Source of the DNA: Christensenella sp. UBA1750
GTDB taxonomy: Bacteria > Bacillota > Clostridia > Christensenellales > UBA1750
Assembly (NCBI GenBank): GCA_002315655.1
Contig: DCHO01000065.1
Location: 3,161 to 67,160, forward strand
Reading direction: 5' to 3'
DNA: 64,000 nt
Shown: one piece after another, positions 1 through 64,000 of the stretch
How the letters are laid out: every line of letters begins with the position of its first letter
Numbering within the stretch: the stretch's first letter is position 1
Notes under the pieces: model-generated
What the model saw: only the letters and a program-made list of their open reading frames with translations
Database searches by the model: none
What the model was told of the DNA's origin: nothing
Made by a program: the position numbers and the translations under genes

Positions 1-64
1 TTTTCATTCGGTCGATCATCTGTCCTCTCATGTTCCCACCCAATCCGATGTCTCTGACTGTCAT
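1..64 (-). CDS. 5' end (21 codons, MTVRDIGLGGNMRGQMIDRMK) of an unidentified gene that runs off the left edge
   Basis: ATG at 64-62 on the minus strand, preceded 8 nt upstream by AAAGGAGGAAG. The frame stays open to position 1. Too short to name. Confidence 0.35.
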   Translation of the reverse strand, partial: MTVRDIGLGGNMRGQMIDRMK

Positions 65-164
65 TGTCTCTTCCTCCTTTGTACTTTAGGATATACTAAT
101 ATTCACAGTGAAACCCAAAATCACTCTTTTTATGTAGTTAATTTTATGTTAATTTTCAAATTTA

Positions 165-205
165 AGAAAAAAGGAGCGGACAGCCTGTTCTCACGCTCCT
201 TTTTA
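165..205 (-). terminator. intrinsic terminator downstream of the 91-aa ORF
   Basis: Stem AAGGAGCG (171-178) / CGCTCCTT (194-201), flanked by an A-run on the plus strand, which is a T-run on the minus strand. Confidence 0.6.
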
Positions 206-211
206 CACTTA

Positions 212-487
212 CTATTTATCTTTCAAAATAGATAGCACCCCGCCGCACTGGGAAAGCTCAATGATGAGATGGGCATTGTTCTTCATGAACCTGCTCCATT
301 TCTCCATCTCCTGTTCGGAATACCCACAGATTTCCGTCCATTCATAATCCGGCAAAAAGCAGGTCGCATGGCAAAAGCCACCTTTTTCATCCGGGGTTTT
401 GATGCAGACCTTGACCCGTCCATCCGGCTTCATTTCCGAATGAACGATTTCGGTATCATCCCCCCATGTCATATAAGGGTACATCAT
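212..487 (-). CDS. hypothetical 91-aa protein, translationally coupled to the upstream esterase
   Basis: Its ATG shares one base with the esterase stop (TGATG at 489-485). No motif recognised. Confidence 0.55.
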   Translation of the reverse strand: MMYPYMTWGDDTEIVHSEMKPDGRVKVCIKTPDEKGGFCHATCFLPDYEWTEICGYSEQEMEKWSRFMKNNAHLIIELSQCGGVLSILKDK

Positions 488-1308
488 CAGAACGGATTCC
501 CCGCGTCCATCTGATCCAGCCCGAAGAAGTCAAGTGCCTTCTGGATGGCCAGATCCCAGAACCGCCACTCGTGCTTGAACCCGTCGATCTCCTCAAACGT
601 GGCATCGAGCCCGATTTCCTGCGCGTGCTTTTTGAAGTGCTGATAGGAGGCGTAGAGCATATCGTTCTTACCGATGGCGAAATAGAGCCGGGGCAATTCT
701 CCCGTGTGCGCCTTTTCCTCCGCGATGCGCCATGTGTTTTCGTAGGAAGCAAGGAAGGCTTCCATGCCGCCGCGGTTCTCCGCCATGGCGAGCTGGCGGG
801 CGTACATGGAGGGCTGGCGTTCTTCCAGACCCTCGATCTGCTGTGGGGTCGCGGAGAGCACCGCCGCCGCCGCGAACTTTTCGGGATGGTTGAAGGCATA
901 CACGCAGGTGCCTCTGCCGCCCATAGACAGACCGGCGATGAAGTTGTCCTCGCGCTTGTCCGAGGCCGGGAACCAACCGTAGATCAGCGGCATGAGCTCC
1001 TCGGTCAGGTAATCGTACATATTGAAGCCGATGGAGAAATGCTCCCAGTTGGCGTAGTTGGAGTTCATGGCGGACGGCATGACCACGATCAGGTCTTTTT
1101 CGCAGGCGTAAAGCTCAATGTTGCTCTTGCGAACCCAGTCGGAGTGGTCGCCGAAGGTGCCGTGCAACAGCCAGAGCACCTTGTATTTTTTGCCGCTCCC
1201 GTAGAACTGCGCAGGCGTCAGGGCGCGGGGCTTGTCGGGCAGGATGACGGAAACGGTGTGGTTGTTGTTGAGATACTGGCTTTCAAAATTGAAGGTCACA
1301 AGAGCCAT
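487..1308 (-). CDS. alpha/beta-hydrolase esterase (putative esterase / tributyrin-esterase-like family)
   Basis: Nucleophile elbow GLSMGG, LWLLHG oxyanion region and a C-terminal HEW region, typical of the Esterase (PF00756-like) fold. GGGGGA RBS upstream of the ATG at 1308. Confidence 0.8.
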   Translation of the reverse strand: MALVTFNFESQYLNNNHTVSVILPDKPRALTPAQFYGSGKKYKVLWLLHGTFGDHSDWVRKSNIELYACEKDLIVVMPSAMNSNYANWEHFSIGFNMYDYLTEELMPLIYGWFPASDKREDNFIAGLSMGGRGTCVYAFNHPEKFAAAAVLSATPQQIEGLEERQPSMYARQLAMAENRGGMEAFLASYENTWRIAEEKAHTGELPRLYFAIGKNDMLYASYQHFKKHAQEIGLDATFEEIDGFKHEWRFWDLAIQKALDFFGLDQMDAGNPF

Positions 1309-1335
1309 AGTTACATCCCCCTACATATTATATAT

Positions 1336-1366
1336 TGCCAAAAACAGGCGAAATGCCTGTTTCGGT
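1336..1366 (-). terminator. intrinsic terminator after the M14-like gene
   Basis: Stem AAACAGGC (1342-1349) / GCCTGTTT (1355-1362). On the minus strand it runs into TTTTTGG. Confidence 0.5.
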
Positions 1367-1390
1367 GCGGAAAAAATGTTCCGGCGCAAT

Positions 1391-2539
1391 CTAATCCTCT
1401 TGCATCATCAAGTAATGCTCCAAGGCAAGCGCAAGCTGTCCGCCCAAGCCGCGCATGGTTTTCTGTGAGGTGCGGTTCCACGGGCGGCCAAAGTAGGTGG
1501 TCTCAAAGGAGGTGCACACCCGCGCACCGCTTTCCGCCATCCAATCGTCGCAGGCCAGCGGCGGCTTTTCCCGCAGGGTATCGCCGCCCTCCAAGAAGTT
1601 GCCGTCCCAGTCCATCTGAACGTGCTTGTCCAGCAGTTGCTCATAAATGAGGCAATCCTCGGGCTTTTGGAACATACAGTTGAGCCGCAGCTCGCGCCCC
1701 AGCTCGGCGGTGCGCAGGGCATTCTTTTTCGTCGTGGGGCGCACCATGTAAGGCACGTCGCTCATGCCGCCCCACTTGTACGGCGAATGGCAGTCGATGG
1801 CGATGAGATCGTCGGTGCGCTTCGCCAGCTCCTTCACCTTGCGAACGGTAATATAACGTCCCTCCTGATAGTCGCGGTTGTGGTCGTGCGGGGCGCGGGC
1901 CTTGCCCTGATCGCCGTCCACAATGCCGTCCAAATCCACAAACGGCACCACCATCACCTCATACCGCTGTAAAACGGGGTAAATGAGGGGATTGTCCCAC
2001 GACAGCAGGTGGTCGATGATGCCCTCCATCAGATAATTGCCCGTGCTCTCACAGGCGTGGTGCCGCGCCGTCAGCATGAAGGTGCCGTGGTTGCCCTTCT
2101 TGCCGATGCGCATATAGGGCACCTCGCGCCCCTTTTCGGAGAGGCACAGCACGCCGGTCTCCACCAGCGGATTGTCCCTGTATTTTTCGACAAAGCGGTT
2201 CCAGTTTTCCACATCGTAAGGGATGCAGAAGGCAAACTCCGCCGTATCACAGTGCTCCGGCACGGTGAAGGTGAAGCAGGAACCCGATACGCGGTGTTCT
2301 TCCCCGATAAAGTGCCAGTCCTCCTGTCCGAATTTCACGGCAGGTCCCCAGTAGCCCACGACCTCGCCGTTCGTGAACTCCACGCGGTAATTGTCGCCCT
2401 GCACAAGCTCCGTCATGCGGAACCGCCAATAGAACCACCATTCCGTCGTGTCGCGCAGCTCCTGATGCCCGTAAATTACGTTGTTTTCAATTTTTTCCAC
2501 GGCGAAGTTCCCGCCGGGAATGTCCGTCACGATTCTCAT
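1391..2539 (-). CDS. cytoplasmic M14-family zinc carboxypeptidase-like protein
   Basis: HxxE zinc motif (ARHHACES) and a later DCHS histidine, as in M14 peptidases. No signal peptide. AGAGG RBS upstream of the ATG at 2539. Confidence 0.65.
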   Translation of the reverse strand: MRIVTDIPGGNFAVEKIENNVIYGHQELRDTTEWWFYWRFRMTELVQGDNYRVEFTNGEVVGYWGPAVKFGQEDWHFIGEEHRVSGSCFTFTVPEHCDTAEFAFCIPYDVENWNRFVEKYRDNPLVETGVLCLSEKGREVPYMRIGKKGNHGTFMLTARHHACESTGNYLMEGIIDHLLSWDNPLIYPVLQRYEVMVVPFVDLDGIVDGDQGKARAPHDHNRDYQEGRYITVRKVKELAKRTDDLIAIDCHSPYKWGGMSDVPYMVRPTTKKNALRTAELGRELRLNCMFQKPEDCLIYEQLLDKHVQMDWDGNFLEGGDTLREKPPLACDDWMAESGARVCTSFETTYFGRPWNRTSQKTMRGLGGQLALALEHYLMMQED

Positions 2540-2550
2540 AAAATCGCCTC

Positions 2551-3555
2551 TTATTTCAGCATTTCCCGCAGGTACGGCAGCACTCTTTCCGCCATGCGGT
2601 AGAAGCCCAAGTCATTGGGGTGGCAGCCGTCCGCCGTGCAGGAATCCCGGTCGGTGTCCCCGAAAAGCGTCTGCCCATCCAAGAACCACACCTTTTTGTC
2701 CCCCTCGGACAGCGCCTTTTCGTAGGTCGCCTTCACGATGTCCCGGCGGATGCGGTTTTCCTCCATGGCCGCTTCGGTGTAGTCGCTGTCAAAGTCCGGC
2801 TTGCTCATCATTAAGATAGGCAGCTCGGGCTGTTGTTCCCGCACGGCCTTGTAGAAGGGGTAATGGGTGTTTTGCAGATGCTCCGGGGTGGGCGCGTTGT
2901 GGTCATAGTCCAGCACGAAGGCGGACATGGGCAGGGACGCGACATACTCCCGCATGACAGGCTCACCCTTGGCATTGCCGGAGAAGCCCAAGTTGATGAA
3001 ATCCGCATCGAGCTTGCGGCAGACCGTGGCAATGTAGTTGATGCCGGGTCGGGATTCCGCACCGCCCTGGGTGATGGAGGAACCATAAAACACGATGGGC
3101 TTCTCTATGGTGTAGGGCTTCGGGGCTTCGATCTTAGCGTCCTCCGGGAAGCCTACTTCAAACAGCAGAATCCTGTTGTAGCAGGGCAGATAGACCTCCA
3201 CATCCTGCATCCTCTCCTGCTTTTCCACCGAAAAGGTGATGAAGGAGGAGGTTGCAAAGTTGTACCCTTTTCCGCCGCGATAGATGCCGTCCACATACAC
3301 ATCCGCGCCGGAGCGTCCGAGGCAACTCATGTTCGTGCCCGCCATGGGCTGCTCCGCCACGGCATAGCGGATGTTCAGCGTTTTTGCATCGGTGCGGAAG
3401 CGAATCCGTCCGCCGGCAGAGTGCCGCGCCAGCGTGGACACACCCTCGCTCACGCTGTCGATGATGTCCATCGGCAGCCGGAAATAGTCGTGCCCCTCAT
3501 GGACGCACAGACCATGCAGCTTGAGCGGTTCATCGTTGAGTGTCAGCCATTTCAT
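2551..3555 (-). CDS. SGNH/GDSL-type hydrolase (putative carbohydrate esterase) with an N-terminal beta-rich domain
   Basis: SGNH blocks present: FYGSSITQG (Ser), FSGNAKG (Gly), DHNAP (Asn), DGCHPND (Asp-x-x-His). GAAGGAG RBS. Confidence 0.75.
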   Translation of the reverse strand: MKWLTLNDEPLKLHGLCVHEGHDYFRLPMDIIDSVSEGVSTLARHSAGGRIRFRTDAKTLNIRYAVAEQPMAGTNMSCLGRSGADVYVDGIYRGGKGYNFATSSFITFSVEKQERMQDVEVYLPCYNRILLFEVGFPEDAKIEAPKPYTIEKPIVFYGSSITQGGAESRPGINYIATVCRKLDADFINLGFSGNAKGEPVMREYVASLPMSAFVLDYDHNAPTPEHLQNTHYPFYKAVREQQPELPILMMSKPDFDSDYTEAAMEENRIRRDIVKATYEKALSEGDKKVWFLDGQTLFGDTDRDSCTADGCHPNDLGFYRMAERVLPYLREMLK

Positions 3556-3580
3556 AAAGTCCTTGCTCCTTCAGAAAACC

Positions 3581-4636
3581 TTAATACTTGGCGATGATCT
3601 TTTCGATTTCCAGCCGCTTCTTTTCGTTCTCGGCCACCAGCTTTGCCTGGGTTCTGGCGCGGACGAGGTTGTGCTCGGCGTAGTCGGTGTGGAAATACAC
3701 ATCGCCGTTTAAGTAGTCGGCAAGGAAGCGGGAGCCGCATTCCAGCGTCATGAGCTTTGCGGCGTCGGGCAGGGTCTCGCGCTCCAGTTTGGTAAGAGAC
3801 TGTCCGCAGGTGCCCAAGAATCCGTCCGCATAAGCGTCATACAGCTCCAAAGACAGCCAGACCTTTTCCAAGTCCTTTTCGTCCTCCAAGCCCGTGGACG
3901 CGCCGAAGCGGATGGAATCGCCGAAATCGTTCCCGGCCAGCCCGGGCATCACGGTGTCCAAGTCCAGCACGCACAGCGGTTTGCGGGTCTTGGCATCCAG
4001 CATAACGTTGTCCAGTTTGGTGTCGTTGTGGGTGACGCGCAGGGGCAGCTCGCCCTTTTCCTGCATCGTGACCATCAGCGCCGCGTCCTCCCGGCGGGCA
4101 AGGTAGAAGTCAATGTCCGCCTGAACGTTTTTGGCTCTGCCCATGTTGTCGTTCCTGATGGCTTCATCCAGCTGCTTATAGCGGTTGACGGTGTTGTGGA
4201 ACATGGGGATGGTCTCCACCAGCGTGTCTGCCGGGAAGCCGGACAACGCCTTCTGGAACATACCGAAGCCGATGCCGGACTGTCTGAAATCCTCGGCGGT
4301 GCCGGAGGACAGCGCCACGGCGTCCGTAATCATTTCCTCCACGCGCCAATATTCGTCATTTTCCGTGCGGATGTAATTCTTGCCGTCCAGCGTGTCAATC
4401 ATGGTGAGCACATGGCGCGGGTCGGGGTCGTTGGCGCGAAGGTACTTCGTCACCTTGTCGATGTTGCCCATGAGGCCTTCGACGTTCTGGAAAATCTTGT
4501 TGTTGATGCGCTGCAGGATGTACTCATGGGGCGCATCGGTGACGACCTTGAAGGTGGAATTGATGTGCCCGCCGCCAAAGGGCGTGATGGACACGGGTTT
4601 TCCTATGATTTTGAATTGTTTGAGCAGCTTTTCCAT
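3581..4636 (-). CDS. nahK: N-acetylhexosamine 1-kinase (APH-fold anomeric kinase)
   Basis: Long stretches match my recollection of Bifidobacterium NahK: GGGHINSTF, RVTHNDTKLDNVMLD, DFGDSIRFGASTGLEDEKDL, LTLECGSRFLADYLNGDVYF, EHNLVRARTQAKLV. GGAGGG RBS sits inside the end of the upstream gene. Confidence 0.85.
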   Translation of the reverse strand: MEKLLKQFKIIGKPVSITPFGGGHINSTFKVVTDAPHEYILQRINNKIFQNVEGLMGNIDKVTKYLRANDPDPRHVLTMIDTLDGKNYIRTENDEYWRVEEMITDAVALSSGTAEDFRQSGIGFGMFQKALSGFPADTLVETIPMFHNTVNRYKQLDEAIRNDNMGRAKNVQADIDFYLARREDAALMVTMQEKGELPLRVTHNDTKLDNVMLDAKTRKPLCVLDLDTVMPGLAGNDFGDSIRFGASTGLEDEKDLEKVWLSLELYDAYADGFLGTCGQSLTKLERETLPDAAKLMTLECGSRFLADYLNGDVYFHTDYAEHNLVRARTQAKLVAENEKKRLEIEKIIAKY

Positions 4637-4639
4637 TGC

Positions 4640-5557
4640 TTATTCCCTCCACAGATATTCGGGGTAAACGCCCGCTTTGACTTTTTCTTTCAGAGCGTCC
4701 TTGACCTGCTGCAAGTCCTCCTTGTAGGTCATGCCGTACCACACCTCGCTTGTGGGCTCGACCTTGACGGTGCACAGCCCTTCCTTTAACATGAGGTCGG
4801 GAATGAGCGGCAGGAAGTATTCGCATTTTAAGGGGTTCTTGGGCAGGTTCTCGGAAAGCCACGGTTCGAAACGCTTCTCGATCTGCGGCATGATGCTGGG
4901 TTGGAACGCCCACAGGTTCATGGAAACGAAGGTGCCGGCGGGAACGAAAGTGTAGGTTTCGCCGTCCTCGGTAAAGGCCGCGCCTTCTCCCTCTTTTACG
5001 ACCTTGGTGCGCTCGGTGATGGCGGTTAGGTAGCTCTTCGCATTGACCTCGCACACGCCGCGGGCGACGGAGCCGGAGTCGGACAGGGTGTTTTCGATCT
5101 TGTAGCCCACCATGGCGTATTCATCCTCGGCGGTGTGGCTGTCCAGGAAGTCCGCCGCAGCCTGAAAGGCGGTAGGACCGTAGAAGTCGTCCGCATTGAT
5201 GACGGCAAAGGGCGCGTCAATCAGGTCCTTGGCGCACAGCACGGCGTGGGCGGTGCCAAAGGGCTTGGTTCTGCCTTCGGGCACGGTGAAGCCTTCGGGC
5301 AGCGCATCCATGGTCTGATAGGCGAACTGCACCTCGGCAAACTTTCCCATGCGGGAGAGAATGACCTCGGCAAAGTCCGCTTCCATCTCGGGCTTGATGA
5401 TGCACACAATCTTGGTAAACCCGGCCTTGATGGCATCGTACATGGAATAGTCGATGAGCAGGCAGCCGTTATCGTCCACAGGCGCGGCCTGCTTGAGCCC
5501 GCCGAAGCGGCTTCCCAGTCCGGCCGCCATAATCACAAGTATCTTTTCACGTTTCAT
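4640..5557 (-). CDS. sugar-1-phosphate nucleotidylyltransferase (NTP_transferase family)
   Basis: N-terminal ILVIMAAGLGSRFGG nucleotide-binding motif. I prefer the ATG at 5557 (RBS GGAAGGAA 8 nt upstream) over the ORF-track start at 5593. Confidence 0.7.
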   Translation of the reverse strand: MKREKILVIMAAGLGSRFGGLKQAAPVDDNGCLLIDYSMYDAIKAGFTKIVCIIKPEMEADFAEVILSRMGKFAEVQFAYQTMDALPEGFTVPEGRTKPFGTAHAVLCAKDLIDAPFAVINADDFYGPTAFQAAADFLDSHTAEDEYAMVGYKIENTLSDSGSVARGVCEVNAKSYLTAITERTKVVKEGEGAAFTEDGETYTFVPAGTFVSMNLWAFQPSIMPQIEKRFEPWLSENLPKNPLKCEYFLPLIPDLMLKEGLCTVKVEPTSEVWYGMTYKEDLQQVKDALKEKVKAGVYPEYLWRE

Positions 5558-5692
5558 AGATTTGTTCCTTCCTTTTTGCGCCAATGTCGGCACACACAGA
5601 TTCTATTTTATCCTACCATAATCCGCACAAAATTGCAAATTCTACCTTCCCTGTTGAAACAAAAAATTTGCGTTTTCGTCCGTCTTCCGGGT

Positions 5693-5722
5693 TTGACAAA
5701 ACCCGCGGGCTCTATCTATAAT
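5693..5722 (+). promoter_or_regulatory. sigma-A-type promoter of proA
   Basis: TTGACA (5693-5698), 18-nt spacer, TATAAT (5717-5722), about 50 nt upstream of the proA ATG. Confidence 0.6.
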
Positions 5723-5773
5723 AGTACAGGATGGGTTTTTCTCGTCTGCACTACGAAAAGGCAGGATGATTGT

Positions 5774-7033
5774 ATGACGCAGAGCGTGATGGAAATAGGC
5801 AAAAAGGCCAAGGCCGCTTCCCTCCAAATGGCGATAACGGGCATTGTTCTCCGCAACAGAGCCCTGTGCGAAATGGCACAGGAACTGCGCGCCCGCAAGG
5901 AAGCCATTCTTTCCGCAAACGAAAGGGACATTGCTTCTGCCCGTGAGAAGGGTTTGAAGGAAGCCTTTATCGAGCGGCTGACGCTGAACGACAAGCGCAT
6001 TGAGGGCATGGCACAGGGCTTGGAGGAGGTCGCCGCACTCCCCGACCCCATCGGCACGGCAGATAGGATGTGGACGCGCCCCAACGGGCTGCGCATCCTG
6101 CAAAAGCGCGTTCCCTTGGGCGTCATCGGCATCATCTATGAGTCCCGCCCCAACGTCACCTCCGACGCGGCGGCCATCTGCATCAAGTCCGGCAACGCCT
6201 GCATCCTGCGCGGCGGCTCGGAGGCCATTTTCTCCAACTGCGCCATCATGGACGCGCTGGAAGCCGCAGCAGCATCCGCCGGTCTTCCCGACGGCGCGGT
6301 GAATCTGGTACGCGACCCCTCCCGCGAGGCGGCGGCGGAGCTTATGCAGTTGACGGGTTATCTCGATGTGCTCATCCCCCGGGGCGGCGCAGGGCTCATC
6401 CGTGCCGTGCTGAACACCGCAAAGGTGCCTGTCATCGAGACCGGCACGGGCAACTGCCACGTTTATGTGGACAAGGAATGTCACGACTTTTCCATGGCGA
6501 AAAATGTCGTTTACAATGCCAAGTTGCGCCGGGTGTCCGTGTGCAACGCCATGGAAACCCTATTGGTTCACAAAGATATAGCCGAAGCCTTCCTTCCCGA
6601 AATGCTCACTCTGCTGCATGAGGAAGGCCATGTGGAAATCCGCGGGGACGAGACCGTCCGTGCGCTCTGCCCTTATGCCTTGGAAGCCACGGAGGAAGAC
6701 TGGGCGACGGAATATGATGACTACATCTTAGCCGTAAAAGTGGTTTCTTCGTTAGAGGAAGCCATCGCCCACATCAACACCTACGGCACCCGCCATTCCG
6801 AGAGCATTTTAACCGACGATGTGAACCGTGCGCAGAAATTCATGGACATGGTAGACGCGGCGGCAGTGTACTTAAACGCCCCCACCTCCTTCACCGACGG
6901 CGGCGAGTTCGGCTTTGGCGCGGAGATCGGCATCAGCAACCAAAAGCTGCACGCCAGAGGCCCCATGGGACCGGAGCATCTGACCACCATCAAGTATCAG
7001 ATCTTCGGCAGCGGGCAGACCCGCAAGGCTTGA
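5774..7033 (+). CDS. proA: gamma-glutamyl phosphate reductase
   Basis: ProA-typical sequence (PLGVIGIIYESRPNVT, CILRGGSEA, IETGTGNCHVY, RVSVCNAMETLLVH, HSESILT). The in-frame ATG at 5774 follows AAAGGCAGGA. The 5135-5773 part of the ORF is a non-coding extension overlapping the divergent gene. Confidence 0.9.
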   Translation: MTQSVMEIGKKAKAASLQMAITGIVLRNRALCEMAQELRARKEAILSANERDIASAREKGLKEAFIERLTLNDKRIEGMAQGLEEVAALPDPIGTADRMWTRPNGLRILQKRVPLGVIGIIYESRPNVTSDAAAICIKSGNACILRGGSEAIFSNCAIMDALEAAAASAGLPDGAVNLVRDPSREAAAELMQLTGYLDVLIPRGGAGLIRAVLNTAKVPVIETGTGNCHVYVDKECHDFSMAKNVVYNAKLRRVSVCNAMETLLVHKDIAEAFLPEMLTLLHEEGHVEIRGDETVRALCPYALEATEEDWATEYDDYILAVKVVSSLEEAIAHINTYGTRHSESILTDDVNRAQKFMDMVDAAAVYLNAPTSFTDGGEFGFGAEIGISNQKLHARGPMGPEHLTTIKYQIFGSGQTRKA

Positions 7034-7128
7034 TCCTCTTGTGAACAAATTATTGACAAAAATTTCAATTTGATTGCAATATTACGAAACATCCTGTGTT
7101 TCCGTTTCGTTGGAAAGGTGGTGTGAAG

Positions 7129-7638
7129 ATGCAGGAAGGAAATGTCGATATTGACCGGCTGGTGCGGCAGTTTGGCACCATGGTCATGCGGCAGGCTTAT
7201 TTCTATCTGAAAGACAAGCAGAAGGCCGAGGATGTGTGTCAGGAAGTGTTCCTGCGCATCTACAAAAAGCGGCCCGAGCTTCCCGATGAGCAGAGTGAAA
7301 AAGCCTATCTTCTGCGTGTGACCATCAATCTGTGCAAGGATCAGTTAAAATCCGCATGGCACAGAAAGGTCGTTCCCATGGCGGAGAACTTCGATGCACC
7401 CAGCGCCGGACTGACGCCGGAAGCGGAGTCTGTGCAGGGCGAGGAAAAGCAGCTGCTTTATCAGGCGGTCATGGAGCTTCCGGAGATTTACAAGGATGTG
7501 GTTCTGCTCTTCTATTATCACGATATGCAGACCGCAGACATCGCCAAGGTGCTGAAAATACCCGAAGTGACGGTAAGAACCCGCCTGATGCGGGCGCGAG
7601 GACGTCTCAAGGAGACGTTAAAGGGGAGAATGGTATGA
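7129..7638 (+). CDS. ECF-type RNA polymerase sigma-70 family factor
   Basis: Region 2 (EDVCQEVFLRIY) and region 4 HTH (TADIAKVLKIPEVTVRTRLMRARGRL). ATG at 7129 after GGAAAGGTGG. Confidence 0.85.
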   Translation: MQEGNVDIDRLVRQFGTMVMRQAYFYLKDKQKAEDVCQEVFLRIYKKRPELPDEQSEKAYLLRVTINLCKDQLKSAWHRKVVPMAENFDAPSAGLTPEAESVQGEEKQLLYQAVMELPEIYKDVVLLFYYHDMQTADIAKVLKIPEVTVRTRLMRARGRLKETLKGRMV

Positions 7639-8162
7639 TCAAGCTGGAACAATTCAGGGAAATCGCTGATGATAATTTGCGCGACCTGTCCGCAGACGAG
7701 CGCATGGTGATGAAGGTCAGGCAGCTCTGCAACGACAGTCCCGTCCGGGTGAAAGCCCGTGTGCCCCGGTTTGCCCTCTGCGCAGCGGCAGCCTGTGTGG
7801 TCGTGATGGGAATTTCTGCCGCTTTTCTCATGAAGGAGAACGCCTTCCCCCGCTCCCGGGTGCTTTCCGAAGCAGCGCCCATGACCCTGACCGCTGCCCA
7901 GCCTACGCAGGCGCGCACATTGTCCTCCAAGCTCTCCACCTCAGAATCCGTTTCCGGCGACTCCCTCTCCTACGGCATCGCCTCCGTGGAGGAATTTTCC
8001 GAGGGCTTCGCCGTAGCGCTTGCCACCACAGACCTTTACGGCTATGTCAACGAGGACAATCTCTGGGTCGTCCTGCCCATGTATGAATCCGCCGCGCCGG
8101 TCAAGGACGGCCGGGCACAGGTCGTGCTGCAGGGCAAGACCATGACCATCGAGGTTCCGTAA
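7635..8162 (+). CDS. membrane anti-sigma factor with a WG-repeat extracytoplasmic domain
   Basis: ATGA overlap with the sigma factor stop (7635-7638). One TM helix (FALCAAAACVVVMGISAAFLM). C-terminal FSEGFAVA..DLYGYVNEDNLWVV..YESAAPVKDGRAQV resembles KWG/WG repeats. Confidence 0.7.
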   Translation: MIKLEQFREIADDNLRDLSADERMVMKVRQLCNDSPVRVKARVPRFALCAAAACVVVMGISAAFLMKENAFPRSRVLSEAAPMTLTAAQPTQARTLSSKLSTSESVSGDSLSYGIASVEEFSEGFAVALATTDLYGYVNEDNLWVVLPMYESAAPVKDGRAQVVLQGKTMTIEVP

Positions 8163-8262
8163 AATTCCCGCGCCAAAACGTCGCGCAAACGCATTTTTGT
8201 GCTTGCGAAACCGGAATAAATTGCATATAATAAAGGCAGTAAAATCAAAGGAGGAATTTCCT

Positions 8263-8979
8263 ATGAAGAAATTGGTCAAGGCTTTGTCCCTTCTTCTGGC
8301 TCTTGTCTGCATCCTGTCCATGACCGTTGTGGTCAGTGCCGGAACCAAGTGCCTGAAAACCCCTTACATCAGCGCTTCCGTGAAGCAGACCGACCATTAT
8401 CAGAGAACCGTCAGCATTGACGTTTCCAACCTTGAGGACGTCACTTACCTGAAAATCAAGGAGACCCGCACCTCCGGTGCCGGCAAGTATGTCGTTTCCC
8501 GCTCCGTCACCAATCCTTCCGAAGGTAAGCTCACCCTCACTTACACCTTCAAGGTAGCCACCAACGAGAAGGACGTTGTCAAGTTCTACGTTGTGGAGTG
8601 CTACAACGGCACGACCAAGCTGGCGGAAAAGACCGTCTATGTCGGCTCCAACCAGTATTTCGACATTGACTCTCTGGACGATGGCTCCGAAAGCCGCGGC
8701 TCCTACGACGGCCTCCGCCCCTCCTACAAGGAAGAACCCGCTTCCTCCTCCGATCAGTGGACGGGCTACCAGGACGATAAGGTTTCCTACGTCGGCATCT
8801 ACACCGTCAAGTGCAACAAGCTGAACGTCCGCGCCGGAATGTCCACCAAGAGCAAGAAGGTCGGCTCCATCAAGAAGGGCACCAACGTCTGCGTCTACAC
8901 CTTCAACGAAGGCTGGGCGAAGATTCTCTACGAAGGCGAATACTGCTACGTCTCCGCCAAGTACCTGAAGCTCGCTTAA
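8263..8979 (+). CDS. secreted protein with a C-terminal bacterial SH3 domain
   Basis: Signal peptide MKKLVKALSLLLALVCILSMTVVVSAG. C-terminal YTVKCNKLNVRAGMSTKSKKVGSIKKGTNV..GWAKILYEGEYCYVSAKYL is SH3_3-like. AAAGGAGGAA RBS. Confidence 0.7.
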   Translation: MKKLVKALSLLLALVCILSMTVVVSAGTKCLKTPYISASVKQTDHYQRTVSIDVSNLEDVTYLKIKETRTSGAGKYVVSRSVTNPSEGKLTLTYTFKVATNEKDVVKFYVVECYNGTTKLAEKTVYVGSNQYFDIDSLDDGSESRGSYDGLRPSYKEEPASSSDQWTGYQDDKVSYVGIYTVKCNKLNVRAGMSTKSKKVGSIKKGTNVCVYTFNEGWAKILYEGEYCYVSAKYLKLA

Positions 8980-8994
8980 TCCCCGCAAAAATCA

Positions 8995-9028
8995 GAAAGC
9001 ATCCGAGAAATCGGGTGCTTTCTTTTAT
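8995..9028. terminator. bidirectional intrinsic terminator between the convergent SH3 gene and spoIVA
   Basis: 12-bp stem GAAAGCATCCGA / TCGGGTGCTTTC (one G-T pair), GAAA loop, T-runs on both strands. Confidence 0.75.
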
Positions 9029-9056
9029 GCAGAAAACAGAGTTTATGAAGCATTCC

Positions 9057-10532
9057 TCATAGCAAAATGCAAAGCATTCCCCCGCTCCCCTCGTTGATGA
9101 TGCGCGACAGGGTTTCCCGCGTCTTGTTCTGCGCGTCCTCCGGCATCCGCATGAGCTTCCCGGACAGCCCCTCCCGCATGAGTTCGTGCAGAGATTTCCC
9201 AAAAATGTCCGTGTTCCACAGGCTCCCCGGATCGCTCTCGAACTCGGAGAGCAGATTCCTCATCATTTCCTCCGACTCCTTTTCCGTCCCGATGGTGGGG
9301 CTCACCTCCGTGGCAATGTCCACGCGGATGAGGTGCAACGACGGCGCGGTTGCCCGCAGCTTCACGCCGTACTGTCCGCCGGTTCTAATCAGCTGCGGTT
9401 CCTCCAGCGTCAGCTCCTCCATGGACGGCGGCACCAGCCCGTAGCCCGTCTCCCGCACGGATTCCAGTGCGTCCTTCACTTTGGTGTATTCCCGCTTGGC
9501 GGAAACCAGCTCCGTCATCATGCTCATCAGGTGCGCGTCGGACTTGATTTCCTGCCCGCACTTCTGTCCCAGCACCTCATAGAACAGCCCCTCGCGCATG
9601 GGCAGGTTCAGCAGCACTTCCCCCGTGTCCGCCGCCTTGCTCACCAACACGGGCGCAAGCGCGTCCTCCGAGACCACTTCGCCCAGCAGCCCGCCCACAT
9701 CCCGCATGGTGCGCAGGCTCTCCGCGCCGCGCTGCAGCCCGGCAAACACGCTCACCAGCAGCGGGTCGTCCTCCGGCAGCGTCTCCATCCATTTGGGCAA
9801 TTCAACGTGCACCTGCCGCACGGGGAAGCTGTCCAGCACCTCATTTAGGATGTCGGAAAGCCCTTCCCTGTCCAGATGCAGCACATCCTTGACCAGCACA
9901 GGCACCCCGTTTTCGCGCTCCAACTCCTGCGTAATATTCTTGCTTTCTTCCGCCCAAGGGGTCGCGGAATTGACCACCACGGCAAAGGGCTTGCCGCTTT
10001 TCTTCACCGCCGAAATCGCCTGCTTTTCCGCCTCCCGGTATTGTTCGTGCGGAATCCCGGTGAAGCTGCCGTCCGTTGTCACCACAAGCAGCACATTGGC
10101 GTGCTCGGCGATCACCCTGTCCGTGCCTTTTTCCGCCGCTTTGGAAAAGGGCATCGGCTCGCTCTCCCACGGCGTTGTCACCTGCCGCTCCGCCCCGTCC
10201 TCCGTCGCGCCGAAGGCTCCCGGCACCACATAGCCCACGCAGTCCACAAAGCGCACCTGCGCCGCCTGTCCCTCGCCCAACGGGAGAAACACCGGCTCGC
10301 TGGGCACAAAGCTCGGCTGCGTGGTCATAATGGTCTTTCCCGCGCCGGACTGCGGAATCTCGTCCACCATCCGCTGCTTTTCGGGGCTCTCGGGCACATT
10401 CGGCAGCACCATCTGCTGCATCATCTTCGCAATCAGCGTCGATTTCCCCGTCCGCACCGGCCCCGCCACGCCCACAAACAGCGTCCCCCCGCTGCGCACC
10501 GCAATATCCCTGTAAACATCGTAGTTTTCCAT
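9057..10532 (-). CDS. spoIVA: stage IV sporulation protein A (spore coat morphogenetic ATPase)
   Basis: MENYDVYRDIAVRSGGTLFVGVAGPVRTGKSTLI Walker A N-terminus and overall SpoIVA-like sequence, 491 aa. ATG at 10532 with GGAGGG RBS. The ORF-track start at 10628 is an upstream extension. Confidence 0.9.
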   Translation of the reverse strand: MENYDVYRDIAVRSGGTLFVGVAGPVRTGKSTLIAKMMQQMVLPNVPESPEKQRMVDEIPQSGAGKTIMTTQPSFVPSEPVFLPLGEGQAAQVRFVDCVGYVVPGAFGATEDGAERQVTTPWESEPMPFSKAAEKGTDRVIAEHANVLLVVTTDGSFTGIPHEQYREAEKQAISAVKKSGKPFAVVVNSATPWAEESKNITQELERENGVPVLVKDVLHLDREGLSDILNEVLDSFPVRQVHVELPKWMETLPEDDPLLVSVFAGLQRGAESLRTMRDVGGLLGEVVSEDALAPVLVSKAADTGEVLLNLPMREGLFYEVLGQKCGQEIKSDAHLMSMMTELVSAKREYTKVKDALESVRETGYGLVPPSMEELTLEEPQLIRTGGQYGVKLRATAPSLHLIRVDIATEVSPTIGTEKESEEMMRNLLSEFESDPGSLWNTDIFGKSLHELMREGLSGKLMRMPEDAQNKTRETLSRIINEGSGGMLCILL

Positions 10533-10630
10533 TGCACACCCTCCGTTGAAAGGTTTTCTATGGCAAGGGTATGAAATCCGCACGTTTATTAGAACCGCCA
10601 CCGTAGGGAAATCAGGTTCCACAAGCAAAA

Positions 10631-10664
10631 GAAAGAGAGGACTGATTGCTCAATCCTCTCTTTT
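10631..10664 (-). terminator. intrinsic terminator after the rubrerythrin gene
   Basis: Stem AAAGAGAGGA (10632-10641) / TCCTCTCTTT (10654-10663), with T-rich flanks on both strands. Confidence 0.65.
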
Positions 10665-10688
10665 GCTATGCCGTTTTCGGCTTTTTGT

Positions 10689-11234
10689 TTACTTGAAGTA
10701 GCGAGCCAGCAGGCCGGCGAAGGCTTTGCCGTGGCGGGCTTCGTCGCGGGCCATTTCGTGCACGGTGTCGTGGATGGCGTCGAGGTTGGCAGCCTTGGCG
10801 GCCTTGGCCAGGTCGGTCTTGCCGGCGGTGGCGCCGTTCTCGGCTTCCACGCGGAGCTGCAGGTTCTTCTTGGTGGAGTCGGTCACGACTTCGCCCAGCA
10901 TCTCGGCGAACTTGGCGGCGTGCTCGGCCTCTTCAAAGGCGGCCTTTTCCCAGTACAGGCCGATCTCGGGGTAGCCTTCACGGAAAGCGACGCGGGACAT
11001 GGCCAGATACATACCGACTTCGGAGCACTCGCCGTTGAAGTTGGCGCGGAGGCCTTCCTTGATCTCTTCGGGAACGTCCTTGGCGATGCCGACGACGTGC
11101 TCGGCAGCCCAGGTCAGTTCGGCTTCCTGTTTCTGGAACTTGGAGCCGTCCACCTTGCACTGGGGGCACTTGAAGCCCTCGGGGATGGAGTCGCCTTCAT
11201 AAACATAACCGCAGACGGGGCAAACGAATTTCAT
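10689..11234 (-). CDS. rbr: reverse rubrerythrin (N-terminal rubredoxin domain, C-terminal ferritin-like diiron domain)
   Basis: CPVCGY..CPQC rubredoxin motif at the N-terminus, then EExEH / ExxH diiron motifs ([23 protein letters not shown]). ATG at 11234 with AGGAGGAA RBS. Confidence 0.85.
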
Positions 11235-11297
11235 TTTGTGTTCCTCCTGTAATTCATCTTTTTCTTTCGCTGATGTTGCGTCAGCTTGTCTACGTTT

Positions 11298-11326
11298 ATT
11301 ATATACCCTGCATCGGCAAATGTAAA
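11298..11326 (-). promoter_or_regulatory. sigma-A-type promoter of rbr with a palindrome across the -35
   Basis: Minus strand reads TTTACA (11326-11321), 17 nt, TATAAT (11303-11298). Inverted repeat AAATGT-N5-ACATTT overlaps the -35. Confidence 0.6.
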
Positions 11327-11429
11327 ACACATTTCCGAAAGAATTATTCAAAACAAATTTCTCTTTTCCCATCAAAATAAATTAAGTCTCCGTTAAACCC
11401 GAAAAAGAGCAGGAAATAGGGGCATAAAT

Positions 11430-11439
11430 GTGGTATAAT
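11430..11439 (+). promoter_or_regulatory. candidate extended -10 promoter element for pckA
   Basis: TGgTATAAT at 11431-11439. The -35 is weak. It would give a leader of about 130 nt. Confidence 0.4.
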
Positions 11440-11570
11440 AGAAAATGGGTGAAGTTGTGGCATTATCCACAGCCTCTCCCGGGTAAACGATATATCTTCC
11501 CCACCGGGAAATATATACAAACACCGTTTCACTACCCCAACACTATATATTCTTTACGGAGGTTATAGAA

Positions 11571-13127
11571 ATGGATCTGTCTTATCTTGGCATCATCAAC
11601 GCTTCTGCGATCTATCGCAACCTGACCCCCGCCGAGCTGACCGAGCGTGCGGTCGCCCGCGGCGAAGGCAAGCTCTCCCTGACCGGCGCTCTGGTCGTGA
11701 AGACCGGCAAGTACACCGGCCGTTCCGCCAACGACAAGTTCATCGTTGACACGCCCGCCGTCCATGACGAGATCGCCTGGGGCAAGGTCAACCGTCCCAT
11801 CACCAAGGAAAAGTATGACCTGATCAAGGGCAAGGTTCTGGCTTATCTGCAGAACAAAGAACTCTTTGTGTTTGACGGCTTTGCCGGTGCCGACCCCAAG
11901 TACACCCGCTCCTTCCGCATTGTGAACGAGCTGGCTTCCCAGAACCTGTTCATCCATCAGTTGCTCCGCCGTCCCACCTGCGAAGATCTCAAGAACTTCA
12001 AGGAAGACTATGTGATCATCGCCGCGCCCGGCTTTAAGTGCATCCCCGAGATCGACGGCACCCGCTCCGAGGCCGCTATCTTGGTCAACTATGAGGAAAA
12101 GACCGTTATCATCTGCGGCTCTCAGTACGCCGGTGAGATTAAGAAGTCCGTCTTCTCCGTCATGAACTACGAAATGCCCAAGGTCGGCATCTTCCCCATG
12201 CACTGCTCCGCCAACATCGGCGTGAACAACGACTCTGCCGTGTTCTTCGGCCTGTCCGGCACCGGCAAGACCACTCTTTCCGCCGACCCCAACCGCAAGC
12301 TCATCGGCGACGACGAGCACGGCTGGTCTGACGACTCCGTGTTCAACTTCGAGGGCGGCTGCTATGCCAAGTGCATCAACCTCTCTCCCGAAGGCGAGCC
12401 CGAAATCTACAACGCCATCAAGTTCGGTTCTCTGGTTGAGAACGTGGTCATGGACGACGAGACCCGCGTCTTCGATTTCGACGACGACTCTCTGGCCGTG
12501 AACTCCCGCGTCGGCTACCCCGTTGAGTACATCCCCAACGCCGAACTGTCCGGTATGTCCACCTCCGTTCCCAAGACCGTTATCTTCCTGACCGCCGACG
12601 CTTACGGCGTTCTGCCTCCCATCTCCAAGCTGGACAAGAACCAGGCCATGTACTACTTCGTTTCCGGCTTCACCTCCAAGGTTGCCGGCACCGAAATCGG
12701 CGTCACCGAGCCTGTTCCCACCTTCTCCACCTGCTTCGGCGAGCCCTTCCTGCCCCTCGATCCCTCCGTTTACGCTTCCATGCTGGCGGAAAAGGTTGAG
12801 AAGTCCGGCGCGAACGTGTACCTCGTCAACACCGGCTGGAACGGCACCGGCAAGCGCATGAAGCTGCGCTACACTCGCGCCATGGTCACCGCCGCGTTAA
12901 ACGGCGACATCGAAAAGGGCGAGTTCGTCACCGATCCTACCTTCGGTGTGCAGGTTCCCACCTCCATCGAAGGCGTGCCCTCCGAGCTGCTCATCCCCGA
13001 GAACACCTGGGAAGACAAGGCCGCCTACAAGGCTTCCTGCCAGAAGCTCGCCGCTTCCTTCGTGGAGAACTTCAAGAAGTACACCCATATGTCCAAGGAA
13101 GTTGTCGAAGCCGGCCCCAAGGCTTAA
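11571..13127 (+). CDS. pckA: phosphoenolpyruvate carboxykinase (ATP)
   Basis: KTGKYTGRSANDKF, GLSGTGKTTLS kinase-1a loop, IGDDEHGW, and length 518 aa. ACGGAGG RBS. Confidence 0.92.
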   Translation: MDLSYLGIINASAIYRNLTPAELTERAVARGEGKLSLTGALVVKTGKYTGRSANDKFIVDTPAVHDEIAWGKVNRPITKEKYDLIKGKVLAYLQNKELFVFDGFAGADPKYTRSFRIVNELASQNLFIHQLLRRPTCEDLKNFKEDYVIIAAPGFKCIPEIDGTRSEAAILVNYEEKTVIICGSQYAGEIKKSVFSVMNYEMPKVGIFPMHCSANIGVNNDSAVFFGLSGTGKTTLSADPNRKLIGDDEHGWSDDSVFNFEGGCYAKCINLSPEGEPEIYNAIKFGSLVENVVMDDETRVFDFDDDSLAVNSRVGYPVEYIPNAELSGMSTSVPKTVIFLTADAYGVLPPISKLDKNQAMYYFVSGFTSKVAGTEIGVTEPVPTFSTCFGEPFLPLDPSVYASMLAEKVEKSGANVYLVNTGWNGTGKRMKLRYTRAMVTAALNGDIEKGEFVTDPTFGVQVPTSIEGVPSELLIPENTWEDKAAYKASCQKLAASFVENFKKYTHMSKEVVEAGPKA

Positions 13128-13144
13128 TTTCACACATTGATTTT

Positions 13145-13186
13145 AAGGAGATTATCGAGATTTTTCCCGATAATCTCCTTTTTTTA
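13145..13186 (+). terminator. intrinsic terminator of pckA
   Basis: 13-bp perfect stem AAGGAGATTATCG / CGATAATCTCCTT followed by TTTTTT. Confidence 0.85.
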
Positions 13187-13254
13187 TCAAGATAAAAGGA
13201 TTTTTGTTTGTATGCGGAGAATATGGACATAAAATAATTTAAGGAGGAGAATGT

Positions 13255-13755
13255 ATGAACCAGACCTTCACTTTCGCTTCCCTGCCGACCAGCCTTTCCG
13301 CTTTGCAGGCGTTGCCCGAAGCCAAGCTGGACACGCCCTTTATGACCTGCGCCCTTGCCCTTGCGGTGCTGTGCAACTATGGCGCCAGTGTTCCGGAGAC
13401 CGTGCAGATGCTCAATTTCCTCAAAGGCCCCGCGCCGCTTTCCCCCTTTGAGCAGCAGTTCCTCCGCGACCGCTTCTCCGATGGCAAGACCTACAAGCCC
13501 TTCTCCTTCTTCGCCGGCGCGACCCCGCAGAACGGCTACACGCCGACTGCGCCCTATACCATCACCGTTTCCGACAATCCCTATTCCTACACCTCCGACG
13601 GCCTGTGGGCGACGCTGTACGTCAAGTCCTCCGGCGCGGATTCGCCCCGCCCCATGAAGTTCCGCAAAAAGCCCTCCACGAACCAATGGTTCCTAAACGA
13701 CATCCAGTGCTTATCCGACATTCGCATCCCCACCGCTTCCGACCCGTGGGCATAA
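13255..13755 (+). CDS. hypothetical 166-aa protein
   Basis: Strong RBS AAGGAGGAG 6 nt before the ATG at 13255. Bracketed by strong terminators. No motif recognised. Confidence 0.6.
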   Translation: MNQTFTFASLPTSLSALQALPEAKLDTPFMTCALALAVLCNYGASVPETVQMLNFLKGPAPLSPFEQQFLRDRFSDGKTYKPFSFFAGATPQNGYTPTAPYTITVSDNPYSYTSDGLWATLYVKSSGADSPRPMKFRKKPSTNQWFLNDIQCLSDIRIPTASDPWA

Positions 13756-13775
13756 TCGAACGACCATACAATTTT

Positions 13776-13826
13776 AAGGGGAACCATGCTTTCGGCTTGA
13801 AAGCGTGGTTCCCCTTACTGTTTTTG
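13776..13826. terminator. bidirectional intrinsic terminator
   Basis: 18-bp stem AAGGGGAACCATGCTTTC / GAAAGCGTGGTTCCCCTT (one G-T pair), followed by ACTGTTTTT. Sits between convergent genes. Confidence 0.8.
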
Positions 13827-13835
13827 ATTCGTATT

Positions 13836-15668
13836 TTAGTGGAAGGCCGCTTCCACGGATTCCTGCTCGAACTGGCGCATATAGAGCGTGTAATACGCGC
13901 CCTTTTTCGCCATGAGCTGTTCATGCGTGCCGGACTCCACAATCTTGCCGTCATCCACGACCAGGATCACATCCGCCTGTCTTATGGTGGACAAGCGGTG
14001 AGCGATCACGAAGGAAGTTCTGCCCTTCATCAGATGCTCGATGGCGTTCTGGATCAGCCGCTCCGTGATGGTGTCAATGGAGGATGTGGCCTCATCCAGC
14101 ACGAAGATGCGCGGATTCGCCAGCACCGCACGGGCAAAGGAGAGCAGCTGCTTGCCGCCGGTGGAGAGCAGGTCGCCGCCCTCGCCCACGTCGCTGTCGT
14201 AGCCTTTATCCATGGTGTTTATGATGGTGTCCGCCGAAACCGCCTTGCAGGCCGCCTCGATTTCCTCCATCGTCGCGTCCGGGTTGCCGTAGCGCAGGTT
14301 TTCCAGCACCGTGCCGGAGAACAGGTGCGGCGTTTGCAGCACATAGCCGATGTTGCTGTGCAGCCAGAGCTGGCTGCGCTCCCGCGCGTCCCTGCCGTCG
14401 ATGAGCACCTGTCCTGCCGTCGGCTCAAAGAAGCGGCAGACTAAGTTCACCAGCGTGGACTTGCCCGCGCCGGTCTCCCCGACAATGGCCACGTTCGTTC
14501 CCTGCGGCACTTTGAGATTGAAGTGCTCCAATATGTATTCGTCGCCGTCGGGATATTTGAAGGACACGTCCTTAAATTCAACGTCACCGTTGAGCGGCTC
14601 CCAGTTTTCCTTCTTCGGCTCAAAGGAATCGCCGTACTTCTCGACGACCTCCGGGGAATCCTCCACGTCGGAGTGGGTGTTCATCAGGTTGGTGAAGCGT
14701 TCGATGTTCACCTGCACATCAATGAAGTTGGAAATGATGCGCACAATGGTCTGAATCGGCTCCATCAGCCCTAATGCGTAGTTCATAAACACGGACAGCG
14801 TGCCGATCTCCATCAAACCCTGCAGGGTGATCTTTCCCCCGCGCCACAGCACGATGGCCATGGCCAGCGAAGCCATGAACATGACGATGGAAATGAAGGT
14901 GGCGCGCAGCCGGGCGGTCTTGACCGAGGTGAACTTCATTTCATCCGAGGTCTCCACAAAGGCCTCATCCATCTTGTCCTCAATAACCAGCGTCTTGGAG
15001 GTCTTCGCGCCCGTGATGCCCTCGTTGAAGTTCGAGGTAATGTGGGAATTGATCTCGCGCACCTTGCGATGGAGCTTGGTCAGTTTTTTCTGGAAAAACA
15101 CAGCAACAAAGGTGATGATGGGCGTTAGTGCCACAACCCACAGCGCCAGCTTCCAGTTGATGATGAACATGATGAGGATTGCACCCAGCAGGTACGTCAC
15201 CTGCCAGGTAATGTCCATCATACCCCAGGCCATGAGACCCGAAATGCGGTTGGTGTCCGACATGACGCGGGCATGAATGTAGCCCACGGAGTTCTGGTTG
15301 AAGTAGGAAAAGGACAGCGTCTGCAAATGGTTGAAGGATTCGCGCTTCAGATCGCGGCTCAAATTCATTTCAATTAAAGATGCCTGATAGCCGTCCACCA
15401 TGGAGGAAATGATCTGCACCACAATGACCAGCGAATACACAAGGATGAACTTCCCCAACCCCTCCAGCGTGTTTTTTGCAATGAAGTTGTTGATGGCGTA
15501 TTTCTGGAACAGTGGGAAGCAGATGTCGATCACGCCGTTGAGCAGCACCAGCGACACCATGCACAGGATGATGCCCTTGTACCTTTTGAGGAACGGAAAC
15601 AGAAGCGGAATGCCGAACCATTTTAAGCGAATCTGCTTTTCGTCTTCTTTTTTCATCTGTTCAGACAT
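13836..15668 (-). CDS. ABC exporter half-transporter (TMD-NBD), partner B of a heterodimer
   Basis: Six-TM N-terminal domain, Walker A GETGAGKST, atypical signature LSTGGKQ, Walker B IFVLDEATS. The ATG at 15668 overlaps the upstream stop (TAATG). Confidence 0.85.
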   Translation of the reverse strand: MSEQMKKEDEKQIRLKWFGIPLLFPFLKRYKGIILCMVSLVLLNGVIDICFPLFQKYAINNFIAKNTLEGLGKFILVYSLVIVVQIISSMVDGYQASLIEMNLSRDLKRESFNHLQTLSFSYFNQNSVGYIHARVMSDTNRISGLMAWGMMDITWQVTYLLGAILIMFIINWKLALWVVALTPIITFVAVFFQKKLTKLHRKVREINSHITSNFNEGITGAKTSKTLVIEDKMDEAFVETSDEMKFTSVKTARLRATFISIVMFMASLAMAIVLWRGGKITLQGLMEIGTLSVFMNYALGLMEPIQTIVRIISNFIDVQVNIERFTNLMNTHSDVEDSPEVVEKYGDSFEPKKENWEPLNGDVEFKDVSFKYPDGDEYILEHFNLKVPQGTNVAIVGETGAGKSTLVNLVCRFFEPTAGQVLIDGRDARERSQLWLHSNIGYVLQTPHLFSGTVLENLRYGNPDATMEEIEAACKAVSADTIINTMDKGYDSDVGEGGDLLSTGGKQLLSFARAVLANPRIFVLDEATSSIDTITERLIQNAIEHLMKGRTSFVIAHRLSTIRQADVILVVDDGKIVESGTHEQLMAKKGAYYTLYMRQFEQESVEAAFH

Positions 15669-17482
15669 TATTCCGTCACCTCGCAATTCATCTGCATATT
15701 GTAAATGCTGCGGTAGATACCCTCCTGCTGCAGCAGCTCCTCATGGGTGCCCATCTGCTTCACTTCGCCCTTGTCCAGCACAAGGATGCAGTCCGCACTC
15801 ATCAAAGTGGTTACTCTGTGGGAAATGAGGATCACGGTTCCTTTGCCCAAATGCTCGTGGAGCTGGGCGCGGATCTTGGCGTCGGTCTCCGCATCCACGG
15901 CGGACATGGAATCGTCAAAGATCATGATGGGCGCGTTCTGGGTCAGCATCCGCGCCACGGCGGTTCTCTGCTTCTGTCCGCCGGAGAGCGTCACACCGCG
16001 CTCGCCCACCTCGGTCTCATAGCCTTTTGTAAAGCCCATGATGGCGTCGTCCACACAGGCAATCGAGGCTGCCCGGCGAATCAGCTCCATCTTCATGGCG
16101 CGTTCGGTGATGCCGATGTTCTCCCCGATGGTCTTGGAGAACAGGAACGGCTCCTGCAAGCACATTCCGATGTTCTTTCTTAGGTGGGAAGCCTTGATGT
16201 CCCGCACATCCACCCCACCGATTGTGATGCGTCCGTGGCCTTCGGGAATTTCATAAAGGCGATTGAGCAGATACATCATGGTGGACTTGCCGGAAGATGT
16301 GGGGCCCAAGATGGCAAAGGTCTTGCCGGCGGGAATGGTGAAATTCATGTGCTTTAAGATGGGCTTGGCCTCATCGTAGGCAAAGTTCACGTTCTCAAAG
16401 CAAATGTCCTGGTTCATGTCGGGCTCCTGTGCGCCCTCTCTGTCGTGCTCCTCCTCGGACTCCATGATGTACTTGATACGGTCAATGGAAACACCCGCCT
16501 TGGACATATCCGCAATGGTTCTGCCCAGCTGGCGCACCGGCCAGGTCAGCATGGCGTTGTAGGACACAAAGGCGATAAACTCGCCCGCGGTCATCTGCCC
16601 GCGCACGCACAGAATCGAACCGAACACGATAATCAGCATGACCTGCACGCAGCTCATCAAATCGCCCGCGCCCCAGAAATAGGACAGCAGCAGGCAGAGC
16701 TTGATCCACATATTCGTGTAGATGTTGTTCTGCTTTTCAAAGCGGTCTTTTTCGTACTTTTCCCGCCCGAACGCCCGTACCACGCGCACGCCGGTCAGAT
16801 TCTCCTGCGCAATGGTGGAGAGCACGCCCTCCGCCTCGTCCGCCTCGGTAAAATGGTCGGAAATCTTCTTGTGGAAGATGAGTGAATAGCCCGTAATGAT
16901 GGGAATGGACACCATGGCGATAATGGAGAGCTTCAGATTCATGGCAACCATGAAGGACAGCGACAGCGCAACCAGGATGCAGATGCGCACCACGTTCATG
17001 AACTGCTCGGTGACAAAGTTGCGCACCGTCTCCACGTCGGAGGTGCAGCGCTGGATGATGTCGCCGGTCTGGTTCTTCATGTGCCAGTCAAAGGGCAGTC
17101 TCTGAATGTGCTCAAAGAGTTTATTTCTAATTGTATAAGTAAATGTCTCGGCGGCTCTTGCGGAAGCCACCATCTGAATGTAGCGGAAAACGCCCGTCAC
17201 CAGCGCCACCGTAACAATGGCGATTGCCAGAATGATGAGGTTTTTCCGCAGCACGGAAACGCCGCCCATGCTCTCTATCCAGGCAATCATCATGCGCGGC
17301 ACGGTCATTTCCTTCCCGTCGATCACGCTGTCCACGGTCAGTTTGATAATCTGCGGGGTGATCATTTCCAGCAGCGTGATGGTGAGGGATGCCAGAACGG
17401 AAAGGATATAAAACCGCTTGCTTCCCTTCAAAAACTGCCAGATCATCGAAAAGCGGGTGACGCCCGTTTTTTTGTTGCTCAT
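15668..17482 (-). CDS. ABC exporter half-transporter (TMD-NBD), partner A of a heterodimer
   Basis: Walker A GPTSSGKST, signature LSGGQKQR, Walker B IMIFDDSMS (Asp in place of the catalytic Glu). ATG at 17482 with GGAGGA RBS. The ORF-track start at 17647 is an extension. Confidence 0.85.
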   Translation of the reverse strand: MSNKKTGVTRFSMIWQFLKGSKRFYILSVLASLTITLLEMITPQIIKLTVDSVIDGKEMTVPRMMIAWIESMGGVSVLRKNLIILAIAIVTVALVTGVFRYIQMVASARAAETFTYTIRNKLFEHIQRLPFDWHMKNQTGDIIQRCTSDVETVRNFVTEQFMNVVRICILVALSLSFMVAMNLKLSIIAMVSIPIITGYSLIFHKKISDHFTEADEAEGVLSTIAQENLTGVRVVRAFGREKYEKDRFEKQNNIYTNMWIKLCLLLSYFWGAGDLMSCVQVMLIIVFGSILCVRGQMTAGEFIAFVSYNAMLTWPVRQLGRTIADMSKAGVSIDRIKYIMESEEEHDREGAQEPDMNQDICFENVNFAYDEAKPILKHMNFTIPAGKTFAILGPTSSGKSTMMYLLNRLYEIPEGHGRITIGGVDVRDIKASHLRKNIGMCLQEPFLFSKTIGENIGITERAMKMELIRRAASIACVDDAIMGFTKGYETEVGERGVTLSGGQKQRTAVARMLTQNAPIMIFDDSMSAVDAETDAKIRAQLHEHLGKGTVILISHRVTTLMSADCILVLDKGEVKQMGTHEELLQQEGIYRSIYNMQMNCEVTE

Positions 17483-17741
17483 AAATCCTCCAAATGCACA
17501 ATAATACCCCTGAATGCGGGCTTTACATCCTCTCCACTTTATCATATTCGCCTTTGAATTGTCAACCAACCAAAGCATACTTTCGGCCTTTTCCCATAAG
17601 TCTTTAGGGACACAAAAGCCCGCCGAAGCCTTTACAGAAACTGACAAAACCTTATTCCTGATTTTTACTTTGCCGCAATAACGCGATAATGTGTGTTTTT
17701 TATAGTATTATAGGAAACTTTTACTGGAAGGAGGATGCTTT

Positions 17742-19055
17742 GTGAGAATGTTCAAGCGATTTGTGCTGCTCTCTTTGGGGCTTGCACTGCTGCTTCTGTC
17801 CTCCTGCGCCTCCGCCGGGGTGTCCGCCGTTCTTCCGACCGCTTATGTGGAAAACACGCCGGAGGTCAACGAAACCGTGCGCGTTCTGCACATCTGGCCG
17901 GAACAGGATGCGCTTTTCGAAGAAATTCTCGGCAAGGCCGCAAAGGAAAACGGCTTTGCGGTGTCCGTTTCCTCCGTCAAGTTCGGCACGAGCCTGACCA
18001 CCCTGCGCGCCGCTCATGCTGCCGACGCCATGTACGACCTTTTTGCCTACCGCTTTGAGGATTTCTACACGCTGAAAAGCGAAGGGCTCCTATATGACCT
18101 CTCCGATTCCATAAACGCTCTGAATGCGGATTTTTACCCCAACGCCATAAAGCAGTACACCGAAAACGACGCGCTCTACGGCATCCCCTACACGGCAGGC
18201 GGTCAGGTGATTCTCTACAATCGGGACTATTTTGAAAGCTACGGCTGGAAGCTTCCCGAGGATCAGGACAGCTTCGTGCAGCTGATGAAGGACATTCTGT
18301 CCAGCGGCTTTACGCCACTTTCCCTCTCCGGCAAACCCAACGGAAATCAGCTGAACAACCTCCTTTCCGCTCTGACCGAAAACCGGCTCTCCGAAGACGA
18401 TCTTCTTGACGATCCCCTGTATTTGACCGGGCGCTTCACGGACTGGGGCGGCAAGCTCGCCATGAGTGCCGTCACCGTCAAGCGTTGGAGCGGCAGCGGC
18501 TTTTTCGGTGACAGCGAACTGGCCTTAGATGATGACGCTTCCATTTCCGCCTTTCTGTCCGGTCAGTCCGCCATGCTCTATATCGACTTATCCGACTTAA
18601 ATCTCCTTTCCTCCGCCGAGCATTTCGGGGATTTTGCCATCGGCGCGTTCCTGCTTCCGCCCTGTGAAAAGGGGCAGGAGCAGCTCTTCTCCGGCTCCGG
18701 CTTCCACACTGCCATAGGTGTGTGGAGCGAAACGGAATATACAGAAGAAACCGCCGCTCTCTTATCCGCACTCAATAAAAAGGACAATCTCACCGCCTTT
18801 GCGAACGCTTCCTGCAGCCTCATGGCGGCAAAGGGCATTGCCTATGAAGGCGACCTACTGCCTCTCCTTTCCCCATATCTGGAAGCAGCCGGCAGCCACC
18901 CGGTTCGCCCGGACTTTTACATGAAGAACGTCTCCGATCTATCTGCCCAGCTTTTTGTGGACTATTTAACCTCCGACATGACGGCGGACGATCTGGAGCA
19001 GAACTTTTCCACAATCCGGCGAACCGCGTTTGAACAGTCCGACCGCAGCAAATAA
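17742..19055 (+). CDS. lipoprotein, extracellular solute-binding protein (family 1, sugar-type), with no cognate permease adjacent
   Basis: Lipobox LLLSSC after a signal peptide, and an SBP-like body. GTG at 17742 lies 6 nt after GGAAGGAGGA. ATG at 17748 is the alternative start. Confidence 0.7.
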   Translation: MRMFKRFVLLSLGLALLLLSSCASAGVSAVLPTAYVENTPEVNETVRVLHIWPEQDALFEEILGKAAKENGFAVSVSSVKFGTSLTTLRAAHAADAMYDLFAYRFEDFYTLKSEGLLYDLSDSINALNADFYPNAIKQYTENDALYGIPYTAGGQVILYNRDYFESYGWKLPEDQDSFVQLMKDILSSGFTPLSLSGKPNGNQLNNLLSALTENRLSEDDLLDDPLYLTGRFTDWGGKLAMSAVTVKRWSGSGFFGDSELALDDDASISAFLSGQSAMLYIDLSDLNLLSSAEHFGDFAIGAFLLPPCEKGQEQLFSGSGFHTAIGVWSETEYTEETAALLSALNKKDNLTAFANASCSLMAAKGIAYEGDLLPLLSPYLEAAGSHPVRPDFYMKNVSDLSAQLFVDYLTSDMTADDLEQNFSTIRRTAFEQSDRSK

Positions 19056-19200
19056 ACGGCATTTTCATCCAACTATCCGCATCTGACCGGGAGCAAAAAC
19101 TCCCGGTTTTTTCAATCTTGTAACACATAAAGGAGATAAATTGACCCTCCCTCATTTCTGTGCTATACTGCAAGCAAGTAAACTGAAAGGTCGTATGCCT

Positions 19201-20490
19201 ATGCTATATACACGAAACAAACCGCATAAAAGAAAGCCGAATTGGAAGAATATACTGCTCACCTGCTTGTGTCTCGTCGTGGTAATTGTCGGCGCCGGGC
19301 TGCTTATCTCTGCAAATTCCAAGAGCGAGAAAATTCCGCCCGCGCCCACGCCGGGCATTGATGAGACCCCTGTTCCGACAGCAACGCCCGAGCCCACGCA
19401 GCCCCCCACCGCGACGCCTGCTCCAACGGATGAAGCCACACAGCAGCCCACAGAGGCACCCACGCCGGAGCCCACGCCCCGCGGCAGCGGCGTGCAAAGC
19501 GTCACCTTCGGCGCGGTCGGCGACATTGTGATGCACGGGCAGGTGCTGCAGGCGGCAAAGAGCGGCAATTCTTATGATTTCACCAAGTTCTTTGACCGCA
19601 TCGTGCCGTACATCTCCTGGCAGGACTTTACCATCGCCAACCTGGAATGTTCCATCGCCGAAAAAGGCTTTGATGAGGATAAGGCTCCCGAAGCGCTGCT
19701 TTCCGCCATGAAAGAAGCGGGCATTGACGTTGTGGCACTCTCCAATGAGATAAATGCCACTTCCGGCGCAGAAGCCTTTGCCTACACGACCTCCGCTGTG
19801 GAAAACAACGGGCTGCTCCCCGTCGGCACGGAAAATGTTCGCATCCTCACCAAGGATGCCATGCGCATCGCAGTGCTCAATTATGTGGAGGATCCCGGCA
19901 CCGAGGAATCCGCTACCCACGTTCTTACCGAGGACAACATCGCCGCCGACATTTCCTATGTCATGGACAACGATGTGGACTTTGTGATCGCCTACATCCA
20001 TTGGGGCGACAGCGGCAAAGCCGAAGTAACCGAAACCCAGAAGCAGTGGGCGTCCTACCTGGCCGAGTCCGGTGTGGATGTGATCTTGGGCAGCCACGCT
20101 CATGTAGTGCAGTCCATGGAAATGCTGGAAGGCGCGTCCGGCCACAAGACCTTGGTGGTCTACGGCCTGGGCAACTTTGAATCCCCCTACCGCAACAACG
20201 GCGCGGATGCCGGCGTGATTCTGAACTTCACCTTAACCAAAGACTTTGACAACGGCACCCTGTCCATTTCCGATGTCACCTACGCTCCCACCTTCACCCT
20301 CAAATATTCCTCCGTCGGCAAGTATTCCATCGAGATCATGTCCGCCGTGGAATACAGCGACAAGAAATACCAGAACATGAGCTTAGATGACCGCGCCCGC
20401 GTGGCCGCCATCCCTGCCGAGATTCAGGCGACCTTGGGCACCGAGATCGGCACCATGGAGACCGAAATCCGCAAACTTCCGACAGAGTAA
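19201..20490 (+). CDS. membrane-anchored CapA/PGA_cap-family metallophosphoesterase-like protein with a Pro/Thr-rich linker
   Basis: N-terminal TM helix (ILLTCLCLVVVIVGAGLLI), PT-rich linker, then FGAVGDIVMHG...ANLE...YIHWG...GSHAHV, typical of the CapA family. Confidence 0.75.
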   Translation: MLYTRNKPHKRKPNWKNILLTCLCLVVVIVGAGLLISANSKSEKIPPAPTPGIDETPVPTATPEPTQPPTATPAPTDEATQQPTEAPTPEPTPRGSGVQSVTFGAVGDIVMHGQVLQAAKSGNSYDFTKFFDRIVPYISWQDFTIANLECSIAEKGFDEDKAPEALLSAMKEAGIDVVALSNEINATSGAEAFAYTTSAVENNGLLPVGTENVRILTKDAMRIAVLNYVEDPGTEESATHVLTEDNIAADISYVMDNDVDFVIAYIHWGDSGKAEVTETQKQWASYLAESGVDVILGSHAHVVQSMEMLEGASGHKTLVVYGLGNFESPYRNNGADAGVILNFTLTKDFDNGTLSISDVTYAPTFTLKYSSVGKYSIEIMSAVEYSDKKYQNMSLDDRARVAAIPAEIQATLGTEIGTMETEIRKLPTE

Positions 20491-20495
20491 AATTC

Positions 20496-20540
20496 ATCCT
20501 CCCGTTTCCGTAAGGATGCGGGAGGATGCTTTCTGTTTTA
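20496..20540. terminator. intrinsic terminator between convergent genes
   Basis: Stem CATCCTCCCG (20496-20505) / CGGGAGGATG (20520-20529), followed by CTTTCTGTTTT. Confidence 0.65.
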
Positions 20541-21236
20541 TTACATCATCAACATCTTTTCCAGATCGGTGACGTGCCCGTGGTCGTTGAAGCGGTTGAG
20601 CTCCGGCAACACAAATTCGCCTTCTTTTCCCTTGAAGCAGAACTCGGTGATGCCCGTGAAGGTGTATTCCGAGGCCGCAAAGAGGTAAAACAGCGGCACG
20701 TTCATTAGGTGGGAGAACAGGCAGGTGCCCGAACCGTGGTGTGCAAAGAGCGCAACGTTGTCTTCATTTTCGCGGATGCAGCGATAGCCGATGCCCTCGC
20801 GCCGGTACCCGAGGCTTTCCATCCAATTATCGGATTCCGCAACAATGCGCTCATAGCAGCCTTTCAGCGTGCTGTTCGTCCAGGAGGGCAGATTTTCCTG
20901 GTCTATGTGAAGCAGGTCAATGCCTTCTTTGGTCATGGCGCGGCTCACCAGCCACGGGTGATAGATTTGCGGATTTTCCTTGGATTCCGACGTTTCCTCC
21001 ACAGGCTTCCATGAAACCTCGTGCATGAAATCAAGAATCGTCACCGGCATCCCTAACTTTTCTGCCGTGGGCGCAGCCGTCTCCTTCGCTCTGCCGTAGG
21101 AGGAGGAGAAAATTTGCTTTATGTCTTCCTCTGCGACCAGTCGCTTGGAGACCGCCTCTGCTTGCACCCTACCCTTTTCCGTCAAGCAGTCGTTCGCATA
21201 GTCCGGGTGCCCATGGCGCACAAACAACAGTTTCAT
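20541..21236 (-). CDS. histidine phosphatase family protein (phosphoglycerate-mutase-like)
   Basis: N-terminal LLFVRHGHPDY (RHG catalytic motif) and a later HHGSG. Confidence 0.75.
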   Translation of the reverse strand: MKLLFVRHGHPDYANDCLTEKGRVQAEAVSKRLVAEEDIKQIFSSSYGRAKETAAPTAEKLGMPVTILDFMHEVSWKPVEETSESKENPQIYHPWLVSRAMTKEGIDLLHIDQENLPSWTNSTLKGCYERIVAESDNWMESLGYRREGIGYRCIRENEDNVALFAHHGSGTCLFSHLMNVPLFYLFAASEYTFTGITEFCFKGKEGEFVLPELNRFNDHGHVTDLEKMLMM

Positions 21237-21322
21237 AAGCCAACCTCATTTCTATATTTGTATCTCCATTTTACCGAATTTTGCTGTGAAAAACAAGTGA
21301 TTTTGACCGAATCGGAGGATTT

Positions 21323-22162
21323 ATGCCGCATATCATTGAAATACACGACCTTAAAGACGCCCGCCTTGACCCTTATGTGCGGCTCACCGAAAGCCAGCTG
21401 CGCAATAAGCAGTCGAAGGACAAGGGCATTTTCATCGCGGAGAGCATGAAGGTCATTTCCCACGCGCTGGAAAACCATAGTAAGCCCCTCTCCTTCCTCA
21501 TGGAAGACCGCCAGTACCGCAATCTGCCGGAGGGCTTTCTCGATACCTTACCCGACATTCCCGTTTTCGTGGGAAAGCGCGAGCTGCTGTCCTCCCTCAC
21601 CGGCTACGCCTTAACCCGGGGGATTCTCTGCGCCATGGAGCGTCCGGAACCCAACGACCCCGCTGCCATTCTTGCCACCGCCAAGCGGGTCGCGGTGCTG
21701 GAAGGCATCATCGACCCCACCAACGTGGGCGCGATTCTGCGCTCCGCCGCAGCCCTTGGCATGGACGCGGTGCTGCTCTCCCCCACCTGCTGCGACCCGC
21801 TGCACCGCCGCGCCGTGCGGGTCAGCATGGGCACGGTGTTTCAGGTGCCTTGGGCATATCTCTCGGAGGATTCCCACCTGTGGCCGCAGAACGGCTTATC
21901 CCTTTTGAAACAGCATGGCTTCTCCACCGCCGCCCTTGCCCTGACGAGCGATTCCATCTCCCTATCCGACCCAATCCTCAAATCCGAAGAGAAGCTCGCC
22001 CTGTTCCTCGGCACAGAAGGGGACGGACTGCTTCCCGAAACCATCTCCGGCTGTGACCACACCGTTCTCATCCCCATGACCCACGGGGTCGATTCCCTCA
22101 ACGTGGCGGCGGCCTCCGCCGTGGCCTTCTGGGAGCTGAACAAAGACAGCCTTGCAAAATAG
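21323..22162 (+). CDS. TrmH/SpoU-family RNA 2'-O-methyltransferase
   Basis: SpoU-type C-terminal motifs (LEGIIDPTNVGAILRSA, LFLGTEGDGL, IPMTHGVDSLNVAAA). GGAGGA RBS. Confidence 0.8.
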   Translation: MPHIIEIHDLKDARLDPYVRLTESQLRNKQSKDKGIFIAESMKVISHALENHSKPLSFLMEDRQYRNLPEGFLDTLPDIPVFVGKRELLSSLTGYALTRGILCAMERPEPNDPAAILATAKRVAVLEGIIDPTNVGAILRSAAALGMDAVLLSPTCCDPLHRRAVRVSMGTVFQVPWAYLSEDSHLWPQNGLSLLKQHGFSTAALALTSDSISLSDPILKSEEKLALFLGTEGDGLLPETISGCDHTVLIPMTHGVDSLNVAAASAVAFWELNKDSLAK

Positions 22163-22223
22163 CAGGAAAAACGCACCCGCCCGCAGAATTTATCCAACAA
22201 CAATGAATTCGGAGGAATTTCCC

Positions 22224-23258
22224 ATGAATATGCACCCCTACACCACCGTGGCATCCGATCACCTGATGAAACTGCTGAACATCCCCAGCCCCTCAGGCTT
22301 TACCAAGATGGCGGCAAAATACTTAGTGGACACCCTGACCGCCTACGGCTTTGCGCCGGAGATCACCCACAAGGGCAACGTTTCCTGCTGCATCGGCGGG
22401 GAAGGTCATCCCCTCATCGTGGCTGCTCATGTGGACACCCTGGGAGCCATGGTACGCTCCATCAAGCCCAACGGACGGATTCGCTTCACGCTGATCGGCG
22501 GCTACCCCGTAAACAACGTGGAAAACGAGACCTGCGTGGTCTACACCCGCGACGGACGCTCCTACACGGGTACCTTCTACTTAACCACCCCCGCGTCCCA
22601 CGTCTATAAGGACATTCCCGGCATCAAGCGCGACGAGACCAACATCGAGGTCATCTTGGATGAGAACGTATCCACCAAGGCCGAGACCGAAGCACTGGGC
22701 ATCGAGGTGGGCGACTACATCAGCCTCGACCCCCGCGCCGTGCTGACCCCCTCCGGCTACATCAAGAGCCGCCACTTGGACGACAAGGCCTCCTCCTCCG
22801 TGCTGCTGGCGCTTGCGAAAATGGTCTCCGACGGCGGCATCACGCTCTCCCGCAAGGTATATCTGCTCTTTACCGTCTTTGAGGAGATCGGCCACGGCTG
22901 CTCTGCCGGGCTGCCCGAGGATGCCGAGGACATTCTTTCCGTGGACATGGGCTGCGTGGGCGACGATCTGACCTGTGACGAAAAAATGGTCTCCATCTGC
23001 CCCAAGGACAGCCGCGGCCCCTACAATTACGACATCACGTCCCGCCTGATCGCGCTGGCCAAGGAAAACAGCCTCGATTACGCCGTGGACATTTACCCCA
23101 TGTACGGCTCCGACGCGGACGCTTCCCTGTATTCCGGGCACAATTTCCGCCACGCCCTCATTGGCCCCGGCGTGTTCGCCTCCCACGGCTATGAGCGCAC
23201 CCACCTGCTCGGCATCGACAATACCTTAAAATTGCTGGTCGCCTTCGTGACCGACTAA
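22224..23258 (+). CDS. M42-family glutamyl aminopeptidase / endoglucanase-like peptidase
   Basis: AAHVDTLGAMV, SRHLDDKA and FTVFEEIGHG metal-ligand motifs of M42 (FrvX/PepA-like). ATG at 22224 after GGAGGAA. Confidence 0.8.
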   Translation: MNMHPYTTVASDHLMKLLNIPSPSGFTKMAAKYLVDTLTAYGFAPEITHKGNVSCCIGGEGHPLIVAAHVDTLGAMVRSIKPNGRIRFTLIGGYPVNNVENETCVVYTRDGRSYTGTFYLTTPASHVYKDIPGIKRDETNIEVILDENVSTKAETEALGIEVGDYISLDPRAVLTPSGYIKSRHLDDKASSSVLLALAKMVSDGGITLSRKVYLLFTVFEEIGHGCSAGLPEDAEDILSVDMGCVGDDLTCDEKMVSICPKDSRGPYNYDITSRLIALAKENSLDYAVDIYPMYGSDADASLYSGHNFRHALIGPGVFASHGYERTHLLGIDNTLKLLVAFVTD

Positions 23259-23274
23259 AAACCCGAGTGAAAGA

Positions 23275-23321
23275 AATCCCCCTGCAAAAACCATCATCAG
23301 GTTCTTGCAGGGGATTTTTCT
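23275..23321. terminator. intrinsic terminator between convergent genes
   Basis: Stem AAATCCCCTGCAA / TTGCAGGGGATTT (one bulged C), followed by TTTTT. Confidence 0.65.
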
Positions 23322-23322
23322 G

Positions 23323-24507
23323 TTACTTAAACTCTTTAAGGATATATTCCTTCACCTTTTCCAGCTTGCTTTCCTTCCATGCGCCGGATTCCGCTTCCTT
23401 TGCAATGGGATTTAAGCGCACAAAATCCATCATTTCATCCGGAAGACGGACGCTTTCCTCATGCTCGGCGAGCGCGAACCACTTTTCCCAATCCGCATCG
23501 GTGTAATTTTTGTAGGTTTCGGGGTTTAGGTAAGTCACGCGCTTTTTTTCCGCCTCAAAGAACGCCGCCACGGACAGCGGCAGCAGCTTTTCGTATTCCT
23601 CGGGACACACATCGGCAAAAATCGCGGGCACTTCACCCTCTACGATGTGTTCCTCCCCGCGCAGGAGCTTCAAGCCGAAGGGCTCAAAGGTGAAGCCGTC
23701 TTCGGACAGGTTCAGTTTCAGCAGCAGCCCGGTGTCGGTGTTGTTCTGCGCCCGCTGATAGTCCGTGTCAAAGAGGAAGTTGCCCAACGAATAGAAGATG
23801 ATCTTCTCCCCGACCGTTTCGTAGTTCATGGGCACATGGGGATGATGGCTAACCACAATGTCCGCGCCGAGCTCCAGATATTTATAGTAGAAATCCCTTG
23901 TGTACGGGTTGGGCAGGCAGGTAAATTCCTCGCCGCCGTGGGCAATGACGATGCACCAGCGGCACTTTTCCTTGACCTCTTGGATGGCTTTTCCGATGCG
24001 CTCAAACCGGTTCCACGGGAAGCAGCCGGGCTTGCCTTCCCCCGCTTCCTCGCACTCCGGGCGGAAGCCAACGCCCACAAGCCCGATGCCGCCCGCCTCG
24101 GGAAGAATCACAGGCTGTGCGGATTCTTCCAGATCATGCCCCACGCCAAGGGTTTTTGCGCCCATTTCCTTTGCGTAAGCCAGCGTGGAATCCAGCCCCT
24201 CTGTGCCCATGTCCATAATGTGATTGTTATTGAGATGCCATATATCTGCGTGAATGTCCTGCAACACGCATCTGCCATCCGGGTCCATGGCATGAAAGAA
24301 CACGCCCTTCCCGCCGGGGTCGGCGTTGCCGCTGACGCGGAACATCGCGCCCTCCACGTTGGCAATGACGTGATCGCCGGAAGCGAAAAAGTCCAGCACG
24401 TCACGGGAGAGCAGATTCTTGTCCGTCCATTTGCCGCTCATGTAGCGGTCAAACCCAATATCGCCGGTAAACACCAGACTGGTCGTTTTCTTCATAAAAT
24501 CCCTCAT
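23323..24507 (-). CDS. cytoplasmic CapA/PGA_cap-family metallophosphoesterase-like protein
   Basis: FTGDIGFDRY, IANVEG, NNNHIMDMG, VIAHGGEEF and VSHHPHV motifs. No signal peptide. Alternative start at the ATG at 24495 (MKKTTS, GAGGGA RBS). Confidence 0.75.
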   Translation of the reverse strand: MRDFMKKTTSLVFTGDIGFDRYMSGKWTDKNLLSRDVLDFFASGDHVIANVEGAMFRVSGNADPGGKGVFFHAMDPDGRCVLQDIHADIWHLNNNHIMDMGTEGLDSTLAYAKEMGAKTLGVGHDLEESAQPVILPEAGGIGLVGVGFRPECEEAGEGKPGCFPWNRFERIGKAIQEVKEKCRWCIVIAHGGEEFTCLPNPYTRDFYYKYLELGADIVVSHHPHVPMNYETVGEKIIFYSLGNFLFDTDYQRAQNNTDTGLLLKLNLSEDGFTFEPFGLKLLRGEEHIVEGEVPAIFADVCPEEYEKLLPLSVAAFFEAEKKRVTYLNPETYKNYTDADWEKWFALAEHEESVRLPDEMMDFVRLNPIAKEAESGAWKESKLEKVKEYILKEFK

Positions 24508-24513
24508 ATTTCG

Positions 24514-25268
24514 TTATTTCTTTCGCGCCACGATCAAGAAGCGGTGGATGGTTCCCACGATTTCGCCCTTTTCCTCAATGGTTTTCTGCATTTCCGTCAG
24601 TCTGTCTTTGCACTTTTCCACGCAGAAGTCCGGGAACTCCCACTCGATGATGTGCGCGAACCACACAAACGCGCCCACATCAAAAAAGCGAATGGGGCGG
24701 TAAGCCTTCTCTGCCCGCAGAATTTCAAAGCCCGCCTCTTTCAGCTTTTCCACCCTTTCTTCCAGCATATTGTGGGGAAAGGCGATGGGCGTGCCGGACA
24801 GCACCAGTTCCGTCAAATCATGGTCGTTGTCCCCGCCTACCTGCTCGGTGATAAACATCCCGCCGGAATTCAATACCCTTGCAAATTCCTTCTCGTCCAT
24901 GTCGCCGTGGCGGTTGAGGAACAGGTCAAAGGAACCGTCCGCAAAGGGCAGAGGTTCGGGGTAGGCGCAGGGCTTAAAGTCGATACCCAGCGGCAGCAGC
25001 ATCTCTTTGCACAGCTCCACATTGGGCGGATAGCCTTCCGTTGCAGCGGTGTTTTTGTGCGGATGCTGCAGCGACAGCAGAAATTCGCCCCCGCCGGTGT
25101 CGTAGTCGCAGATTTTCATTTCATCCGTGAGGTTCTCCCGCACAATGGCTTCATAATCCCAGGCAGATCGTTTTCTTCATCAAATCGCCCGTGGATGTGG
25201 GAGAAATCCCACCCGTGAATGTGGGCGATTTCTTCCTCCCGCTTCCACTGTTCCAACAAGGTTTCCAT
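24514..25268 (-). pseudogene. class I SAM-dependent methyltransferase interrupted by a 1-nt frameshift
   Basis: N-terminal piece (ATG 25268, METLLEQWKREEEIAHIHGWDFSHIHGRFDEENDLP...) and C-terminal piece (WDYEAIVRENLTDEMKICDYDTGGGEFLL..., motif I) lie in frames offset by one base. The junction is between 25162 and 25161 (CTGCC|TGGGAT). Confidence 0.75.
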
Positions 25269-25278
25269 CAGTTTTCTT

Positions 25279-26136
25279 CTATTCGCACAGTGCGGCGTAC
25301 TTTCTTGCCGTCTGTGCCATCTCTTTCAACCCCAATTCCGGGTCGTCCCGGCGGTTGTTGAGAATATACATATCCGATTCCAGCGTGAAGAAGCCCTTGT
25401 AGCCCACTTCTTTGAGCGCGGCGCACACGGCGGGGAAGTCGATGCCCATGGTTCCGGGCAGCTCGTGGCTGTCGTGCCAGCAGTCGTTGTCATGGACATG
25501 GAGTGCTTGCAGGTGCTTGCCCAGTGCGCGGATCAGCGCGGGCGAGGACGTGTCCAAGCCCTTCATTTCGCCGTGCCCGATGTCAAGGCACGCCACAAAA
25601 GAGGGGTCATTGACCTTTTCCAAATGCTCTATGAAGCTCTTTTCATCCGAGCACGCGGCAGGGGTGGCGTGGTTTTCCGCCGTGTCCCAGTCGTACATAT
25701 TTTCCGTGGCGATCTTCACCCCGCAGGCTTTCGCAAAGGGCAGCAGATTCCAATACATCTCCGCATTTTCCTGCACGCTGGCGTCGTTCATGGGGTGGAT
25801 GATGCAGATGCTTCCGCCCGCCTCCGCGGTGCACTCGATGGCGCGTTTCAGATAGCCCGCGATCTCCGGCACATAGCTCGGGAAGGGCGCATGGGATTGG
25901 TTGCAGAAAATACCGTTGTCGTTTGCAATCTGTTTTAGTTTGCGGGAAAACGCAAGATACTCATTCCCGCGCAGGGGCGTGTCAATCTCCTTTACGCATT
26001 TTTTCTGATAATCGTATCTGGCCATATCGAACAGGGAAAAGTCAAAGGCGTCAAAGCCCGCTTTCGCCACAGCTTCCACAGCCTTTTCCATGCCAATATA
26101 TCTGGCAGCAGACTGAATTTCAGTCGAAATCTTCAT
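25279..26136 (-). CDS. sugar phosphate isomerase/epimerase (xylose-isomerase-like TIM barrel)
   Basis: AP_endonuc_2-like motifs (ICIIHP, KIATENM, CLDIGHG, LHVHDN, FTLE). ATG at 26136 with GGAAGGAGAA RBS. Confidence 0.75.
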   Translation of the reverse strand: MKISTEIQSAARYIGMEKAVEAVAKAGFDAFDFSLFDMARYDYQKKCVKEIDTPLRGNEYLAFSRKLKQIANDNGIFCNQSHAPFPSYVPEIAGYLKRAIECTAEAGGSICIIHPMNDASVQENAEMYWNLLPFAKACGVKIATENMYDWDTAENHATPAACSDEKSFIEHLEKVNDPSFVACLDIGHGEMKGLDTSSPALIRALGKHLQALHVHDNDCWHDSHELPGTMGIDFPAVCAALKEVGYKGFFTLESDMYILNNRRDDPELGLKEMAQTARKYAALCE

Positions 26137-26216
26137 AACACTTTCTCCTTCCGTCGGATTCACTCCGAACCTGTAATCCCTTTCATCATACCATCGAACC
26201 GCCCGTTTTTCAACAT

Positions 26217-26252
26217 AAAAAATCCACCCCGGCGAAAACCGAGGCGGATTTT
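26217..26252 (-). terminator. probable intrinsic terminator after the lipoprotein gene
   Basis: Imperfect stem AAAATCCACC / GGCGGATTTT (one mismatch). On the minus strand it is followed by TTTTTTATG. Confidence 0.4.
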
Positions 26253-26265
26253 GAAACCGATTTGC

Positions 26266-27009
26266 TTACTTCACGGTGACGGAAGTAACGTGGGGCTGAG
26301 AACCTTCGTACCAGTAGAGGAAGCCTTCGACATCCACGGTCTGACCGACCTGCAGCGACTCGACAGCCTTGTAAACGTCGGTGGAAGAATCGCAGAGGTA
26401 GGACTCCACGGAGAAGGTGTAGGTGTTGCCATTGATGGAAGCGTTGAAGTACAGGTCATCACCCTGCGCGCCGGAGCCGTCCCAGTTGTAGAGGAAGGCC
26501 GCGCCGTTGTCGTCAGCCGCTTCAACGGTCAGACCCTTGAAGGCAACCTTCATGTTCTGCTTGGCGATGAGGTCATCGGTGCCCAGCAGGGAGGTCACGT
26601 CGACGGGGTCGGCAACGTACTTATCGTTTTCGATCTCGAAGGTCGCATCCACGATCTCGATCTCGCCGGACCACTCAGCCTTGTAGCCCTTCACCTTGAT
26701 CTTGGTACCGGGAACGAGCTTGGCATAGTCTTCTTCGGAGCAGGCCGCGCCGTAGAGGAAGTAGCCGCCCTCGCCGTCCTGGGCGTAAATGGTGGCGGTG
26801 TTGTCCCACCAGGACTGGGCACCCTGTACGAAGGCTTCCACAGTCACCTCGGAATCGATGGGAGCCGCTGCGTACTCGGCGTAAGTCATAACACCTTCGG
26901 ACTTGGCGTTGGGATCGACCTTGGCGGAAGCAGCGCCGCCGCCGGCAGAACAGGCAGACAGTGCAAGCACCAGTGCCAGAGCCAGAACCACAGAAAGAAT
27001 CTTTTTCAT
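26266..27009 (-). CDS. lipoprotein of unknown function with two related beta-rich halves
   Basis: Signal peptide plus lipobox LALSAC. AAGGAGAA RBS before the ATG at 27009. Two halves share the pattern V.VEGF/KGY...E..-type strands. Confidence 0.65.
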   Translation of the reverse strand: MKKILSVVLALALVLALSACSAGGGAASAKVDPNAKSEGVMTYAEYAAAPIDSEVTVEAFVQGAQSWWDNTATIYAQDGEGGYFLYGAACSEEDYAKLVPGTKIKVKGYKAEWSGEIEIVDATFEIENDKYVADPVDVTSLLGTDDLIAKQNMKVAFKGLTVEAADDNGAAFLYNWDGSGAQGDDLYFNASINGNTYTFSVESYLCDSSTDVYKAVESLQVGQTVDVEGFLYWYEGSQPHVTSVTVK

Positions 27010-27110
27010 TTTGTATATTCTCCTTTGCAAACATAATTTGCAGATTACGGGTTCATTATAAAATCAGGATGTTAATTCATGAAATGTTTTGTGTATCGTT
27101 TACGCAATTT

Positions 27111-28577
27111 TTATTTCCCGGTCTCGCCTAATTTCTGATCCAGATGATACAGAGAAGTGATCTCTCCTTTAAGCTGCTCCATGTAAGCGTCGTCCACGGT
27201 CTGCCCGCGTCTGACGGACTTGTGCATATTCTCGATGAGCTGTCCGGCAGCCAAACGCAGGGAAGCGGATCCGTTGTAAACAGGAGTCACGAAGGTGTTG
27301 GCGGTGTTGGCCAGCAGCATCTTCTGCACGTCGATCTTCGCCTGATAATAGGTTTCCGCATCCTCCCCGGCACGGGAGAGGTAATCCGTGAACTGTTCCC
27401 CTTCCTGAGCGGTCTTTGTGACGGGCACATAGCCTTCCGTCATGGCGTAGGCGGTCTGAATGTCCTCGGAGAGCAGGAACTGCGCAAACAGCCACGAGGC
27501 CAGCACCTCCTGCGGGTCAGCCTTGTTGAAAATGCAGACGGAAGGCCCCTGAGAGATCATGGAGGGGTTATTGGGGTCGATCTGCGGCACAGGGCGCGTC
27601 ACCATGGTGAAGTCCACCTTGGCTTCCTCCGCAATGTCGGAAAGAGGCGCATCCGCGCCCATCCAAGTGGCTCCGGCGGTGGAGTCCACGGCGAAAATGC
27701 ACTGACCGGCGTTTAAGAAGTTTCCGGGATAGCCGGAGAACTTGAAGGTGGAGAACGCGCCGGAGCCGGAATGTTCTGCAATTTCCTTCAAAAACGCAGT
27801 TGTGGTGTCGTTAAAGATCTCAATGTCGCCGTTTTCGGTGGAATAGCCCGCACCGGCCTGATGCAGATACTGGATCATCATGTTGTCGGTGGACTTATAG
27901 ATGAAGGGAATGAGCACATTCTGTCCGTTCACGGCGTAAGTGCCGTCGGCATTCTGCTCCATGGCCGCCTCGGAAACCTCCCAGATGAAGTCCCAGGTCA
28001 GCACATCGGGCACGGTGTAGCCCAGCTTTTCTACCATATCCTGATTGATGTAGGTTGCCTCGGTGGAGCGCATGAAGGGCAGGGCGTACTGGGTGCCGGA
28101 GATCACGCCTTCTTCCAAATATTCTTCGATGATGTCTTCCTTCTTGGGGGAAGCGAACGTAACCTCGCTTCCGCCAAGCCCGTACTGCGCGTTGTCCATG
28201 AGGGTTTCCAGCGGCACGACCACGTTTGCACCGGTGATGTAGGTGGCGATGTGGTCAGGATAGGTGATGCAGACGTTGGGCGTGGTCTGGGTGGCGATGT
28301 TGGCGATCACGTCATCGTAGATTTTGGTGTAGTCGGTGTAGGCGCGAATGGTCACATGGATGTTGGGATAGAGCTTGCCGAACTCCTCGATAGCGCGGTT
28401 GTAAACCGCGGTCTGGTTCTTGTTGGTGTCGTTCTTCGCCCAGAAGGTGATCTCGTAGTCCTTGCCGGTGTCAAATTCCTCAGGCATGACAAATTCTGCC
28501 ATTTTCTTCTTTCCGTGGCAGGCGGTCACGGAAAAGAGCAGACAGATCAGCAGCAGAATTGCAAGCAGTTTTTTCAT
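27111..28577 (-). CDS. ABC transporter extracellular solute-binding lipoprotein (carbohydrate type)
   Basis: Signal peptide with lipobox SVTAC, 488 aa, SBP family 1-like. ATGA overlap with the upstream permease gene. Confidence 0.8.
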   Translation of the reverse strand: MKKLLAILLLICLLFSVTACHGKKKMAEFVMPEEFDTGKDYEITFWAKNDTNKNQTAVYNRAIEEFGKLYPNIHVTIRAYTDYTKIYDDVIANIATQTTPNVCITYPDHIATYITGANVVVPLETLMDNAQYGLGGSEVTFASPKKEDIIEEYLEEGVISGTQYALPFMRSTEATYINQDMVEKLGYTVPDVLTWDFIWEVSEAAMEQNADGTYAVNGQNVLIPFIYKSTDNMMIQYLHQAGAGYSTENGDIEIFNDTTTAFLKEIAEHSGSGAFSTFKFSGYPGNFLNAGQCIFAVDSTAGATWMGADAPLSDIAEEAKVDFTMVTRPVPQIDPNNPSMISQGPSVCIFNKADPQEVLASWLFAQFLLSEDIQTAYAMTEGYVPVTKTAQEGEQFTDYLSRAGEDAETYYQAKIDVQKMLLANTANTFVTPVYNGSASLRLAAGQLIENMHKSVRRGQTVDDAYMEQLKGEITSLYHLDQKLGETGK

Positions 28578-29449
28578 CCTTTAATGCCTCCTCGAATAAC
28601 GCCTTCAAATATTTTTTTGCGGAACACAAAGAACACGATGATGAGCGGCACGGAAATGACCACCACAGAGGCCATCATTGCGGGAATGTTCTCGCGCCCG
28701 AAGCCGTTCTCGCGGATGTATTGGATGCCGTTGGAAACAAGGAAATAATTGTCGTCATCGGTGATAAGCCTCGGCCAGACATAGGAGTTCCAGCACTCGA
28801 TGACTTTGAGAATCACAATGGTGATGAGAATAGGCTTGGAGATGGGCAGCATTACCTTCCACAGATACTTGAAATCCCCCGTGCCGTCCACCTTCGATGC
28901 GTAGTACAACTCCTCCGGGATCTGTTGGAAGTGCTCTTTGAGCAGATACAGGTAGAAGATGGAAGTCACCGACGGCAGGATGAGTCCCGCAAAGGTGTTG
29001 CGCATTCCAAGGGAAGTTACGGTGACAAAGTTGGTGATCACCACCAATTCGTTGGGAATCATCATCAAAGACAGCAGCAGCGCAAACGCCAGATTCTTGC
29101 CCGGAAAATTGAGCCGCGCAAAGGCATACGCCGCAAGAATGATGACCAGAAGCATGAGAATCGTTGTCACCACCGTAAAAATGCAGGTGTTGAGCAGATA
29201 TTTTGCCAGCGGCACCTCAGAAAACGCATTGACATAGTTTCGATAAGTCGGATGCAGGGTGAAGAATTTCGGGGTGTATTCCGCATTGTACGCACCGTAA
29301 TCTTTAAGGGAGGAAAGCACCATCCAGTAAAAGGGGAAAAGTACGATGAGCGCCCACACTCCGAGCAGCAGATAGCGAAAAAAGTTCCAGATAAAGGAGT
29401 TGACCTTTACACGCTTCTCGATCCTGCGAAAATCATACGAGTTCTGCAT
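28574..29449 (-). CDS. carbohydrate ABC transporter permease (MalG/UgpE-like)
   Basis: Six predicted TM segments and an EAA-like loop (ELYYASKVDGTGDFKYLWKVMLP). Confidence 0.85.
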   Translation of the reverse strand: MQNSYDFRRIEKRVKVNSFIWNFFRYLLLGVWALIVLFPFYWMVLSSLKDYGAYNAEYTPKFFTLHPTYRNYVNAFSEVPLAKYLLNTCIFTVVTTILMLLVIILAAYAFARLNFPGKNLAFALLLSLMMIPNELVVITNFVTVTSLGMRNTFAGLILPSVTSIFYLYLLKEHFQQIPEELYYASKVDGTGDFKYLWKVMLPISKPILITIVILKVIECWNSYVWPRLITDDDNYFLVSNGIQYIRENGFGRENIPAMMASVVVISVPLIIVFFVFRKKIFEGVIRGGIKG

Positions 29450-29461
29450 ACGTCTCCTCCT

Positions 29462-30352
29462 TTAGTAATAGGTGTGCTTCCTGCTGACCATGAGGTTGAT
29501 CAGGGTGATGGTGAGCACGATGAAGAACAGCAAAATCGCCGCCGCCGAGGCGAAGGACGGGAATCCGCCGGAATCGCCGTAGAGCATATCGTAGATGTAG
29601 CCCACAATGGTGTTCATCTGCGCGGCATTTAGGTTTGTCCCGAACAGCGCCACCGCATCGGAATAGGCCTTGAACGCCCCGATGAAGCCCGTGATGACTA
29701 AGTAAGAAACCGTAGGCGAGATCATAGGCAGGGTGATGCGTGTGAAAATGCGGGTGCGGGAGGTACCGTCCACGCGGGCGGCGGAATAATAGGTCTCATT
29801 GACCGAGGCCAGCGCGGAGGTCAAGATCAGCACCTTGAACGGCAGCACGATCCATATCGTGTAGAAGCACAGCACGAACATCTTCGCCCAATATGGCCCG
29901 TCAATAAAGTCAACGGAGCCTGCTTTGAACCACGCCAGCATCAGATTGATGAGCCCGTCGGTGTAGGCGGTCTTTTTGAACAGAATCATAAAGACCAAGC
30001 CAACCGCCAAAGTGTTTGTAATGTAGGGCAGGAAATACACCGTCTGAAACAGGCTTTTGAGCCTTGGCGCAGAGGACAGCGCCAGCGCGATCAGCAGCGC
30101 AAAGGTCGTGGACAGAGGCACGGTGATGAGCACCAAGATAAACGTGTTCTTCACTGCCTGCAAAAAGTACGGGTCGTGCAAAATGTAGGAATAATTAAAA
30201 AAACCTATGCCGGAATAGCTCTGGGAGGCGAAATTGTAGCCCTCCTCAAAGGAATACACAAACACGTCCACCAGCGGATACAGCAGAAAGACAACGATAA
30301 ACACGAGAGCCGGCAGCAGATACAGCCAGCCCTTGAAGCTCTTCCGATTCAT
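29462..30352 (-). CDS. carbohydrate ABC transporter permease (MalF/UgpA-like)
   Basis: Six TM segments and an EAA-like loop (ETYYSAARVDGTSRTRIFTRITLP). Confidence 0.85.
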   Translation of the reverse strand: MNRKSFKGWLYLLPALVFIVVFLLYPLVDVFVYSFEEGYNFASQSYSGIGFFNYSYILHDPYFLQAVKNTFILVLITVPLSTTFALLIALALSSAPRLKSLFQTVYFLPYITNTLAVGLVFMILFKKTAYTDGLINLMLAWFKAGSVDFIDGPYWAKMFVLCFYTIWIVLPFKVLILTSALASVNETYYSAARVDGTSRTRIFTRITLPMISPTVSYLVITGFIGAFKAYSDAVALFGTNLNAAQMNTIVGYIYDMLYGDSGGFPSFASAAAILLFFIVLTITLINLMVSRKHTYY

Positions 30353-30364
30353 GCTCTGCCTCCG

Positions 30365-31453
<1,089 letters not shown>

Positions 31454-31516
31454 ACCTTTGATACTCCGATCTAAATCGCCAATGTGTACAGTATATCACA
31501 AAATCACTTGATTTCA

Positions 31517-31559
31517 GGCGAAAATACTTGTAAAATCTTATCGCTATTTTCGCCTTTTT
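31517..31559 (+). promoter_or_regulatory. terminator-like hairpin / palindrome in the divergent control region
   Basis: Perfect 10-bp arms GGCGAAAATA (31517-31526) / TATTTTCGCC (31545-31554), followed by TTTTT. No upstream plus-strand gene. Immediately followed by an extended -10-like TGCTAAAAT (31561-31569). Confidence 0.45.
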
Positions 31560-31575
31560 GTGCTAAAATATAGTT

Positions 31576-31598
31576 GTGTGAAAACGCTCATTTCACAC
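31576..31598. promoter_or_regulatory. perfect inverted repeat in the leader of the LytTR regulator gene
   Basis: GTGTGAAA (31576-31583) / TTTCACAC (31591-31598), separated by 7 nt. Confidence 0.45.
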
Positions 31599-31635
31599 TG
31601 TATATATAAATGTTACTCATCAAGGAGGCTCACTT

Positions 31636-32412
31636 ATGTCATTGCAAAAGCTCACCATCAAAAACATGGCTTCCTTTGTTTCTGACCTTATAACCGGGCT
31701 CTATTCCGGCACCCTGCAATATGATGAGAACCTGATCACGGAAGATTCCATCTGGCTCGGTGCCTACAGGGGACAGGTGCTGAAAGGGCGCGATGCCATC
31801 TCGGAAGCCATGGCCAAAAAAGAGCTGGTCGGTCAGGCGATCTTAGGTCCCATCTACACAAAAACAATCGTTTTGGGCAAAAAACATTGTGAGACGATTT
31901 CCGAATTTGACCGCACGCTCATTCTCGATAACGGCCAGCAGTCCATGGGACACGTCCGCATTCACGCCACCTGGGTCAAAAGAGTGCGCTGGCAGATCGC
32001 CGTCACTTCCGTTCAGTCTCTGATGGTAAGGGATGATTATCCGCAGGTCTTCGCCCTGCATACGCCTCTGACCCCGCCCTCCGAACAGAAGCTCATGCTC
32101 CGCGAAAAGGGAACGGACAACACCATCTTCATCCAGCCCTCGATGATTGAATGGGTCGAGAACGACTCCCACTATTCCACCATCCACATGAAGGACAAGG
32201 TCATCACCGTTGGCATCGAGCTGCGCGACCTTTACAGACGCTGCGAAGGCACGCTCATCCTCTGCCACGCCTCTTACCTCATCAATCCCATGATGGTCAC
32301 CTCCATCAAGCGCTTCTCCCTGACCCTGCAAAGCGGTGTAATCCTGCCCATCCCCGAAAAGCGCTATACCTCCGTCAAACGGCAGCTTCTGGAAATGACC
32401 AAAGGCAAATAA
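31636..32412 (+). CDS. one-component transcriptional regulator: NTF2/SnoaL-like N-terminal domain plus C-terminal LytTR DNA-binding domain
   Basis: The C-terminal about 100 aa match the LytTR pattern (IFIQPSMIEWVENDSHYSTIHMKDKVITV...LILCHASYLINPMMV...LQSGVILPIPEKRY). The N-terminus looks NTF2-like (HVRIHATWVKRVRWQIAVTSVQS). No receiver domain. AAGGAGG RBS. Confidence 0.75.
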   Translation: MSLQKLTIKNMASFVSDLITGLYSGTLQYDENLITEDSIWLGAYRGQVLKGRDAISEAMAKKELVGQAILGPIYTKTIVLGKKHCETISEFDRTLILDNGQQSMGHVRIHATWVKRVRWQIAVTSVQSLMVRDDYPQVFALHTPLTPPSEQKLMLREKGTDNTIFIQPSMIEWVENDSHYSTIHMKDKVITVGIELRDLYRRCEGTLILCHASYLINPMMVTSIKRFSLTLQSGVILPIPEKRYTSVKRQLLEMTKGK

Positions 32413-32434
32413 AGACGCTTTCCGCAACATACAA

Positions 32435-32476
32435 ACGAACCCCGAAGGTTTTCGCCCTTCAGGGTTCGTCTTTTTC
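32435..32476. terminator. intrinsic terminator between the convergent regulator and the SGNH gene
   Basis: 14-bp stem ACGAACCCCGAAGG / CCTTCAGGGTTCGT (one mismatch), followed by CTTTTTCT. Confidence 0.75.
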
Positions 32477-32510
32477 TATCTATATAACCAAAATTCACAC
32501 TTTGTATCGG

Positions 32511-33614
32511 TCAATCCTTCAAAATCCCGATGTTGCAGATTTCAAAAATCGTGCCCTTGTGCTTGCCGCCTGGGAGGGGCGGCAGGGTTTCCAGCTCAAA
32601 GGTATGTTCTCTGTTTTCCAGATTCTTTTCCAGCGTGATTTCCTTTGTCCAACCGAGGTCGGAGATCCAGTCGGGGCGCGGATAGCGCATTTCCTTCCAC
32701 TCCCCGCCGTCAATGCGGTAGCGGTAGTCCGCCGCCAGCCAGCCGAAGTTCGTGATTATCACAAGCCCGGTGCCTGTGAAATCGAAGTTCGCCTTTGCGC
32801 CCACAGCAGAAGTCGCCAGCACAAAGTCCACCTCGGTCAAGTCCATCATGTGCTTCATCATCCAAGGCCCCTTGCGGTTCACCTTGTTTAGTGGGTAGAG
32901 TTCCGCCCGCTCCCAGTTGTCCGCAAACAGGGACGCGGTGGTGCGGCACAGCCCGGTTGGGTTCTCGTCCGCAACCGCCTTTTTTAGCAATTCCACAACC
33001 GGTGCGGCGTAGAAACGGGAGCCTGTGTTGGCGGGGTGCAGCCCGTCGGGCAGCCATTCCTCCCAGCGGAGGGTGCCCGCCTTCGTGCAGTCCAGCGCAT
33101 AGGAGCTCATGAACACGGAGGAAATGCCGTAATGCTCCGCAAGCACTTCGTATTCCGCGATGGAATCGGGCAGCTTTCCTTCCAGCATATCCGGCAGGAA
33201 GTCGATACAATAGGTGTAGGTGATGACCAGATCAGCCTTGGTTTGATTCAGGAACTTGCGGATGAGCCCCTCGCGGCTGGCAGAACGCTCATCGGTGGGG
33301 ATGCCGGTGTCGTTGACGGCGTATTCCATGAAAATGAGGTCGCAGTCGTAGGGAATCAGGCGGCTTTCGCAACGCATCACCGCGCCCGCGGAGCCCGTCG
33401 CGCCAATGGCAATGTTCACCACGGTAAACGCCACATCGGGGTATGCCGCGACCAGCTCGTTCATCACATATTCCGGCCATCTCTGCCGCCCTCTGGGGTC
33501 GGTGATGGAGCCGCCGACGAAGCCCACCGTGGCCTGCTTTTTCTCGGTGATGGCCTTCTTAAAGTTTGACATATTACGGTAAATCAAGTAAGAAGAAAGC
33601 GGTTTCATGTTCAT
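32511..33614 (-). CDS. cytoplasmic SGNH hydrolase (putative carbohydrate de-O-acetylase) with a C-terminal beta-sandwich-like extension
   Basis: All SGNH blocks present: FVGGSITD (Ser), AIGATGS (Gly), EYAVNDTG (Asn), DGLHPAN (Asp-x-x-His). No signal peptide. 4-nt overlap with the activase gene. Confidence 0.75.
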   Translation of the reverse strand: MNMKPLSSYLIYRNMSNFKKAITEKKQATVGFVGGSITDPRGRQRWPEYVMNELVAAYPDVAFTVVNIAIGATGSAGAVMRCESRLIPYDCDLIFMEYAVNDTGIPTDERSASREGLIRKFLNQTKADLVITYTYCIDFLPDMLEGKLPDSIAEYEVLAEHYGISSVFMSSYALDCTKAGTLRWEEWLPDGLHPANTGSRFYAAPVVELLKKAVADENPTGLCRTTASLFADNWERAELYPLNKVNRKGPWMMKHMMDLTEVDFVLATSAVGAKANFDFTGTGLVIITNFGWLAADYRYRIDGGEWKEMRYPRPDWISDLGWTKEITLEKNLENREHTFELETLPPLPGGKHKGTIFEICNIGILKD

Positions 33615-34465
33615 TCTCCTTTTGCTGCACGGAACAGCTTCATAAATTCTTTTAGATCTTCCTCCGAAACGGACGAAAATTTCTGCATTTCAATCGCCAA
33701 TGCACGTCCCTTGTTGATGCCGAAGGTGTGATAGGGCATTAAGTCCACCCGCTCCACGGGCAGCTTGTTGACAAAATCGGCCATTTTGCCCATTTCCTCC
33801 ATCGTCCCGTTGCACTCCGGCACCACGGGAATGCGAATCCACATCCGCGCCCCTTTTTCGCTTAGATATGCGATATTCCGCAAAATCACCGCATTGTCCG
33901 CGCCCGTGAAGGCCTTGTGGATTTCGGGCGATAGAGCTTTCAAGTCCACTAAGAATAAATCGGTGTAGGGCAGCACGCGGTCTAAGGTCTCCCGCGGCAC
34001 ACACAGCGCGGTGTCCACCGCCGTGGAAATGCCGTTTTCTTTAAGGGCTTTGAGAAATTCTTCCGCAAAGTCGATTTGCAGCAGACATTCCCCGCCGGAA
34101 AGCGTCACGCCGCCGTCGTCGTAGTAGAAGGGTTCCTCTTCTTTTGCGATGGCCAGCAGCTCATCCACGGTGTATTCCTTCCCCATCAGCACCCGCGCCC
34201 GGTGCGGGCAGACCTCGGCGCATCTGCCGCAAGCCACACACTTTTCCTTATCCCGCAAAGCGTTGTGTTCGCACACGCGCTCACACAGCCCGCAGTGCAG
34301 GCACTTGTCGGCATAGAAAAGCATCTGTGTCCTTTTGTCCCAGCTTTCGGGGTTGTGGCACCATTTGCAGCGCAGGTTGCAGCCCTTGAAATAGAAGGTC
34401 GTGCGAATGCCGGGGCCATCTACAAAGGAGCCCCGGCTGATGTCAAATATCTGTGCCTTAATCAT
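33611..34465 (-). CDS. glycyl-radical enzyme activating protein (radical SAM)
   Basis: GPGIRTTFYFKGCNLRCKWCHNPE (CxxxCxxC), plus two ferredoxin-type clusters CLHCGLCERVC and CVACGRCAEVCP. I prefer the ATG at 34465 (MIKAQIFDISRGS...), which overlaps the GRE stop by 8 nt. The ORF-track start is 34501. Confidence 0.88.
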   Translation of the reverse strand: MIKAQIFDISRGSFVDGPGIRTTFYFKGCNLRCKWCHNPESWDKRTQMLFYADKCLHCGLCERVCEHNALRDKEKCVACGRCAEVCPHRARVLMGKEYTVDELLAIAKEEEPFYYDDGGVTLSGGECLLQIDFAEEFLKALKENGISTAVDTALCVPRETLDRVLPYTDLFLVDLKALSPEIHKAFTGADNAVILRNIAYLSEKGARMWIRIPVVPECNGTMEEMGKMADFVNKLPVERVDLMPYHTFGINKGRALAIEMQKFSSVSEEDLKEFMKLFRAAKGE

Positions 34466-36599
34466 CGTGTTCGTTTGCGCGGTAGCGGTGGATGATCTCA
34501 TCCTGCGTGCCGTCGTCCAGTCGGGTGAAGAAGCCGGAATAGCCCGTCACGCGGACGCGGAGGGAGCCGTAATCCTCCGGGGTCGCCTTGGCCTTTTCCA
34601 GATCGCCCGCCTTCAAATAGGTGGGCTGCAGCTGCAAGCCGCCCAAGCGGATGAAGGTCTCATAGATGCGCGCCAGCTTCTCCATCTTTTCGTCCGTGTC
34701 CGCCATGCGCTCGTCCACGGTGATATTGGTGGCGGTGGGGCCGATGAAGAAGGAATTGTCGATCTTGGAGACGGATTTTAAGTACGCGGTCAGGCCGTTT
34801 CTCTGCTTGTCGCGCCCCGCGCCCATACCGTCGGAAAGATATTCCCCGGCGTAGCGTCCGTTGGGGCACGCGCCGGTCATTTTGCCCATGGAGGTGTTGG
34901 CGTAGTTGTAGCCCACATAGGAGCCGAAGCGGAACACGCCGCTCTTTTTCGGCGTGCGCAGGGCACAGATTTCTTCCAAGGTGGAGACGAACCGCGCCGC
35001 GATCCCGTCGGCATAGGCAATGTCGTTGCCCCAGTAGGTGTTGACCGACATCATCTCCTGCCGCTCCTTCTCGTAGCCCTGCCAGTTCGCCTTGGTCATC
35101 TTGGCGATTTCCGACAGCTTGAAGCGTTTGTGATCGTAGACGAAATACTTGATGGCGATTAAGGAATCAATCGCGTCCGCAAAGCCGTTGCACGACCAGT
35201 TGGAGGTGGAATGCCGCTGTCCGCGGGCGGTCAAGGATTTCGCCTTGTCGATGCAGTCCTCGATAAAGACGGAGGTGACGACGGAAACATCCTTTTCGCA
35301 CTCATCATAGTAGGCATCCGCCAGATCCATCATCTTGAAAATATCTTCTTTTAAGCACAGGCGGTACTTTGCATAGTATTCGTCAAAATCCGCTAAGGCA
35401 TCCAGCGAAGTGTCAAAGCCGTCCAGAGAACGCTCCATGGCTTTCAAGGGATTGAAGAAGCCCTGCGAGCCGGTGTGTCCCTTGCCCACGATCGTCCACT
35501 CGTTGCATCCCACCATAGTGTAACCCACGGCATCCTCATAGGGAATGCCCATCTTGATGAAGGCGGGAATGCGCACATCGTCGTTGGTGAAAACGATGTT
35601 GGACTGTCTGCGGTTGAATTTGGCAATGGTCTTGAAGTGCTCATGGGTGGTCTTTTTGTTGACGCGCACATTGCACTGAGGCCGCCATGTGGGCAATTCT
35701 GCCATGGCCTCCATGCAGATGACGCTCATCTCATTGAAGCCGTCCTCGCCGTGCTCGTCATAGCCGCCGATGGAGAAGGTGGTGTCCGCGCTTCTGTGCT
35801 CGGTGAAGCCGCCGCCGGGACGGGAGGAGAAGGCCTTGACCAGCAGTTCCCCGATGAGCTCCTTCGCTTCCTCGTGGTCAATGAGCCCCTTGTCCAGATC
35901 GGCCTGATAGAAGGGATAGAGGCACTGATCCATGCGCCCCAAGGAATCGGGCAGGAGCAGCCAGAATGCCCAGTACGCCTGCACCGCCTCGCGGAAGTTC
36001 TCCGGGCGGTTCCACGGCACCTTGCGGCACATCGCCGCCAATTCCGCGCTTCCCTGCTTTTCGTATTCGTCCGCAACGTGCTCAAAATAGAGCTTAATGG
36101 ACTCCACCACATATTCCATGGCAGATAAGAACTTTTGTTGTTCCTCGTTTCCGATGTGCGCCCCCTTGGAGAAGGCGATGCGATCCAGATAGCCCTTGAC
36201 GCCGTGTTTCAGCATAAAGGGGAAGTTGGTGCAGAAGTGATCCCAGTCAAGGAAGCACACGGGCGAATCGGGAATGTAGTCGCTGTGCTTGCGGAAATAG
36301 GCCGTGATGTGGGAAAAGCCGATCTTCTGATACAGGTCAGTCGGCATCGCCACCACCACGTTTTCGGTCTGCTCCTTTTCGGAGTGATCCAGCGGAATGG
36401 CGTTTGCAAAGCGGAAGAACCCCGCCAGCTTTTCGCCCTTAATCACGCGCACGGGCTGGGACAGAATGTACTGCCGGAAAAACTTCGCGCAATCCATGGG
36501 GTCTTCAGGGCGCAAGCCCTGCGCCGGAACATACAGAGATGTGGGGAAAATGTCCTCTTTCAGGGCTCTGTTGGCAAGTGCCATCACTCGTTCATTCAT
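34458..36599 (-). CDS. glycyl radical enzyme, PFL2/dehydratase-like, unusually short (713 aa), substrate unknown
   Basis: C-terminal glycyl radical motif LRVRVTGYSGFF. Cys loop TMVGCNEWT (Cys-x-Glu). NFREAVQAYWAFW and GRMDQCLYPFY motifs. AGGAGGAG RBS before the ATG at 36599. Confidence 0.88.
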   Translation of the reverse strand: MNERVMALANRALKEDIFPTSLYVPAQGLRPEDPMDCAKFFRQYILSQPVRVIKGEKLAGFFRFANAIPLDHSEKEQTENVVVAMPTDLYQKIGFSHITAYFRKHSDYIPDSPVCFLDWDHFCTNFPFMLKHGVKGYLDRIAFSKGAHIGNEEQQKFLSAMEYVVESIKLYFEHVADEYEKQGSAELAAMCRKVPWNRPENFREAVQAYWAFWLLLPDSLGRMDQCLYPFYQADLDKGLIDHEEAKELIGELLVKAFSSRPGGGFTEHRSADTTFSIGGYDEHGEDGFNEMSVICMEAMAELPTWRPQCNVRVNKKTTHEHFKTIAKFNRRQSNIVFTNDDVRIPAFIKMGIPYEDAVGYTMVGCNEWTIVGKGHTGSQGFFNPLKAMERSLDGFDTSLDALADFDEYYAKYRLCLKEDIFKMMDLADAYYDECEKDVSVVTSVFIEDCIDKAKSLTARGQRHSTSNWSCNGFADAIDSLIAIKYFVYDHKRFKLSEIAKMTKANWQGYEKERQEMMSVNTYWGNDIAYADGIAARFVSTLEEICALRTPKKSGVFRFGSYVGYNYANTSMGKMTGACPNGRYAGEYLSDGMGAGRDKQRNGLTAYLKSVSKIDNSFFIGPTATNITVDERMADTDEKMEKLARIYETFIRLGGLQLQPTYLKAGDLEKAKATPEDYGSLRVRVTGYSGFFTRLDDGTQDEIIHRYRANEHDD

Positions 36600-36659
36600 A
36601 TTGGCTCCTCCTGATTTTCGTTGTATTCATCCGTGATTCTGTTGTCAATTTGGGTGAAC

Positions 36660-37691
36660 CTAAAGGGTTTCCTTCCAACAGGCAACCGCTTTTGCAAAGC
36701 CTTTTAAGTGGCTGTCGTTGTAGTTGTTCTCTCCGTCCACGGTGGGGCAGATGAATGCGCCCTCCTCGAACTCATTCCACGCAAAGGCGAGGATGCGATC
36801 CGGCACCACATTGTCTTTGTTCGCCTTGACCCAATCGGCCAGACGTTTTGCGCCCTCCACGATCTCTTCCTCACTGGCGGGCAGAGCGTAGGGCACATCG
36901 GGATAGGTCGTCCACGGAATCGGGTGATCGACCCTCGGCTGCGGGTTCCAACCCAATGTGAAGTGCGGCAGCACCGGGATGCCGTAGCCCTTGCGGTTTT
37001 CGTTGTACTGCAAATTGCAGTCGATAACCTCGCTGTACCTGGTCGTGTTCAGCGCGCAGCAGGCGTAGGCGCACACCGCGTCCGCCTTGGAATAGTCCTT
37101 GTTCGGGTCAATCTTGCTGCCCCCGCCGCCTTCCAGGAACACGATATACGGCTCCTTTGTGCCGTATTCCTGCGGGAAAGCGCGCATTTTGGCGATAAAG
37201 CCCTCCTGAAAGCCGCCGTAGAGATAGACAAGCGGGCGGCCGTCCACGGTCTCATAATAGCTCTGCTTCATCGCCTCGGCCAGACGCGCCATGTCGCTCT
37301 CCACAAAGGGATGCAGACAGATGAGCAGCGCACAGAGGTGGATTTTGTCCGCATACTTACTGGTTTGGTGCAGATAGCGGGCGTGGTTCAGCTCCCAGAC
37401 GGTGTGATCCACGTTGCCGGGCTTGCCCTTGTCCTTCATGTGATCGTCGGTGTACCAGTCGTAGGCCATGTAGTCAATTCCGGCGGCCATGGCCAGCTCC
37501 AGCTCCCTGTCCACATCGGCCTGCGTCTTCTGCCGGAAAGAGACCTTTTCGCCCTCCACATTGGCATAGAAGGGCGTCACATTCCGAAACTTTTTGTAGC
37601 TTAAAACGGATGTGGAATGAAAGCCGAAGTAAGTGTCCTCCGGCAGGGAATTGTCCCAGTTGATTGCGCCGACGCGCAGTTTGTCATTCAT
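36660..37691 (-). CDS. hypothetical cytoplasmic protein, glycosidase-like TIM-barrel (tentative)
   Basis: 343 aa, no signal peptide. AFAWNEFEEGAFICPT resembles the WNEWxEG motif of GH99-like/WbsX-like proteins. GAAGGAGAG RBS. The family call is weak. Confidence 0.45.
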   Translation of the reverse strand: MNDKLRVGAINWDNSLPEDTYFGFHSTSVLSYKKFRNVTPFYANVEGEKVSFRQKTQADVDRELELAMAAGIDYMAYDWYTDDHMKDKGKPGNVDHTVWELNHARYLHQTSKYADKIHLCALLICLHPFVESDMARLAEAMKQSYYETVDGRPLVYLYGGFQEGFIAKMRAFPQEYGTKEPYIVFLEGGGGSKIDPNKDYSKADAVCAYACCALNTTRYSEVIDCNLQYNENRKGYGIPVLPHFTLGWNPQPRVDHPIPWTTYPDVPYALPASEEEIVEGAKRLADWVKANKDNVVPDRILAFAWNEFEEGAFICPTVDGENNYNDSHLKGFAKAVACWKETL

Positions 37692-37747
37692 GGTGTTCTC
37701 TCCTTCAATCTTTTAAGTTCAAGCTGCCGCTCTCTCGAGCTTATGTT

Positions 37748-39811
37748 TCACTCCGTTTTCAGCAGCAGCGTGTCGCCCTTTTTCATGTTGACGTCCACAA
37801 AGCACTCGTTTCCGGGCAAAGTCTCCCCGGTGAAAACCTCCACCATCCGGCACTTTTTCGGTACGTGAATGCGCTTGCAGCCGTCGGATGCAGCATGAAC
37901 GGCGATATAATCTTCGCTTGCGTACACCACATCCCCGGCGGTGTTGTAGAGCATCCCGGCAGCGCCGTTCAACAGGTCGCGCAGGGTGTTTTCCTCCGGC
38001 ACCATGGAAATGCTCGCGCAAACGGAAAAATTCTCCTCCCGCCGCAGCACGCAGAGAGCACCCATTTCGTCCTTTTTGAGCACAATGTCATGCTCCGTCA
38101 GCGCGATGCGGCGCAGCGGCGTTTCCACCGCGCCCATCTCCTGATTTTCGGGCAGTTTTTCGTTCCACGGCGCCTCATCCAAGACAAACCCGCTTGCCCG
38201 CTCCTGTTCCCCGCAGCCGAGGAACACAAGCGCCCGTCCGTCCTTTTTCCACTTTTCAAGGGCAGATAATCGTTCCGCCGTCCAGTCGCAGGGCGTGCAG
38301 AAGATCGCCATGCGGAAATTTTCCGGGTCAATGTCCGGTAGATCGTCCATCATGAACATTTTGTACGGCGCACCGATTTTGCCCAAGTGCTTCCACACCG
38401 CCTGATTCTGCGTTGCGGAAATCGCGCCGGGCGTAAAGCGGTAGAAGGTGGCATCATCCATAAACAGCGCGGTTTCGGAGGCGTTTGTGACCCCGCCGGA
38501 CAGCATGGTTTCCGCATAGAGCCGATAAGCCTTTTGGTGGAAATCCATGTACCGCTCGTCTTTGTACCAGCCGCCCCACATATCGAACCACCAGATGGCT
38601 GTATTGTGGGTGAGCACCTTTGCAAAGGCCTTTTTCATCTGCCCAAGCGAGCCTTCCACGGTGTCCGGGCCGTACCAGACCGGCCCGTCGTAGGCGCGGT
38701 TGACGTAAGGATCGGCCTTTTTGAAGCTCTCGGAGATCGGGCGGCTCAGATGCGTGCGCACGTCCGCCTCCATGAACCACGGTTTGCCGTGCAAGGCCGC
38801 CGATTCAATCGAGCCCTGAAACTGCCAGTCCACGCCCTGCCCGCGGTTGTCGGTGTAGGCAAAGGGGCTGGCGATAAAGTCCACATTTTCACTGGTAAAG
38901 AGCAGGGAAGCGGCGTGCTGCCCGGTCTCGCTGCTGCAGGCCAGATAGCCGTAAAACGCGCCGATGATCTGCTGATGCTCCGTCACGCGCTTGGCGGCGG
39001 CGCAGAGCGCGTCCGCGGCCTTCGCCATGCCCGCGTTCATAAAGGCATAGTAGTCAATCACGAACTTTTCGCTTTTCTCATCGTGCAGGGAGCCGTGATT
39101 GCCGTAAATGCGCTGCATGGCGGTGGGAAGGGAAATGTCCTCAAAGGAGGCAAACGACTTGCGCCACACCGCATTGGCTTTCTCGATGCTGCCGTACTTT
39201 TCCTTCGCAAACAGGCAGAAATCCTTCCGCGCCGGTTCGGAATAGTCGATCATCTGCTTGGGTCTGTGGTTGGGGCGGATAAATTCCTCCGTGTTTCCCG
39301 CCGCAATGTGCCAGCCGATGACGTAGCGATCCCAGCCGCTTTCCTGCACCCACTTTTGCAGATCGCAAAGCATTTGTTCCACATCCTCTATCCACTTTTT
39401 CGAGTGGAAGGACTGGTGCAGCGGCGTGCCGTGCGCATCCCGGCATACCTCGTTCGGGTTTTCCTCATCCCACCAGGAGGGCGCTTCCACCATCAGCCGC
39501 GGGATGATGTAGATTTCCCCGGGCTTGGAATTGCCCGTTACGGTGCGTAAATCCGCATCCACCTCGGAAAAATCGTACTTGCCGTAGCCCTTCCAGAAAC
39601 CGCTTCTGAACGGGCGAATGCCGCTGTTCTGGTTGATTCCCCGGTCACAGGCGTACATCGTGCAGAAAAACAGCCGCACCCCGATTTTCTTGAAATCCTC
39701 ATAGCAGCCCTTTTCCGGCTGATAGGTCAGATACGCATAAAGCGGCAGCTTTTCGCCGTTCACTTCCAGCAAAAAGGCGTTGCCGTGACGAATGATTCTG
39801 CTCTCCAACAT
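37748..39811 (-). CDS. cytoplasmic clan GH-A-like glycoside hydrolase (GH42/GH35-like, tentative)
   Basis: 687 aa from the ATG at 39811 (GAGGAAG RBS). The N-terminal barrel has WHIAAGNTEEF (an NE-type acid/base candidate), and the overall layout resembles GH42-type beta-galactosidases. The family call is not verified. Confidence 0.5.
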   Translation of the reverse strand: MLESRIIRHGNAFLLEVNGEKLPLYAYLTYQPEKGCYEDFKKIGVRLFFCTMYACDRGINQNSGIRPFRSGFWKGYGKYDFSEVDADLRTVTGNSKPGEIYIIPRLMVEAPSWWDEENPNEVCRDAHGTPLHQSFHSKKWIEDVEQMLCDLQKWVQESGWDRYVIGWHIAAGNTEEFIRPNHRPKQMIDYSEPARKDFCLFAKEKYGSIEKANAVWRKSFASFEDISLPTAMQRIYGNHGSLHDEKSEKFVIDYYAFMNAGMAKAADALCAAAKRVTEHQQIIGAFYGYLACSSETGQHAASLLFTSENVDFIASPFAYTDNRGQGVDWQFQGSIESAALHGKPWFMEADVRTHLSRPISESFKKADPYVNRAYDGPVWYGPDTVEGSLGQMKKAFAKVLTHNTAIWWFDMWGGWYKDERYMDFHQKAYRLYAETMLSGGVTNASETALFMDDATFYRFTPGAISATQNQAVWKHLGKIGAPYKMFMMDDLPDIDPENFRMAIFCTPCDWTAERLSALEKWKKDGRALVFLGCGEQERASGFVLDEAPWNEKLPENQEMGAVETPLRRIALTEHDIVLKKDEMGALCVLRREENFSVCASISMVPEENTLRDLLNGAAGMLYNTAGDVVYASEDYIAVHAASDGCKRIHVPKKCRMVEVFTGETLPGNECFVDVNMKKGDTLLLKTE

Positions 39812-39925
39812 CCATTTCTTCCTCACTTTCAGAAGAATACTAAACGATTTATAGCATAGCATATTTTGAATTAAGGTTCAACGAAATTCCCGCGCATTTT
39901 AGGCGGAAACCGCCTGTCAGATTGC

Positions 39926-40009
39926 CAAACAAGCCCTTGCGTTTCATTTTTGCAAGGGCTTGTTTGACAATCTGGCGCCTTCTGCCGATTTTTTTTCGAC
40001 AGAAGGCGT
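39926..40009 (-). terminator. two consecutive strong hairpins downstream of the AlkZ-like gene
   Basis: 15-bp stem CAAACAAGCCCTTGC (39926-39940) / GCAAGGGCTTGTTTG (39952-39966), and 9-bp stem CGCCTTCTG (39976-39984) / CAGAAGGCG (40000-40008). A clear U-tract is present only on the plus strand. Confidence 0.4.
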
Positions 40010-40013
40010 TGTT

Positions 40014-41051
40014 TTATTCTGTAAACGTGTTTTTGAGGATCATTTCCGTTTTTCTGCCAAAGCTCTTATGCAGCTGCACCTCAATGTCGTGCAGGTCGCT
40101 TTTCCGCAGCTTTTCATAGGGCTCCACCGTCACCCTGTCGTTTTCCTTCTTCCATGCCGCACGGATGCGCCCGTGCAGCAGAATGGACGGCCTGATGATG
40201 CCGGAAATGTTCGTGAGCTTGCCCAAGTGCTGTTTGTCGATCATCCTGTCCCGGAAACGGTAGCCCAAGATCATCTGGTCAAAGCCCGGAATCAGCACCA
40301 CCTTTGGAATCGCGCCGTCCGTAACCAAATCCCCTTCGTAGTAATAGGTTTTCCCCTCAAATTCCAGAGAATTGAGCGCCGGCAGAAGCATATCCAGCAG
40401 GGGATTTAACTCCGGCTTCTTTCTGTCACCGAAGAAATAGGTGCAGTCCTCCCGGGTCGCGGGGCCAAAAGACCTAAAATACCGTTTCAGAAACTCCATC
40501 CGCGCCGCATCCCGCTCCGGAATCGTGAACGGCTCCGGAATGCGATATTCCTTCGCCGTGCCTGTGCAACAGACGATGTGCCCGCGCATGACCATTTCCC
40601 CAATCAGCCCGCCCCAGCCGTAAAACACACGGGACAGCACATAATCGTCGATCCCCGCCGTAACGCACGCCGCTTTCAGCCCGTCCCGCGTGGTGTTGCC
40701 GCCCCTGACCTGCTCCACGATGAAGGGATCCCACCGATTCATATCCTTAGCTTTCATCATCCACATCCCGTCGTGGTAGGGCGCCAAATTGTCCGCCGCC
40801 GCAAGGTGCAGCCCCAATTCCTCCTTGGGAATCAGGTGCATGGTGCCCCGGTGCGACCAGATTTTATACAGGTTGTCGTCCCAGTGTTCTTCCGTGTAGT
40901 CGGACGCTCTTAATTGCAGAGACATTTTCGGGTAATTGGCAAACTGCGCCTGTAAGCCCATGAGGTCACGCAGAACTCTGTCCGTGGGTGCTTTTTCCAG
41001 CAGGTGCAACCCGCGCAGGGTGTGATAGAGCAGAATTTCCCGTTCCATCAT
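40014..41051 (-). CDS. winged-helix DNA glycosylase AlkZ/YcaQ-like protein
   Basis: N-terminal LRGLHLL...MGLQAQ...ASDY and later GTMHLIP motifs, typical of the AlkZ-like (HTH_42) family. ATGA overlap with the upstream gene. Confidence 0.65.
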   Translation of the reverse strand: MMEREILLYHTLRGLHLLEKAPTDRVLRDLMGLQAQFANYPKMSLQLRASDYTEEHWDDNLYKIWSHRGTMHLIPKEELGLHLAAADNLAPYHDGMWMMKAKDMNRWDPFIVEQVRGGNTTRDGLKAACVTAGIDDYVLSRVFYGWGGLIGEMVMRGHIVCCTGTAKEYRIPEPFTIPERDAARMEFLKRYFRSFGPATREDCTYFFGDRKKPELNPLLDMLLPALNSLEFEGKTYYYEGDLVTDGAIPKVVLIPGFDQMILGYRFRDRMIDKQHLGKLTNISGIIRPSILLHGRIRAAWKKENDRVTVEPYEKLRKSDLHDIEVQLHKSFGRKTEMILKNTFTE

Positions 41052-41443
41052 GCTTTCTTCCCCGTTTTGATAAAGGCAATGGCGCTTTCTATGTCCTCAA
41101 AGTCGTCATAGTCGCCGATGATGCCGCTTCTGTGATAGACCACACCGTTTTTCCCGTTGCGCTCCAGGCAATCCAGCAGCTCTTTCAGGCCGTATCTTCT
41201 CACAAACTCCGTAAAAGCGTAAGGTTTGACCTTCCCCAGCAGCCCTTCGCGGCAGTCCTTGTTTTCACACTCCCAGCACCCCGCAATGCCCTTTTCCTTT
41301 GAGCACTTGCGGTTTTTGCACCAGTCCTTGTCCGGGCATTCCCCCGAATTGCAGCCCGCGCAATGGGCATTTTCGCTGCAAAGGCAGCAAGCCAGCCCGC
41401 ACCGGGCAATTCCCAATTCTCTTTTCATGTTGCACCTCTCCAT
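41048..41443 (-). CDS. Cys-rich DUF3795-like protein
   Basis: CGLACCLCSENAHCAGCNSGEC...CKNRKC...GCWEC cysteine pattern, typical of DUF3795. Confidence 0.6.
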   Translation of the reverse strand: MERCNMKRELGIARCGLACCLCSENAHCAGCNSGECPDKDWCKNRKCSKEKGIAGCWECENKDCREGLLGKVKPYAFTEFVRRYGLKELLDCLERNGKNGVVYHRSGIIGDYDDFEDIESAIAFIKTGKKA

Positions 41444-41530
41444 GTTTTTGTCCTATACATCCCGGTTTCGATTTTCTCTGTCGGAGCAAACGCAAAATTG
41501 TCAATGTTTTTCTCCGTTTTCCGCAGTATA

Positions 41531-41950
41531 TCATTCCAGCCCTTCAAAAATTGCGCCCGCAAGGTTCGTAATGTCCTTGATCGGGATGGTTTTTTCACCA
41601 ATGAGGAACAGCTTTTCCTCCTGAATTTTCTGCGCCCGTCCCCAGAGCGTCACAACCTTGCCGCCTTCCTTTTTTGCGTCCTTCACAAAGAACTGCACCT
41701 TGATTTCCGGCAGCTCTCTTAATCTATCATAAAGCAAGTTGAGCCGTTCGTCCAGCATTTCTTCCTGACTTTCGCTCATTTCGATGCGCTGCAGCGTCAT
41801 GCGCCCCGCCTCGTCAATGACGTCCCCGAACCCCGACAGCGCCGCATAGGCCGCAAACTGCGCCGCCCGGTTGCCCTGCGGCATCCGTGGGTGCCTGACC
41901 GACAACGGTCGCCCGTGCCGCATCATGTCCCAATACCGATTGCCCTCCAT
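41531..41950 (-). CDS. YolD-like protein (accessory to Y-family polymerases)
   Basis: 139 aa, 25 nt downstream of the polymerase gene. The R..P..F.AF.AL.GF pattern (NRAAQFAAYAALSGF) is typical of the YolD family. Confidence 0.6.
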   Translation of the reverse strand: MEGNRYWDMMRHGRPLSVRHPRMPQGNRAAQFAAYAALSGFGDVIDEAGRMTLQRIEMSESQEEMLDERLNLLYDRLRELPEIKVQFFVKDAKKEGGKVVTLWGRAQKIQEEKLFLIGEKTIPIKDITNLAGAIFEGLE

Positions 41951-41974
41951 AATCCATCCTCGATTCGCTGACCG

Positions 41975-43501
41975 CTATTTCTTATGTCCGCCGATCATCC
42001 CGTTGCGCGCCTTCGCCGTCGCCCCTTCTTCCAGGTTCATGCCCATGAGCACCGCGTTTTTCCCGAATTTCCGGCGGATTTCCAGCACGGCCTGTGCTCG
42101 CTTCTTCTCCTTTTCCTCCCGCGCCAGCTCTTCCTCCAGCTTTTCCGGGTTTCCGAAATCCTCATCCAGCAGATTGAGCTGAATCTTTTCCCCGTCCTTT
42201 TCCAGCTCCTCCTCGGTCACAAGATTCCCCGCTGAAATCACCATGCGCCGCACCAGCAGACACGGGTCAGTGATGCGCGAAAAGATGCCCATGATGGCCG
42301 CAACCAGCACCTTTCCCGAGGAGGTTTTGTGCGGCAGGCGCGTGCTGCCGTGCACCGCCTTGGGCACCAACCGTCCGTAAAAGTCCTTCTCGATCACGCC
42401 CTTGTAATTCTCCCGCCGCTTGGGGTCATTGAGGTTCTCCACATCATACCCGATGTAGACCTCCACCTGATCGGTGAGCACCTTTCTGTCCACCAAGTCC
42501 AGTGCCAGCAGATCGGCCATCTCCTGCACCACAAGATAGGCTTTTTCGTTGGTGTAGGGCTCCGGCAGCACCTGTCCCGAGCTCAGGGAATTGTTGATGG
42601 GCTTATAACTTTTAATATCCTTGATGGTGCAGGGCTCATAGCCCCAGGCGTGGTCGATGATGAGCTCCGCATTGATGCCGAACAACTTGTAAAGCAGCTC
42701 CTCGTTGTGCGTGTCGCCCCGGGAACCGATGGAGCACCGCGCCACATCCCCCATGGTGAACATCCCGTATTTCTGCAATTTTCTCGCCGTTCCCGGCCCG
42801 ATGCGCCAGAAGTCCGTCAGCGGCCTGTGGCTCCACAGCCGCTCCCGGTAGGTGTATTCATCCAGTTCCGCGATACGCGCCCCGTTCTCGTCGGGCGGCG
42901 AGTGCTTCGCCTCAATGTCCATGGCGATCTTGCACAGGTACAGGTTGCTCCCGATGCCCGCCGTCGCCGTGATGCCCGTTTCCGTGTAAACCTTCTTGAT
43001 CATTTCCTCCGCCAGCTTCCGCGCCGACTTGCGGTACAGCTCCATGTACGGCGTGATGTCGATGAACACCTCGTCGATGGAGTAAACGTGCATATCGTCC
43101 TTCGACACAAACTCCCGGTAAATATTGTAGATGCGCGTGCTGTAATCCACATACAGGCTCATGCGCGGCTTTGCGCAGATGAAATCCAACTCCAGCCCGT
43201 CATTTGCCTTCAATTCCCGGTCAAACAGCGTCTTTCCCGTAAATTCCCCGCCCGGCGCGTGGCTTTTGCGGTAGGCGTTCACCGCGTTGACCCGCTCTTT
43301 CAGTTCAAACAGCCGCCCGCGCCCCGGAATCCCGAACCCCTTCAGCGCCGGCGACACCGCAAGGCAGATGGTCTTGTCCGTCCTGTCCTCGTCCGCCACC
43401 ACCAGATAGGTGTCCAGCGGGTCAACCTTGCGCTCCCGGCACTCCACGGAGGCATAGAACGATTTTAGGTCAATCGCCAGATAGGTCTTTTCCGCCTTCA
43501 C
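41975..43501 (-). CDS. Y-family (translesion) DNA polymerase, UvrX/UmuC-like
   Basis: YLAIDLKSFYASVECRERKVDPL N-terminus with catalytic Asp/Glu, SIDEVFIDIT, and little-finger region. I place the start at the GTG at 43501 (GGAAGGAGGG 8 nt upstream). The ATG at 43537 lies inside an SOS box. Confidence 0.85.
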   Translation of the reverse strand: MKAEKTYLAIDLKSFYASVECRERKVDPLDTYLVVADEDRTDKTICLAVSPALKGFGIPGRGRLFELKERVNAVNAYRKSHAPGGEFTGKTLFDRELKANDGLELDFICAKPRMSLYVDYSTRIYNIYREFVSKDDMHVYSIDEVFIDITPYMELYRKSARKLAEEMIKKVYTETGITATAGIGSNLYLCKIAMDIEAKHSPPDENGARIAELDEYTYRERLWSHRPLTDFWRIGPGTARKLQKYGMFTMGDVARCSIGSRGDTHNEELLYKLFGINAELIIDHAWGYEPCTIKDIKSYKPINNSLSSGQVLPEPYTNEKAYLVVQEMADLLALDLVDRKVLTDQVEVYIGYDVENLNDPKRRENYKGVIEKDFYGRLVPKAVHGSTRLPHKTSSGKVLVAAIMGIFSRITDPCLLVRRMVISAGNLVTEEELEKDGEKIQLNLLDEDFGNPEKLEEELAREEKEKKRAQAVLEIRRKFGKNAVLMGMNLEEGATAKARNGMIGGHKK

Positions 43502-43531
43502 GCTCCATGCCCTCCTTCCGCTCCTAAGCAC

Positions 43532-43590
43532 GCACATACGTTCCCCGCTTTTTCTATTTCAAGTATAAAACATACGTTCTCATTTTGCAA
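43532..43590 (-). promoter_or_regulatory. SOS-regulated promoter: TTGCAA-17-TATACT with two LexA (Cheo-type) boxes
   Basis: Minus strand: -35 TTGCAA (43590-43585), -10 TATACT (43567-43562). Box GAACGTATGTTT (43579-43568) fills the spacer. A second box GAACGTATGTGC (43543-43532) lies 36 nt downstream. Confidence 0.65.
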
Positions 43591-43668
43591 TACCTTTTTT
43601 CAACTTTTGCAGCTTGGAAATCTTTCTCTCTTCCTGCGGACTTTTTTTGCAAATCCCTCCATCCCGTC

Positions 43669-43697
43669 TTGACGAAACGCCCCTCCCATGCTATACT
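43669..43697 (+). promoter_or_regulatory. sigma-A-type promoter of tRNA-Leu
   Basis: TTGACG (43669-43674), 17 nt, TATACT (43692-43697), 9 nt before the tRNA 5' end. Confidence 0.7.
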
Positions 43698-43706
43698 TAT
43701 TCTCGC

Positions 43707-43792
43707 GCCGAAGTGGTGGAATGGCAGACACAAGGGACTTAAAATCCCTCGAGGGAAACTTCATGCGGGTTCGAGCCCCGCCTTCGGCACCA
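43707..43792 (+). tRNA. tRNA-Leu(UAA): tRNA-Leu, anticodon UAA, with encoded CCA
   Basis: Hand-folded cloverleaf: acceptor GCCGAAG/CTTCGGC, anticodon arm AGGGA-CTTAAAA-TCCCT, long variable arm, T-arm GCGGG-TTCGAGC-CCCGC, discriminator A plus CCA. Confidence 0.9.
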
Positions 43793-43795
43793 TGA

Positions 43796-43821
43796 AAAAG
43801 CACCTGAGAGGGTGCTTTTTT
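43796..43821 (+). terminator. intrinsic terminator of tRNA-Leu
   Basis: Stem AAAAGCACC / GGTGCTTTT, loop TGAGAG, and a T-run. Confidence 0.8.
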
Positions 43822-43867
43822 CAATGAAGCCGCCCTATGGGCTAATGAAGAAACGCTGAAACACATC

Positions 43868-43913
43868 TAAAAAAGCAGAGCACACGAAAGATTTGACTCT
43901 TTTGTGTGCTCTG
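43868..43913 (-). terminator. intrinsic terminator of the giant glycosidase gene
   Basis: 10-bp stem CAGAGCACAC (43876-43885) / GTGTGCTCTG (43904-43913). On the minus strand it is followed by CTTTTTT. Confidence 0.7.
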
Positions 43914-43931
43914 TGCCTGTTTGGGTTCCGT

Positions 43932-46900
43932 TTACTGCGCCTTGTAAAGCATCAGATTGCATGAGGAAGTCGCGGAGGTTGCGATACCAAATCCGCTGCT
44001 GTAGCGCAGGTAGAGGCTCTTGCGGCTGGCGGTGGCATAAAGGCGCGTGTAGCTGCCGGAGGTCTTGCGTTTCCATGCGGTCTGGGTGGAAGAGACCTTG
44101 AGCGTATATGAGATGGTGAACCAGTTAGAAGAGGTTGAGTAGGTCAGATAAGTGCCCGTGGACTTGTTTTTCAGCACATAGCCGTTGGAGGTGTTCCCCG
44201 TGATGATCCAGACGTAATTGTCCGAAACATTGGAAAGGGCACTGTTGGAGGCCGTGAGCTTGGTTGCGGTGATGCTGCCGTTGCTCACGCCCAGCGCGTA
44301 GCCGGAGGTGTTGGTGAGCACATATTCGCTGCCGGAATCGATGCCGTCCGTGTCCAAGGTAAAGGTGCTGCCATTCTTTTTCAGGGCAGCCTTGGCGTTC
44401 TCAATGGCGGTGACAGCCGCATTCACTTCGGTCTGCATAGCGCGGGCGTTGTCGTAGACGGTCTTTCCGTCCGTCATGGCTTGCTTGTAAGGGACGTAAG
44501 TCACGGCGGTGTAGTCGCTCTCGGCGAGGGTTTCATCCAGCAGCCTTTTCAGTGCTGTTTTGTCGGTGTTAAGAACATAGACGGCGTTTGCCTCATCCGC
44601 GGTGTTCTTTCCGAAGCTGCCCGTAATGGGGTCGGGGGTGTCGTAATTCTCGATGGGGTCAAGGATGACGGTGTAGGTCGTGCCGGTCTCGCCTTCCAGA
44701 AAAATATCCTCGCCTATCGTCTCTCCCGCATCATCTATCAGATGCACGGTGATGCTGCCGTAGGTCAGTTCCGCCAACGCATCTTTGGCATCGTTTATGG
44801 CCTTGACGGCTTGATCGACATCACCCTGCTTGGCCTTTGCGTTGTCATAGACCGCTTTGCCGGAAATAAGCGCGGCAGAATAGGGTGCGAAGCTTGCCGT
44901 TGTGTAGTCTGCGGCGGGCAGGGCTTCGTCCAGCAGGGTTTTCAGCGTGGATTTGTCGGTGTTGAGGACATAAACCAGCGTGAAAGAATCGTCCTTTGCG
45001 AAGGTGCCGGAGACGGCTTCGGGGGTGTCGTAATTGTCGATGGGCGCGGGCGTGAAGGCGTAGACCTCGCCCTTTTTGCCGCTCTGCGTTTCGTCCTCCG
45101 CCAGCTTGTCGCCCCAAGCATCGGTAAAGTGCACCGTCACGGTGTAAACCTTGTCGGTGAGTGCGTCCCTGGCATCGTTCAGCGCGGACAGTGCCTCGTC
45201 CACCTCGGTCTGGGTGGCGCGAGGTTTGTTGTAGACAGTCTTCGCGGCAGCCAGCGCGGCGGCATAGCCTTGGTAAGTTGCGTCGGTGTATTCGCCCTGC
45301 TCGGTGATGGCGGCATCCAGCGCGTTTTTCAGGGCATTTTTGTCGGTGTTTAAGTTATAAATGAGGGTGATCGTCCCGGTTACGTCCCCGGTGAATGTGC
45401 CGGACACGGGCTGCGGGGCAACATAGCCGTAAAGCGCCGGCGCATCCACGGTGTAGAGCGTGCCCTCCGCGCCGGAGATGGTGTAGGAATCCTTCAGGGT
45501 CTTTCCAACATCATCCACGGTGTAAACGGTGATAACCTGATGGGGGCTCTTAACCTTCACGGTGTAGAGGGTATCGCCGATGCCCACCTTGGTCTCTCCG
45601 CCTGACAGACCGGAAATGGTTATGGTAGTATAGGCTTTTCCTTCCACCCCGGGTGTGCCTTCGGCCACGGTGTAGGCCGCAGCGTACTTGGTGGAGGAGG
45701 TGGAGAGCTTAAAGCCGCTGCTGTAACAGAGGTAATAGGTGCTTGTGCGGCTCGAGAAGAAGCTCTTGGTGGAGGAGGAATAGTAGAAACCCTTGGAGGA
45801 CGAATAGCTCCATGTCGCGTTGGAAGTCGAGGTGGAGAGCCCTAAGCTGTTGTTGTTATGGCGCAGGTAGTAGCTGCCGGATTTTAAGTAAATGCTGCTG
45901 CCGGAGCCGGAGACCGACCAGACGGTCGCCTTGCTTGCATCGTTTGTGTAAGAGAGCGAAGACCCGCTGGCAGTGAGGAAATATTTGCTGCTACCGCTGA
46001 CATAGCCAATTAAGCAGGTGCTCCCCAGTGTTGTCTGCTTGGTGAGGCCGCCCTCCACGGCGGGTACAGCGGCAACCGTGGTGCCCTGAACGGTGACGGA
46101 GGCAATGGCTTCATCCAAGCGATCCTTTGTGTAAGCGGCTTCGTAATCGCCCGTTTCGTCCACAAAGGTGGTGCTTTCCCCGATGTCCAATTCGATGGTC
46201 TGTTGCTTTGCGTAGGCCTTGTAGACCGTCAGGGCAATGGGATAGGTCTTGCCAAGGTAGGAAACCGTAACGGTGGTTTCACCGGGCTTTTTAAGGGTGA
46301 TGCTGACAGTTCCGTTGTTTATGGAAGCCGCCGCAACCGATAAATTGCCCACGGAAACGGCAGGTGTGCCCTTGCTGCCCGCAAAACGTGCGGTCAGGGT
46401 CGTGCCTTCGTCGCCGGATAAGTTCAGCGCATCCAGCAGTTCTTCGCCGCCGTCAGGATCGACAAAGCCCGCTTTCTCCGGCTCGTCCGGCGCATCGGGG
46501 ATTTCCCCGCCGTTTACGGAGACGGAAGATATAGCGGTTTCCAGGCCGGAGGCGGTGGCGGTCAGCGTGATCGCCTCATCGCCTTCCCCTGCCTGCACAA
46601 TGACCAGCGCACGCCCTGCGTAGGCCGGGAGGCTTGCGGCGGTGTCGGAGGTGAGGACGGAAGGCTGCTGTCCCTTTTTCGTGGTGGCCTGATCGCCGTT
46701 GTCCACGGCAAGGATTTTTCCGCTGCCGGAAAGTGTGATGTTGATTGTCGGCTCTGCGGTGGTGTCAAAGATACCGTTTACATCGGTTATTTCCACATCA
46801 AAGTAGACAAGCTCGCCCGTATTTGCGGCACCCTTTTCAGCCGTGAGCCTGATCTTTGCCGCCGCGCCGGGAGTGGACACGGAAGTCTCGCCCGCGCAGG

Positions 46901-49900
46901 AATCGGTGATCTCTTTGCCGCTTTCGTCATAGGCCTTAGCCGAGATTATGCCGGAAGCATAGGTCACATTAAAGGTTGCATAGAGCGCGGTGGAGCCGCT
47001 GCCGGACACCGCTGTGCAGACGGAGGTGTTGTCGGAAGCGGTGGTGTAGGTTATGTAGGTATGCCCGGCGGCGGTCGTGTGCCTAGTGCCCGTGGCGGTA
47101 CCGATGAGGCTGCCGTTGCGGTACAGTTCGACCTTCGCGGCGTTGGAATAGATGACAACGGGCGTTTTGCCGTTTGTTGTGTACTGGTTGTCCGCATCCC
47201 AGGCGGTGACAAGGTGCAGGGTATTTTCCTTGGTGTTCCACTGGCTGCGGTAGAAGTAGAAGGTGTCCTTCACAAAGCCCGTGGTGTCCGCAATGCCGAA
47301 ATAGCTGCTGTTGGGCATCGCGCCGGAGCCGGTGACGGAGCCGCTGCCCGTGCCGTTGTAGGGCGTGGGTTCGCCTAAGTAGTCAAAGCCCGTCCAGACA
47401 AATTCGCCGGAAATATAGTCCTTGGTCAGCGTGTCATAAAGGGAAGCGTGGGCGGTCTTGCCCCAGCTCACGGCGGAGGTGTCGTAGGAGGTCAGGTGAT
47501 ATTCCCCATCCACCCCAGCGTTGTTGCTCTGGGACACATACACGTCACGGGAATTGGTGGCGGATGTGGTTTCGGAGGAAACCAGCGCGCCCCAATAGCT
47601 GTTCAGAGAGGAAAGCTGGGAAGAAGAAGCGTAGTTGAAGCCCACCACGCCGCCCGCGCTCTGCACAGCAGAGAGCACCTGCCCCATAACGGAGGTTTTG
47701 TCCGTGACGCGGGTGTTGTCTCCGATGGTGACAGGGCGTGAGGTGTCCTGCGCCTGCACATACGCAATCAGATTCTTCGCAATCGTCGGATAAGCGGAGC
47801 AGGAGGTCGAAGTTCCCTCGGTGATCTCGTTGCCTAACGACCACAGAATCACGCAGGGCGCATTGCGGTCACGCCGCACCATGGAGGTAATGGCGTACTG
47901 CGCGTATGTTTCGCCGCTCTCGGCACCCACAAGGCCGTTGTCGGCAGAGATCGTGGCGTTAAAGTATTTGGAGAAATCGTTGCTGTTGCCGTTCTTGGGC
48001 TGGCTCCACCCGTCAAAGGCTTCCTCAATGACCATGAGCCCCAATTCATTGCACAGAGCAATCAGGTTTTCGTCTGCGGGGTTGTGGGTGGTGCGGATGG
48101 CGTTGACGCCCATGTCCTTCATGAGACGCAACTGCCGCTCAATGGCATCGGAATACGCCGCAGCGCCCAGACCGCCCTGGTCGTGGTGGAGGCACACACC
48201 GTTGAGCTTCACGGTTTCGCCGTTTAAGGAGAAGCCCTTTGTGCCGTCAAACTCCGTCCAGCGGAATCCGAAATCGTCCGTGACCGCATCGACTTCCTTG
48301 CCGTCCACGGTCACAACGTTCTGCACGGTGTAAAGGTTCGGGTCATCCGTCGACCACAGAGCCGGGGAAGAAACCACCGCGCTTATGTCGGCAGAAACAG
48401 TGCTTCCCGCTTTGACGGTCACGCTCTTACTGCCGGAGGCAACGGGAACAGAGCTGTTCTTTCTGTAAATGTTAGCCGTGACGGTGACGGTTTTGTCCGC
48501 TGCGCTGTCATTGACGATCTCTGCGGAAACCTGCACCGTGCCCTTACCGGAAGCAATGTCCGGCGTGGTAACGGCGGTGCCATTCAGCGCAATATGCACA
48601 GGGTTTGCGGAAATGAGCGTCACATCGCGGTAAATGCCGCTGCCGGAATACCATCTGCTGGAAGGGATGTTGTTCACGGCCTTCACAGCGATCACATTAC
48701 TGCCGCTCTTTACATACTCGGTCAGATCGACGGCAAAGGCGGAATAGCCGTAGTGGTGCTCGCCCACATACTGCCCGTTGCAGTAAACATAAGCATCGGA
48801 ATACACGCCGTCAAAGTTCAGCAGGAAGGTTTTGCCGATTTCGCTTTCCTCCACGGAAAAACTCTTGCGGTACCAGCCCGTGCCGCCGGGCAGGAAGCCG
48901 GATTCCGCCTCGCCGGAGGTCGTGTAGCTCTGGGAAATAGAAAAGTCATGCGGCAGGGTCACGGAATCCCATGCGGAATCATCGAAGGAAGCAGCATAGG
49001 CATCGGACACATCACCTAAATGGAACTTCCAGCCGTCATCAAAGTTCACTTCCTCGCGGCTGCCGGAAAGTGCCTTCTCCCCCACCGCCGCGCCGGGCGC
49101 AATGGCGGAAATTAAGTATGTCGCAAAGTTCATCTTGCACAGGCAGTCATCCCCGCTGCCCCAGCCGTTTGTGTAATCCTCATACAGAATGGCAATGCTG
49201 CCGTCCTTGTTTTCCGTCAGCGCGGAGTAGCCGAACCGGTTCGCGGAATGGACGGACGGCACGCTCATGGAATAGGCAAAGTTCATGCTGCCGTCTTCAT
49301 CGACCAGACCGACAAAAATCTTACCGTTGACACGCGCCGTGCCGGCGGAGGAATTGCTGCCGGAAGCTTCGGAACCCGCAGGGCAGGAAATGAGGATTGC
49401 CTGCTTGCCGTCCAAGGTTTTGGAATAGGAAAGCGCGGATAACTGAGTGTTGGAGTTCACGGAGACGTTCGTGACAACGGGCGTGCTCCAAGCATAGCCG
49501 GAGGCGGAAGCCTTTGCATCGGCATAGCAGATTTTGCAGTTGTTGTTGCGGAAGAAGAAGCGCAGCGTGCCGTCGGCAAGCTCCACGCATTCGCTCTCGG
49601 AGCCCCAGTTGTAGGAAAGACTTTCGCTGCGCTGCCAGGTCGCGCCGGAATCCTTGGAGTAAATGAAGCTGACGCGCTGGCTTTCGTTGGAGCCGTTGTA
49701 AGAATACACGGGAAAAACAACGGTACCGTCAGCGGTCACAACGGAGTTGCCCGGGGCAACCAGACAGGCCATCTCGGAGGAGGTTTTGAGGTTTAATAGA
49801 GTCGGGGCAGACCACGATTTACCGCCGTCTGTGGACTTTGTAAGATACAGATAGCCTGTGCGCACGACCTTATAGGGCGAATCGGCGCAGAACAGGTTCG

Positions 49901-51593
49901 TGTCGCAATTTGTGCCCTTGATATTGAAGTGCTCATCCACCGTGTAGCCGGAAACAACCGTGCCGGAGCTATTACGGATGGTATAATCGGACAGATCGAG
50001 ATAATAGGAATAGGAGGTGCTGCTGCCGGCAGCGAGCTTCAGATTGCCGTTTCCGTCAAAGGCTAAGGATGTGGAGGGCGCGGTATTGCCGCTGCCGTTT
50101 AATGCCACACCGTAGGGGTAAAGGTCGCACAGCAAATAAACGGTGTCATTGCCGTCCACTGCCATGGCTGGGTCAATGAAAGCCGTGGAGGACGAACCGT
50201 TATACACATTTCCGTTGTCGCCCAAGTAATTGGCGAAAGCATACGTCCAGTTTTCTCCGCCGTCCTTGGAAACGCTCACCAGCGTGTCCAGTCCGCCGCC
50301 GTCATAAACGGTGTTCCAGCGGGCATCCGCCGCCGCGACCAGCGTTCCGTCGGATAAGGTCACAAGGGAGGGAATGCGGAAGGAGTTGCTGCCCGCCGTG
50401 CCCTGCGGGAAGGGATTGCCCTGCGTGGTCTTGGGCGTTTCCTGCCCCTTGCTCTCGGGCAGCGCGGAACCGAAGGCAGCAATCACGGCGGCGGTGTTCT
50501 TCACCACGTTTGTGTCGGTGTCCGCCTGGGGATAATCGCACCAGATGCAGAAGCACGCGCCGTAGGGGTCGGAAATGGTCGAACCCTGGAAGGAATTGAC
50601 ATTGAAGCCGGAGGCCTTCGTGGCGGTGCACTGCCAGTCGCTCTTGCCCAGCACCCAATAGTAGTCGCCGTGGGTGTTGACAACCTCAAAGCCGTAGGTG
50701 TTGTGCAGGGTGGAAGCGGACATAGGCGTGTAGCCCGACCAGCCGGAGGACCAGTAGAGAATCACAATATCGTTGTCAAAAGTGCCATAGGAGGTGGTGT
50801 TGTTGAAATAAATGCCGTCATTGAAGGCCATGGGGGTCATGCCCGCGTCCTTGATGATGGAAGCCAGACCGTTGACATAGGAGACGAAGGAGCCGTATTT
50901 GCGGCTGCTGATGAGGTTGCCGAAGCCCATGGAGCCGGAGGTGTATTTGTCGTTGGCGTACTCGTCCGAGCCCATGTTAAAGTAAGTGCAGCCTTTTTTC
51001 GCAAAATACTCCGCATACTTCTTAACCAGCGTCTGCGTAAAGGCCACGGCCGTGGAATTGGTCACATCCACCGTGCGGGCGGAACCGGCATACGCCACGT
51101 TGGAAAGGCCGCAGTATTCCATGCAGTCCACAATGGCGTCCATGTGCCCAGGGGTGTTGATGAGCGGGATGATGGAAATGCTCTTGGATTTGGCATAGGC
51201 CAGAATCTCATCCATTTCACTCTCGGTCAGCTCATCTACGGTAAAGTTGCTGTACGCTTCGTTGCCGCTATGCAGCCCTGCGGAAACCTGCGCGCTTGTG
51301 TAGGTCGTGCCGCCGACAGTCAGCGACAGATCATCCAGCAGGAAGCGCAGCCCGTCGTTGCCGATGCCCAGCTGCACATGGGTAAACCCGGCAGAGGCGG
51401 CATTGTCGATGATGCTCTTTAAGGAACTAACGGAGAAATACTTTCTGCCGCAGTCCACAAAAACGATCTTGATGAACGTGTCGTTGCCCGTGCTCCCGGA
51501 AGCCGCCACGGGCACCACACCGAGACCGAAAACGGTCGTCAGCGCCATCATGACCGCCAACATCCACGAAAGCACTCTCTTTCTCAGCTTCAT
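43932..51593 (-). CDS. secreted multi-catalytic glycosidase: GH20 (StrH-like beta-N-acetylhexosaminidase) + GH33 sialidase + GH2 (BgaA-like beta-galactosidase) + Ig-like/MucBP/FIVAR modules
   Basis: Signal peptide from the ATG at 51593 (GGAGGAG RBS). GH20: VDCGRKYFS, GNDGLRFLLDD, INTPGHMDA, FNMGSDEYAND. GH33: FRIPSLV plus Asp-boxes SKDGGENW, STDGGKSW, SKDSGATW. GH2: NAIRTTHNP, WSLGNE, EFVWTGFDYLGEP, DTFYFYRSQW. One uninterrupted 7.7-kb frame. Confidence 0.85.
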   Translation of the reverse strand: MKLRKRVLSWMLAVMMALTTVFGLGVVPVAASGSTGNDTFIKIVFVDCGRKYFSVSSLKSIIDNAASAGFTHVQLGIGNDGLRFLLDDLSLTVGGTTYTSAQVSAGLHSGNEAYSNFTVDELTESEMDEILAYAKSKSISIIPLINTPGHMDAIVDCMEYCGLSNVAYAGSARTVDVTNSTAVAFTQTLVKKYAEYFAKKGCTYFNMGSDEYANDKYTSGSMGFGNLISSRKYGSFVSYVNGLASIIKDAGMTPMAFNDGIYFNNTTSYGTFDNDIVILYWSSGWSGYTPMSASTLHNTYGFEVVNTHGDYYWVLGKSDWQCTATKASGFNVNSFQGSTISDPYGACFCIWCDYPQADTDTNVVKNTAAVIAAFGSALPESKGQETPKTTQGNPFPQGTAGSNSFRIPSLVTLSDGTLVAAADARWNTVYDGGGLDTLVSVSKDGGENWTYAFANYLGDNGNVYNGSSSTAFIDPAMAVDGNDTVYLLCDLYPYGVALNGSGNTAPSTSLAFDGNGNLKLAAGSSTSYSYYLDLSDYTIRNSSGTVVSGYTVDEHFNIKGTNCDTNLFCADSPYKVVRTGYLYLTKSTDGGKSWSAPTLLNLKTSSEMACLVAPGNSVVTADGTVVFPVYSYNGSNESQRVSFIYSKDSGATWQRSESLSYNWGSESECVELADGTLRFFFRNNNCKICYADAKASASGYAWSTPVVTNVSVNSNTQLSALSYSKTLDGKQAILISCPAGSEASGSNSSAGTARVNGKIFVGLVDEDGSMNFAYSMSVPSVHSANRFGYSALTENKDGSIAILYEDYTNGWGSGDDCLCKMNFATYLISAIAPGAAVGEKALSGSREEVNFDDGWKFHLGDVSDAYAASFDDSAWDSVTLPHDFSISQSYTTSGEAESGFLPGGTGWYRKSFSVEESEIGKTFLLNFDGVYSDAYVYCNGQYVGEHHYGYSAFAVDLTEYVKSGSNVIAVKAVNNIPSSRWYSGSGIYRDVTLISANPVHIALNGTAVTTPDIASGKGTVQVSAEIVNDSAADKTVTVTANIYRKNSSVPVASGSKSVTVKAGSTVSADISAVVSSPALWSTDDPNLYTVQNVVTVDGKEVDAVTDDFGFRWTEFDGTKGFSLNGETVKLNGVCLHHDQGGLGAAAYSDAIERQLRLMKDMGVNAIRTTHNPADENLIALCNELGLMVIEEAFDGWSQPKNGNSNDFSKYFNATISADNGLVGAESGETYAQYAITSMVRRDRNAPCVILWSLGNEITEGTSTSCSAYPTIAKNLIAYVQAQDTSRPVTIGDNTRVTDKTSVMGQVLSAVQSAGGVVGFNYASSSQLSSLNSYWGALVSSETTSATNSRDVYVSQSNNAGVDGEYHLTSYDTSAVSWGKTAHASLYDTLTKDYISGEFVWTGFDYLGEPTPYNGTGSGSVTGSGAMPNSSYFGIADTTGFVKDTFYFYRSQWNTKENTLHLVTAWDADNQYTTNGKTPVVIYSNAAKVELYRNGSLIGTATGTRHTTAAGHTYITYTTASDNTSVCTAVSGSGSTALYATFNVTYASGIISAKAYDESGKEITDSCAGETSVSTPGAAAKIRLTAEKGAANTGELVYFDVEITDVNGIFDTTAEPTINITLSGSGKILAVDNGDQATTKKGQQPSVLTSDTAASLPAYAGRALVIVQAGEGDEAITLTATASGLETAISSVSVNGGEIPDAPDEPEKAGFVDPDGGEELLDALNLSGDEGTTLTARFAGSKGTPAVSVGNLSVAAASINNGTVSITLKKPGETTVTVSYLGKTYPIALTVYKAYAKQQTIELDIGESTTFVDETGDYEAAYTKDRLDEAIASVTVQGTTVAAVPAVEGGLTKQTTLGSTCLIGYVSGSSKYFLTASGSSLSYTNDASKATVWSVSGSGSSIYLKSGSYYLRHNNNSLGLSTSTSNATWSYSSSKGFYYSSSTKSFFSSRTSTYYLCYSSGFKLSTSSTKYAAAYTVAEGTPGVEGKAYTTITISGLSGGETKVGIGDTLYTVKVKSPHQVITVYTVDDVGKTLKDSYTISGAEGTLYTVDAPALYGYVAPQPVSGTFTGDVTGTITLIYNLNTDKNALKNALDAAITEQGEYTDATYQGYAAALAAAKTVYNKPRATQTEVDEALSALNDARDALTDKVYTVTVHFTDAWGDKLAEDETQSGKKGEVYAFTPAPIDNYDTPEAVSGTFAKDDSFTLVYVLNTDKSTLKTLLDEALPAADYTTASFAPYSAALISGKAVYDNAKAKQGDVDQAVKAINDAKDALAELTYGSITVHLIDDAGETIGEDIFLEGETGTTYTVILDPIENYDTPDPITGSFGKNTADEANAVYVLNTDKTALKRLLDETLAESDYTAVTYVPYKQAMTDGKTVYDNARAMQTEVNAAVTAIENAKAALKKNGSTFTLDTDGIDSGSEYVLTNTSGYALGVSNGSITATKLTASNSALSNVSDNYVWIITGNTSNGYVLKNKSTGTYLTYSTSSNWFTISYTLKVSSTQTAWKRKTSGSYTRLYATASRKSLYLRYSSGFGIATSATSSCNLMLYKAQ
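44372..45539 (-). repeat. three tandem coding repeats of about 129 codons (MucBP-like beta domain plus FIVAR-like helical module) inside the giant gene
   Basis: Protein repeats (V/I)TV(Y/H)..D..G...........G..YT......NYDTP....G.F......YVLNTDK(N/S/T)(A/T)LK. At DNA level, 25-nt segments at 44633-44657 and 45020-45044 differ at one base and are 387 nt apart. Confidence 0.75.
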
Positions 51594-51728
51594 ATTCCGC
51601 TCCTCCATCCTCACAAAACGGACTATTTGCCCGTATATACTCTAACAATTATAGTATAACCCATTTGAAACAGAATGGAAACATCGCTGACCTAATTTTC
51701 GGGAAAATCTCCGCATTTTGCTGCCATA

Positions 51729-53351
51729 TCAGGCATTCTTTTCTCCAAGCAGATCGTGATAGTGCTTCCATCTTCCATAGATTTCATCGTACTGTTTCCC
51801 GTGTGCCGCGTCAGGCTCCACGGTCATGCACCCGGCAGAAGCCATGTTTTCGATGGCTTCTCCCATCTCCATTCCTCCGGCCATAGCACCCAAAATCGCC
51901 GAGCTGACCGCCGTGAGCAGCGTCTCCTCGGAGACCTCCACAGGTCTGCCCAGGACGGACGCAATCTGCCGCACCAAGAAGCCGTTTTTCAGCGGAATGC
52001 CGCCGCAGAGCACGATTTTGTCAAAAGGCAGTCCGTTTGCCGCAAAATGCTCCAAAATGATGCGGATGCTGCACGCAATCGACTGCACAAAGGCACAATA
52101 AAGGTCGGCGGTAGTGGTGGAAAGCCCCATGCCGAGTACGTTTCCGCGCAGCGCCATATTGTTAAGGACACAGCGGTTCCCGTTCCACCAGTCCAGTACC
52201 GTCACGGAATTGCTCCACGACTCTTTATCTGCCTGTTCCGACAGATATTCGTGAAGCCCTTTCCCCTTCGCTTCCGCCTGTGCGGAAATCTCGGAGGGCA
52301 CCATGGCTTTGCAGAACCAGTCCAGCATATCCCCCGCGCAGGGCGTTCCCGCGTCATACGACCACCTCCCCGGCACCATGCCGCCGAAGGTCACACCGTT
52401 GATGCCGCCGATGGTCATTTTTTCGTCAGAGGTGAAGGACATCGCCATAGAGGTGCCCACGGTGATGGCAATGGTTTTCGGCTCCTTTGCGCAGAAGTAA
52501 AGCCCCGGCGTGCTGCCGTCGCCCATGGGCACAGCCACGGGGATTCCCGCTTTCAGCCCCAAACGCTCTGCCGCAGCTTTCTTGAGAACTCCGCAGGGCG
52601 CGGAATAATCCGAGATTTCCCCCGCGAATTTCGCAAAGAAGGCCGCCGCAAAGCCGTCCGCCAGCGCGTCTAATTCATCCTTCTCCGGCCAGCCGGTCTT
52701 TTCGCTCCACAAGCCCTTGAACCCGGCGGAATACAGGCTGTGCACCTGCTTCCCGGTCAGCAGCAGCGCCAGCCATTCGCCCAGGTCGCAGAACCGCTCC
52801 GTCGCGTCAAAGACTGCCCTGTCCTCCTCATAGGTTTCCAGCAGCTTGGGCAGGGCATATTCGCAGTTGCAGGTTCCGGCATAGTTTTCAAGCACGGCAA
52901 ATTTGCCCTCGTTTTCGTATAGTGCCTGAATCCTGTCGGCCTGTCCCGCCGCCGCATGGTGCTTCCACAGCTTGATATAGGCCATGGGATGCTTTTCAAA
53001 CCCGGGAAGCTCGCTCACCACCGTGCCGTCCGATAGGCACGGCACCATAGTGTAGGCCGTAGCGTCAATGCCGATCCCGATGATTTCGTCAGGGCTTACG
53101 CCGGACTTCTCCAGCGCGCCCCGGATGCTTTTGACCAGCGCGTCCTTATAGTCCTGCGGCTCGGCCAGCGCCGCATCCGCGGGCAGCGGCGTTCCGTCCG
53201 GGAGATTCCCGGTAACGACCCCATGCGGGAAAATCGCAACGCTCTCCCCCATCACCTGCCCGCTTGCGCAGGACACCACCACCGCTCGGGCGGACAGCGT
53301 GCCGTAATCTATTCCAATGGCATATCCGTTCTTTTTCAGCATTTCCTTCAT
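51729..53351 (-). CDS. FGGY-family carbohydrate kinase (ribulokinase-like)
   Basis: N-terminal YAIGIDYGTLSARAV actin-fold phosphate-1 motif, GIGIDATAYT, and a length and pattern resembling AraB. GAGGGTGG RBS. Confidence 0.75.
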   Translation of the reverse strand: MKEMLKKNGYAIGIDYGTLSARAVVVSCASGQVMGESVAIFPHGVVTGNLPDGTPLPADAALAEPQDYKDALVKSIRGALEKSGVSPDEIIGIGIDATAYTMVPCLSDGTVVSELPGFEKHPMAYIKLWKHHAAAGQADRIQALYENEGKFAVLENYAGTCNCEYALPKLLETYEEDRAVFDATERFCDLGEWLALLLTGKQVHSLYSAGFKGLWSEKTGWPEKDELDALADGFAAAFFAKFAGEISDYSAPCGVLKKAAAERLGLKAGIPVAVPMGDGSTPGLYFCAKEPKTIAITVGTSMAMSFTSDEKMTIGGINGVTFGGMVPGRWSYDAGTPCAGDMLDWFCKAMVPSEISAQAEAKGKGLHEYLSEQADKESWSNSVTVLDWWNGNRCVLNNMALRGNVLGMGLSTTTADLYCAFVQSIACSIRIILEHFAANGLPFDKIVLCGGIPLKNGFLVRQIASVLGRPVEVSEETLLTAVSSAILGAMAGGMEMGEAIENMASAGCMTVEPDAAHGKQYDEIYGRWKHYHDLLGEKNA

Positions 53352-53605
53352 TATTTTTCCACCCTCATTTCAGTCCTATTTATATGGATAAGCTTTTCCG
53401 CTGTGCAATCATTTGATTTCCATTATACAGGCGGTCAGGCAATCACGCAACCGTTCGCCCGCTTCCTTCTTTGAAATGCCTGTTCAAGCGCTTGTTATTT
53501 TCGCTGTGTGTGCTATACTTGTGTTTGTCACAGACCGTTACGCTGATTTGACAAAACGCACATGAATTGTGCGGGGAAAACATACTGTGGAAAAGAGATC
53601 AAGAT

Positions 53606-54241
53606 ATGTTCAGAAAGATGAAAAACGGTGAAGAAGAAAAGGTTGCGGAGGTGCTGACCGAGGCGTTCATAGAATACCCGCTCTACCGGGAGTGCCTGCG
53701 CGGCTGCACAGATTATCGCCATCAGTTGACGAAGTTTATGTTCGTTTGGGTAAATATATGGCAGGATTCCACCTATGTGAATGAAGAAATGAACTTCGTG
53801 GCCTGCCTTGAAAAGCCCGAGGACAACAATCCTTCGCCGTTTTCGCGCAGGATGCGGAGATTGTTGGTCGATCAGTTCCGCGATTATTCCTTAGCCTCAC
53901 GGCTTCGGATGCTCCAATACCTGCTTATATCCGAGAGGGTTGTAAAAAAATACAATCAGAAAGGCGACTACTATCTTCACAGCCTTGCAACGATAGGAAC
54001 AGCCCGGGGCAGCGGAATCATTTTCCGTTTTTTCAACGAAGTTGTGGGCAGCAGACCCTTTCTCTGCGAAACCCACACGGAGCGAAACAAAAGGCTTTAT
54101 GAGCGCATGGGCATGGTTTTGTGTGAGGCCTTGACCTGGCACCATCTCCCCCACTATCTCCTTCGGCGTCCCGAGGATGCCGACTGTAATTATGAATCGG
54201 CAATCGCAGAGCACAGCCGGAAAGACCCCTCCCCGCAATGA
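53606..54241 (+). CDS. GNAT-like acetyltransferase (tentative)
   Basis: LHSLATIGTARGSGI and CETHTERNKRLYERMGM resemble GNAT motif A and the C-terminal strand. Start assumed at the ATG at 53606 (weak RBS). Confidence 0.45.
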   Translation: MFRKMKNGEEEKVAEVLTEAFIEYPLYRECLRGCTDYRHQLTKFMFVWVNIWQDSTYVNEEMNFVACLEKPEDNNPSPFSRRMRRLLVDQFRDYSLASRLRMLQYLLISERVVKKYNQKGDYYLHSLATIGTARGSGIIFRFFNEVVGSRPFLCETHTERNKRLYERMGMVLCEALTWHHLPHYLLRRPEDADCNYESAIAEHSRKDPSPQ

Positions 54242-54280
54242 ACCGACGGATTCTTTGCAATACAGGCATCCCCCATACAC

Positions 54281-54324
54281 AAAGCAGCCCGATCTGTCAT
54301 TAAGACAAATCGGACTGCTTTTAT
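54281..54324. terminator. intrinsic terminator between the convergent GNAT-like and condensation-domain genes
   Basis: 13-bp stem AAAGCAGCCCGAT / ATCGGACTGCTTT (one mismatch), followed by TTTTAT. Confidence 0.6.
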
Positions 54325-54364
54325 GCTGAATCGCTTCAATATGTATGAAGTCTTTCGTAATGTT

Positions 54365-55774
54365 CTATTTCACGGAATCCATCAGCTCGCCGATGGTGAT
54401 GTCGGGATGCTCCATCCCCATTCGGATCAGTCGGACGGTCTCCTCATGCAGCCTTCCGATTTCCTCCTCCGTAAAGTTGAAGGGGCGGTATTCATAGAAG
54501 AAATCCATGCCGCCGTCCGTGAAGCTGGGCACAATGAGGGCGTATAGGTTGCTGGCGAAATGGCCGGTGGTCATGCCGTCAAATTCAATGTTCATTCCTT
54601 CAATGGTGAAGGTCGAATCCAGCGGAACGCAGGAAAGAACCATGGAAACATCCGCTTCGGTCATAAGATGCTTTTGATTTTTTGATTCGATCTTAAAACT
54701 ATCCATGATAGAGAAATCCGAATGGCGCATGACGGCGAGCTGCTCCTGTGTGACTGTCTTCAGAGCCTCCGTAAAGGTAGCATCCTCCTTGACGATGGTA
54801 CGCAGATGCTGTGCCTGAATGCGCAGTCCGCCGCAGTGAAGGTCATCCACGCGCACCCGGCGGTTGTTGACCATGGCGAAGGTCACGTTCTCCGAGCGCT
54901 CATTGATCGCGGAAAGATAGCTGCGCATTCCCAGAATGATGAGGCTCTGCAGCGGCGCATGATACTCCCGCGCAAAGTCGTCCACTCTGCGAATCTCGTC
55001 ACCGTCCATGTGGCAGCGCAGGGTCAGGCTTTTGTCGTGCAACAGGTCAACATAAATTGCGAAACGGTAATTCGGATCCCGCCTCCTTTTGCGCGTCTTG
55101 TTCAGCATCCGCATCCCGTCAACTCCCGCACAGAAAGAAGGATTGTCCGGTGGATAGACGGAATTGAAGAACGCCGCATCCGCATCATGCCGCTTTTGGT
55201 CATGCTTCCGTTCCAGATCGCGTATCAGGCTGTCCTCAAACCGGGTCAGCGGCGCGGGCATTTCCGTTCCGTTTTCCAGCGCCAGATACACGCTTAAGAG
55301 ATCCCTGTAGAAGATAAACACGGCAGCAATGTCCATGTTCATGTGGGAAACGTTGAAATACAACCCGCTCCGACCGTCCCAGGTCGTAAAGAGGATTGTG
55401 CGAAAGACTTGACCCTTCAGATAGCGGATCGTCTTCTTTGCATCCTCAAGCAGGTAGGCCACCATATCCTCCCGGGTCTTTCCCGAAAAATCGGCAAATC
55501 CGATTTCCGGCTCCGGCAAAGAGGGCAGGAAGTAAGAGCGGGTGCCTTTCAGGGTTCTTACAAAGTGTTCCCGAAGGCAGTCGTTGCGTTCCTGCTCGAT
55601 GATCAACGCCTTTTTGAAAATCTGCGGATCCAGCCTGTGGTCGGTGATGATATAGGTCGGAATTTGCGCCACATTCTTGTGAAGACAGAAATTCAACTGA
55701 AAGGCGTTTAGCTCCTGGCTGGCGGAAAGCTCGTACAGTTCAAGTCCCTTATACTCTTTTTTTCTCACGTTCAT
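54365..55774 (-). CDS. stand-alone NRPS-type condensation (C) domain protein
   Basis: 469 aa from the ATG at 55774. Active-site-like motif SHMNMDIAAV (HxxxD of HHxxxDG). N-terminal YELSASQE is like the C1 motif. No A or T domain in the same ORF. Confidence 0.7.
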   Translation of the reverse strand: MNVRKKEYKGLELYELSASQELNAFQLNFCLHKNVAQIPTYIITDHRLDPQIFKKALIIEQERNDCLREHFVRTLKGTRSYFLPSLPEPEIGFADFSGKTREDMVAYLLEDAKKTIRYLKGQVFRTILFTTWDGRSGLYFNVSHMNMDIAAVFIFYRDLLSVYLALENGTEMPAPLTRFEDSLIRDLERKHDQKRHDADAAFFNSVYPPDNPSFCAGVDGMRMLNKTRKRRRDPNYRFAIYVDLLHDKSLTLRCHMDGDEIRRVDDFAREYHAPLQSLIILGMRSYLSAINERSENVTFAMVNNRRVRVDDLHCGGLRIQAQHLRTIVKEDATFTEALKTVTQEQLAVMRHSDFSIMDSFKIESKNQKHLMTEADVSMVLSCVPLDSTFTIEGMNIEFDGMTTGHFASNLYALIVPSFTDGGMDFFYEYRPFNFTEEEIGRLHEETVRLIRMGMEHPDITIGELMDSVK

Positions 55775-55838
55775 ATTCCTATCCCGGTTGTTTCCAATGA
55801 CATAACCGTTTTCGAGGAAACACAGATAGTCTCCTTCA

Positions 55839-55867
55839 ATACTATTTCTCTTAATGCTGATGGTCAA
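55839..55867 (-). promoter_or_regulatory. candidate own promoter of the condensation-domain gene
   Basis: Minus strand reads TTGACC (55867-55862), 17 nt, TAGTAT (55844-55839). Confidence 0.5.
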
Positions 55868-55914
55868 GAAAAAGAGAGCAAATTGCATTTTCAGAGCACT
55901 TTACTCTCTTTTTC
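55868..55914 (-). terminator. possible terminator after the FtsX-type permease gene
   Basis: Arms GAAAAAGAGAG (55868-55878) / CTCTCTTTTTC (55904-55914), with a 25-nt loop. Confidence 0.4.
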
Positions 55915-55939
55915 AATCAACCTTATACGGTCTGCAATC

Positions 55940-58900
55940 TTACTCGATTGCTTTTAAGGATTCCACCATACTGATTGCCTTCATCCGCTTGGTCATGAAC
56001 AGGTTCACAAGGACGGTGAAGCCCATGGTGATGCAGGCGGAATAGAGGTAGCTGACAAATTTGATGTCGTGGGAGAAGGTAACCATACTGACCTCGACGG
56101 TCTGGATGATGAACTGCGCCATGAGATAACCCAGGAAGGAGCCCACCAGCACGCCCAGCACGGACATGATGATGTTCTCTCTGAAAATATACATATTGAC
56201 TTCCTTATGATTGAAGCCAAGCACCTTGACGGTAGCAATCTCACGCACACGCTCGGAAATGTTGATGTTGGTGAGATTATAAACCACGATAAAGGCCAGA
56301 ACTCCGGCGCAGAGAATCATGACAAACACGACGATGGAAAGCGAGGCCATCGTATCCTTGACCGCATTGCTCGCCATATCCGTGAAGTATGCGCTGACGA
56401 TGCGGCTATCCTTTGCCAGCCATTCCTCAGAGAAGGCATCGTGGCTGCCCATGTCATCAGTGCAACACAGGATCACCTGGGAATAGCCGTTCTTCTCCCC
56501 GGTCACTTTCTCATAATAGTCGGGAGAAATATACACATAGTTATAAATGTAGCATTCGGCGATCCCCGTTACCTTCATGGTGTACGTTTTGTCGTTGAAG
56601 GTCGTGCAGATCTCGTCCCCGATTCCGACTCCGAGCTTTTTGGAGAGCTTATTGGTGATTACCGCGCCATCGTCCGTCAGGGCAACAGGTGTCTTGGTAT
56701 CCGGGTCGCGCAGATTTATGATCTCGGCGATGCTGTCTTTGTTTTCGGGAACGAATACAAAGGTGTCCTCCATCTGGACTTTGCCTTCCGGATCCGAAGC
56801 CTTGCAGTCATAGGTGACAACGCAGATCTGGCTCTCAACCCGCGGATCTTCCTCAAGCTGGGTGATCAGATCATCCAACTTCTCTTTTTCGCTGGTCTGG
56901 TTCAGGTAGAAGGTAACGTCCTCACGGCTCAACTCACCATACTGAATATCGGAAATGGGCGAAATCGCATTGTTCAGACCGAAGCCCGCAACCACCAACG
57001 CCATGCAGCCGGCAATGCCCAGCACCGTCATGAACAGGCGGAGCTTGTAGCGGAGCAGGTTTCTGGCCGTCAGCTTCTGGAAGAAGGAGAAATGCTTCCA
57101 CAGCCAGGGCAGCTTTTCCAGGAATATCTTTTTACCCGCCTTGGGAGCCTTGGGGCGCATCAGCGCCGCAGTGGTGGTGCGCAGCTCCTTCCAACAGACG
57201 ACCGCCGCAACCGCAACCGTGCAGATGAGTGCCACGACAACGGAGACCAGCAGCATTCCGATGGGAACCTTGATGATGAAATAAGGCAGACTATACAGAA
57301 TACTGTACGCCCCGAAGATGACGCGGGGCAGAATCTGCGACAGTGCCACGGGGCCGACAATGCAGCCGCCCACGCAGGCCAGCGCCGCATACACCAGATA
57401 CTTGGACGCCGTTTCAAACTGGGTGTAGCCCAGCGCCTTGTAGGTGCCCATCTGGGTGCGTTGCTCGTCAATCATGCGGGTCATGGTGGTTAAGCAGACC
57501 AGTGCCGCGACCATCAGGAAGAACACGGGGAACACGTCGCCGATGGCGTCGATTCGCATGGCGTCCTGCCGGAAGTTCGCATAGTTCACCATGATGTCCT
57601 CGCGGGAGAGCACATACCACTTGCCCGCCACCACGTCGGAAATCATGCTTTTCGCATTCTGAATGCGATTGAAGCCGCTGGACAGCTCCTTTTCCACTTC
57701 GGCCATGGAATCGGTGTATTCCGCCATGCCTTCTTCATATTCATCCTGCGCATCGTCCAACTGTTCTTCGGAATCCACAAGCTGCCGGTGCGCATCATCC
57801 AGTTCTTTCTGTGCCTCAGCCTTCTTCTTTTTCAGCGTTCTCTGACCGCTTTTCAGGCTGGCTTTGGCATTTTCCAGCTCTCGCTTGCCGTCCTCGATTT
57901 CCTGGGCAGCCGCGGCAAGCTGTCGCTCCGCCTCTACCTTTCCGGCTTCATATTCTCTTTCCCCGGCTTCCAGCTCGATTCTTGCGCTGTTCAGCTCGGA
58001 TTCTGCCGATTCGAGCTGGGCTTTGTATTCATTGTACTCTGCCATCTGCGCATCGGCTTCGTCCATCTGCGCCTTGGCTTCGTCCAATTCTCTCTGCGCG
58101 TCGTCCAATGCCGCCTGCGCTTCATCGTAGGCTTCCAGCATCTCCTCTTTGCTCACTTCACTGCCGACCGACAGGTTGGCAAGCTCCTCTTCCTGCCGTG
58201 CAATGGACTCCTCGAGATCCGCAATTTTCTGCTCCATCTCGATGTATTCCGGTGTTCCGGGCTCCATCGTGCTTAGCTGCTCCTGATAGTTCTGCAACTG
58301 GGCCTTTGAAGCTTCCAGTGCAGCCTGAAGGATTGCAAGATCCGTCGCGCTGATGGTGTGGCTTTCCTCCTGATCTATCTGCGCCTTGATCTGATCCAGC
58401 GTAGCCTGTGCCATGGACACTGCCCGCTGTGCCTGCTCATATTCCTCTTTGGCCTGTTCGTATTCTTCGATGGCATCCTGATACTCGGCGGTGGCGGCGG
58501 AGAATTCTCTTTCCGCCTTCTCATACTCGGATTTGCCTGCATTGTATTCCGCCCAGCCGCTGTCCAGCTGCGCACGCGCATCCTTCAGCTTGGCCTCGGT
58601 TTCCTTCTTTTTCTGCTCATATTCGGCAATACCGGCAGCCAGCTCCTTCTTGCCGCTCTGGATGGAGGCCTCCGCGTGTCTTAACTGTCTCTCCGCGTCC
58701 GCGATCTGTTTGTCCGCTTCCTCGGAGCCGGCCTCATAATCCTTCCAGCCCTGCTCCAATGCCAGCAGGCCGTCGTCGATCTGCTTTCTCGCATCCTCCA
58801 GCTGGGTGCGCGCTTCACTCAGCTCTTTGTCTGCCTTTTCCTTGCCCTCGTTGTATTCCTCTTCCGCATCCGCGATCTGCGCGTTTGTTTCATCGGCAAA

Positions 58901-59671
58901 GAGGTTATACTGCCTAATGCCGAGCTTTTCCAGCTTCTTTGTCAACTGACTTAAGATCTCGTCGTACTCCTCGTCAAAGGCGGAAATCCCTTCGTCGTGG
59001 CACTTTAGGGTCACATACATTTCCGTGTAGCGCTCATACAGGAAGTTTTCGGCGGGGATCATGATATAGCTTGAAATGGATCCGCTGCCGATGGAAGAAG
59101 TTCCGAAGGAGTAGGAAATATAGAGCGGGGATTCGATGATGCCGACGACCTTGAAGGAACGTCTGGAAAGCACATCGTCGGTCACGGTTTCCCCGGCGTA
59201 TTCTTCAAAGGTGATTTCATCTCCGATGGCATACGGAACGCCGAGAAGGGTGGATTTTATGACAACGCACTCGTCCTCACCGGTCGGCATACGGCCTTCC
59301 CGCAGCACGGGCAGGTTGATGCTGTTTTCCATGTCCGCCGGAATGGCCATGACCTTTGCGACCACATATTCCCCGTTGTTCTCCGTGATGAGGTCAGCCG
59401 AATAGGTCAGCGTGACGTGCTTGATCTCATCCAGCTCCGCCACAGCGTCCGCGTCTTCTCTGGAAAAGCCGACGGTGGAAAGAATCTCCACATCCATCAG
59501 GTTCTGTGCGGAGAAATAGTCCTCGGCAGTGCCGTACATACTGGGCGCAGTCGCCTTGACGCCGACAAAAAAGCCCACGCCGACCGCAATGATCAGCATA
59601 ATGGACAGAAAACGCCCCAGAGACTTTTTGATCTCCCGGAATGTATCTTTGAAAAGTGCCTTCTTTTTCAC
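55940..59671 (-). CDS. MacB/FtsX-family ABC permease (two FtsX modules) with a roughly 420-residue coiled-coil insertion in the first extracytoplasmic domain
   Basis: GTG start at 59671 (AGAGAGG RBS). TM1 FLSIMLIIAVGVGFFVGV. Two 4-TM FtsX blocks. Residues about 258-678 are A/E/Q/K-rich heptad-like sequence. Confidence 0.85.
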   Translation of the reverse strand: MKKKALFKDTFREIKKSLGRFLSIMLIIAVGVGFFVGVKATAPSMYGTAEDYFSAQNLMDVEILSTVGFSREDADAVAELDEIKHVTLTYSADLITENNGEYVVAKVMAIPADMENSINLPVLREGRMPTGEDECVVIKSTLLGVPYAIGDEITFEEYAGETVTDDVLSRRSFKVVGIIESPLYISYSFGTSSIGSGSISSYIMIPAENFLYERYTEMYVTLKCHDEGISAFDEEYDEILSQLTKKLEKLGIRQYNLFADETNAQIADAEEEYNEGKEKADKELSEARTQLEDARKQIDDGLLALEQGWKDYEAGSEEADKQIADAERQLRHAEASIQSGKKELAAGIAEYEQKKKETEAKLKDARAQLDSGWAEYNAGKSEYEKAEREFSAATAEYQDAIEEYEQAKEEYEQAQRAVSMAQATLDQIKAQIDQEESHTISATDLAILQAALEASKAQLQNYQEQLSTMEPGTPEYIEMEQKIADLEESIARQEEELANLSVGSEVSKEEMLEAYDEAQAALDDAQRELDEAKAQMDEADAQMAEYNEYKAQLESAESELNSARIELEAGEREYEAGKVEAERQLAAAAQEIEDGKRELENAKASLKSGQRTLKKKKAEAQKELDDAHRQLVDSEEQLDDAQDEYEEGMAEYTDSMAEVEKELSSGFNRIQNAKSMISDVVAGKWYVLSREDIMVNYANFRQDAMRIDAIGDVFPVFFLMVAALVCLTTMTRMIDEQRTQMGTYKALGYTQFETASKYLVYAALACVGGCIVGPVALSQILPRVIFGAYSILYSLPYFIIKVPIGMLLVSVVVALICTVAVAAVVCWKELRTTTAALMRPKAPKAGKKIFLEKLPWLWKHFSFFQKLTARNLLRYKLRLFMTVLGIAGCMALVVAGFGLNNAISPISDIQYGELSREDVTFYLNQTSEKEKLDDLITQLEEDPRVESQICVVTYDCKASDPEGKVQMEDTFVFVPENKDSIAEIINLRDPDTKTPVALTDDGAVITNKLSKKLGVGIGDEICTTFNDKTYTMKVTGIAECYIYNYVYISPDYYEKVTGEKNGYSQVILCCTDDMGSHDAFSEEWLAKDSRIVSAYFTDMASNAVKDTMASLSIVVFVMILCAGVLAFIVVYNLTNINISERVREIATVKVLGFNHKEVNMYIFRENIIMSVLGVLVGSFLGYLMAQFIIQTVEVSMVTFSHDIKFVSYLYSACITMGFTVLVNLFMTKRMKAISMVESLKAIE

Positions 59672-59690
59672 AGCGCGCCTCTCTTATCTC

Positions 59691-60395
59691 TTACCACTCA
59701 ATTTCGCTGACAGGCATGGGATTCTCATTCATCGTCACGCTCTCCACCTTGCCGGAACGCATACGGATCACGCGATCCGCCATGGGGGCGATGGAAGAGT
59801 TGTGCGTGATGAGCACGACCGTCATGCCGGTCTTTTTGCAGGTGTCCTGCAAAAGAGAAAGAATCATTTTGCCGGTAACATAGTCCAGTGCGCCGGTAGG
59901 CTCGTCGCACAGAAGGAGCTTGGGGTTTTTTGCCAGCGCACGGGCAATGGCCACGCGCTGCTGCTCGCCGCCGGATAACTGGGAGGGGAAATTGTCTTTA
60001 CGCTCGTCCAGCCCGACCTGGCTCATCACCTCGTCCACATCCAGATGCTCCGGGCAGATCTGCACCGCCAGCTCGACGTTTTCCTTCGCCGTCAGGTTCT
60101 GGATCAGGTTATAGAACTGGAACACAAATCCGATGTCAAAACGGCGATAGTCAATCAGCTGGGAATCGTTCAGCCGGCTGACATCCTTTTCATCCACAAT
60201 GATCGAACCCTCATCGCTGGTGTCGATTCCGCCAAGGATATTGAGGATCGTGGTCTTTCCGGCGCCGCTGGCGCCCAGGATGATTGCAAGCTCCCCTTTT
60301 TCGATGGAAAAACCGGCGTGATCCACGGCGTTGATCACCGTGTCGCCCATCTGATAACGCTTGCATACATCCGTAAATTCAATATACGCACTCAT
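59691..60395 (-). CDS. ABC transporter ATP-binding protein (MacB/LolD-type)
   Basis: Walker [10 protein letters not shown], signature [15 protein letters not shown], Walker [22 protein letters not shown]. Confidence 0.9.
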
Positions 60396-60437
60396 GCTCT
60401 GTCCCTCATTTCATTTCCGTTGTCCGGCTTTCTCCGC

Positions 60438-60668
60438 TCAGTGAACGCCGTTTTTGTTCAGGTAAGCCAGCACATCGCCCACCGTGACGAATTCCATGGC
60501 GGTGCTCTCATCGATCTCAACACCGAAGGCATCCTCAAGCTCCACCACGATGTTCATCATGGCCAGAGAATTGAGCCCCAGATCGGTCTTGAGCTGGGTA
60601 TCCTCACTGATCTTGTTGAGGTCAATCTCGGTGTACTGTGCAATGATCTCCTTGATTTTGTCCATCAT
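60438..60668 (-). CDS. acyl/peptidyl carrier protein
   Basis: 76 aa. Phosphopantetheine attachment motif DLGLNSLAMM. GGAGGA RBS 7 nt upstream. Confidence 0.85.
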   Translation of the reverse strand: MMDKIKEIIAQYTEIDLNKISEDTQLKTDLGLNSLAMMNIVVELEDAFGVEIDESTAMEFVTVGDVLAYLNKNGVH

Positions 60669-60749
60669 GTGAATGTCCTCCGATATATGTAAATAATACT
60701 ATTTCGCTACCATCCCACGAGCGTGTTTTCAGAGATTCGGAAGCACACG

Positions 60750-62492
60750 CTAAAGTGCGATGGTGCCCCTGCGCACCTCGGCACTGTTGCGCAGTACCTT
60801 GTGGGTCGCGTTCTTCGGGAATTCCTCCAGCGTCACATACAGGCTGACAATGCGCTTGTAGAAGGCCAGGCTGTGGTTGATCTTGCGGATATCCTCCGCA
60901 ACGCGCTTCTGAATCTCCTCGATGTCCAGCATGGAAAGCTCACTGTCCGGGCGGACGGAAACGGCTGCCGCGATGTTGTGGATCTTCTTGTTCTTGACCT
61001 TTTTCACCGCGTCATAGACGACAATATCCCGGATATAGTCACAGGCGCTTTCGATCTTGCCTTCGATCTCCTCGGGAGAAACGTTTTTGCCGTTGTCAAG
61101 GATAATCAGGTTCTTTTTGCGCCCGGAGATGAACAGCTCGCCCTTTCGGTTCACATAGCCGAAATCGCCGGTTTTGAACCAGCCGTCCTCAAAGGATACG
61201 CGGTTGGATTCCTCGTCATGATAGTAGCCGGAGGTCACGTTGTCCCCCTTCACCATCACTTCTCCGATGCCGACGGAATTGGTCTTGTCGATGCGGATGG
61301 TAACGCCCGGAACCGCGTTGCCCACGGATTGCAGCGTTCCCCGCCCTTTCAGATTCACGGCGACAAGCGGCGAGCATTCCGTGATCCCGTAGCCGTGCAT
61401 AATGTCAAAACCCATATCATCCAGACACTTGGCCACGCGCTCGTTGATCGGCGCACCGCCGCAGACGAACACATTGAGCTGCCCGCCGAATGTTTCCTTT
61501 ATATGGGCGAAAAGGCGGTCTCTTATGTCGATTCCCAGGAAACGCAGAAAACGCGACACGAACAGCGCCGTTTTGAGCTTGGCTTCTTTGCGGCCTTTCC
61601 GTGCGTTCATCCAGATGCTTGCGTAAAACTCATTGAGAAACAGGGGCACAACAAACGCAAAATCCGGCTTGTACGTCTGGAAATCGCGGGTCAACCGCTT
61701 CAGCCCGGCGTTGATGCCGACATTCACGCCCAGATAAACGGCGGGCAAAATATGACAGTTGAACTCAAAGGAATGATTCATCGGAAGCAGGGAAATGGAT
61801 TGGTTCCCACTCGGGAAAACTTCCATGCTGGAATAGGTGTTAGCGCAAATATTTCTATGTCTGAGCTCCACGCCCTTGTTTGCGCCCGTTGTCCCGGAAG
61901 TAAACTGGATTACGGCAAGATCCTCCGGCTGCACGGGATAATCCATAAATGCGGTATCGCCCTGCTCGTTTATCAAACGATTCCCGGAAGCCGCAAGTTC
62001 CTCAAAAGCAAAGGTTTTCTCCGGCATTTCCCCGGCGCAGCCCCACGCAATGACGCTCTGCACCGAAGGCTTTGTGTCCCGAATGTGCAGCGCCGTGTCC
62101 ATGAATTTTGCGGAACAGATCAGGTGCTCCACATTCCCCTGCTCGGAAAGAGCGCACAGATCCTCCAGGGTCAGCTCCTTGTCCAGAGGAACCGCAACGC
62201 CGATTCCCGTGACCGCCAGATACGCAACGACCCAGAAATAGGCATTTTCCCCTAATATCCCGATGTGACTTCCCTGCATATTCATCCGGCACAGCATCGT
62301 GCCAAAGGCCTTCACATCCCGAACGAGATCATCAAAGGTATGCTCGATGACCCGGGTTCCCTTGCTCTCCCGAAATGCGACCTTGCCGAGATGAAAGCGT
62401 TCGACCACAGAGAGAAGCTGTTTTACGGTCGTTATCCTGAATGCGGAAATGATTTCTTTTCTGTACTTGCTACAATCTCTTCTGTTTCTCAT
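60750..62492 (-). CDS. AMP-dependent synthetase/ligase (fatty-acyl-AMP/ACP ligase-like)
   Basis: Adenylation core motifs IQFTSGTTGANKGVELRHRN, GYGITECSP, WFKTGDFGYVNRKGELFISGRKKNLII. Confidence 0.85.
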   Translation of the reverse strand: MRNRRDCSKYRKEIISAFRITTVKQLLSVVERFHLGKVAFRESKGTRVIEHTFDDLVRDVKAFGTMLCRMNMQGSHIGILGENAYFWVVAYLAVTGIGVAVPLDKELTLEDLCALSEQGNVEHLICSAKFMDTALHIRDTKPSVQSVIAWGCAGEMPEKTFAFEELAASGNRLINEQGDTAFMDYPVQPEDLAVIQFTSGTTGANKGVELRHRNICANTYSSMEVFPSGNQSISLLPMNHSFEFNCHILPAVYLGVNVGINAGLKRLTRDFQTYKPDFAFVVPLFLNEFYASIWMNARKGRKEAKLKTALFVSRFLRFLGIDIRDRLFAHIKETFGGQLNVFVCGGAPINERVAKCLDDMGFDIMHGYGITECSPLVAVNLKGRGTLQSVGNAVPGVTIRIDKTNSVGIGEVMVKGDNVTSGYYHDEESNRVSFEDGWFKTGDFGYVNRKGELFISGRKKNLIILDNGKNVSPEEIEGKIESACDYIRDIVVYDAVKKVKNKKIHNIAAAVSVRPDSELSMLDIEEIQKRVAEDIRKINHSLAFYKRIVSLYVTLEEFPKNATHKVLRNSAEVRRGTIAL

Positions 62493-62649
62493 TTCATAAC
62501 TTTACCAATCTAATCTATTCGTATATATCCATAAAAGCAAATGAGTGCTGTCTGCACGACACTTCGATTATATGGAAAAACGCCGCCCCCGGAAGCTTTT
62601 TCATACAACCGAAACGGCCATTTATATTATACATAACAATATATAAAAA

Positions 62650-62735
62650 AGAAACAAGTTCGGAACTTTTTTCCTGTTAAATTTTTCAATGGAGTTAGAA
62701 ACAAGTTTCTCTTTCGGAAAGGACTTTTTTCCTGT
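62650..62735. repeat. paired short direct repeats in the AT-rich region upstream of the ligase operon
   Basis: AGAAACAAGTT at 62650-62660 and 62697-62707. ACTTTTTTCCTGT at 62665-62677 and 62723-62735. Confidence 0.6.
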
Positions 62736-62739
62736 CGAC

Positions 62740-62771
62740 GGCACCCTTCCCGTGCTTCCGGGAAGGGTGCC
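62740..62771 (-). other. 12-bp GC-rich hairpin downstream of the MATE-like gene (terminator-like, no U-tract)
   Basis: GGCACCCTTCCC (62740-62751) / GGGAAGGGTGCC (62760-62771), with an 8-nt loop. Confidence 0.5.
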
Positions 62772-62820
62772 ATCGGCCATATCTTCCGCCACAGTTAGCC
62801 GTCGAAGGCTCGCAGCGGCC

Positions 62821-64000
62821 TTATGCCGTCTGCTCTTTCGTGAACACAAACCCGTTGCGGTTGAAGGAGGTCGTCAGGACGTAGTTCTTCTCCTTTGTCT
62901 GCTCCAACAGGCTATTGAGCACATGGGCGTTCAACGATTCGACCTTGTTGTTCTCATCCACAAAGTTAAACAGCGTCCCGTCGTCCCGGATGATGATGCG
63001 CACCACATCGCCCTTGAAGAGCAGCGTGCATTCGGAGAGCACCTTTTTTCCCGGATTCTTCTCCATCACGCGGGTATAGAACTCCTCTATCAGCAGATCG
63101 GTTTTTTCAGTGTCAAAGCCTCTTGCTTCCAAATTGCCGTGCAGCCATTCCCGCACTTCAATTATGGAACCCTTTGTCACATAAAGGTCAAAGGAGATGC
63201 CCTCCTCGCCGAAGTCCTCCACATAGATCGGAAAACCCTTTTTGCCTTTACGAGGAATGCGGATGAGTGTATAAAAGCAAAAGGCAAAGTAGGGGCTCAG
63301 GGACATACCGACCGTAATCCCCGTAAATCCCCACAAAAAGCCAAACAGCAGGGACAGAAGCAGGGGCGCAAAAACATCCCGCAAAAAAGCAAGAAAGCAC
63401 GCCTGACCCGGCTTTTCCACGGAGCAGGAAACCGCAGAGCCCATGTAACACGCGCTGAACCCCAATACCGTAAAGGCCATAATCCTGGACGCAGTAACGG
63501 CAGCTTGAATTGTGGTTTGCGTCTCCAAACCGTAAAGAATCGGCATCAGCGGGGCCGCAAAGAAAAAGAAACCGGAGATTCCGAAGGCCATAATGACCGT
63601 AGCGCGTGTAACCTTCCTAAAAATCAGATTCAGGCCGTGGTTATTCTTTTCCCCAACAAAGCAGGTGATCAAACCAACGCTGGCGGCATTCAGGGAAATA
63701 TACAGTTCACACACCCCAAAGACCAGATTTATCACAGAATAGGCCGGAATATATTCCATCCCGCAGGAGGAAATGATGATCTTGTTCATCACAATGTCTA
63801 CGACCGCAAGGAACAGATAATACATATACTGGCTGTACCCCAGAACGATGGAATGTTTCAGTATCCCGAAATACAGGCAAAGACGCAGCTTAAGATTGTT
63901 GGATTTTTTCAAAAAGTGCAAACAGTAAAGGAGGGCACGGAGAAAAACCCCGATGCAGGTCGCCATCCCAAGACCTGCAATACCAAAGCGGCGAGACAGA
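62821..64000 (-). CDS. MATE/MOP-superfamily transporter fused to a roughly 140-aa cytoplasmic C-terminal domain (5' end outside the window)
   Basis: Multiple TM helices typical of the C-terminal half of MATE. A soluble tail follows, from about YVEDFGEEGISFDLYV to the stop at 62821. The frame appears to continue to the window edge. Confidence 0.65.
   Translation of the reverse strand, partial: LSRRFGIAGLGMATCIGVFLRALLYCLHFLKKSNNLKLRLCLYFGILKHSIVLGYSQYMYYLFLAVVDIVMNKIIISSCGMEYIPAYSVINLVFGVCELYISLNAASVGLITCFVGEKNNHGLNLIFRKVTRATVIMAFGISGFFFFAAPLMPILYGLETQTTIQAAVTASRIMAFTVLGFSACYMGSAVSCSVEKPGQACFLAFLRDVFAPLLLSLLFGFLWGFTGITVGMSLSPYFAFCFYTLIRIPRKGKKGFPIYVEDFGEEGISFDLYVTKGSIIEVREWLHGNLEARGFDTEKTDLLIEEFYTRVMEKNPGKKVLSECTLLFKGDVVRIIIRDDGTLFNFVDENNKVESLNAHVLNSLLEQTKEKNYVLTTSFNRNGFVFTKEQTA

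Follow-up and report, generated by a model that had tools for sequence, protein, structure and literature searches.

A five-gene operon in the window (the whole 64-kb stretch of DNA analyzed) brings together an oxygen-sensitive glycyl radical enzyme (GRE) of a never-studied family and three putative sugar-processing enzymes, a combination that may point to a still undescribed anaerobic step in the breakdown of carbohydrates (Table 1). We judge it probable, though well short of certain, that the GRE and its activating enzyme form the core of the operon, belong to an uncharacterized family and would perform radical C–O cleavage of a neutral, carbohydrate-derived alcohol.

Table 1. Features of the GRE operon and its surroundings in the window. 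The last two features were read directly from the sequence.
Feature	Coordinates	Strand	Description
GH42-fold glycosidase-like gene	37748..39811	-	687 aa; clan GH-A; three-domain; cytoplasmic
GH99/GH71-fold (beta/alpha)8 protein gene	36660..37691	-	343 aa; unnamed family
GRE gene	34458..36599	-	713 aa; 'GCNE' family
GRE activating enzyme (radical SAM) gene	33611..34465	-	284 aa
SGNH acetyl esterase gene, CE17-like	32511..33614	-	365-367 aa; two-domain
LytTR-domain regulator	31636..32412	+	Pfam LytTR 8.6e-11; between GRE operon and ABC operon
CUT1-type sugar ABC importer	27111..31453	-	MalK-like ATPase, two permeases, solute-binding protein; separate transcription unit
G+C-rich hairpin, T-rich tail	about 32431..32469		3' of SGNH stop, between convergent SGNH and LytTR genes; likely terminator
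Upstream intergenic region	39812..39966	-	

Operon layout and flanking enzymes

Five minus-strand open reading frames form a tight unit from 39811 to 32511 with a hairpin on either side, and the gaps of 56 and 60 nt and overlaps of 8 and 4 nt described in the original prediction were all verified. The longest reading frame of the GH42-like gene reaches 39862, and its ATG at 39811 is preceded by an AGGAAG Shine-Dalgarno sequence and matches an independent JGI gene call (687 aa). Each operon gap carries a Shine-Dalgarno sequence, the activase ATG lies inside ATGATTAA and overlaps the GRE stop by 8 nt, and the SGNH start used here gives the 4-nt overlap with the activase gene, the JGI start lying two codons downstream. 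Neither gap contains a hairpin with a T-run, and a terminator scan returned 8 terminator-like sites against 11.1 ± 3.8 in shuffled sequence, which is no excess. The strong hairpin beyond the SGNH gene is likely a bidirectional terminator closing the GRE operon. At the other end, a hairpin (about 39926–39966) lies 3' of an upstream AlkZ-like gene, and a weak sigma-70-like element (TTGAAC-17-TATGCT, 39881–39853) and a Shine-Dalgarno sequence lie 5' of the GH42-like gene; because this element scores below the promoter-scan threshold, it is a candidate promoter only. All five N-termini, read by eye, lack a signal-peptide-like hydrophobic stretch, again as predicted. Judged from sequence, the five genes are a genuine co-transcribed operon of a spore-forming gut Clostridia bacterium.

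The gene identities first proposed were confirmed by Pfam and NCBIfam profiles for the GRE, activase, GH42-like and SGNH proteins and by an AlphaFold2 model for the second TIM-barrel. By sequence or modeled fold, all three enzymes flanking the GRE and activase look carbohydrate-active, in line with the earlier view of them. The GH42-like protein matches Pfam Glyco_hydro_42 over the gathering score (1.2e-10), and its AlphaFold2 model (pLDDT 93.6) is closest by Foldseek to GH42 beta-galactosidases (E 8e-26, TM 0.62–0.66, 13–15% identity), with GH35 and GH164 ranking after. T174-E175-E176 and E348 ('WFMEAD') are invariant in 48 homologues. The 343-aa protein has no sequence match among solved structures, and its sole Pfam match, to WbsX, is sub-threshold. 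Its model is a (beta/alpha)8-type barrel (pLDDT 95.4) for which Foldseek ranks GH99 endo-alpha-mannanases/MANEA and GH71 highest (E 2e-9, TM about 0.55–0.6); W305-N306-E307...E310-G311, which holds the Glu pair of NEFEEG, is invariant in 55 homologues, and the i/i+3 spacing of the pair is that of BxGH99 E333/E336 (residues named in PDB titles). Neither of these two proteins reaches any NCBIfam model. The SGNH protein matches Pfam Lipase_GDSL_2 (1e-8), and its only significant solved-structure homologue is RiCEX (6HFZ/6HH9, 4e-13), with S36, G71, N101, D190 and H193 aligned to Ser41, Gly81, Asn110, Asp190 and His193, leaving the catalytic triad intact.

A sugar ABC importer and an NTF2-LytTR regulator were originally placed next to the operon. 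Pfam supports the importer (ABC_tran/OB_MalK, BPD_transp_1 twice and SBP_bac_8) and the LytTR domain, but detects no NTF2 domain in the regulator at E <= 0.01. Solved-structure homologues of the importer binding protein are generic sugar binders. No homologue of the regulator stands beside any other GRE of the family, so it is linked to the GRE by position only. The mannan-utilization genes GH26, GH130 and GH113 are absent from the window.

Placement of the glycyl radical enzyme

The GRE (Pfam PFL-like 2e-83, Gly_radical 6e-16) retains an intact radical machinery, with a Gly loop reading RVTG686YSGFF and a Cys loop reading TMVGC365-N-E367-W, a motif that is invariant throughout its clade; His121 aligns with PflD H156 and YbiW H165. 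Cys365-Asn-Glu367 corresponds to the CXE signature of GRE 1,2-eliminases and isomerases, which is kept in all characterized members of these groups and whose Glu hydrogen-bonds the substrate hydroxyl (PMC13450708). The activase is complete and directly neighbors the GRE; it scores 308 bits against TIGR02494 (7.2e-92, cut-off 174) and carries C29-X3-C33-X2-C36 and two ferredoxin-like Cys motifs.

As the original prediction anticipated, the GRE falls outside every characterized clade tested. It receives no NCBIfam equivalog assignment, all models remaining far under their cut-offs: 259 bits against 1109 for the best-scoring equivalog, NF007437 (PflD-type), 250 against 1100 for the HypD model, and 304 against 678 for TIGR01774, which models the glycerol dehydratase family. 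Its bit scores to the full set of solved GREs form a cluster of 143–216, and E. coli PflD is the best match (8e-63). PflD and YbiW are the nearest characterized relatives, at 30% and 26% identity, compared with a full-length mutual identity of 37%, and the N-terminal 120 residues of the GRE cannot be aligned with PflD. A neighbor-joining tree with only E. coli GREs as the reference set places the GRE outside the PflD and YbiW pair, with its family monophyletic relative to both. On sequence criteria, the GRE represents a new clade, and probably acts on a new substrate, inside a known enzyme class. Calling the operon a 'candidate new system' was an overstatement, because sugar substrates of YbiW and PflD are known and PflD is the best solved-structure match. 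Likewise out of date is the assertion that GREs lack sugar contexts, as anhydro-sugar phosphates are the substrates of E. coli YbiW and PflD (PMC13450708).

Family neighborhoods, predicted reaction and alternatives

The 'GCNE' GRE family is a monophyletic, unnamed group from about 200 species genomes, almost all of uncultured gut Clostridia. Family members recur together with the activase, an AraC regulator and a short-chain dehydrogenase (SDR); the SDR is the commonest enzymatic partner (29 loci), though this partner is missing from the whole 64-kb window. The original prediction had stated beforehand that a non-conserved neighborhood would refute it, and the five-gene synteny is not conserved: none of 90 related loci repeats the arrangement, and among them a GH99-like gene never occurs, a GH42-like gene once and an esterase twice. 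Elsewhere, GH42-like and GH99-like homologues are solitary and in unrelated contexts, one GH42-like homologue adjoining the rhamnose catabolism genes RhaA, kinase and aldolase. The flanking enzymes may therefore not feed the GRE.

The carbohydrate context, scored within 10-kb flanks so that not all genes are adjacent, does recur, and the wider family is found beside glycosidases, sugar kinases and sugar ABC importers. The closest GRE homologues (74–77% identity) lie in SDR-GRE-activase-monosaccharide-ABC operons, minimal units that include a dedicated CUT2 monosaccharide-type importer and a sensor kinase. One relative has a GH38-like protein, a fructokinase-like PfkB, a mannose-6-phosphate-isomerase-like protein and an aldose epimerase; another has four GH20 and a GH38; the 10-kb flanks of one context hold a GH92; and a relative with 47% identity follows immediately on a GH78 rhamnosidase gene and carries GH16, GH95-like and GH116 at other places in its flanks. 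Among 129 nearest neighbors, PfkB occurs five times and GH78, GH2, GH123 and GH3 twice each. The commonest non-core neighbors in the wider family are M20 peptidases (10/129), mainly in a more distant 707-aa branch (30–34% identity) outside the window's clade, followed by phosphotriesterase-family proteins (5/129). Because neighbors of the wider family span 112 Pfam families, the carbohydrate association is frequent, not universal. The annotated loci contain no microcompartment genes, and the annotated flanks of relatives contain no PTS gene or fructose-6-phosphate aldolase, a difference from the pflD and ybiW loci of E. coli. Overall, the original interpretation stands for the clade, the CAZyme-like neighbors and the sugar context, and falls for conserved synteny and its claim about GRE contexts.

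We propose that the activase would place a radical on Gly686, from which Cys365 would receive it. The thiyl radical would then take a hydrogen from the substrate carbinol carbon, Glu367 would next deprotonate the hydroxyl on that carbon, and the ketyl radical would lose the adjacent C–O substituent. The group lost would be a hydroxyl in a dehydration, or a ring or ether oxygen in an isomerization like that of YbiW/PflD. Return of the hydrogen from Cys365 to the alpha-keto radical would yield a carbonyl product. The most likely substrate is a carbohydrate-derived alcohol that is neutral and unphosphorylated, with a polyol, a sugar ring or a hexitol of the anhydro or deoxy type as candidates, and it would enter the cytoplasm via ABC import. 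In this genome, the GH42-fold, GH99-fold and CE17-like enzymes may free it from an imported O-acetylated oligosaccharide.

The lack of conserved synteny could also indicate a gene-shuffling mosaic in which the GRE and activase are functionally unrelated to their neighbors and dehydrate a small fermentation diol or polyol (1,2-propanediol from rhamnose or fucose, or glycerol), the SDR of relatives disposing of electrons by reducing the aldehyde. The upstream rhamnosidase of the 47%-identical relative, the GH42-like homologue beside rhamnose genes and the prevalence of the SDR fit this scheme, and diol dehydratase chemistry is compatible with the CXE motif and conserved His. We nevertheless consider it unlikely, given the TIGR01774 score, the lack of microcompartment genes in annotated loci and a Cys loop of GCNEW, unlike the GCVE of diol dehydratases. 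A freely diffusing small diol would need no importer, and the CUT2 importer and sensor kinase of the closest homologues therefore also count against it. C–N cleavage by CXE-bearing GREs is established, and the GRE might instead expel an amine next to the carbinol carbon of an amino-sugar- or Amadori-type compound (e.g., a reduced fructosyl-amino acid), as CutC/HplG do. The M20 peptidases, the recurrent PfkB kinases, GH20 and GH123 hexosaminidases near the GRE in some loci, and a xylose-isomerase-like TIM-barrel protein in the window (25279–26163; weak best NCBIfam match fructoselysine 3-epimerase, 2e-7) point this way. Each link is, however, weak or indirect: the M20 association lies mainly outside the window's clade, the TIM-barrel match reaches 30.6 bits against a cut-off of 305, and the window operon has no aminotransferase, deaminase or amino-acid transporter, making a C–N lyase decidedly doubtful.

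Least credible is a PflD/YbiW orthologue that converts 1,5-anhydromannitol-6-phosphate or 1,5-anhydroglucitol-6-phosphate to 1-deoxyfructose-6-phosphate in classical 'anhydroglycolysis'. PflD and NF007437 top their respective searches, the CXE motif and sugar context are present, and an AraC-type regulator (yijO) also adjoins E. coli pflDC. Yet the identities below that between PflD and YbiW, the unaligned N-terminus, the tree position, the NF007437 score, and a neighborhood with ABC importers in place of PTS, fructose-6-phosphate aldolase and sugar phosphatase make orthology very improbable. We favor radical C–O cleavage of a neutral, carbohydrate-derived alcohol.

Comparison with known systems

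PflD and YbiW are GRE isomerases/C–O lyases of 1,5-anhydromannitol-6-phosphate and 1,5-anhydroglucitol-6-phosphate (Ma et al., 2024, reviewed in PMC13450708). Like the window GRE, they are PFL-like, with a CXE Cys loop, an RVxG Gly loop, the aligned His and an adjacent ferredoxin-type activase, and they resemble it in sugar-metabolism context and in the AraC-type regulator near its relatives. In contrast, the window GRE is 50–100 residues shorter, with a non-alignable N-terminus and 26–30% identity, and the middle CXE residue is Asn where PflD and YbiW have Val or Ile, the Glu being followed by Trp. Glycosidases and ABC importers mark its context, to which relatives add an SDR and a PfkB kinase, as opposed to PTS, fructose-6-phosphate aldolase and sugar phosphatase in E. 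coli, suggesting that the substrate is probably unphosphorylated and different. The C–O-cleaving GRE 1,2-eliminases (glycerol dehydratase, propanediol dehydratase, HypD and HpfG) share the CXE motif, the activase type and the predicted chemistry, in which a hydrogen is taken from a carbinol carbon and a vicinal oxygen substituent is then lost; the window operon differs in its carbohydrate-related context, without microcompartment, aldehyde dehydrogenase or proline-pathway genes.

Among the flanking enzymes, the esterase resembles RiCEX, a CE17 2-O-acetyl-mannan esterase of Roseburia intestinalis with about 370 aa and an N-terminal SGNH domain, in its conserved Ser-His-Asp triad and oxyanion residues. 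RiCEX is cytoplasmic and works after ABC import, as we predict for the window esterase, although the alignment is limited to the SGNH domain (residues 27–215, E 4e-13), with the C-terminal 150 residues outside it. The GH42-fold and GH99-fold proteins match GH42 beta-galactosidases and GH99 endo-alpha-mannanases in predicted fold and have Glu at the expected catalytic positions, but at 10–15% identity they probably represent distinct (sub)families.

The five-gene operon and its flanking enzymes

The glycyl radical enzyme (GRE) is encoded by the third of five minus-strand genes, and the original prediction that these form one operon, with an 8-nt overlap and with gaps of 56 and 60 nt that hold no internal terminator, was borne out. 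The ATG at 39811, in frame and eight bases past AGGAAG, gives the same 687-aa product as an independent JGI gene call, and the activase ATG lies within ATGATTAA, which places it in the overlap with the GRE stop codon. A Shine-Dalgarno sequence can be read in both gaps, and inspection of the two revealed no hairpin followed by a T-run; a pattern scan returned 8 terminator-like sites versus 11.1 ± 3.8 in shuffled sequence. A G+C-rich hairpin with a T-rich tail lies 3' of the last gene (~32431-32469) and a second hairpin lies 3' of the upstream AlkZ-like gene, so that the five genes are bracketed as one unit. As had been claimed, no signal peptide is apparent at the N-termini of the five proteins. 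Rfam matched no riboswitch, and only one tRNA, in the window.

Genes of the GRE operon and other features of the window (window positions)
Feature	Position	Strand	Remarks
PGA_cap gene	19141-20490	+	
PGA_cap gene	23323-24507	-	last gene of the ABC operon
Three genes after the ABC importer	24514-27030	-	short gaps
CE17-like SGNH esterase gene	32511-33614	-	ORF call
Activase gene	33611-34465 (longest ORF to 34501)	-	ORF call
GRE gene	34458-36599	-	ORF call; 713 aa
343-aa protein gene	36660-37691	-	ORF call
GH42-like gene	37748-39811 (longest ORF to 39862)	-	ORF call
AlkZ-like DNA glycosylase and DinB-family polymerase genes	40014-43537	-	directly upstream of the operon
tRNA gene	43707-43789	+	beyond the AlkZ-like/DinB-family genes
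2560-aa ORF	43932-51614	-	GH20, BNR sialidase, GH2, FIVAR, MucBP
FGGY sugar kinase gene	51729-53351		just past the 2560-aa ORF
Condensation-domain protein gene	54365-55888	-	
MacB/FtsX-type permease gene	55940-59671	-	1243 aa
AMP-binding enzyme gene	60750-62492	-	

The original prediction had also taken the flanking proteins to be carbohydrate-active and cytoplasmic, and their folds, homologies and conserved catalytic-type residues agree with this. The first gene product reaches 41.8 bits for PF02449 (Glyco_hydro_42), whose cut-off is 21, and its AlphaFold2 model (pLDDT 93.6) can be superposed along its entire length on GH42 β-galactosidases (Foldseek TM 0.62-0.66; 13-15% identity), followed by GH35 and GH164 structures (10-15% overall). 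Residues T174-E175-E176 and E348 (within 'WFMEAD') are invariant in 48 homologs, and the conserved glutamates would be compatible with a retaining clan GH-A enzyme. For the 343-aa protein, sequence searches gave no hit among solved structures or curated families, and its AlphaFold2 model (pLDDT 95.4) best matches GH99 endo-α-mannanases, human MANEA and GH71 enzymes, with GH71 scoring as well as GH99 (E 2e-9, TM ~0.55-0.6, 10-14% identity). The motif W305-N306-E307-x-x-E310-G311 is invariant across its family, and the i/i+3 spacing of the Glu pair is that of BxGH99 E333/E336, the positions mutated in PDB entries among the structural matches. Five ~505-aa homologs (P0253, P0257, P0264, P0277 and P0297) carry an additional PF10688 domain; if this is, as we assume, the Imp-YgjV inner-membrane domain, the glycosidase-like barrel would carry a membrane anchor in these homologs. 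A common origin with the ~355-aa protein encoded in the L002 and L006 operons of two related loci was considered and rejected, as the two proteins share no similarity and the latter is mannose-6-phosphate-isomerase-like.

The sole significant solved-structure homolog of the last gene product is RiCEX/CE17 (6HFZ; phmmer 4e-13), a cytoplasmic 2-O-acetyl-mannan esterase of Roseburia intestinalis. Residues S36/G71/N101/D190/H193 align with RiCEX S41/G81/N110/D190/H193, corresponding to a Ser-His-Asp triad and a Gly/Asn oxyanion hole, and together with the homology these predict a CE17 SGNH domain. The C-terminal CBM35 lid of RiCEX is needed for activity and for 2-O-acetyl-mannose specificity. The ~150 C-terminal residues of the window esterase have the right length for such a lid, with no alignment to RiCEX. 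All three flanking enzymes are thus plausibly carbohydrate-active and intracellular.

The window also encodes SpoIVA and a 2560-aa protein that combines GH20, sialidase, GH2 and MucBP domains, which together point to a spore-forming, host-glycan-degrading member of the Clostridia. The 2560-aa protein is encoded 4 kb upstream of the operon and looks like a surface-anchored, multi-activity degrader of host glycans or mucin. Between it and the operon, the DinB-family polymerase has an unusually long insert (520 aa). The condensation-domain, permease and AMP-binding genes may form a small NRPS-like or lipopeptide export cluster. The sugar ABC importer is followed by genes for a familyless 254-aa protein, a xylose-isomerase-like TIM-barrel protein (weak best match, fructoselysine 3-epimerase) and a methyltransferase-like protein, then by a PGA_cap (CapA-like metallophosphatase-fold) gene, and may be part of a nine-gene unit.

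The GCNE family and its gene neighborhoods

A search of a 5.8-billion-protein collection returned homologs of the window GRE in two groups, a small clade of 43-77% identity and a larger set of ~707-aa proteins of 30-34% identity. None has an informative name, and the few labels present read hypothetical protein or formate C-acetyltransferase. A scan guided by the motif and covering one genome for each of 185,579 species found 198 relatives, almost all in metagenome-assembled genomes of uncultured gut Clostridia/Oscillospiraceae, with a few in Lentisphaeria and Kiritimatiellia and one in a cultured organism, Hydrogeniiclostridium mannosilyticum ASD2818 (L019). The motif TM[VI]GCNE of the Cys loop, after which we name the family GCNE, is common to nearly all of ~90 family sequences; the following residue is Trp in the window's clade and Pro, Ile, Val or Leu in the large branch. 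No characterized member was found in the literature. What is new is a coherent family of ~200 species with no characterized member, a Cys-loop signature of its own and its own gene partners. Scans of a metagenome contig collection with the GRE alone and with a 12-sequence alignment gave ~95 pattern matches and no confirmed relative, although the window itself derives from a JGI metagenome. Its contig there is EMG_10000278 (83.6 kb) of 3300001598, and 3300020112 contains a near-identical copy.

Some genomes encode two or three family GREs within one locus. Tandem GREs of 711 and 707 aa, one from each branch and with overlapping stop and start codons, occur in L002 (8511-12762) and L003 (5505-9756), where one downstream activase serves both, and three GREs occur per locus in L020, L033 and L086. 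Such multiplicity suggests diversification of substrates inside a single locus.

Gene partners were collected by clustering every ORF that lies up to 7 kb from the GRE in 90 related loci, and profiles of the window proteins were searched in the full 10-kb flanks. Three partners recur: a divergent AraC-type regulator in 66 loci, the activase in 58 and an SDR in 29. The profiles detected the GH42-like protein in one locus (L032), the CE17-like esterase in two (L041, L058), and the GH99-like protein, the LytTR regulator and the TIM-barrel protein in none; homologs of the GH42-like and GH99-like proteins are also found elsewhere with no GRE beside them. The expectation that the five-gene synteny would be conserved was therefore not upheld: on these counts the specific arrangement is a one-off. 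PGA_cap genes lie within 10 kb of a family GRE in six loci (L043, L052, L055, L078, L089 and L018), directly downstream and in the same orientation in L089, an association that could be due to chance.

Among closer relatives, examined through nine contig look-ups of GRE homologs and the one-genome-per-species scan, the closest (74-77%) are encoded in SDR-GRE-activase operons; no SDR is encoded anywhere in the 64-kb window. Downstream of this unit, L001 and L007 encode an ABC importer of the CUT2 monosaccharide type, its binding protein at 7175-8161 in L001 and 9301-10422 in L007, and genes for a LytS-type kinase and an AraC-type response regulator lie close by. The L001 regulator (9657-11615) is an unusual regulator-enzyme fusion of receiver, AraC HTH and aldose 1-epimerase domains. 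The operon of the 58% clade runs from a GH38-like gene through an SDR, a GRE, a second GRE and an activase to a fructokinase-like PfkB, a mannose-6-phosphate-isomerase-like protein and an aldose epimerase. Other relatives have glycosidases in their 10-kb flanks (four GH20 with GH38; GH92; GH78, GH16, GH95-like and GH116), of which GH78 (L016) and one GH20 (L005) immediately precede the GRE gene. The 129 nearest non-core neighbors span 112 Pfam families, led by M20 peptidases (10), the phosphotriesterase family (5), PfkB (5), and GH78, GH2, GH123 and GH3 (2 each). The looser tie of the GCNE family to carbohydrate uptake and hydrolysis is real and not universal. Some of these protein families recur together, loosely, in L098 (1409-5578), where the closest GH99-like homolog (59%) is flanked both by a distant GH42-like paralog (24% identity, E 2e-30) and by a lipoprotein 28% identical to binding-protein-like lipoproteins beside GREs in L010, L021, L049 and others.

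Enzyme class, predicted chemistry and competing readings

The window GRE combines a PFL-like barrel domain (PF02901, 2e-83) with a C-terminal glycine-radical domain (PF01228, 6e-16), and 35 GRE chains among solved structures are homologous to it. Its Gly loop (R683-V-T-G686-YSGFF) and the VGC365 of its Cys loop (TMVGC365-N-E367-W) line up with the corresponding motifs of PflD and HypD. For the activase, TIGR02494 gives 308 bits against a cut-off of 174, and the protein contains CNLRCKWC (CX3CX2C) and two ferredoxin-type cysteine motifs. Domains, both loops and the cognate activase alongside predict a member of the PFL-like GRE superfamily. C365-N366-E367 is invariant in 17 clade members, and this Cys-X-Glu (CXE) motif would place the enzyme in the GRE 1,2-eliminase/isomerase mechanistic class: CXE is kept by all characterized C-O, C-N and C-S eliminases and by the three isomerases HplG, YbiW and PflD, and its Glu hydrogen-bonds the substrate hydroxyl (2026 superfamily review, PMC13450708). 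His121 aligns with PflD H156 and YbiW H165 and, judging from numbering, is probably the counterpart of glycerol dehydratase His164, for which a role as general acid has been proposed (PMC13450708).

CXE-type radical C-O cleavage is the best-supported prediction for the reaction. The Cys365 thiyl would abstract the carbinol hydrogen and Glu367 would deprotonate the substrate hydroxyl; the ketyl radical would expel the vicinal oxygen substituent, and the α-keto radical would be quenched by Cys365.

By NCBIfam equivalog models the window GRE is none of the known enzymes, all scores falling far under the cut-offs: 259.5 bits versus 1109 for NF007437 (PflD-type), 250 versus 1100 for HypD, 224 versus 1050 for CutC and 223 versus 1000 for HpsG. 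The solved GREs of eliminase and isomerase type all give bit scores within a narrow range (143-216), with PflD highest. That PflD and YbiW, 1,5-anhydrohexitol-6-phosphate C-O lyases of E. coli, are true orthologs is contradicted on several counts. BLASTP identity is 30% to PflD (residues 121-705, with no alignment of residues 1-120) and 26% to YbiW, whereas PflD and YbiW share 37% end to end. A neighbor-joining tree, with the E. coli enzymes and one PFL-like outgroup as references, sets the GCNE family apart from PflD and YbiW and groups the window GRE with L001/L007/L009 and next with L002/L006. The E. coli genes lie with frwCBD/ptsA/fsaB and fsaA/ybiV, and no PTS or fructose-6-phosphate-type aldolase genes occur in the window or in annotated relatives. 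Identity, tree position, the curated cut-off and context all weigh against PflD/YbiW membership. Basic residues common to PflD and YbiW were listed as possible phosphate binders; HypD likewise has R222, K255 and K373, and the argument was dropped because phosphate binders could not be separated from residues conserved class-wide.

A GRE-activase cassette unrelated to its neighbors might instead dehydrate a small diol, a reading that fits both the unconserved five-gene synteny and the rhamnose-related neighbors. Model scores argue against it, with 304 bits versus a cut-off of 678 for the glycerol dehydratase subfamily model TIGR01774, as do the divergent Cys loop (GCNEW) and the dedicated monosaccharide importers of relatives. 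Neither BMC nor aldehyde dehydrogenase genes appear in the window context, and membership among the glycerol/propanediol dehydratases was rejected on the missed TIGR01774 cut-off and the lack of a microcompartment or aldehyde-handling context. The M20 peptidase neighbors hint at C-N lyase activity toward amino-sugar or Amadori-type compounds; these neighbors, however, occur mainly in the distant branch of the family.

Substrate and comparison with characterized glycyl radical enzymes

GREs of gut microbes catalyze chemically difficult, anaerobic reactions, among them trimethylamine, p-cresol and H2S formation and the use of hydroxyproline and anhydroglucitol. Whole GRE clades still lack experimental validation (PMC13450708), and the GCNE locus represents one such clade, with its diagnostic TM[VI]GCNE motif, its recurring AraC/activase/SDR set and its repeated association with glycan degradation. 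The premise that sugar contexts are foreign to GREs is dated: sugar-acting GREs have been known since 2024, the enzyme class itself is not new, and the literature on characterized sugar- or SDR-linked GREs yielded only YbiW/PflD and the sulfoquinovose-pathway enzymes. New in this genome is that a GCNE GRE shares an operon with three intracellular CAZyme-like genes.

The substrate could be a free 1,5-anhydrohexitol, a polyol aglycone, a sugar ring or a sugar with an O-substituent, and the presence of an SDR partner in relatives suggests production or consumption of a carbonyl. Solved homologs of the window binding protein, encoded at 27111-28577, are generic (sugar, UgpB-like and arabino-oligosaccharide binders). 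The closest solved structures to the L001 binding protein are 5XSJ/5XSS, which we take to be those of the xylose sensor XylFII, and an arabinose binder is also among them. For an unphosphorylated sugar, possible reactions are ring-opening of a free 1,5-anhydrohexitol, dehydration of a hexose or polyol, and cleavage of a sugar ether or O-alkyl group. It is possible, though less likely than not, that GCNE enzymes are the first GREs whose direct substrates are glycan-derived sugars or sugar alcohols that carry no phosphate. Were the unphosphorylated-sugar reading true, it would define an ABC-import-dependent, ATP-independent radical entry into carbohydrate catabolism in ~200 mostly uncultured gut Clostridia species, and would explain how uncultured Oscillospiraceae use carbohydrate beyond the reach of polar chemistry. 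In this genome the radical route would be tied to the removal of acetyl and glycosyl groups from an imported oligosaccharide inside the cell. The cultured H. mannosilyticum and the minimal SDR-GRE-activase-ABC operons of L001 and L007 make the question experimentally tractable.

E. coli YbiW and PflD receive their substrates via the PTS and have fructose-6-phosphate aldolases downstream, whereas the GCNE family is associated with ABC importers and, in some relatives, a downstream PfkB kinase, and we infer from this exchange that the GCNE substrate is probably unphosphorylated. Should that substrate prove to be a free derivative of a sugar, radical chemistry on sugars would no longer be confined to the two PTS-dependent E. 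coli enzymes.

Follow-up and report, generated by a model that had tools for sequence, protein, structure and literature searches.

A Clostridia gene predicted to encode a secreted polypeptide with GH20, GH33 and GH2 exo-glycosidase domains

An uncultured gut-type Clostridia bacterium probably encodes a genuine secreted tri-catalytic exo-glycosidase, in which one polypeptide would remove sialic acid, galactose and N-acetylglucosamine in sequence. The gene is located in the window, by which we mean the whole 64,000-nucleotide stretch of DNA that was analysed. The domain order is GH20 (residues 35-385), GH33 (395-835) and GH2 (845-1700), followed by accessory modules up to the C-terminus. With three domains in a single open reading frame, the protein belongs to the multi-catalytic GH fusions (at least two intact GH domains on one polypeptide). 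All three catalytic domains pass the Pfam cut-offs and the catalytic residues of GH20, GH33 and GH2 are all kept, the outcome of two checks proposed in the initial annotation; the catalytic residues of all three are also conserved in a homologue, P0002. The activities and linkage specificities discussed below are predictions based on relatives that share 37-57% identity.

The reading frame runs without a single internal stop from 43932 to 51614 on the minus strand (2560 aa, counted from a GTG), in line with the unbroken 7.66-kb frame proposed earlier. The ATG at 51593, which matches the end coordinate given there, is the likely start codon, yielding 2553 aa, and is preferred over the GTG at 51614 because GGAGGA sits 7 nt ahead of it. 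The motifs on which the domain calls had been based (GNDGLRFLLDD, INTPGHMDA, FNMGSDEYAND, PMAFNDGIYFN, WSLGNE, FVWTGFDYLGEP and DTFYFYRSQW) are all present in the translation. A weak sigma-70-like match upstream suggests that the gene may have its own promoter. The features are as follows.

51653..51681, minus strand: weak sigma-70-like promoter match, TTTCCA-17-TATACT, 9/12 (sequence match)
51601..51606, minus strand: Shine-Dalgarno GGAGGA, 7-nt spacer to the ATG at 51593 (read from sequence)
43932..51593, minus strand: full coding sequence of 2553 aa with its stop codon (same protein as database entry P0295)
51498..51593, minus strand: Sec-type signal peptide, residues 1-32, MKLRKR, hydrophobic core and VAAS (sequence pattern)
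50439..51491, minus strand: GH20 catalytic domain of StrH/EndoE type, residues 35-385 (PF00728)
50412..50438, minus strand: GH20-GH33 junction, flexible part of about 15 residues (LPESKGQETPKTTQG)
49089..50411, minus strand: GH33 six-bladed sialidase domain with inserted domain, residues 395-835 (BNR_3, BNR_2)
49062..49088, minus strand: GH33-GH2 junction, short (AIAPGAAVGEKALSGS; P0002 is colinear here)
46494..49061, minus strand: GH2 five-domain beta-galactosidase region, residues 845-1700 (Pfam and PDB)
46227..46493, minus strand: acidic linker and probable Ig-like domain, residues 1701-1789 (inferred from sequence pattern)
45519..46226, minus strand: Ig-like domain with nested beta-trefoil, residues 1790-2025 (AlphaFold2, pLDDT 90.9)
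44370..45518, minus strand: three tandem MucBP+FIVAR units of about 130 aa each (Pfam FIVAR x3, MucBP x3)
43935..44369, minus strand: C-terminal ricin-B-like beta-trefoil, residues 2409-2553 (AlphaFold2, Foldseek)

Catalytic domains and their probable substrates

The GH20 domain, initially placed at about residues 45-385, is supported by PF00728 (Glyco_hydro_20; residues 45-318, 65.2 bits, cut-off 22.3) and by its similarity to EndoE and StrH. Its closest solved match is the GH20 domain of EndoE (PDB 7pul, E 4e-85 over residues 35-361); StrH GH20A/B match with E-values of 1e-77 to 1e-70, compared to 1e-14 or worse for lacto-N-biosidases and other GH20s. Substrate-assisted catalysis in GH20 relies on an adjacent Asp-Glu pair, D661/E662 in EndoE (PMC8894350). 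This pair aligns with D210-E211 of the window protein (nt 50961-50966, minus strand) within FNMGSDEYAND (FNFGGDEYAND in 7pul), and it is unchanged in P0002. Both EndoE-GH20 (PMC8894350) and StrH (PMC4161441) are exo-beta1,2-GlcNAcases on complex N-glycans. From the approximately 50-55% identity to these characterised enzymes, we infer the same activity for the window GH20.

For the GH2 region, Glyco_hydro_2_N, Glyco_hydro_2 and Glyco_hydro_2_C match residues 851-1418 (96, 66 and 96 bits), and DUF4982 and Glyco_hydro2_C5 also score above cut-off, which completes the five-domain GH2 architecture with its TIM barrel. The PDB entries 6qub, 5dmy and 7nit, which we take to be B. bifidum BbgIII, align end to end at 57% identity (5e-226). 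An end-to-end alignment is likewise obtained with BgaA (4cu6, E 9e-147), consistent with the BgaA-like motifs noted at the outset. The NCBIfam GalB-like profile matches with an E-value of 5.5e-172, below its cut-off, and the GalB/GalA equivalog profiles give 573.7 and 548.6 bits where 900 would be required; by these profiles the domain is related to GalB/GalA, not an equivalog. The predicted acid/base, E1256 in WSLGNE (nt 47826-47828, minus strand), is aligned to the PDB relatives. The putative nucleophile, E1341 in SSETTSA (nt 47571-47573, minus strand), is assigned by motif and spacing: SSETTSA aligns with GSETASA of 6qub, and E1341 lies 85 residues past the acid/base, versus 81 in BgaA, where the pair is E564 and E645 (PMC4161441). 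No other Glu falls within ten residues of the BgaA spacing, and P0002 has a Glu there too. BgaA acts specifically on Gal-beta1,4-GlcNAc (PMC4161441).

Sequential trimming fits these assignments because the nearest characterised GH20 and GH2 relatives act on successive sugars of Neu5Ac-Gal-beta1,4-GlcNAc-beta1,2-Man. A less probable reading is that the protein is tri-catalytic but directed at substrates other than complex N-glycan antennae, such as O-glycans of mucin, poly-LacNAc, oligosaccharides of milk or sialoglycans of non-host origin, with the GH20 acting on beta1,3- or beta1,6-linked GlcNAc. The MucBP domains suggest an association with mucus, the specificity is carried over from enzymes with an identity of only about 50%, and the GH2 is closest to the PDB entries that we take to be BbgIII. 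B. bifidum degrades the type-2 chains found in HMOs and mucin with BbgIII and BbhI (PMC7232152). Against this, EndoE-GH20 and StrH (1e-85 to 1e-70), which are beta1,2-specific on N-glycans, resemble the window GH20 much more closely than do the lacto-N-biosidases or other GH20s (1e-14 or worse).

The sialidase domain was recognised initially by its FRIP motif and three Asp-boxes, and all of these were located (FRIP at residue 405, or 412 in the earlier numbering; Asp-boxes at 442, 587 and 646 in a motif scan). BNR_3 and BNR_2 cover residues 407-801 with 57 and 66 bits, above the Pfam gathering cut-off. The catalytic residues R406, R682, R754, D423, E666 and Y789, whose codons were checked, align with R257, R575, R637, D282, E559 and Y677 of RgNanH; the first five are invariant in 127/127 homologous domains and Y789 is found in 126/127. 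This GH33 clade is large and consists of enzymes of gut Clostridia, none of which has been characterised.

NanA had been suggested as the sialidase counterpart, but this does not hold: NanC (8.5e-45), RgNanH (6e-39) and NanB (1e-35) are all closer than NanA (5e-24). By these matches the domain is placed in the NanB/NanC/RgNanH-related branch, whose characterised members release no free Neu5Ac. Intramolecular trans-sialidases (IT-sialidases) have a conserved Thr under the glycerol group, Thr557 in RgNanH (PMC4510645, PMC4747158). In the window GH33 this position is occupied by G664, and the same column across the 127 domains of the clade contains Ser in 102, Ala in 17, Gly in 2 and Thr in 2. 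The stacking Tyr (RgNanH Tyr607) is replaced by Ser714, with Ser in 120/127 homologues, whereas the Trp at the active-site rim (RgNanH Trp698) is kept as W811. Two of the three IT-sialidase marks are therefore missing, and the IT-sialidase class (NanB/RgNanH/NanL) prompted by the best PDB matches was rejected. Like NanC, NanB, RgNanH and NanL, the window GH33 has an inserted domain and the rim Trp; it differs from them in having Gly for the IT Thr (Ser in NanC), Ser for the stacking Tyr and no CBM40 (no PF02973 match in Pfam, and about 15 residues between GH20 and FRIP). With Gly and Ser in place of the IT Thr and the stacking Tyr, we consider hydrolysis of terminal sialic acid most likely.

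It is unlikely that the protein is tri-modular and not tri-catalytic, with one domain lectin-like or inactive, or with a sialidase yielding 2,7-anhydro-Neu5Ac or Neu5Ac2en. Such products would agree with those of the nearest GH33 relatives in the PDB, NanC (Neu5Ac2en) and RgNanH, NanL and NanB (2,7-anhydro-Neu5Ac), as well as with the retention of W811 in a clade that lacks a characterised member. However, the catalytic residues are intact in all three domains and conserved in P0002, and the IT Thr and the stacking Tyr are both substituted. NanC, with its Ser at the position of the IT Thr, requires in addition a particular loop with Phe-396.

Export, linkers and integrity of the reading frame

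The signal peptide has no lipobox Cys and contains the only long hydrophobic run of the protein (residues 7-27), suggesting secretion through Sec. The absence of a visible C-terminal anchor in the initial annotation agrees with a motif scan: LPXTG is absent, the one similar motif, LPAAD at residue 2225, has no hydrophobic tail, and the C-terminus lacks a hydrophobic segment. Pfam identifies no SLH, choline-binding or LysM domains in the window protein. Relatives of the protein do carry SLH.

The Ig-like and MucBP/FIVAR modules described earlier are present, but the modules that had been left as unknown are beta-trefoil lectin-like domains according to AlphaFold2 and Foldseek. Residues 1701-1789 have no Pfam match. 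The nested trefoil spans approximately residues 1849-1983 (nt 45645-46049, minus strand); its top Foldseek matches are the beta-trefoils HA17, SeviL lectin and IL-1beta, with weak E-values of 0.015-0.05 and target TM-scores of 0.5-0.6. About 30 related giant sialidases and GH20 proteins also have this unit of Ig-like domain and nested trefoil directly after their catalytic domain, and the nested module is a candidate for a new carbohydrate-binding module family. In the DNA, the MucBP+FIVAR repeats are spaced by 393 and 387 nt (direct repeats D1 and D3).

The C-terminal module (AlphaFold2 pLDDT 82, pTM 0.81) resembles the ricin-B-like lectins 4ion (2.8e-4) and 4g9m (TM-scores of 0.67-0.72) in Foldseek, where TM-scores to lectins of this type span 0.57-0.72. 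No homologues of it were found in a search of 5.8 billion proteins, and the window protein has no Pfam match to the ricin/CBM13 profile, containing only degenerate xW motifs, not QxW repeats. A BLASTP comparison with the nested trefoil (27% identity, E 4e-6) marks the C-terminal trefoil as a predicted divergent second copy of that domain.

Large clostridial surface enzymes are often processed, and no anchor is present here; the polypeptide might be secreted as a precursor and then cleaved to give separate enzymes, in which case the fusion would matter only for co-expression. We regard this as quite improbable, given that the linkers are only about 15 residues long and contain no recognisable protease site.

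Whether the reading frame could result from a mis-join was already raised in the initial annotation, and a chimera deserves consideration: the source is a metagenome, related bacteria have many paralogous giant GH20/GH33 genes of 60-70% identity, and both known examples of the architecture derive from one metagenome sample. Nevertheless, a separately assembled JGI contig gives the same 2553-aa ORF with 2 residues different, and P0295, identical to the window ORF, is encoded on an 83.6-kb contig. P0002 (65% identity) is encoded by a complete gene with other neighbours on a separate contig, and it is colinear through both junctions. Its GH20-GH33 junction is 6 residues shorter, and each of the two linkers is conserved in part. 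For every one of the three domains, P0001 and P0002 are each other's best hit. The gene has an even GC and GC3 content that agrees with that of the genes around it, its domain junctions are free of repeats, and the frame is kept over 7.6 kb. An assembler joining three separate glycosidase genes of related community members in frame is therefore very unlikely, and the assembly chimera was rejected.

Distribution, related fusions and proposed mode of action

Across the representative, genome and metagenome scans, the order GH20-GH33-GH2 was found only in P0001/P0295 and P0002, both from the same metagenome sample. Representatives were searched exhaustively with HMMER (query residues 1-1200, 1.84 billion representatives, with the domains of the hits then mapped locally) in a library that lacks the window's own cluster, which makes this search incomplete for very close relatives. 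Genome contigs were scanned as well, and metagenomes with a junction-specific query; the longest matches of the junction scan in metagenomes (L111, L121 and L092) proved to be GH20-only. Full-text literature searches did not identify a characterised protein with this architecture, nor was one known to the initial annotation. The fusion is not unique, as sequenced isolates of Streptococcus and Helcococcus have similar ones, for which no characterisation was found in literature searches either.

In S. hongkongensis, a 3173-aa 'discoidin domain-containing protein' (P0123) also combines GH2, GH20 and GH33 in one polypeptide; it is found in isolate genome assemblies, and its cluster includes a member labelled S. 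uberis (WP_037625655.1). Its order is GH2, two F5/8-C, GH20, CBM40 and GH33, with hundreds of residues between the catalytic domains. In contrast to the window protein, its GH33 is NanA-type (PDB 2w20, 1e-182) and its C-terminus has a sortase-type LPEAG. Because of the differing order, the NanA-type GH33, the sortase-type end and an identity of only 37% in matched stretches, P0123 appears to be an independent fusion. The 3352-aa protein of Helcococcus kunzii (P0247, WP_222178422.1) shares with the window protein a GH2, a beta-N-acetylglucosaminidase, a GH33 and FIVAR, but has the order GH2-GH84-GH33, with a GlcNAcase of GH84 instead of GH20, BgaA-like CBMs and choline-binding repeats. By sequence, three-enzyme fusions have arisen independently, and in different orders, in Clostridia, Streptococcus and Helcococcus.

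Two characterised fusions offer partial parallels. Enterococcus faecalis EndoE (GH18 and GH20), the source of the best solved match to the window GH20, has fused domains that cooperate experimentally on complex N-glycans (PMC8894350). It differs from the window protein in having an endo-GH18 as partner and helical-bundle linkers, and in lacking a sialidase or galactosidase. In B. bifidum SiaBb3 (GH33 and GH123, characterised in 2025), a sialidase and a hexosaminidase are fused, as in the window protein, and ordered two-step removal with Neu5Ac first was demonstrated experimentally; unlike the window protein, it carries only two catalytic domains, acts on the Sda antigen/GM2 and has a hexosaminidase of another family. 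The separate S. pneumoniae enzymes NanA, BgaA and StrH represent the same families (GH33, GH2 and GH20), and the same order of action on Neu5Ac-Gal-beta1,4-GlcNAc-beta1,2-Man is proposed. Compared to these, the window protein is one polypeptide with linkers of about 15 residues and one GH20, not two; it lacks CBM40, the CBM71 of BgaA and a sortase anchor, and its sialidase is only distantly NanA-like (5e-24).

In our model, the protein would be exported through the Sec pathway without covalent anchoring and probably be held to host mucus, glycoproteins or the cell surface by its two beta-trefoils and three MucBP+FIVAR units. The GH33 would take off terminal sialic acid, most likely by hydrolysis. 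The BgaA/BbgIII-like GH2 would next remove the exposed beta1,4-galactose of LacNAc, and the StrH/EndoE-like GH20 would finally remove the exposed beta-GlcNAc, by analogy that of GlcNAc-beta1,2-Man in complex N-glycan antennae. The chain order, GH20-GH33-GH2, differs from this proposed reaction order, and the benefit of the fusion may lie in proximity, co-secretion at a fixed 1:1:1 stoichiometry and shared targeting modules, and not in an assembly line. It is doubtful, though conceivable, that the linkers of about 15 residues, which have no modules between them and the catalytic domains, hold the three active sites together in a compact unit of fixed geometry, a single-molecule machine that passes one antenna from site to site without releasing the glycoprotein. 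If so, the fusions in Clostridia, Streptococcus and Helcococcus would reflect selection for coupling of an exoglycosidase cascade. The fusion itself probably came about by recombination among large single-enzyme surface glycosidases of gut Clostridia that have the Ig/beta-trefoil scaffold in common.

If all three domains are active, one protein would trim the outer arms of sialylated complex glycans completely, a task for which the pneumococcus and B. bifidum need three separate surface enzymes. The independent Streptococcus and Helcococcus fusions argue that coupling is advantageous, and three unrelated fusions would point to a recurring, seemingly undescribed, selective pressure in host-associated Bacillota. 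The protein offers a natural case in which to ask whether glycan foraging becomes faster or different when sequential exoglycosidases are physically coupled, and it might serve as a single reagent that trims therapeutic glycoproteins down to a defined core.

Genomic neighbourhood

The FGGY kinase gene reported upstream is indeed there, but it encodes a ribulokinase with no evident link to sialoglycan use. The downstream gene encodes a DinB-type polymerase, and no nan, galactose or GlcNAc utilisation genes lie beside the tri-domain gene in the window; a functional link to the neighbours was therefore rejected. An Rfam scan returned only a tRNA. A neighbouring glycyl-radical enzyme is 77% identical to its nearest relative.

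The reading frame and its integrity

The initial annotation had placed a sialidase, a beta-galactosidase and a beta-N-acetylhexosaminidase in one polypeptide encoded by a single uninterrupted frame. This observation is confirmed and the interpretation attached to it is supported with corrections: one ORF spans 43932..51614 (-), its translation contains no internal stop, every motif that had been quoted was recovered where it had been placed, and GH20, GH33 and GH2 each score above the Pfam gathering score. Translation most likely begins at the ATG at 51593, with GGAGGA ahead of it at a spacing of 7 nt, giving a product of 2553 aa; further ahead is a weak promoter-like match at 51681-51653 (-).

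Pfam domains of the window protein above the gathering score (residues counted from the ATG)
Residues 45-318: GH20
Residues 407-801: GH33 (BNR_3/BNR_2)
Residues 851-1687: GH2 five-domain set
Further modules: three FIVAR and three MucBP

Several lines of evidence make a mis-join, a possibility raised in the initial annotation, very unlikely. The window protein is identical to its database copy (P0295), whose 83.6-kb contig is present in several sources, and the version on a 33.9-kb JGI contig from a separate assembly (P0001) differs from it by two adjacent residues. A homologue with 65% identity, P0002 (1757 aa, a complete gene), is colinear with the window protein across both junctions and lies on another contig with unrelated neighbours, but comes from the same sample. 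Base composition (GC and GC3) stays uniform from one end of the gene to the other and agrees with that of neighbouring genes, and apart from the three MucBP+FIVAR units no internal DNA repeats occur. Each of the two linkers between the catalytic domains measures about 15 residues. As P0001 and P0002 are reciprocal best matches in every catalytic domain (69%, 65.5% and 63.5%), the sequences fit one ancestral fusion that would have been kept intact through about 35% divergence. The two residues that differ in the JGI version (1758-1759, window 46317-46322, minus strand) are in the Ig-like region, with IN in the window protein and LS in P0001; variation between strains or a local difference in assembly may account for this.

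The three catalytic domains

The assignment of the GH33 domain as a sialidase was upheld by Pfam and by its catalytic residues. Pneumococcal NanA is not its nearest solved counterpart: among solved sialidases the best matches were NanC (E 8.5e-45), Ruminococcus gnavus RgNanH (6e-39), leech NanL (1e-37) and NanB (1e-35), with NanA at 5e-24. The Arg triad (R406, R682, R754), the acid/base D423, E666 and the nucleophile Y789 align with the catalytic residues of RgNanH (PMC4510645). All six recur throughout a set of 127 homologous GH33 domains, except that one member lacks the nucleophile Tyr (126 of 127). Intramolecular trans-sialidases (IT-sialidases) carry two marks, a Thr beneath the glycerol group and a stacked pair of Trp and Tyr (PMC4510645, PMC4747158). 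Only the Trp (W811) is retained here, with Gly664 at the Thr position and Ser714 at the Tyr position. Assignment as an IT-sialidase was rejected because the Thr and Tyr marks are missing and the Thr column of the clade is mostly Ser or Ala (Ser 102, Ala 17, Gly 2 and Thr 2 in the 127 domains). Judged by these residues, the domain is most likely hydrolytic. No CBM40 was found in the window protein.

49089-50411, minus strand: GH33 domain, member of a gut Clostridia sialidase clade

This large clade is akin to NanB, NanC and RgNanH and carries Ser or Ala at the IT Thr position, with Gly in its fusion proteins; the stacking-Tyr position is Ser.

The GH2 region aligns end to end with PDB 6qub, 5dmy and 7nit (about 57% identity, 5e-226), which we take to be Bifidobacterium bifidum BbgIII-type enzymes, and also with pneumococcal BgaA (4cu6, 9e-147). 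In NCBIfam it falls near the GalB/GalA beta-galactosidases, below the equivalog cut-off. BgaA is specific for Gal-beta1,4-GlcNAc and uses E564 as acid/base and E645 as nucleophile (PMC4161441). The equivalent acid/base is E1256, within WSLGNE, and the putative nucleophile is E1341 (SSETTSA), as judged from motif, spacing (85 residues versus 81) and invariance.

For GH20, the closest match to window residues 35-361 was the domain of Enterococcus faecalis EndoE (PDB 7pul, 4e-85), followed by the two GH20 domains of StrH from pneumococcus (1e-77 to 1e-70), with the remaining GH20 enzymes at 1e-14 or worse. The catalytic Asp-Glu pair of EndoE, D661/E662 (PMC8894350), corresponds to D210-E211. EndoE-GH20 and StrH are exo-beta1,2-N-acetylglucosaminidases that target complex N-glycan antennae (PMC8894350, PMC4161441), and by analogy such antennae are most probably the natural targets of the window protein.

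Accessory modules and proposed action

The modules described initially as unknown are indeed unmatched by Pfam, but their fold can be predicted as beta-trefoils, one nested and one C-terminal.

45519-46226, minus strand: Ig-like domain with nested beta-trefoil (predicted structure)

This unit (residues 1790-2025, modelled at high confidence, pLDDT 91), for which no Pfam match was found, recurs in about 30 related giant sialidases and GH20 proteins of Clostridia, where it comes immediately after the catalytic domain; it lies at about 500-940 in proteins P0005-P0014, P0045, P0113, P0097, P0035 and others. It is a candidate for a new family of carbohydrate-binding modules. Because it is common to these giant glycosidases, its distribution suggests recombination among paralogous surface glycosidases as the origin of the tri-catalytic fusion. 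Its sequence has a high content of Ser, Thr and Tyr. At the C-terminus, the last 145 residues are predicted to form a divergent second beta-trefoil (27% identity to the nested one, pTM 0.81), with Foldseek matches to ricin-B-like lectins and no sequence homologues in the 5.8-billion-protein database.

The reported lack of a C-terminal anchor holds, as LPXTG, SLH, choline-binding and LysM are all absent by Pfam and motif scan. In this the protein differs from the GH20 relatives listed in the 5.8-billion-protein search and from a few of the sialidases, which carry SLH domains. Most likely, the enzyme would be secreted and retained non-covalently, and its GH33, then GH2, then GH20 sites would work in succession on host glycans that end in sialyl-LacNAc, each activity being one that we infer. 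Fusion would offer proximity, stoichiometry and shared targeting.

Related fusions and genomic surroundings

A full-text literature search found no characterised protein joining sialidase, beta-galactosidase and GlcNAcase activities, in agreement with the initial annotation. The rarity concerns this domain order: GH20-GH33-GH2 was seen in P0001 and P0002 alone in the 5.8-billion-protein search, and no further example came from an exhaustive HMMER search of 1.84 billion representatives (query residues 1-1200, then local domain mapping), a genome-collection scan or a junction-specific metagenome scan, but other three-enzyme fusions exist in Streptococcus and Helcococcus. Streptococcus hongkongensis P0123 (3173 aa; its cluster includes WP_037625655.1, labelled S. 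uberis) is arranged GH2 - F5/8-C - GH20 - CBM40 - GH33; unlike the window protein, it has a NanA-type sialidase (1e-182) and a sortase-type C-terminus (LPEAG). Helcococcus kunzii P0247 (WP_222178422.1, 3352 aa) combines GH2 - GH84 - GH33 with choline-binding repeats. Both come from isolate genomes and bear generic annotation only, and the literature search found neither characterised. Each unites the same activities independently, by convergence. Pairing of GH2 with GH20 is seen in S. caprae, S. pacificus/zalophi and Dolosigranulum pigrum; in Paenibacillus sp. LHD-38 (L044) and Helcococcus bovis (L070), GH33 and GH2 matches share a contig stretch, in one ORF or in separate ones. Among characterised multi-enzyme proteins, the nearest are EndoE (GH18+GH20, with domains that cooperate), SiaBb3 (GH33+GH123, two steps in fixed order) and StrH (two GH20 domains). 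Multi-catalytic surface glycosidases are already known; new is this rare form, with independent parallels in other Bacillota.

The domain relatives come from gut Clostridia (Lachnospiraceae, Oscillospiraceae, Butyricicoccus). No genes for sialic acid, galactose or GlcNAc utilisation adjoin the big gene. The FGGY kinase noted upstream is present at 51729-53351 (-), and is a ribulokinase (NF003154, 450 bits versus a cut-off of 428) of pentose metabolism, unrelated to sialoglycan use. Downstream lies a gene for a DinB-type polymerase.

43707-43792, plus strand: tRNA-Leu (anticodon TAA), 140 nt past the stop of the big gene, on the opposite strand

Near this tRNA there is a good promoter-like match (43669-43697, 10/12, with TG), and no terminator-like hairpin was found between it and the big gene.

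At 33611-36599 (-), with 36660-39862 (-), lie the genes for a 713-aa glycyl-radical enzyme and its activase, with an unassigned 343-aa protein and a weakly GH42-like 704-aa protein as neighbours. The branch is sparsely sampled (nearest relatives 74-77% identical, next 58%), and the NCBIfam scores are far below every equivalog cut-off. Grouped upstream of the big gene, at 54365-62492 (-), are genes for a 507-aa NRPS-type condensation-domain protein that stands alone, an AMP-binding enzyme of 580 aa, and an ABC ATPase together with its MacB/FtsX-type permease of 1243 aa; they are a possible export cluster of acyl- or lipopeptide-related type.

Follow-up and report, generated by a model that had tools for sequence, protein, structure and literature searches.

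In the 64,000-nucleotide stretch of Christensenella sp. UBA1750 DNA analysed here (the window), a new gene unit was found, which encodes an acyl-AMP-forming ligase, an acyl carrier protein (ACP), an ABC ATPase, a giant permease and a free-standing condensation (C) protein and which, judged by sequence comparison, is conserved in a distinct clade of C proteins. On balance, positions 54365-62492 of the minus strand probably represent a divergent version of the fatty-acid-amide (FAA, lipo-amide) pathway operon of gut Clostridia with its own export machine.

The ligase and ACP genes adjoined the C gene in most of 80 related genome loci, this linkage being repeated in dozens of them, and the ligase, ACP, ABC ATPase, FtsX permease and C genes were the only ones common to the ten exporter-linked loci. 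The C-domain phylogeny suggested in the earlier note was run on 207 proteins by neighbour-joining (NJ), as was a permease tree, both without support values. Operonic exporter-linked C proteins, including that of the window, formed one 24-tip clade, and OaaC of Coprococcus eutactus fell in another. The pump was adjacent in all 11 loci of the 24-tip clade that had enough flanking sequence, the window included. Members of this clade belonged to Oscillospiraceae, Christensenellales, Acutalibacteraceae and related MAGs, whereas 95% of surveyed FAA clusters are from Clostridium cluster XIVa. In at least two other C lineages, where the gene order differs, FAA-type genes again had a pump of this family as neighbour: one has a convergent arrangement (L028, L033, L035 and L036), the other the order ABC-FtsX-ligase-PPTase-C-ACP (L094). 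The operonic-linked permeases likewise grouped in one clade of the permease tree.

Operon layout, neighbours and base composition

All genes named in the earlier note were present at their positions and in the described minus-strand order within 53606-64000 (Table 1).

Table 1. Features identified in the 53606-64000 part of the window
Feature	Position	Strand	Evidence or remark
MatE-family gene, 3' part	62821..64000	-	Runs off window; neighbour, not core
Perfect 13-bp stem, 6-nt loop	62740..62771	-	Just past MatE stop; direct sequence reading
TATAAT -10 hexamer, perfect	62626..62631	-	AT-rich, 134 nt 5' of ligase ATG
Acyl-AMP-forming ligase, ANL superfamily, long-chain acyl-CoA-synthetase-like, 580 aa	60750..62492	-	Pfam/NCBIfam
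Free-standing acyl carrier protein, 76 aa	60438..60668	-	Pfam PP-binding
ABC ATPase, type VII (MacB/LolD/FtsE/DevA) kind, 234 aa	59691..60395	-	Pfam/NCBIfam
Giant tandem MacB/FtsX-type permease, 1243 aa	55940..59671	-	Pfam, hydropathy, AF2, Foldseek
Coiled-coil hairpin inside permease, residues ~234-679	57635..58972	-	AF2, heptad periodicity
Free-standing condensation (C) protein, FAA type, 470 aa	54365..55777	-	Pfam, PDB 12kh_A
Hairpin, 15/17 pairs, 5-nt loop	54282..54320		Between convergent stops 54365 and 54241
211-aa gene, weakly GNAT-like	53606..54241	+	Convergent neighbour, not core

Intergenic gaps from ligase to C are 81, 42, 19 and 51-168 bp. The 13-bp hairpin and the TATAAT box separate MatE from the ligase; the hairpin is devoid of a T-run and may act as a terminator, and the box is a candidate promoter of the ligase-to-C operon, missing from the promoter consensus scan because its -35, on direct reading, is weak. 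At the opposite end, the hairpin between the convergent stops, with the T-run better on the plus strand, likely marks the operon end. Gaps, TATAAT box and hairpins at both ends together suggest that the five genes form one operon. A separate promoter for the C gene, proposed earlier, was not borne out, hexamer matches being no commoner than in shuffled sequence. Translation of C has an uncertain start: the gene caller chose 55888 (ATG), homologues align from 55777 or 55771, and of these 55777 is homology-supported, with GTG at 55771 also possible.

By their distribution, the MatE and GNAT-like genes appear as neighbours and not as conserved parts of the system. The full MatE gene (571 aa, L001:393-2108; Pfam MatE, 1.3e-15) encodes an extra C-terminal domain of ~130 aa with unknown fold, no Pfam or PDB match being found for the C-terminal 147 aa; it was absent from all related loci and, as the 211-aa gene, was detected only in contigs of the same organism. 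Hence, both exporters placed in the cluster by the earlier note exist, but only the ABC/FtsX pump is integral, MatE not being conserved. The 211-aa gene is indeed convergent, but its GNAT assignment is weak: the protein had no Pfam or NCBIfam match, GNAT matches among PDB sequences had E-values of 0.06-0.08, and top Foldseek matches of the low-confidence AF2 model (pLDDT 57) were almost all GNAT N-acetyltransferases (best 4.9e-4, TM ~0.3). A search of 5.8 billion proteins gave a single homologue (61%), so this protein is nearly an orphan.

The three spot GC counts given in the earlier note were exact. Block GC was 0.522 versus 0.556 +/- 0.008 (minimum 0.539) in equal-sized windows elsewhere, with mean counts per 60-nt line of 31.3 in the block and 33.4 outside, where 25% of lines also had 30 GC or fewer. 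GC1, GC2 and GC3 were all lower in the block, which partly reflects amino-acid content. The drop behind the proposal of a compositionally distinct, possibly acquired block is thus real but small (~3.4 points) and therefore weak evidence of acquisition; furthermore, no mobility genes were found, and the flanks were the same in four independent metagenome contigs.

The ABC pump and its coiled-coil permease

The ABC ATPase (Pfam ABC_tran, 3e-34) has visible Walker motifs and the signature LSGGEQQ, matched best the NCBIfam models of DevA (6e-60), FtsE (9e-57), LolD (2e-56) and MacB (5e-55), and is 70-84% identical across operonic related loci. In the permease, Pfam recognised FtsX and MacB_PCD twice each, and a hydropathy scan predicted eight TM helices arranged as TM1, extracytoplasmic domain 1, TM2-4, followed by TM5, extracytoplasmic domain 2, TM6-8. 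The AF2 model of residues 1-830 (pLDDT 80.6) gave best Foldseek matches to MacB, LolCDE, YknZ, Spr0694/5 and HrtB, and YtrF was matched among PDB sequences. Pfam, NCBIfam, AF2 and Foldseek agree in predicting a pump of the MacB, LolCDE, YknZ and HrtB type.

The coiled-coil insert sits in extracytoplasmic domain 1 and was modelled as an antiparallel hairpin with an ascending arm (234-434), a small helical tip (435-507) and a descending arm (508-679), the AF2 confidence breaking at 315-328 and 609-625. It is rich in E, A, Q, L and K, has a 3.5-residue hydrophobic (heptad) periodicity and is encoded by a region with 21-nt DNA repeats; the coiled coils of SMC, Rad50 and PrgA were also matched by Foldseek. 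With ~200 residues per arm and 1.5 A per residue, its predicted length would be roughly 30 nm if straight. The coiled coil described earlier as exceptional is real, but more than 2,000 related giant permeases have one too, so that it is nothing exceptional; it typifies a large and uncharacterised family of Clostridial permeases, which also occurs without FAA genes.

YknXYZ and Spr0693-0695 are Gram-positive type VII ABC systems, and LolCDE, MacB, DevCA and HrtBA extract lipoproteins, glycolipids and heme by mechanotransmission. With LolCDE, MacAB-TolC, DevBCA, HrtBA, YknXYZ and Spr0693-0695 the window pump shares the FtsX 4-TM module, the Porter/Sabre-type extracytoplasmic domain and a LolD/MacB/DevA-like ATPase, and a lipid-like substrate is plausible. 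It differs in having two FtsX modules fused in one 8-TM chain, a 450-residue coiled-coil hairpin fused in domain 1 and no separate membrane-fusion adaptor gene; an outer-membrane partner is lacking, as expected in a Gram-positive type cell.

Most sampled permeases of this very large family were found in housekeeping contexts without nearby C, A or T genes (L089-L091), and two (L092 and L093), 49-50% identical to that of the window and with no C/A/T genes within 6 kb, nest inside the operonic-linked permease clade of the NJ tree; hence the pump cannot be regarded as strictly FAA-specific. Biosynthesis might proceed as proposed while the ABC/giant-FtsX pair is a general envelope machine of Clostridia and not the product exporter; it would then either act as a mechanotransducer in the manner of FtsEX or extract a different envelope lipid. 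The A, ACP and C genes would then sit beside the pump because the acyl product is used at the envelope, where an amine associated with the wall or the membrane, for example, might be acylated by it; another option is that the pump supplies or exposes the acceptor or the exogenous fatty acid. We regard this possibility as doubtful, albeit worth serious attention. Near relatives sharing 49-50% identity occur alone, with a sortase and giant surface proteins as neighbours; L090 has a CHAP hydrolase directly downstream, L091 has a PcsB-like M23 peptidase in the vicinity, and in L095 a PPTase adjoins an otherwise unlinked pump. The wall hydrolases, sortase or surface proteins near some unlinked copies hint at an FtsEX-like, non-transport role. 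FtsEX, also a type VII ABC system, is described as acting via long extracytoplasmic coiled-coil partners, e.g. PcsB, EnvC and CwlO (PMC7668044, PMC6705773). The coiled coil of FtsEX is a separate hydrolase or activator and nothing is transported; in the window pump the permease itself carries it. Against the envelope-machine reading, neither the operon nor the rest of the window encodes a hydrolase partner, the pump is embedded between ACP and C across the whole C clade and is linked again in other gene orders, and LolCDE, DevCA, HrtBA and MacB are established precedents for extraction of lipids and amphiphiles from the outer leaflet.

Condensation protein, ligase and carrier protein

The C protein (Pfam Condensation, 1.3e-24), in which the SHMNMD motif was confirmed, had a single strong match among solved structures, OaaC (PDB 12kh_A, E 2.5e-40), with the CDA starter C domain in second place (1e-5). 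This match supports the FAA reading, and sequence comparison supports the window protein as a divergent FAA-family member. Its nearest relative is 48-49% identical, and the catalytic His and Asp are invariant among 17 relatives. In an exhaustive HMMER search, no more than 580 representative clusters reached E<=1e-3. Of these, 150 were listed; nearly all were stand-alone proteins, ~450-470 aa long or fragmentary and shorter, and OaaC's own cluster (P0216) was among them. Closeness to OaaC, free-standing relatives and recurrent linkage bear out the earlier proposal that ligase, carrier and lone C constitute an FAA-type lipo-amide pathway.

Nevertheless, the window protein and OaaC share only 22-24% identity. 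The catalytic motif is SHMNMDI versus (D/H)HxxxD(S/A/G) in the described FAA family, deviating by its S (position 1) and its I (position 7), so that the enzyme may use another acceptor or even form another kind of bond. It is conceivable, but in our estimate unlikely, that the protein makes no simple biogenic-amine fatty-acid amide and that the altered motif (xHxxxD plus a hydrophobic residue) signals an acceptor of another kind, e.g. an amino acid, a polyamine, an alcohol (giving an ester), a lipid head group or a peptide, the product being a surfactant or membrane lipid and not a host-directed signal. Most of the exporter-linked clade has I, L or F at position 7, versus S/A/G in 95% of the described FAA set, and position 1 is occupied by S, C, M, N or T and in no case by D, versus D/H; besides, ecf/ebf already use lysine and putrescine acceptors within the family, and a pump of the lipid-extractor type suits a membrane-resident product. 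On the other hand, the catalytic residues and overall fold family are kept, all members characterised so far make small-amine or amino-acid amides, and no alternative acceptor pathway is encoded in the window.

The ligase matched Pfam AMP-binding (4.9e-56) and AMP-binding_C_3 and, below the cut-off of that model, NCBIfam long-chain-fatty-acid-CoA ligase (3e-64), with core motifs FTSGTTGANKG, GYGITE and TGD seen. In the 76-aa carrier (Pfam PP-binding, 1e-16; ACP models just under their cut-offs), the phosphopantetheine serine lies within LGLNSL, which confirms GLNSL; across the family the motif is LGL[N/C/T/S]SL, not DSL. Ligases 37-50% identical to that of the window adjoin an ACP in related loci, and the ligase would load a fatty acid on its adjacent ACP. 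The refuting case of the earlier note, an ordinary acyl-CoA synthetase of lipid metabolism beside an unrelated ACP in a fortuitous order without any biosynthetic cluster, is highly improbable: top family and PDB matches of the ligase are CoA ligases (FadD-like, MenE, malonyl-CoA synthetase), all below family cut-offs, and a FAAL-specific insertion was not demonstrated, but the same ligase lineage adjoins ACP and C genes in at least 20 loci from different Clostridia orders, intergenic gaps are tight, the ACP is of the cluster-specific type, and the homologous OaaA loads OaaACP.

Proposed pathway in comparison with known systems

The OAA pathway of C. eutactus (OaaA, OaaACP and OaaC) was reportedly described by Chang and co-workers in 2021. 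As in the window, it has a free-standing AMP-ligase, ACP and ~460-aa C protein with conserved catalytic His/Asp, using an acyl-ACP donor and a free amine acceptor; the OaaC motif is DHRLMDS. Chemistry of these three proteins has been reconstituted in vitro (Singh, Grant & Gulick 2026, PMC13310621). The ecf/ebf clusters of Enterocloster clostridioformis and E. bolteae consist of PPTase, SCP2-like, hydrolase, C, T and A genes and produce N-acyl amides, namely acyl-lysines and acyl-putrescines (Elmassry et al., PMC10871352). They share stand-alone C, T and A genes with the window, whose cluster has no PPTase, SCP2-like protein or hydrolase and has, in contrast, the ABC ATPase and giant permease between ACP and C. 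Exporters are absent from both accounts (PMC10871352, PMC13310621), in agreement with the earlier note.

In the pathway favoured here, the ligase would load a fatty acid on the ACP, as suggested by homology and conserved adjacency, and the PPTase for the ACP would have to be encoded elsewhere. The free-standing C protein, via its His/Asp, would then use the acyl-ACP as donor in a condensation with a small amine that diffuses freely, and release an N-acyl amide, by homology to OaaC with its reconstituted reaction. Gene linkage and fold point to a last step, in which the amphiphilic product would partition into the membrane and be pulled from the outer leaflet by mechanotransmission by the type VII ABC system, with two ATPase copies on the pseudo-dimeric 8-TM permease, and be passed outward along or through the wall-spanning coiled-coil hairpin.

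Judged from its sequence, the operon most likely serves to link a fatty acid with a small amine, and the FAA route is known to yield lipids active on human receptors. Compared with the described FAA versions, the novelty lies in the ABC pump, which is encoded mid-operon and has a long coiled-coil stalk.

Gene content and predicted transcription units

The gene list proposed in the earlier note was borne out by ORF listing and profile searches, with its order kept on the minus strand, and the motifs TSGTTGxxKG, GLNSL and SHMNMD were all found in the window proteins. Intergenic gaps between the genes for ligase, acyl carrier protein (ACP), ATPase, permease and condensation (C) protein are 81, 42, 19 and 51 bp; the last becomes 162-168 bp if C begins as its homologues do (ATG 55777 or GTG 55771). 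Because of the short gaps, the TATAAT box and both hairpins, the genes from ligase to C were read as a single predicted operon, with MatE as a putative separate unit. A promoter and terminator consensus scan gave no excess over shuffled expectation, including for the internal promoter formerly assigned to C. Within the leader of the ligase a long hairpin is possible (about 62560-62615), its stability being not significant against shuffles (z -1.7); Rfam returned no match for it or anywhere else in 53300-64000.

Features of the operon and of other window regions mentioned in the text
Feature	Position	Strand	Basis
MatE-family gene	starts beyond window, ends 62821	-	full 571-aa product from metagenome contig L001; Pfam MatE 1.3e-15
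Perfect 13-bp hairpin after MatE stop	62740-62771	-	sequence reading
Perfect TATAAT, AT-rich surroundings, 134 nt before ligase ATG	62626-62631	-	sequence reading
Leader, ~130 nt, TATAAT to ligase start	62493-62625	-	
AMP-binding ligase, 580 aa	60750-62492	-	profile search
PP-binding protein (ACP), 76 aa	60438-60668	-	profile search
ABC ATPase, 234 aa	59691-60395	-	profile search
Permease, 1243 aa, 2 FtsX and 2 MacB_PCD stretches	55940-59671	-	profile search
Condensation-domain protein	54365-55888	-	profile search
Hairpin, 15/17 bp paired, between convergent stops of C and 211-aa gene	54282-54320		sequence reading
211-aa gene, convergent with C	53606-54241	+	ORF listing
Secreted multi-enzyme, 2560 aa: GH20 hexosaminidase, BNR sialidase, GH2, repeats	43932-51614	-	
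Glycyl-radical enzyme and activase	33611-36599		
SpoIVA	9057-10628		

The two outer genes are not conserved with the rest of the system. The MATE-like transporter had been counted as a cluster member; its domain was confirmed, but tblastn found no counterpart in any related locus, and a hairpin and -10 box separate it from the ligase. An additional domain of about 130 aa at its cytoplasmic C-terminus matched nothing in Pfam or PDB. A second gene lies upstream of MatE beyond the window end (L001:1-363) and has at its own end a 96% identical copy of this domain; the two genes are therefore tandem paralogues. The 211-aa gene had one homologue in 5.8 billion proteins and no Pfam or family match. 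Its similarity to GNAT is weak (PDB E 0.056-0.084), and a poor model (pLDDT 57) retrieved in Foldseek almost exclusively GNAT N-acetyltransferases as top matches, at TM about 0.3.

Elsewhere in the window, the 2560-aa protein looks like a single-chain machine for degradation of host glycans (mucin-type), and an FGGY sugar kinase gene sits between it and the cluster. The glycyl-radical enzyme and SpoIVA characterise the host as an anaerobic spore-former, in keeping with a gut Clostridium of Oscillospiraceae-like kind. A phosphopantetheinyl transferase (PPTase) is absent from the 64-kb window, and the scan of its 30 other ORFs revealed neither PPTase nor amino-acid decarboxylase.

The region 53606-64000 had been described as a lower-GC, possibly acquired block on the basis of three 60-nt spot counts, all of which are exact but were picked at the extremes (the mean GC per 60-nt line being 31.3 inside the block and 33.4 outside). 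The shift itself is real, at 3.4 points (0.522 against 0.556 +/- 0.008 in equal-sized windows elsewhere, minimum 0.539), and per-gene GC differs between block and rest (Mann-Whitney p about 5e-4), with GC1, GC2 and GC3 each lower. It is modest, however, and in part reflects the amino-acid content of membrane and coiled-coil proteins, and a difference of only 3.4 points does not amount to a strong signal of horizontal transfer. Mobility genes are absent and the flanks are identical in four samples; the flanking FGGY kinase, used as query against metagenomes, yielded only relatives of at most 36% identity, none close enough for an empty-site comparison. Acquisition of the block from elsewhere is thus stated here as a possibility.

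Condensation protein, ligase and carrier protein

The C protein is free-standing and, with its 470 aa, falls within the size of C proteins of fatty-acid amide (FAA) pathways (about 300-520 aa). When compared with all PDB sequences it had a single strong match over its full length, 12kh_A (E 2.5e-40), which is OaaC of the FAA pathway of Coprococcus eutactus, a free-standing C domain that in vitro condenses acyl-ACP with aminovalerate (PMC13310621). The second-best solved match, and best one outside the FAA type, was the CDA starter C domain (1e-5), which echoes the placement of starter C domains as nearest kin of FAA C domains (PMC13310621). An exhaustive HMMER search over 1.84 billion representatives gave 580 clusters at E<=1e-3, 86 of them at E<=1e-30; the best 150 of the 580 comprise nearly exclusively proteins of 440-490 aa or shorter fragments. 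The closest relative among the matches listed is 49% identical, and the cluster of OaaC (P0216) is a mid-ranking match (1.8e-35, 22-24% identity). The sequence of the window C itself occurs in four metagenome contigs only, with the same flanks in all.

Catalytic His and Asp of its SHMNMDI motif are invariant in 17 relatives and also in 82 relatives. A non-canonical signature, (D/H)HxxxD(S/A/G), was reported for 127 FAA C domains, position 1 in the described set being D or H, and position 7 being S, A or G in 95%. The window protein departs from it at both positions (S and I, respectively), as does the clade of exporter-linked C proteins, in which position 1 is S, C, M, N or T and position 7 is usually I, L or F. 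The signature is a statistical property of the described set and no catalytic requirement. By homology and by its conserved His and Asp, the window C is predicted to be of FAA type, yet divergent. It should be added that in some related loci a second stand-alone C gene follows right behind the first (L009:11412-12752, L032:10001-12808), which may correspond to two acceptors or two products. Furthermore, C genes 38-39% identical to that of the window and with the motif SHIIMDA (L020, L022, L023) are apparent orphans, with ligase, ACP and pump undetected in 10 kb of flank on either side.

As in FAA pathways, a free-standing adenylating ligase and a carrier protein are encoded in the C gene's own operon, and both are kept in related loci. 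The ligase belongs to the long-chain acyl-CoA-synthetase type of ANL enzymes and scored under every NCBIfam equivalog cut-off; among solved structures it comes closest to the McyG A domain, MenE, malonyl-CoA synthetase and FadD5; the fatty acyl-AMP ligase structure 3pbk matched only partially (4.5e-15). That it might be an ordinary enzyme of lipid metabolism is argued against by its fixed ACP and C neighbours and by its homology to OaaA, which loads OaaACP (PMC13310621). In related loci this ligase lineage (37-50% identity) always adjoins, in addition to a C gene, an ACP of a special type, with LGL[N/C/T/S]SL in place of DSL.

Architecture and genomic linkage of the pump

The permease gave Pfam matches to FtsX (2.7e-24) and MacB_PCD (1.3e-17), two stretches each. 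Hydropathy places TM1 at 21-39, followed by a 670-residue extracytoplasmic domain, TM2-4 (709-825), TM5 (879-897), a second extracytoplasmic domain and TM6-8; the protein is a fusion of two MacB/FtsX modules in one chain, served by a single ATPase gene. An AF2 model of residues 1-830, based on 39 homologues (mean pLDDT 80.6), comprises a beta-rich MacB-type domain (60-225) and an uninterrupted helical hairpin running up at 234-434, through a small helical tip (435-507), and down at 508-679. A hinge may lie at 315-328 and 609-625, where confidence drops. E, A, Q, L and K are abundant in the coiled-coil segment, which shows 3.5-residue periodicity and 21-nt repeats in the DNA, and an arm of about 200 residues would reach, if straight, about 30 nm. 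Gram-positive walls have a thickness of that order.

Best Foldseek matches were MacB, LolCDE and YknZ (probability 1.00), along with Spr0694/5 and HrtB, followed by the coiled coils of SMC, Rad50 and PrgA; an SMC-like chromosomal protein is rejected by eight TM helices and by NCBIfam SMC and Rad50 scores far below cut-offs. The ATPase matched the LolD/FtsE/MacB/DevA family (6e-60 to 5e-55), all scores falling under the equivalog cut-offs, so that it is a family member and not an ortholog of any named protein. The hallmarks of type VII ABC systems (MacB/LolCDE/FtsEX) are all present, namely an FtsX four-TM module with a MacB_PCD-fold domain between TM1 and TM2, and a cognate ATPase. Whereas the tripartite MacAB pump has a separate adaptor, the window permease has a fused coiled-coil hairpin instead, and neither the operon nor ten related loci contained a membrane-fusion (adaptor) gene.

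When one genome per GTDB species was scanned with a query of five sequences, 80 related loci were identified, all in Clostridia MAGs (Oscillospiraceae, Christensenellales, Acutalibacteraceae and “Faecalibacterium sp.”) from guts of human, goat, horse and others; the window's own species was not among the GTDB representatives bearing this cluster. Gene arrangements were assessed by tblastn of the window proteins against these loci. The order ligase-ACP-ATPase-giant permease-C recurs in L009, L011, L015, L018 and L019 and in the truncated contigs L013, L014 and L017, and is permuted to C-ligase-ACP-ATPase-permease in L012 and L016. In L028, L033, L035 and L036, C-ligase-ACP(-PPTase) stands with a convergent permease-ATPase pair. 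An additional locus, L094, shows ATPase-permease-ligase-PPTase-C-ACP, with a C of a third, distant lineage. More distant C genes (30-33% identity) form ligase-C-ACP or C-ACP units without the pump.

All-against-all comparison of ten exporter-linked loci left ligase, ACP, ATPase, permease and C as the only common families, an Sfp-type PPTase being present in four. Neighbour-joining of 207 C proteins grouped those with an operonic exporter in a single clade of 24 tips and placed OaaC in another; the pump is present in all 11 loci of the 24-tip clade with enough flank, the window counted. The putative exporter is therefore regarded as a conserved part of this FAA variant. Four different gene orders and no fewer than three C lineages show this linkage, which argues for a functional connection beyond inherited synteny alone. 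Five contigs (L005, L007, L008, L010, L021) break off 20-370 bp before the C gene starts, possibly because the repetitive coiled-coil gene interrupted assembly; no FtsX coding is seen in the 298 bp preceding C in L010, whose arrangement may differ from that of the window.

Transport of the amide by this pump has a live competitor, an FtsEX-like role in the cell envelope. The coiled coil had been called exceptional in the earlier note, a view that did not hold: the search gave more than 2,392 related proteins of 1,100-1,500 aa, and the permease is also found unlinked. Sampled permeases of 34-38% identity have housekeeping surroundings without C, ligase and carrier genes, one adjoining valS. Directly downstream of one unlinked permease is a CHAP-domain hydrolase (L090:11731-12849), and near another a PcsB-like M23 peptidase (L091:740-2152); these neighbours hint at an FtsEX-like tie to wall hydrolases. 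Permeases at 49-50% identity to that of the window (L092, L093) also stand alone, beside sortase and giant surface proteins, and nest in the permease tree inside the clade holding all operonic-linked pumps. Since unlinked members occur even inside the linked clade, the pump is a general module, and in one branch it was repeatedly coupled to FAA-type genes; for that branch, the recurrent linkage would be in line with amide transport. We also observed an Sfp-type PPTase immediately upstream of an ATPase/giant-permease pair (L095:4484-9414), with no C, ligase or carrier genes within 6 kb and a second, shorter FtsX pump downstream. The giant permease family as a whole appears to be uncharacterised, its annotations including “ABC transporter permease” and, in one case (P0053, the L015 permease), the NCBI name “Chromosome partition protein Smc”, which the coiled coil evidently prompted.

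Relation to described pathways and implications

The FAA pathway type is known, reportedly from Chang et al. 2021 and also from PMC13310621 and PMC10871352. Described FAA clusters consist of C, carrier and ligase genes, sometimes with PPTase, SCP2-like protein and hydrolase (PMC13310621, PMC10871352); they derive nearly all from Lachnospiraceae, with 95% of those surveyed in Clostridium cluster XIVa. The cluster descriptions in PMC13310621 and PMC10871352 mention no transporter and state no exit route for the lipid, and in one study the product was measured in cell pellets. A literature search returned nothing relevant tying FAA clusters to ABC transporters or on fused coiled-coil FtsX permeases. 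Against this background, the window represents a distinct FAA branch of other Clostridial orders, with an altered motif and a coiled-coil type VII ABC pump in the operon.

Quite probably, the operon would use the FAA route to make an acyl conjugate. That the pump exports this conjugate is proposed tentatively, at slightly under an even chance; the combined reading, FAA-route synthesis with export, we hold to be somewhat probable. A broader proposal, that the Clostridial ABC systems with an 8-TM giant permease and a wall-spanning coiled coil are lipid extractors, a subclade of which co-evolved with the FAA ligase, ACP and C and carries membrane-embedded N-acyl amides of the outer leaflet across the thick Gram-positive wall, is held to be less likely than not. 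Were it true, the pump would do the work of MacAB or DevBCA as a self-contained system with no adaptor, the operon would for the first time open a way to the substrate of the giant permease family, and active export instead of leakage would apply to at least part of the FAAs from the gut microbiota.

FAAs of gut Clostridia act on human GPCRs and are tied to IBD. The loci presented here extend the pathway to further major gut lineages, Oscillospiraceae, Christensenellales and related gut MAGs, and the altered active-site signature hints at different acceptors. Moreover, the physical coupling of synthesis genes to a MacB/Lol-type pump makes FAA export a testable hypothesis, and provides a testable function for an abundant and unstudied permease family, some members of which are annotated “Smc” in public records.
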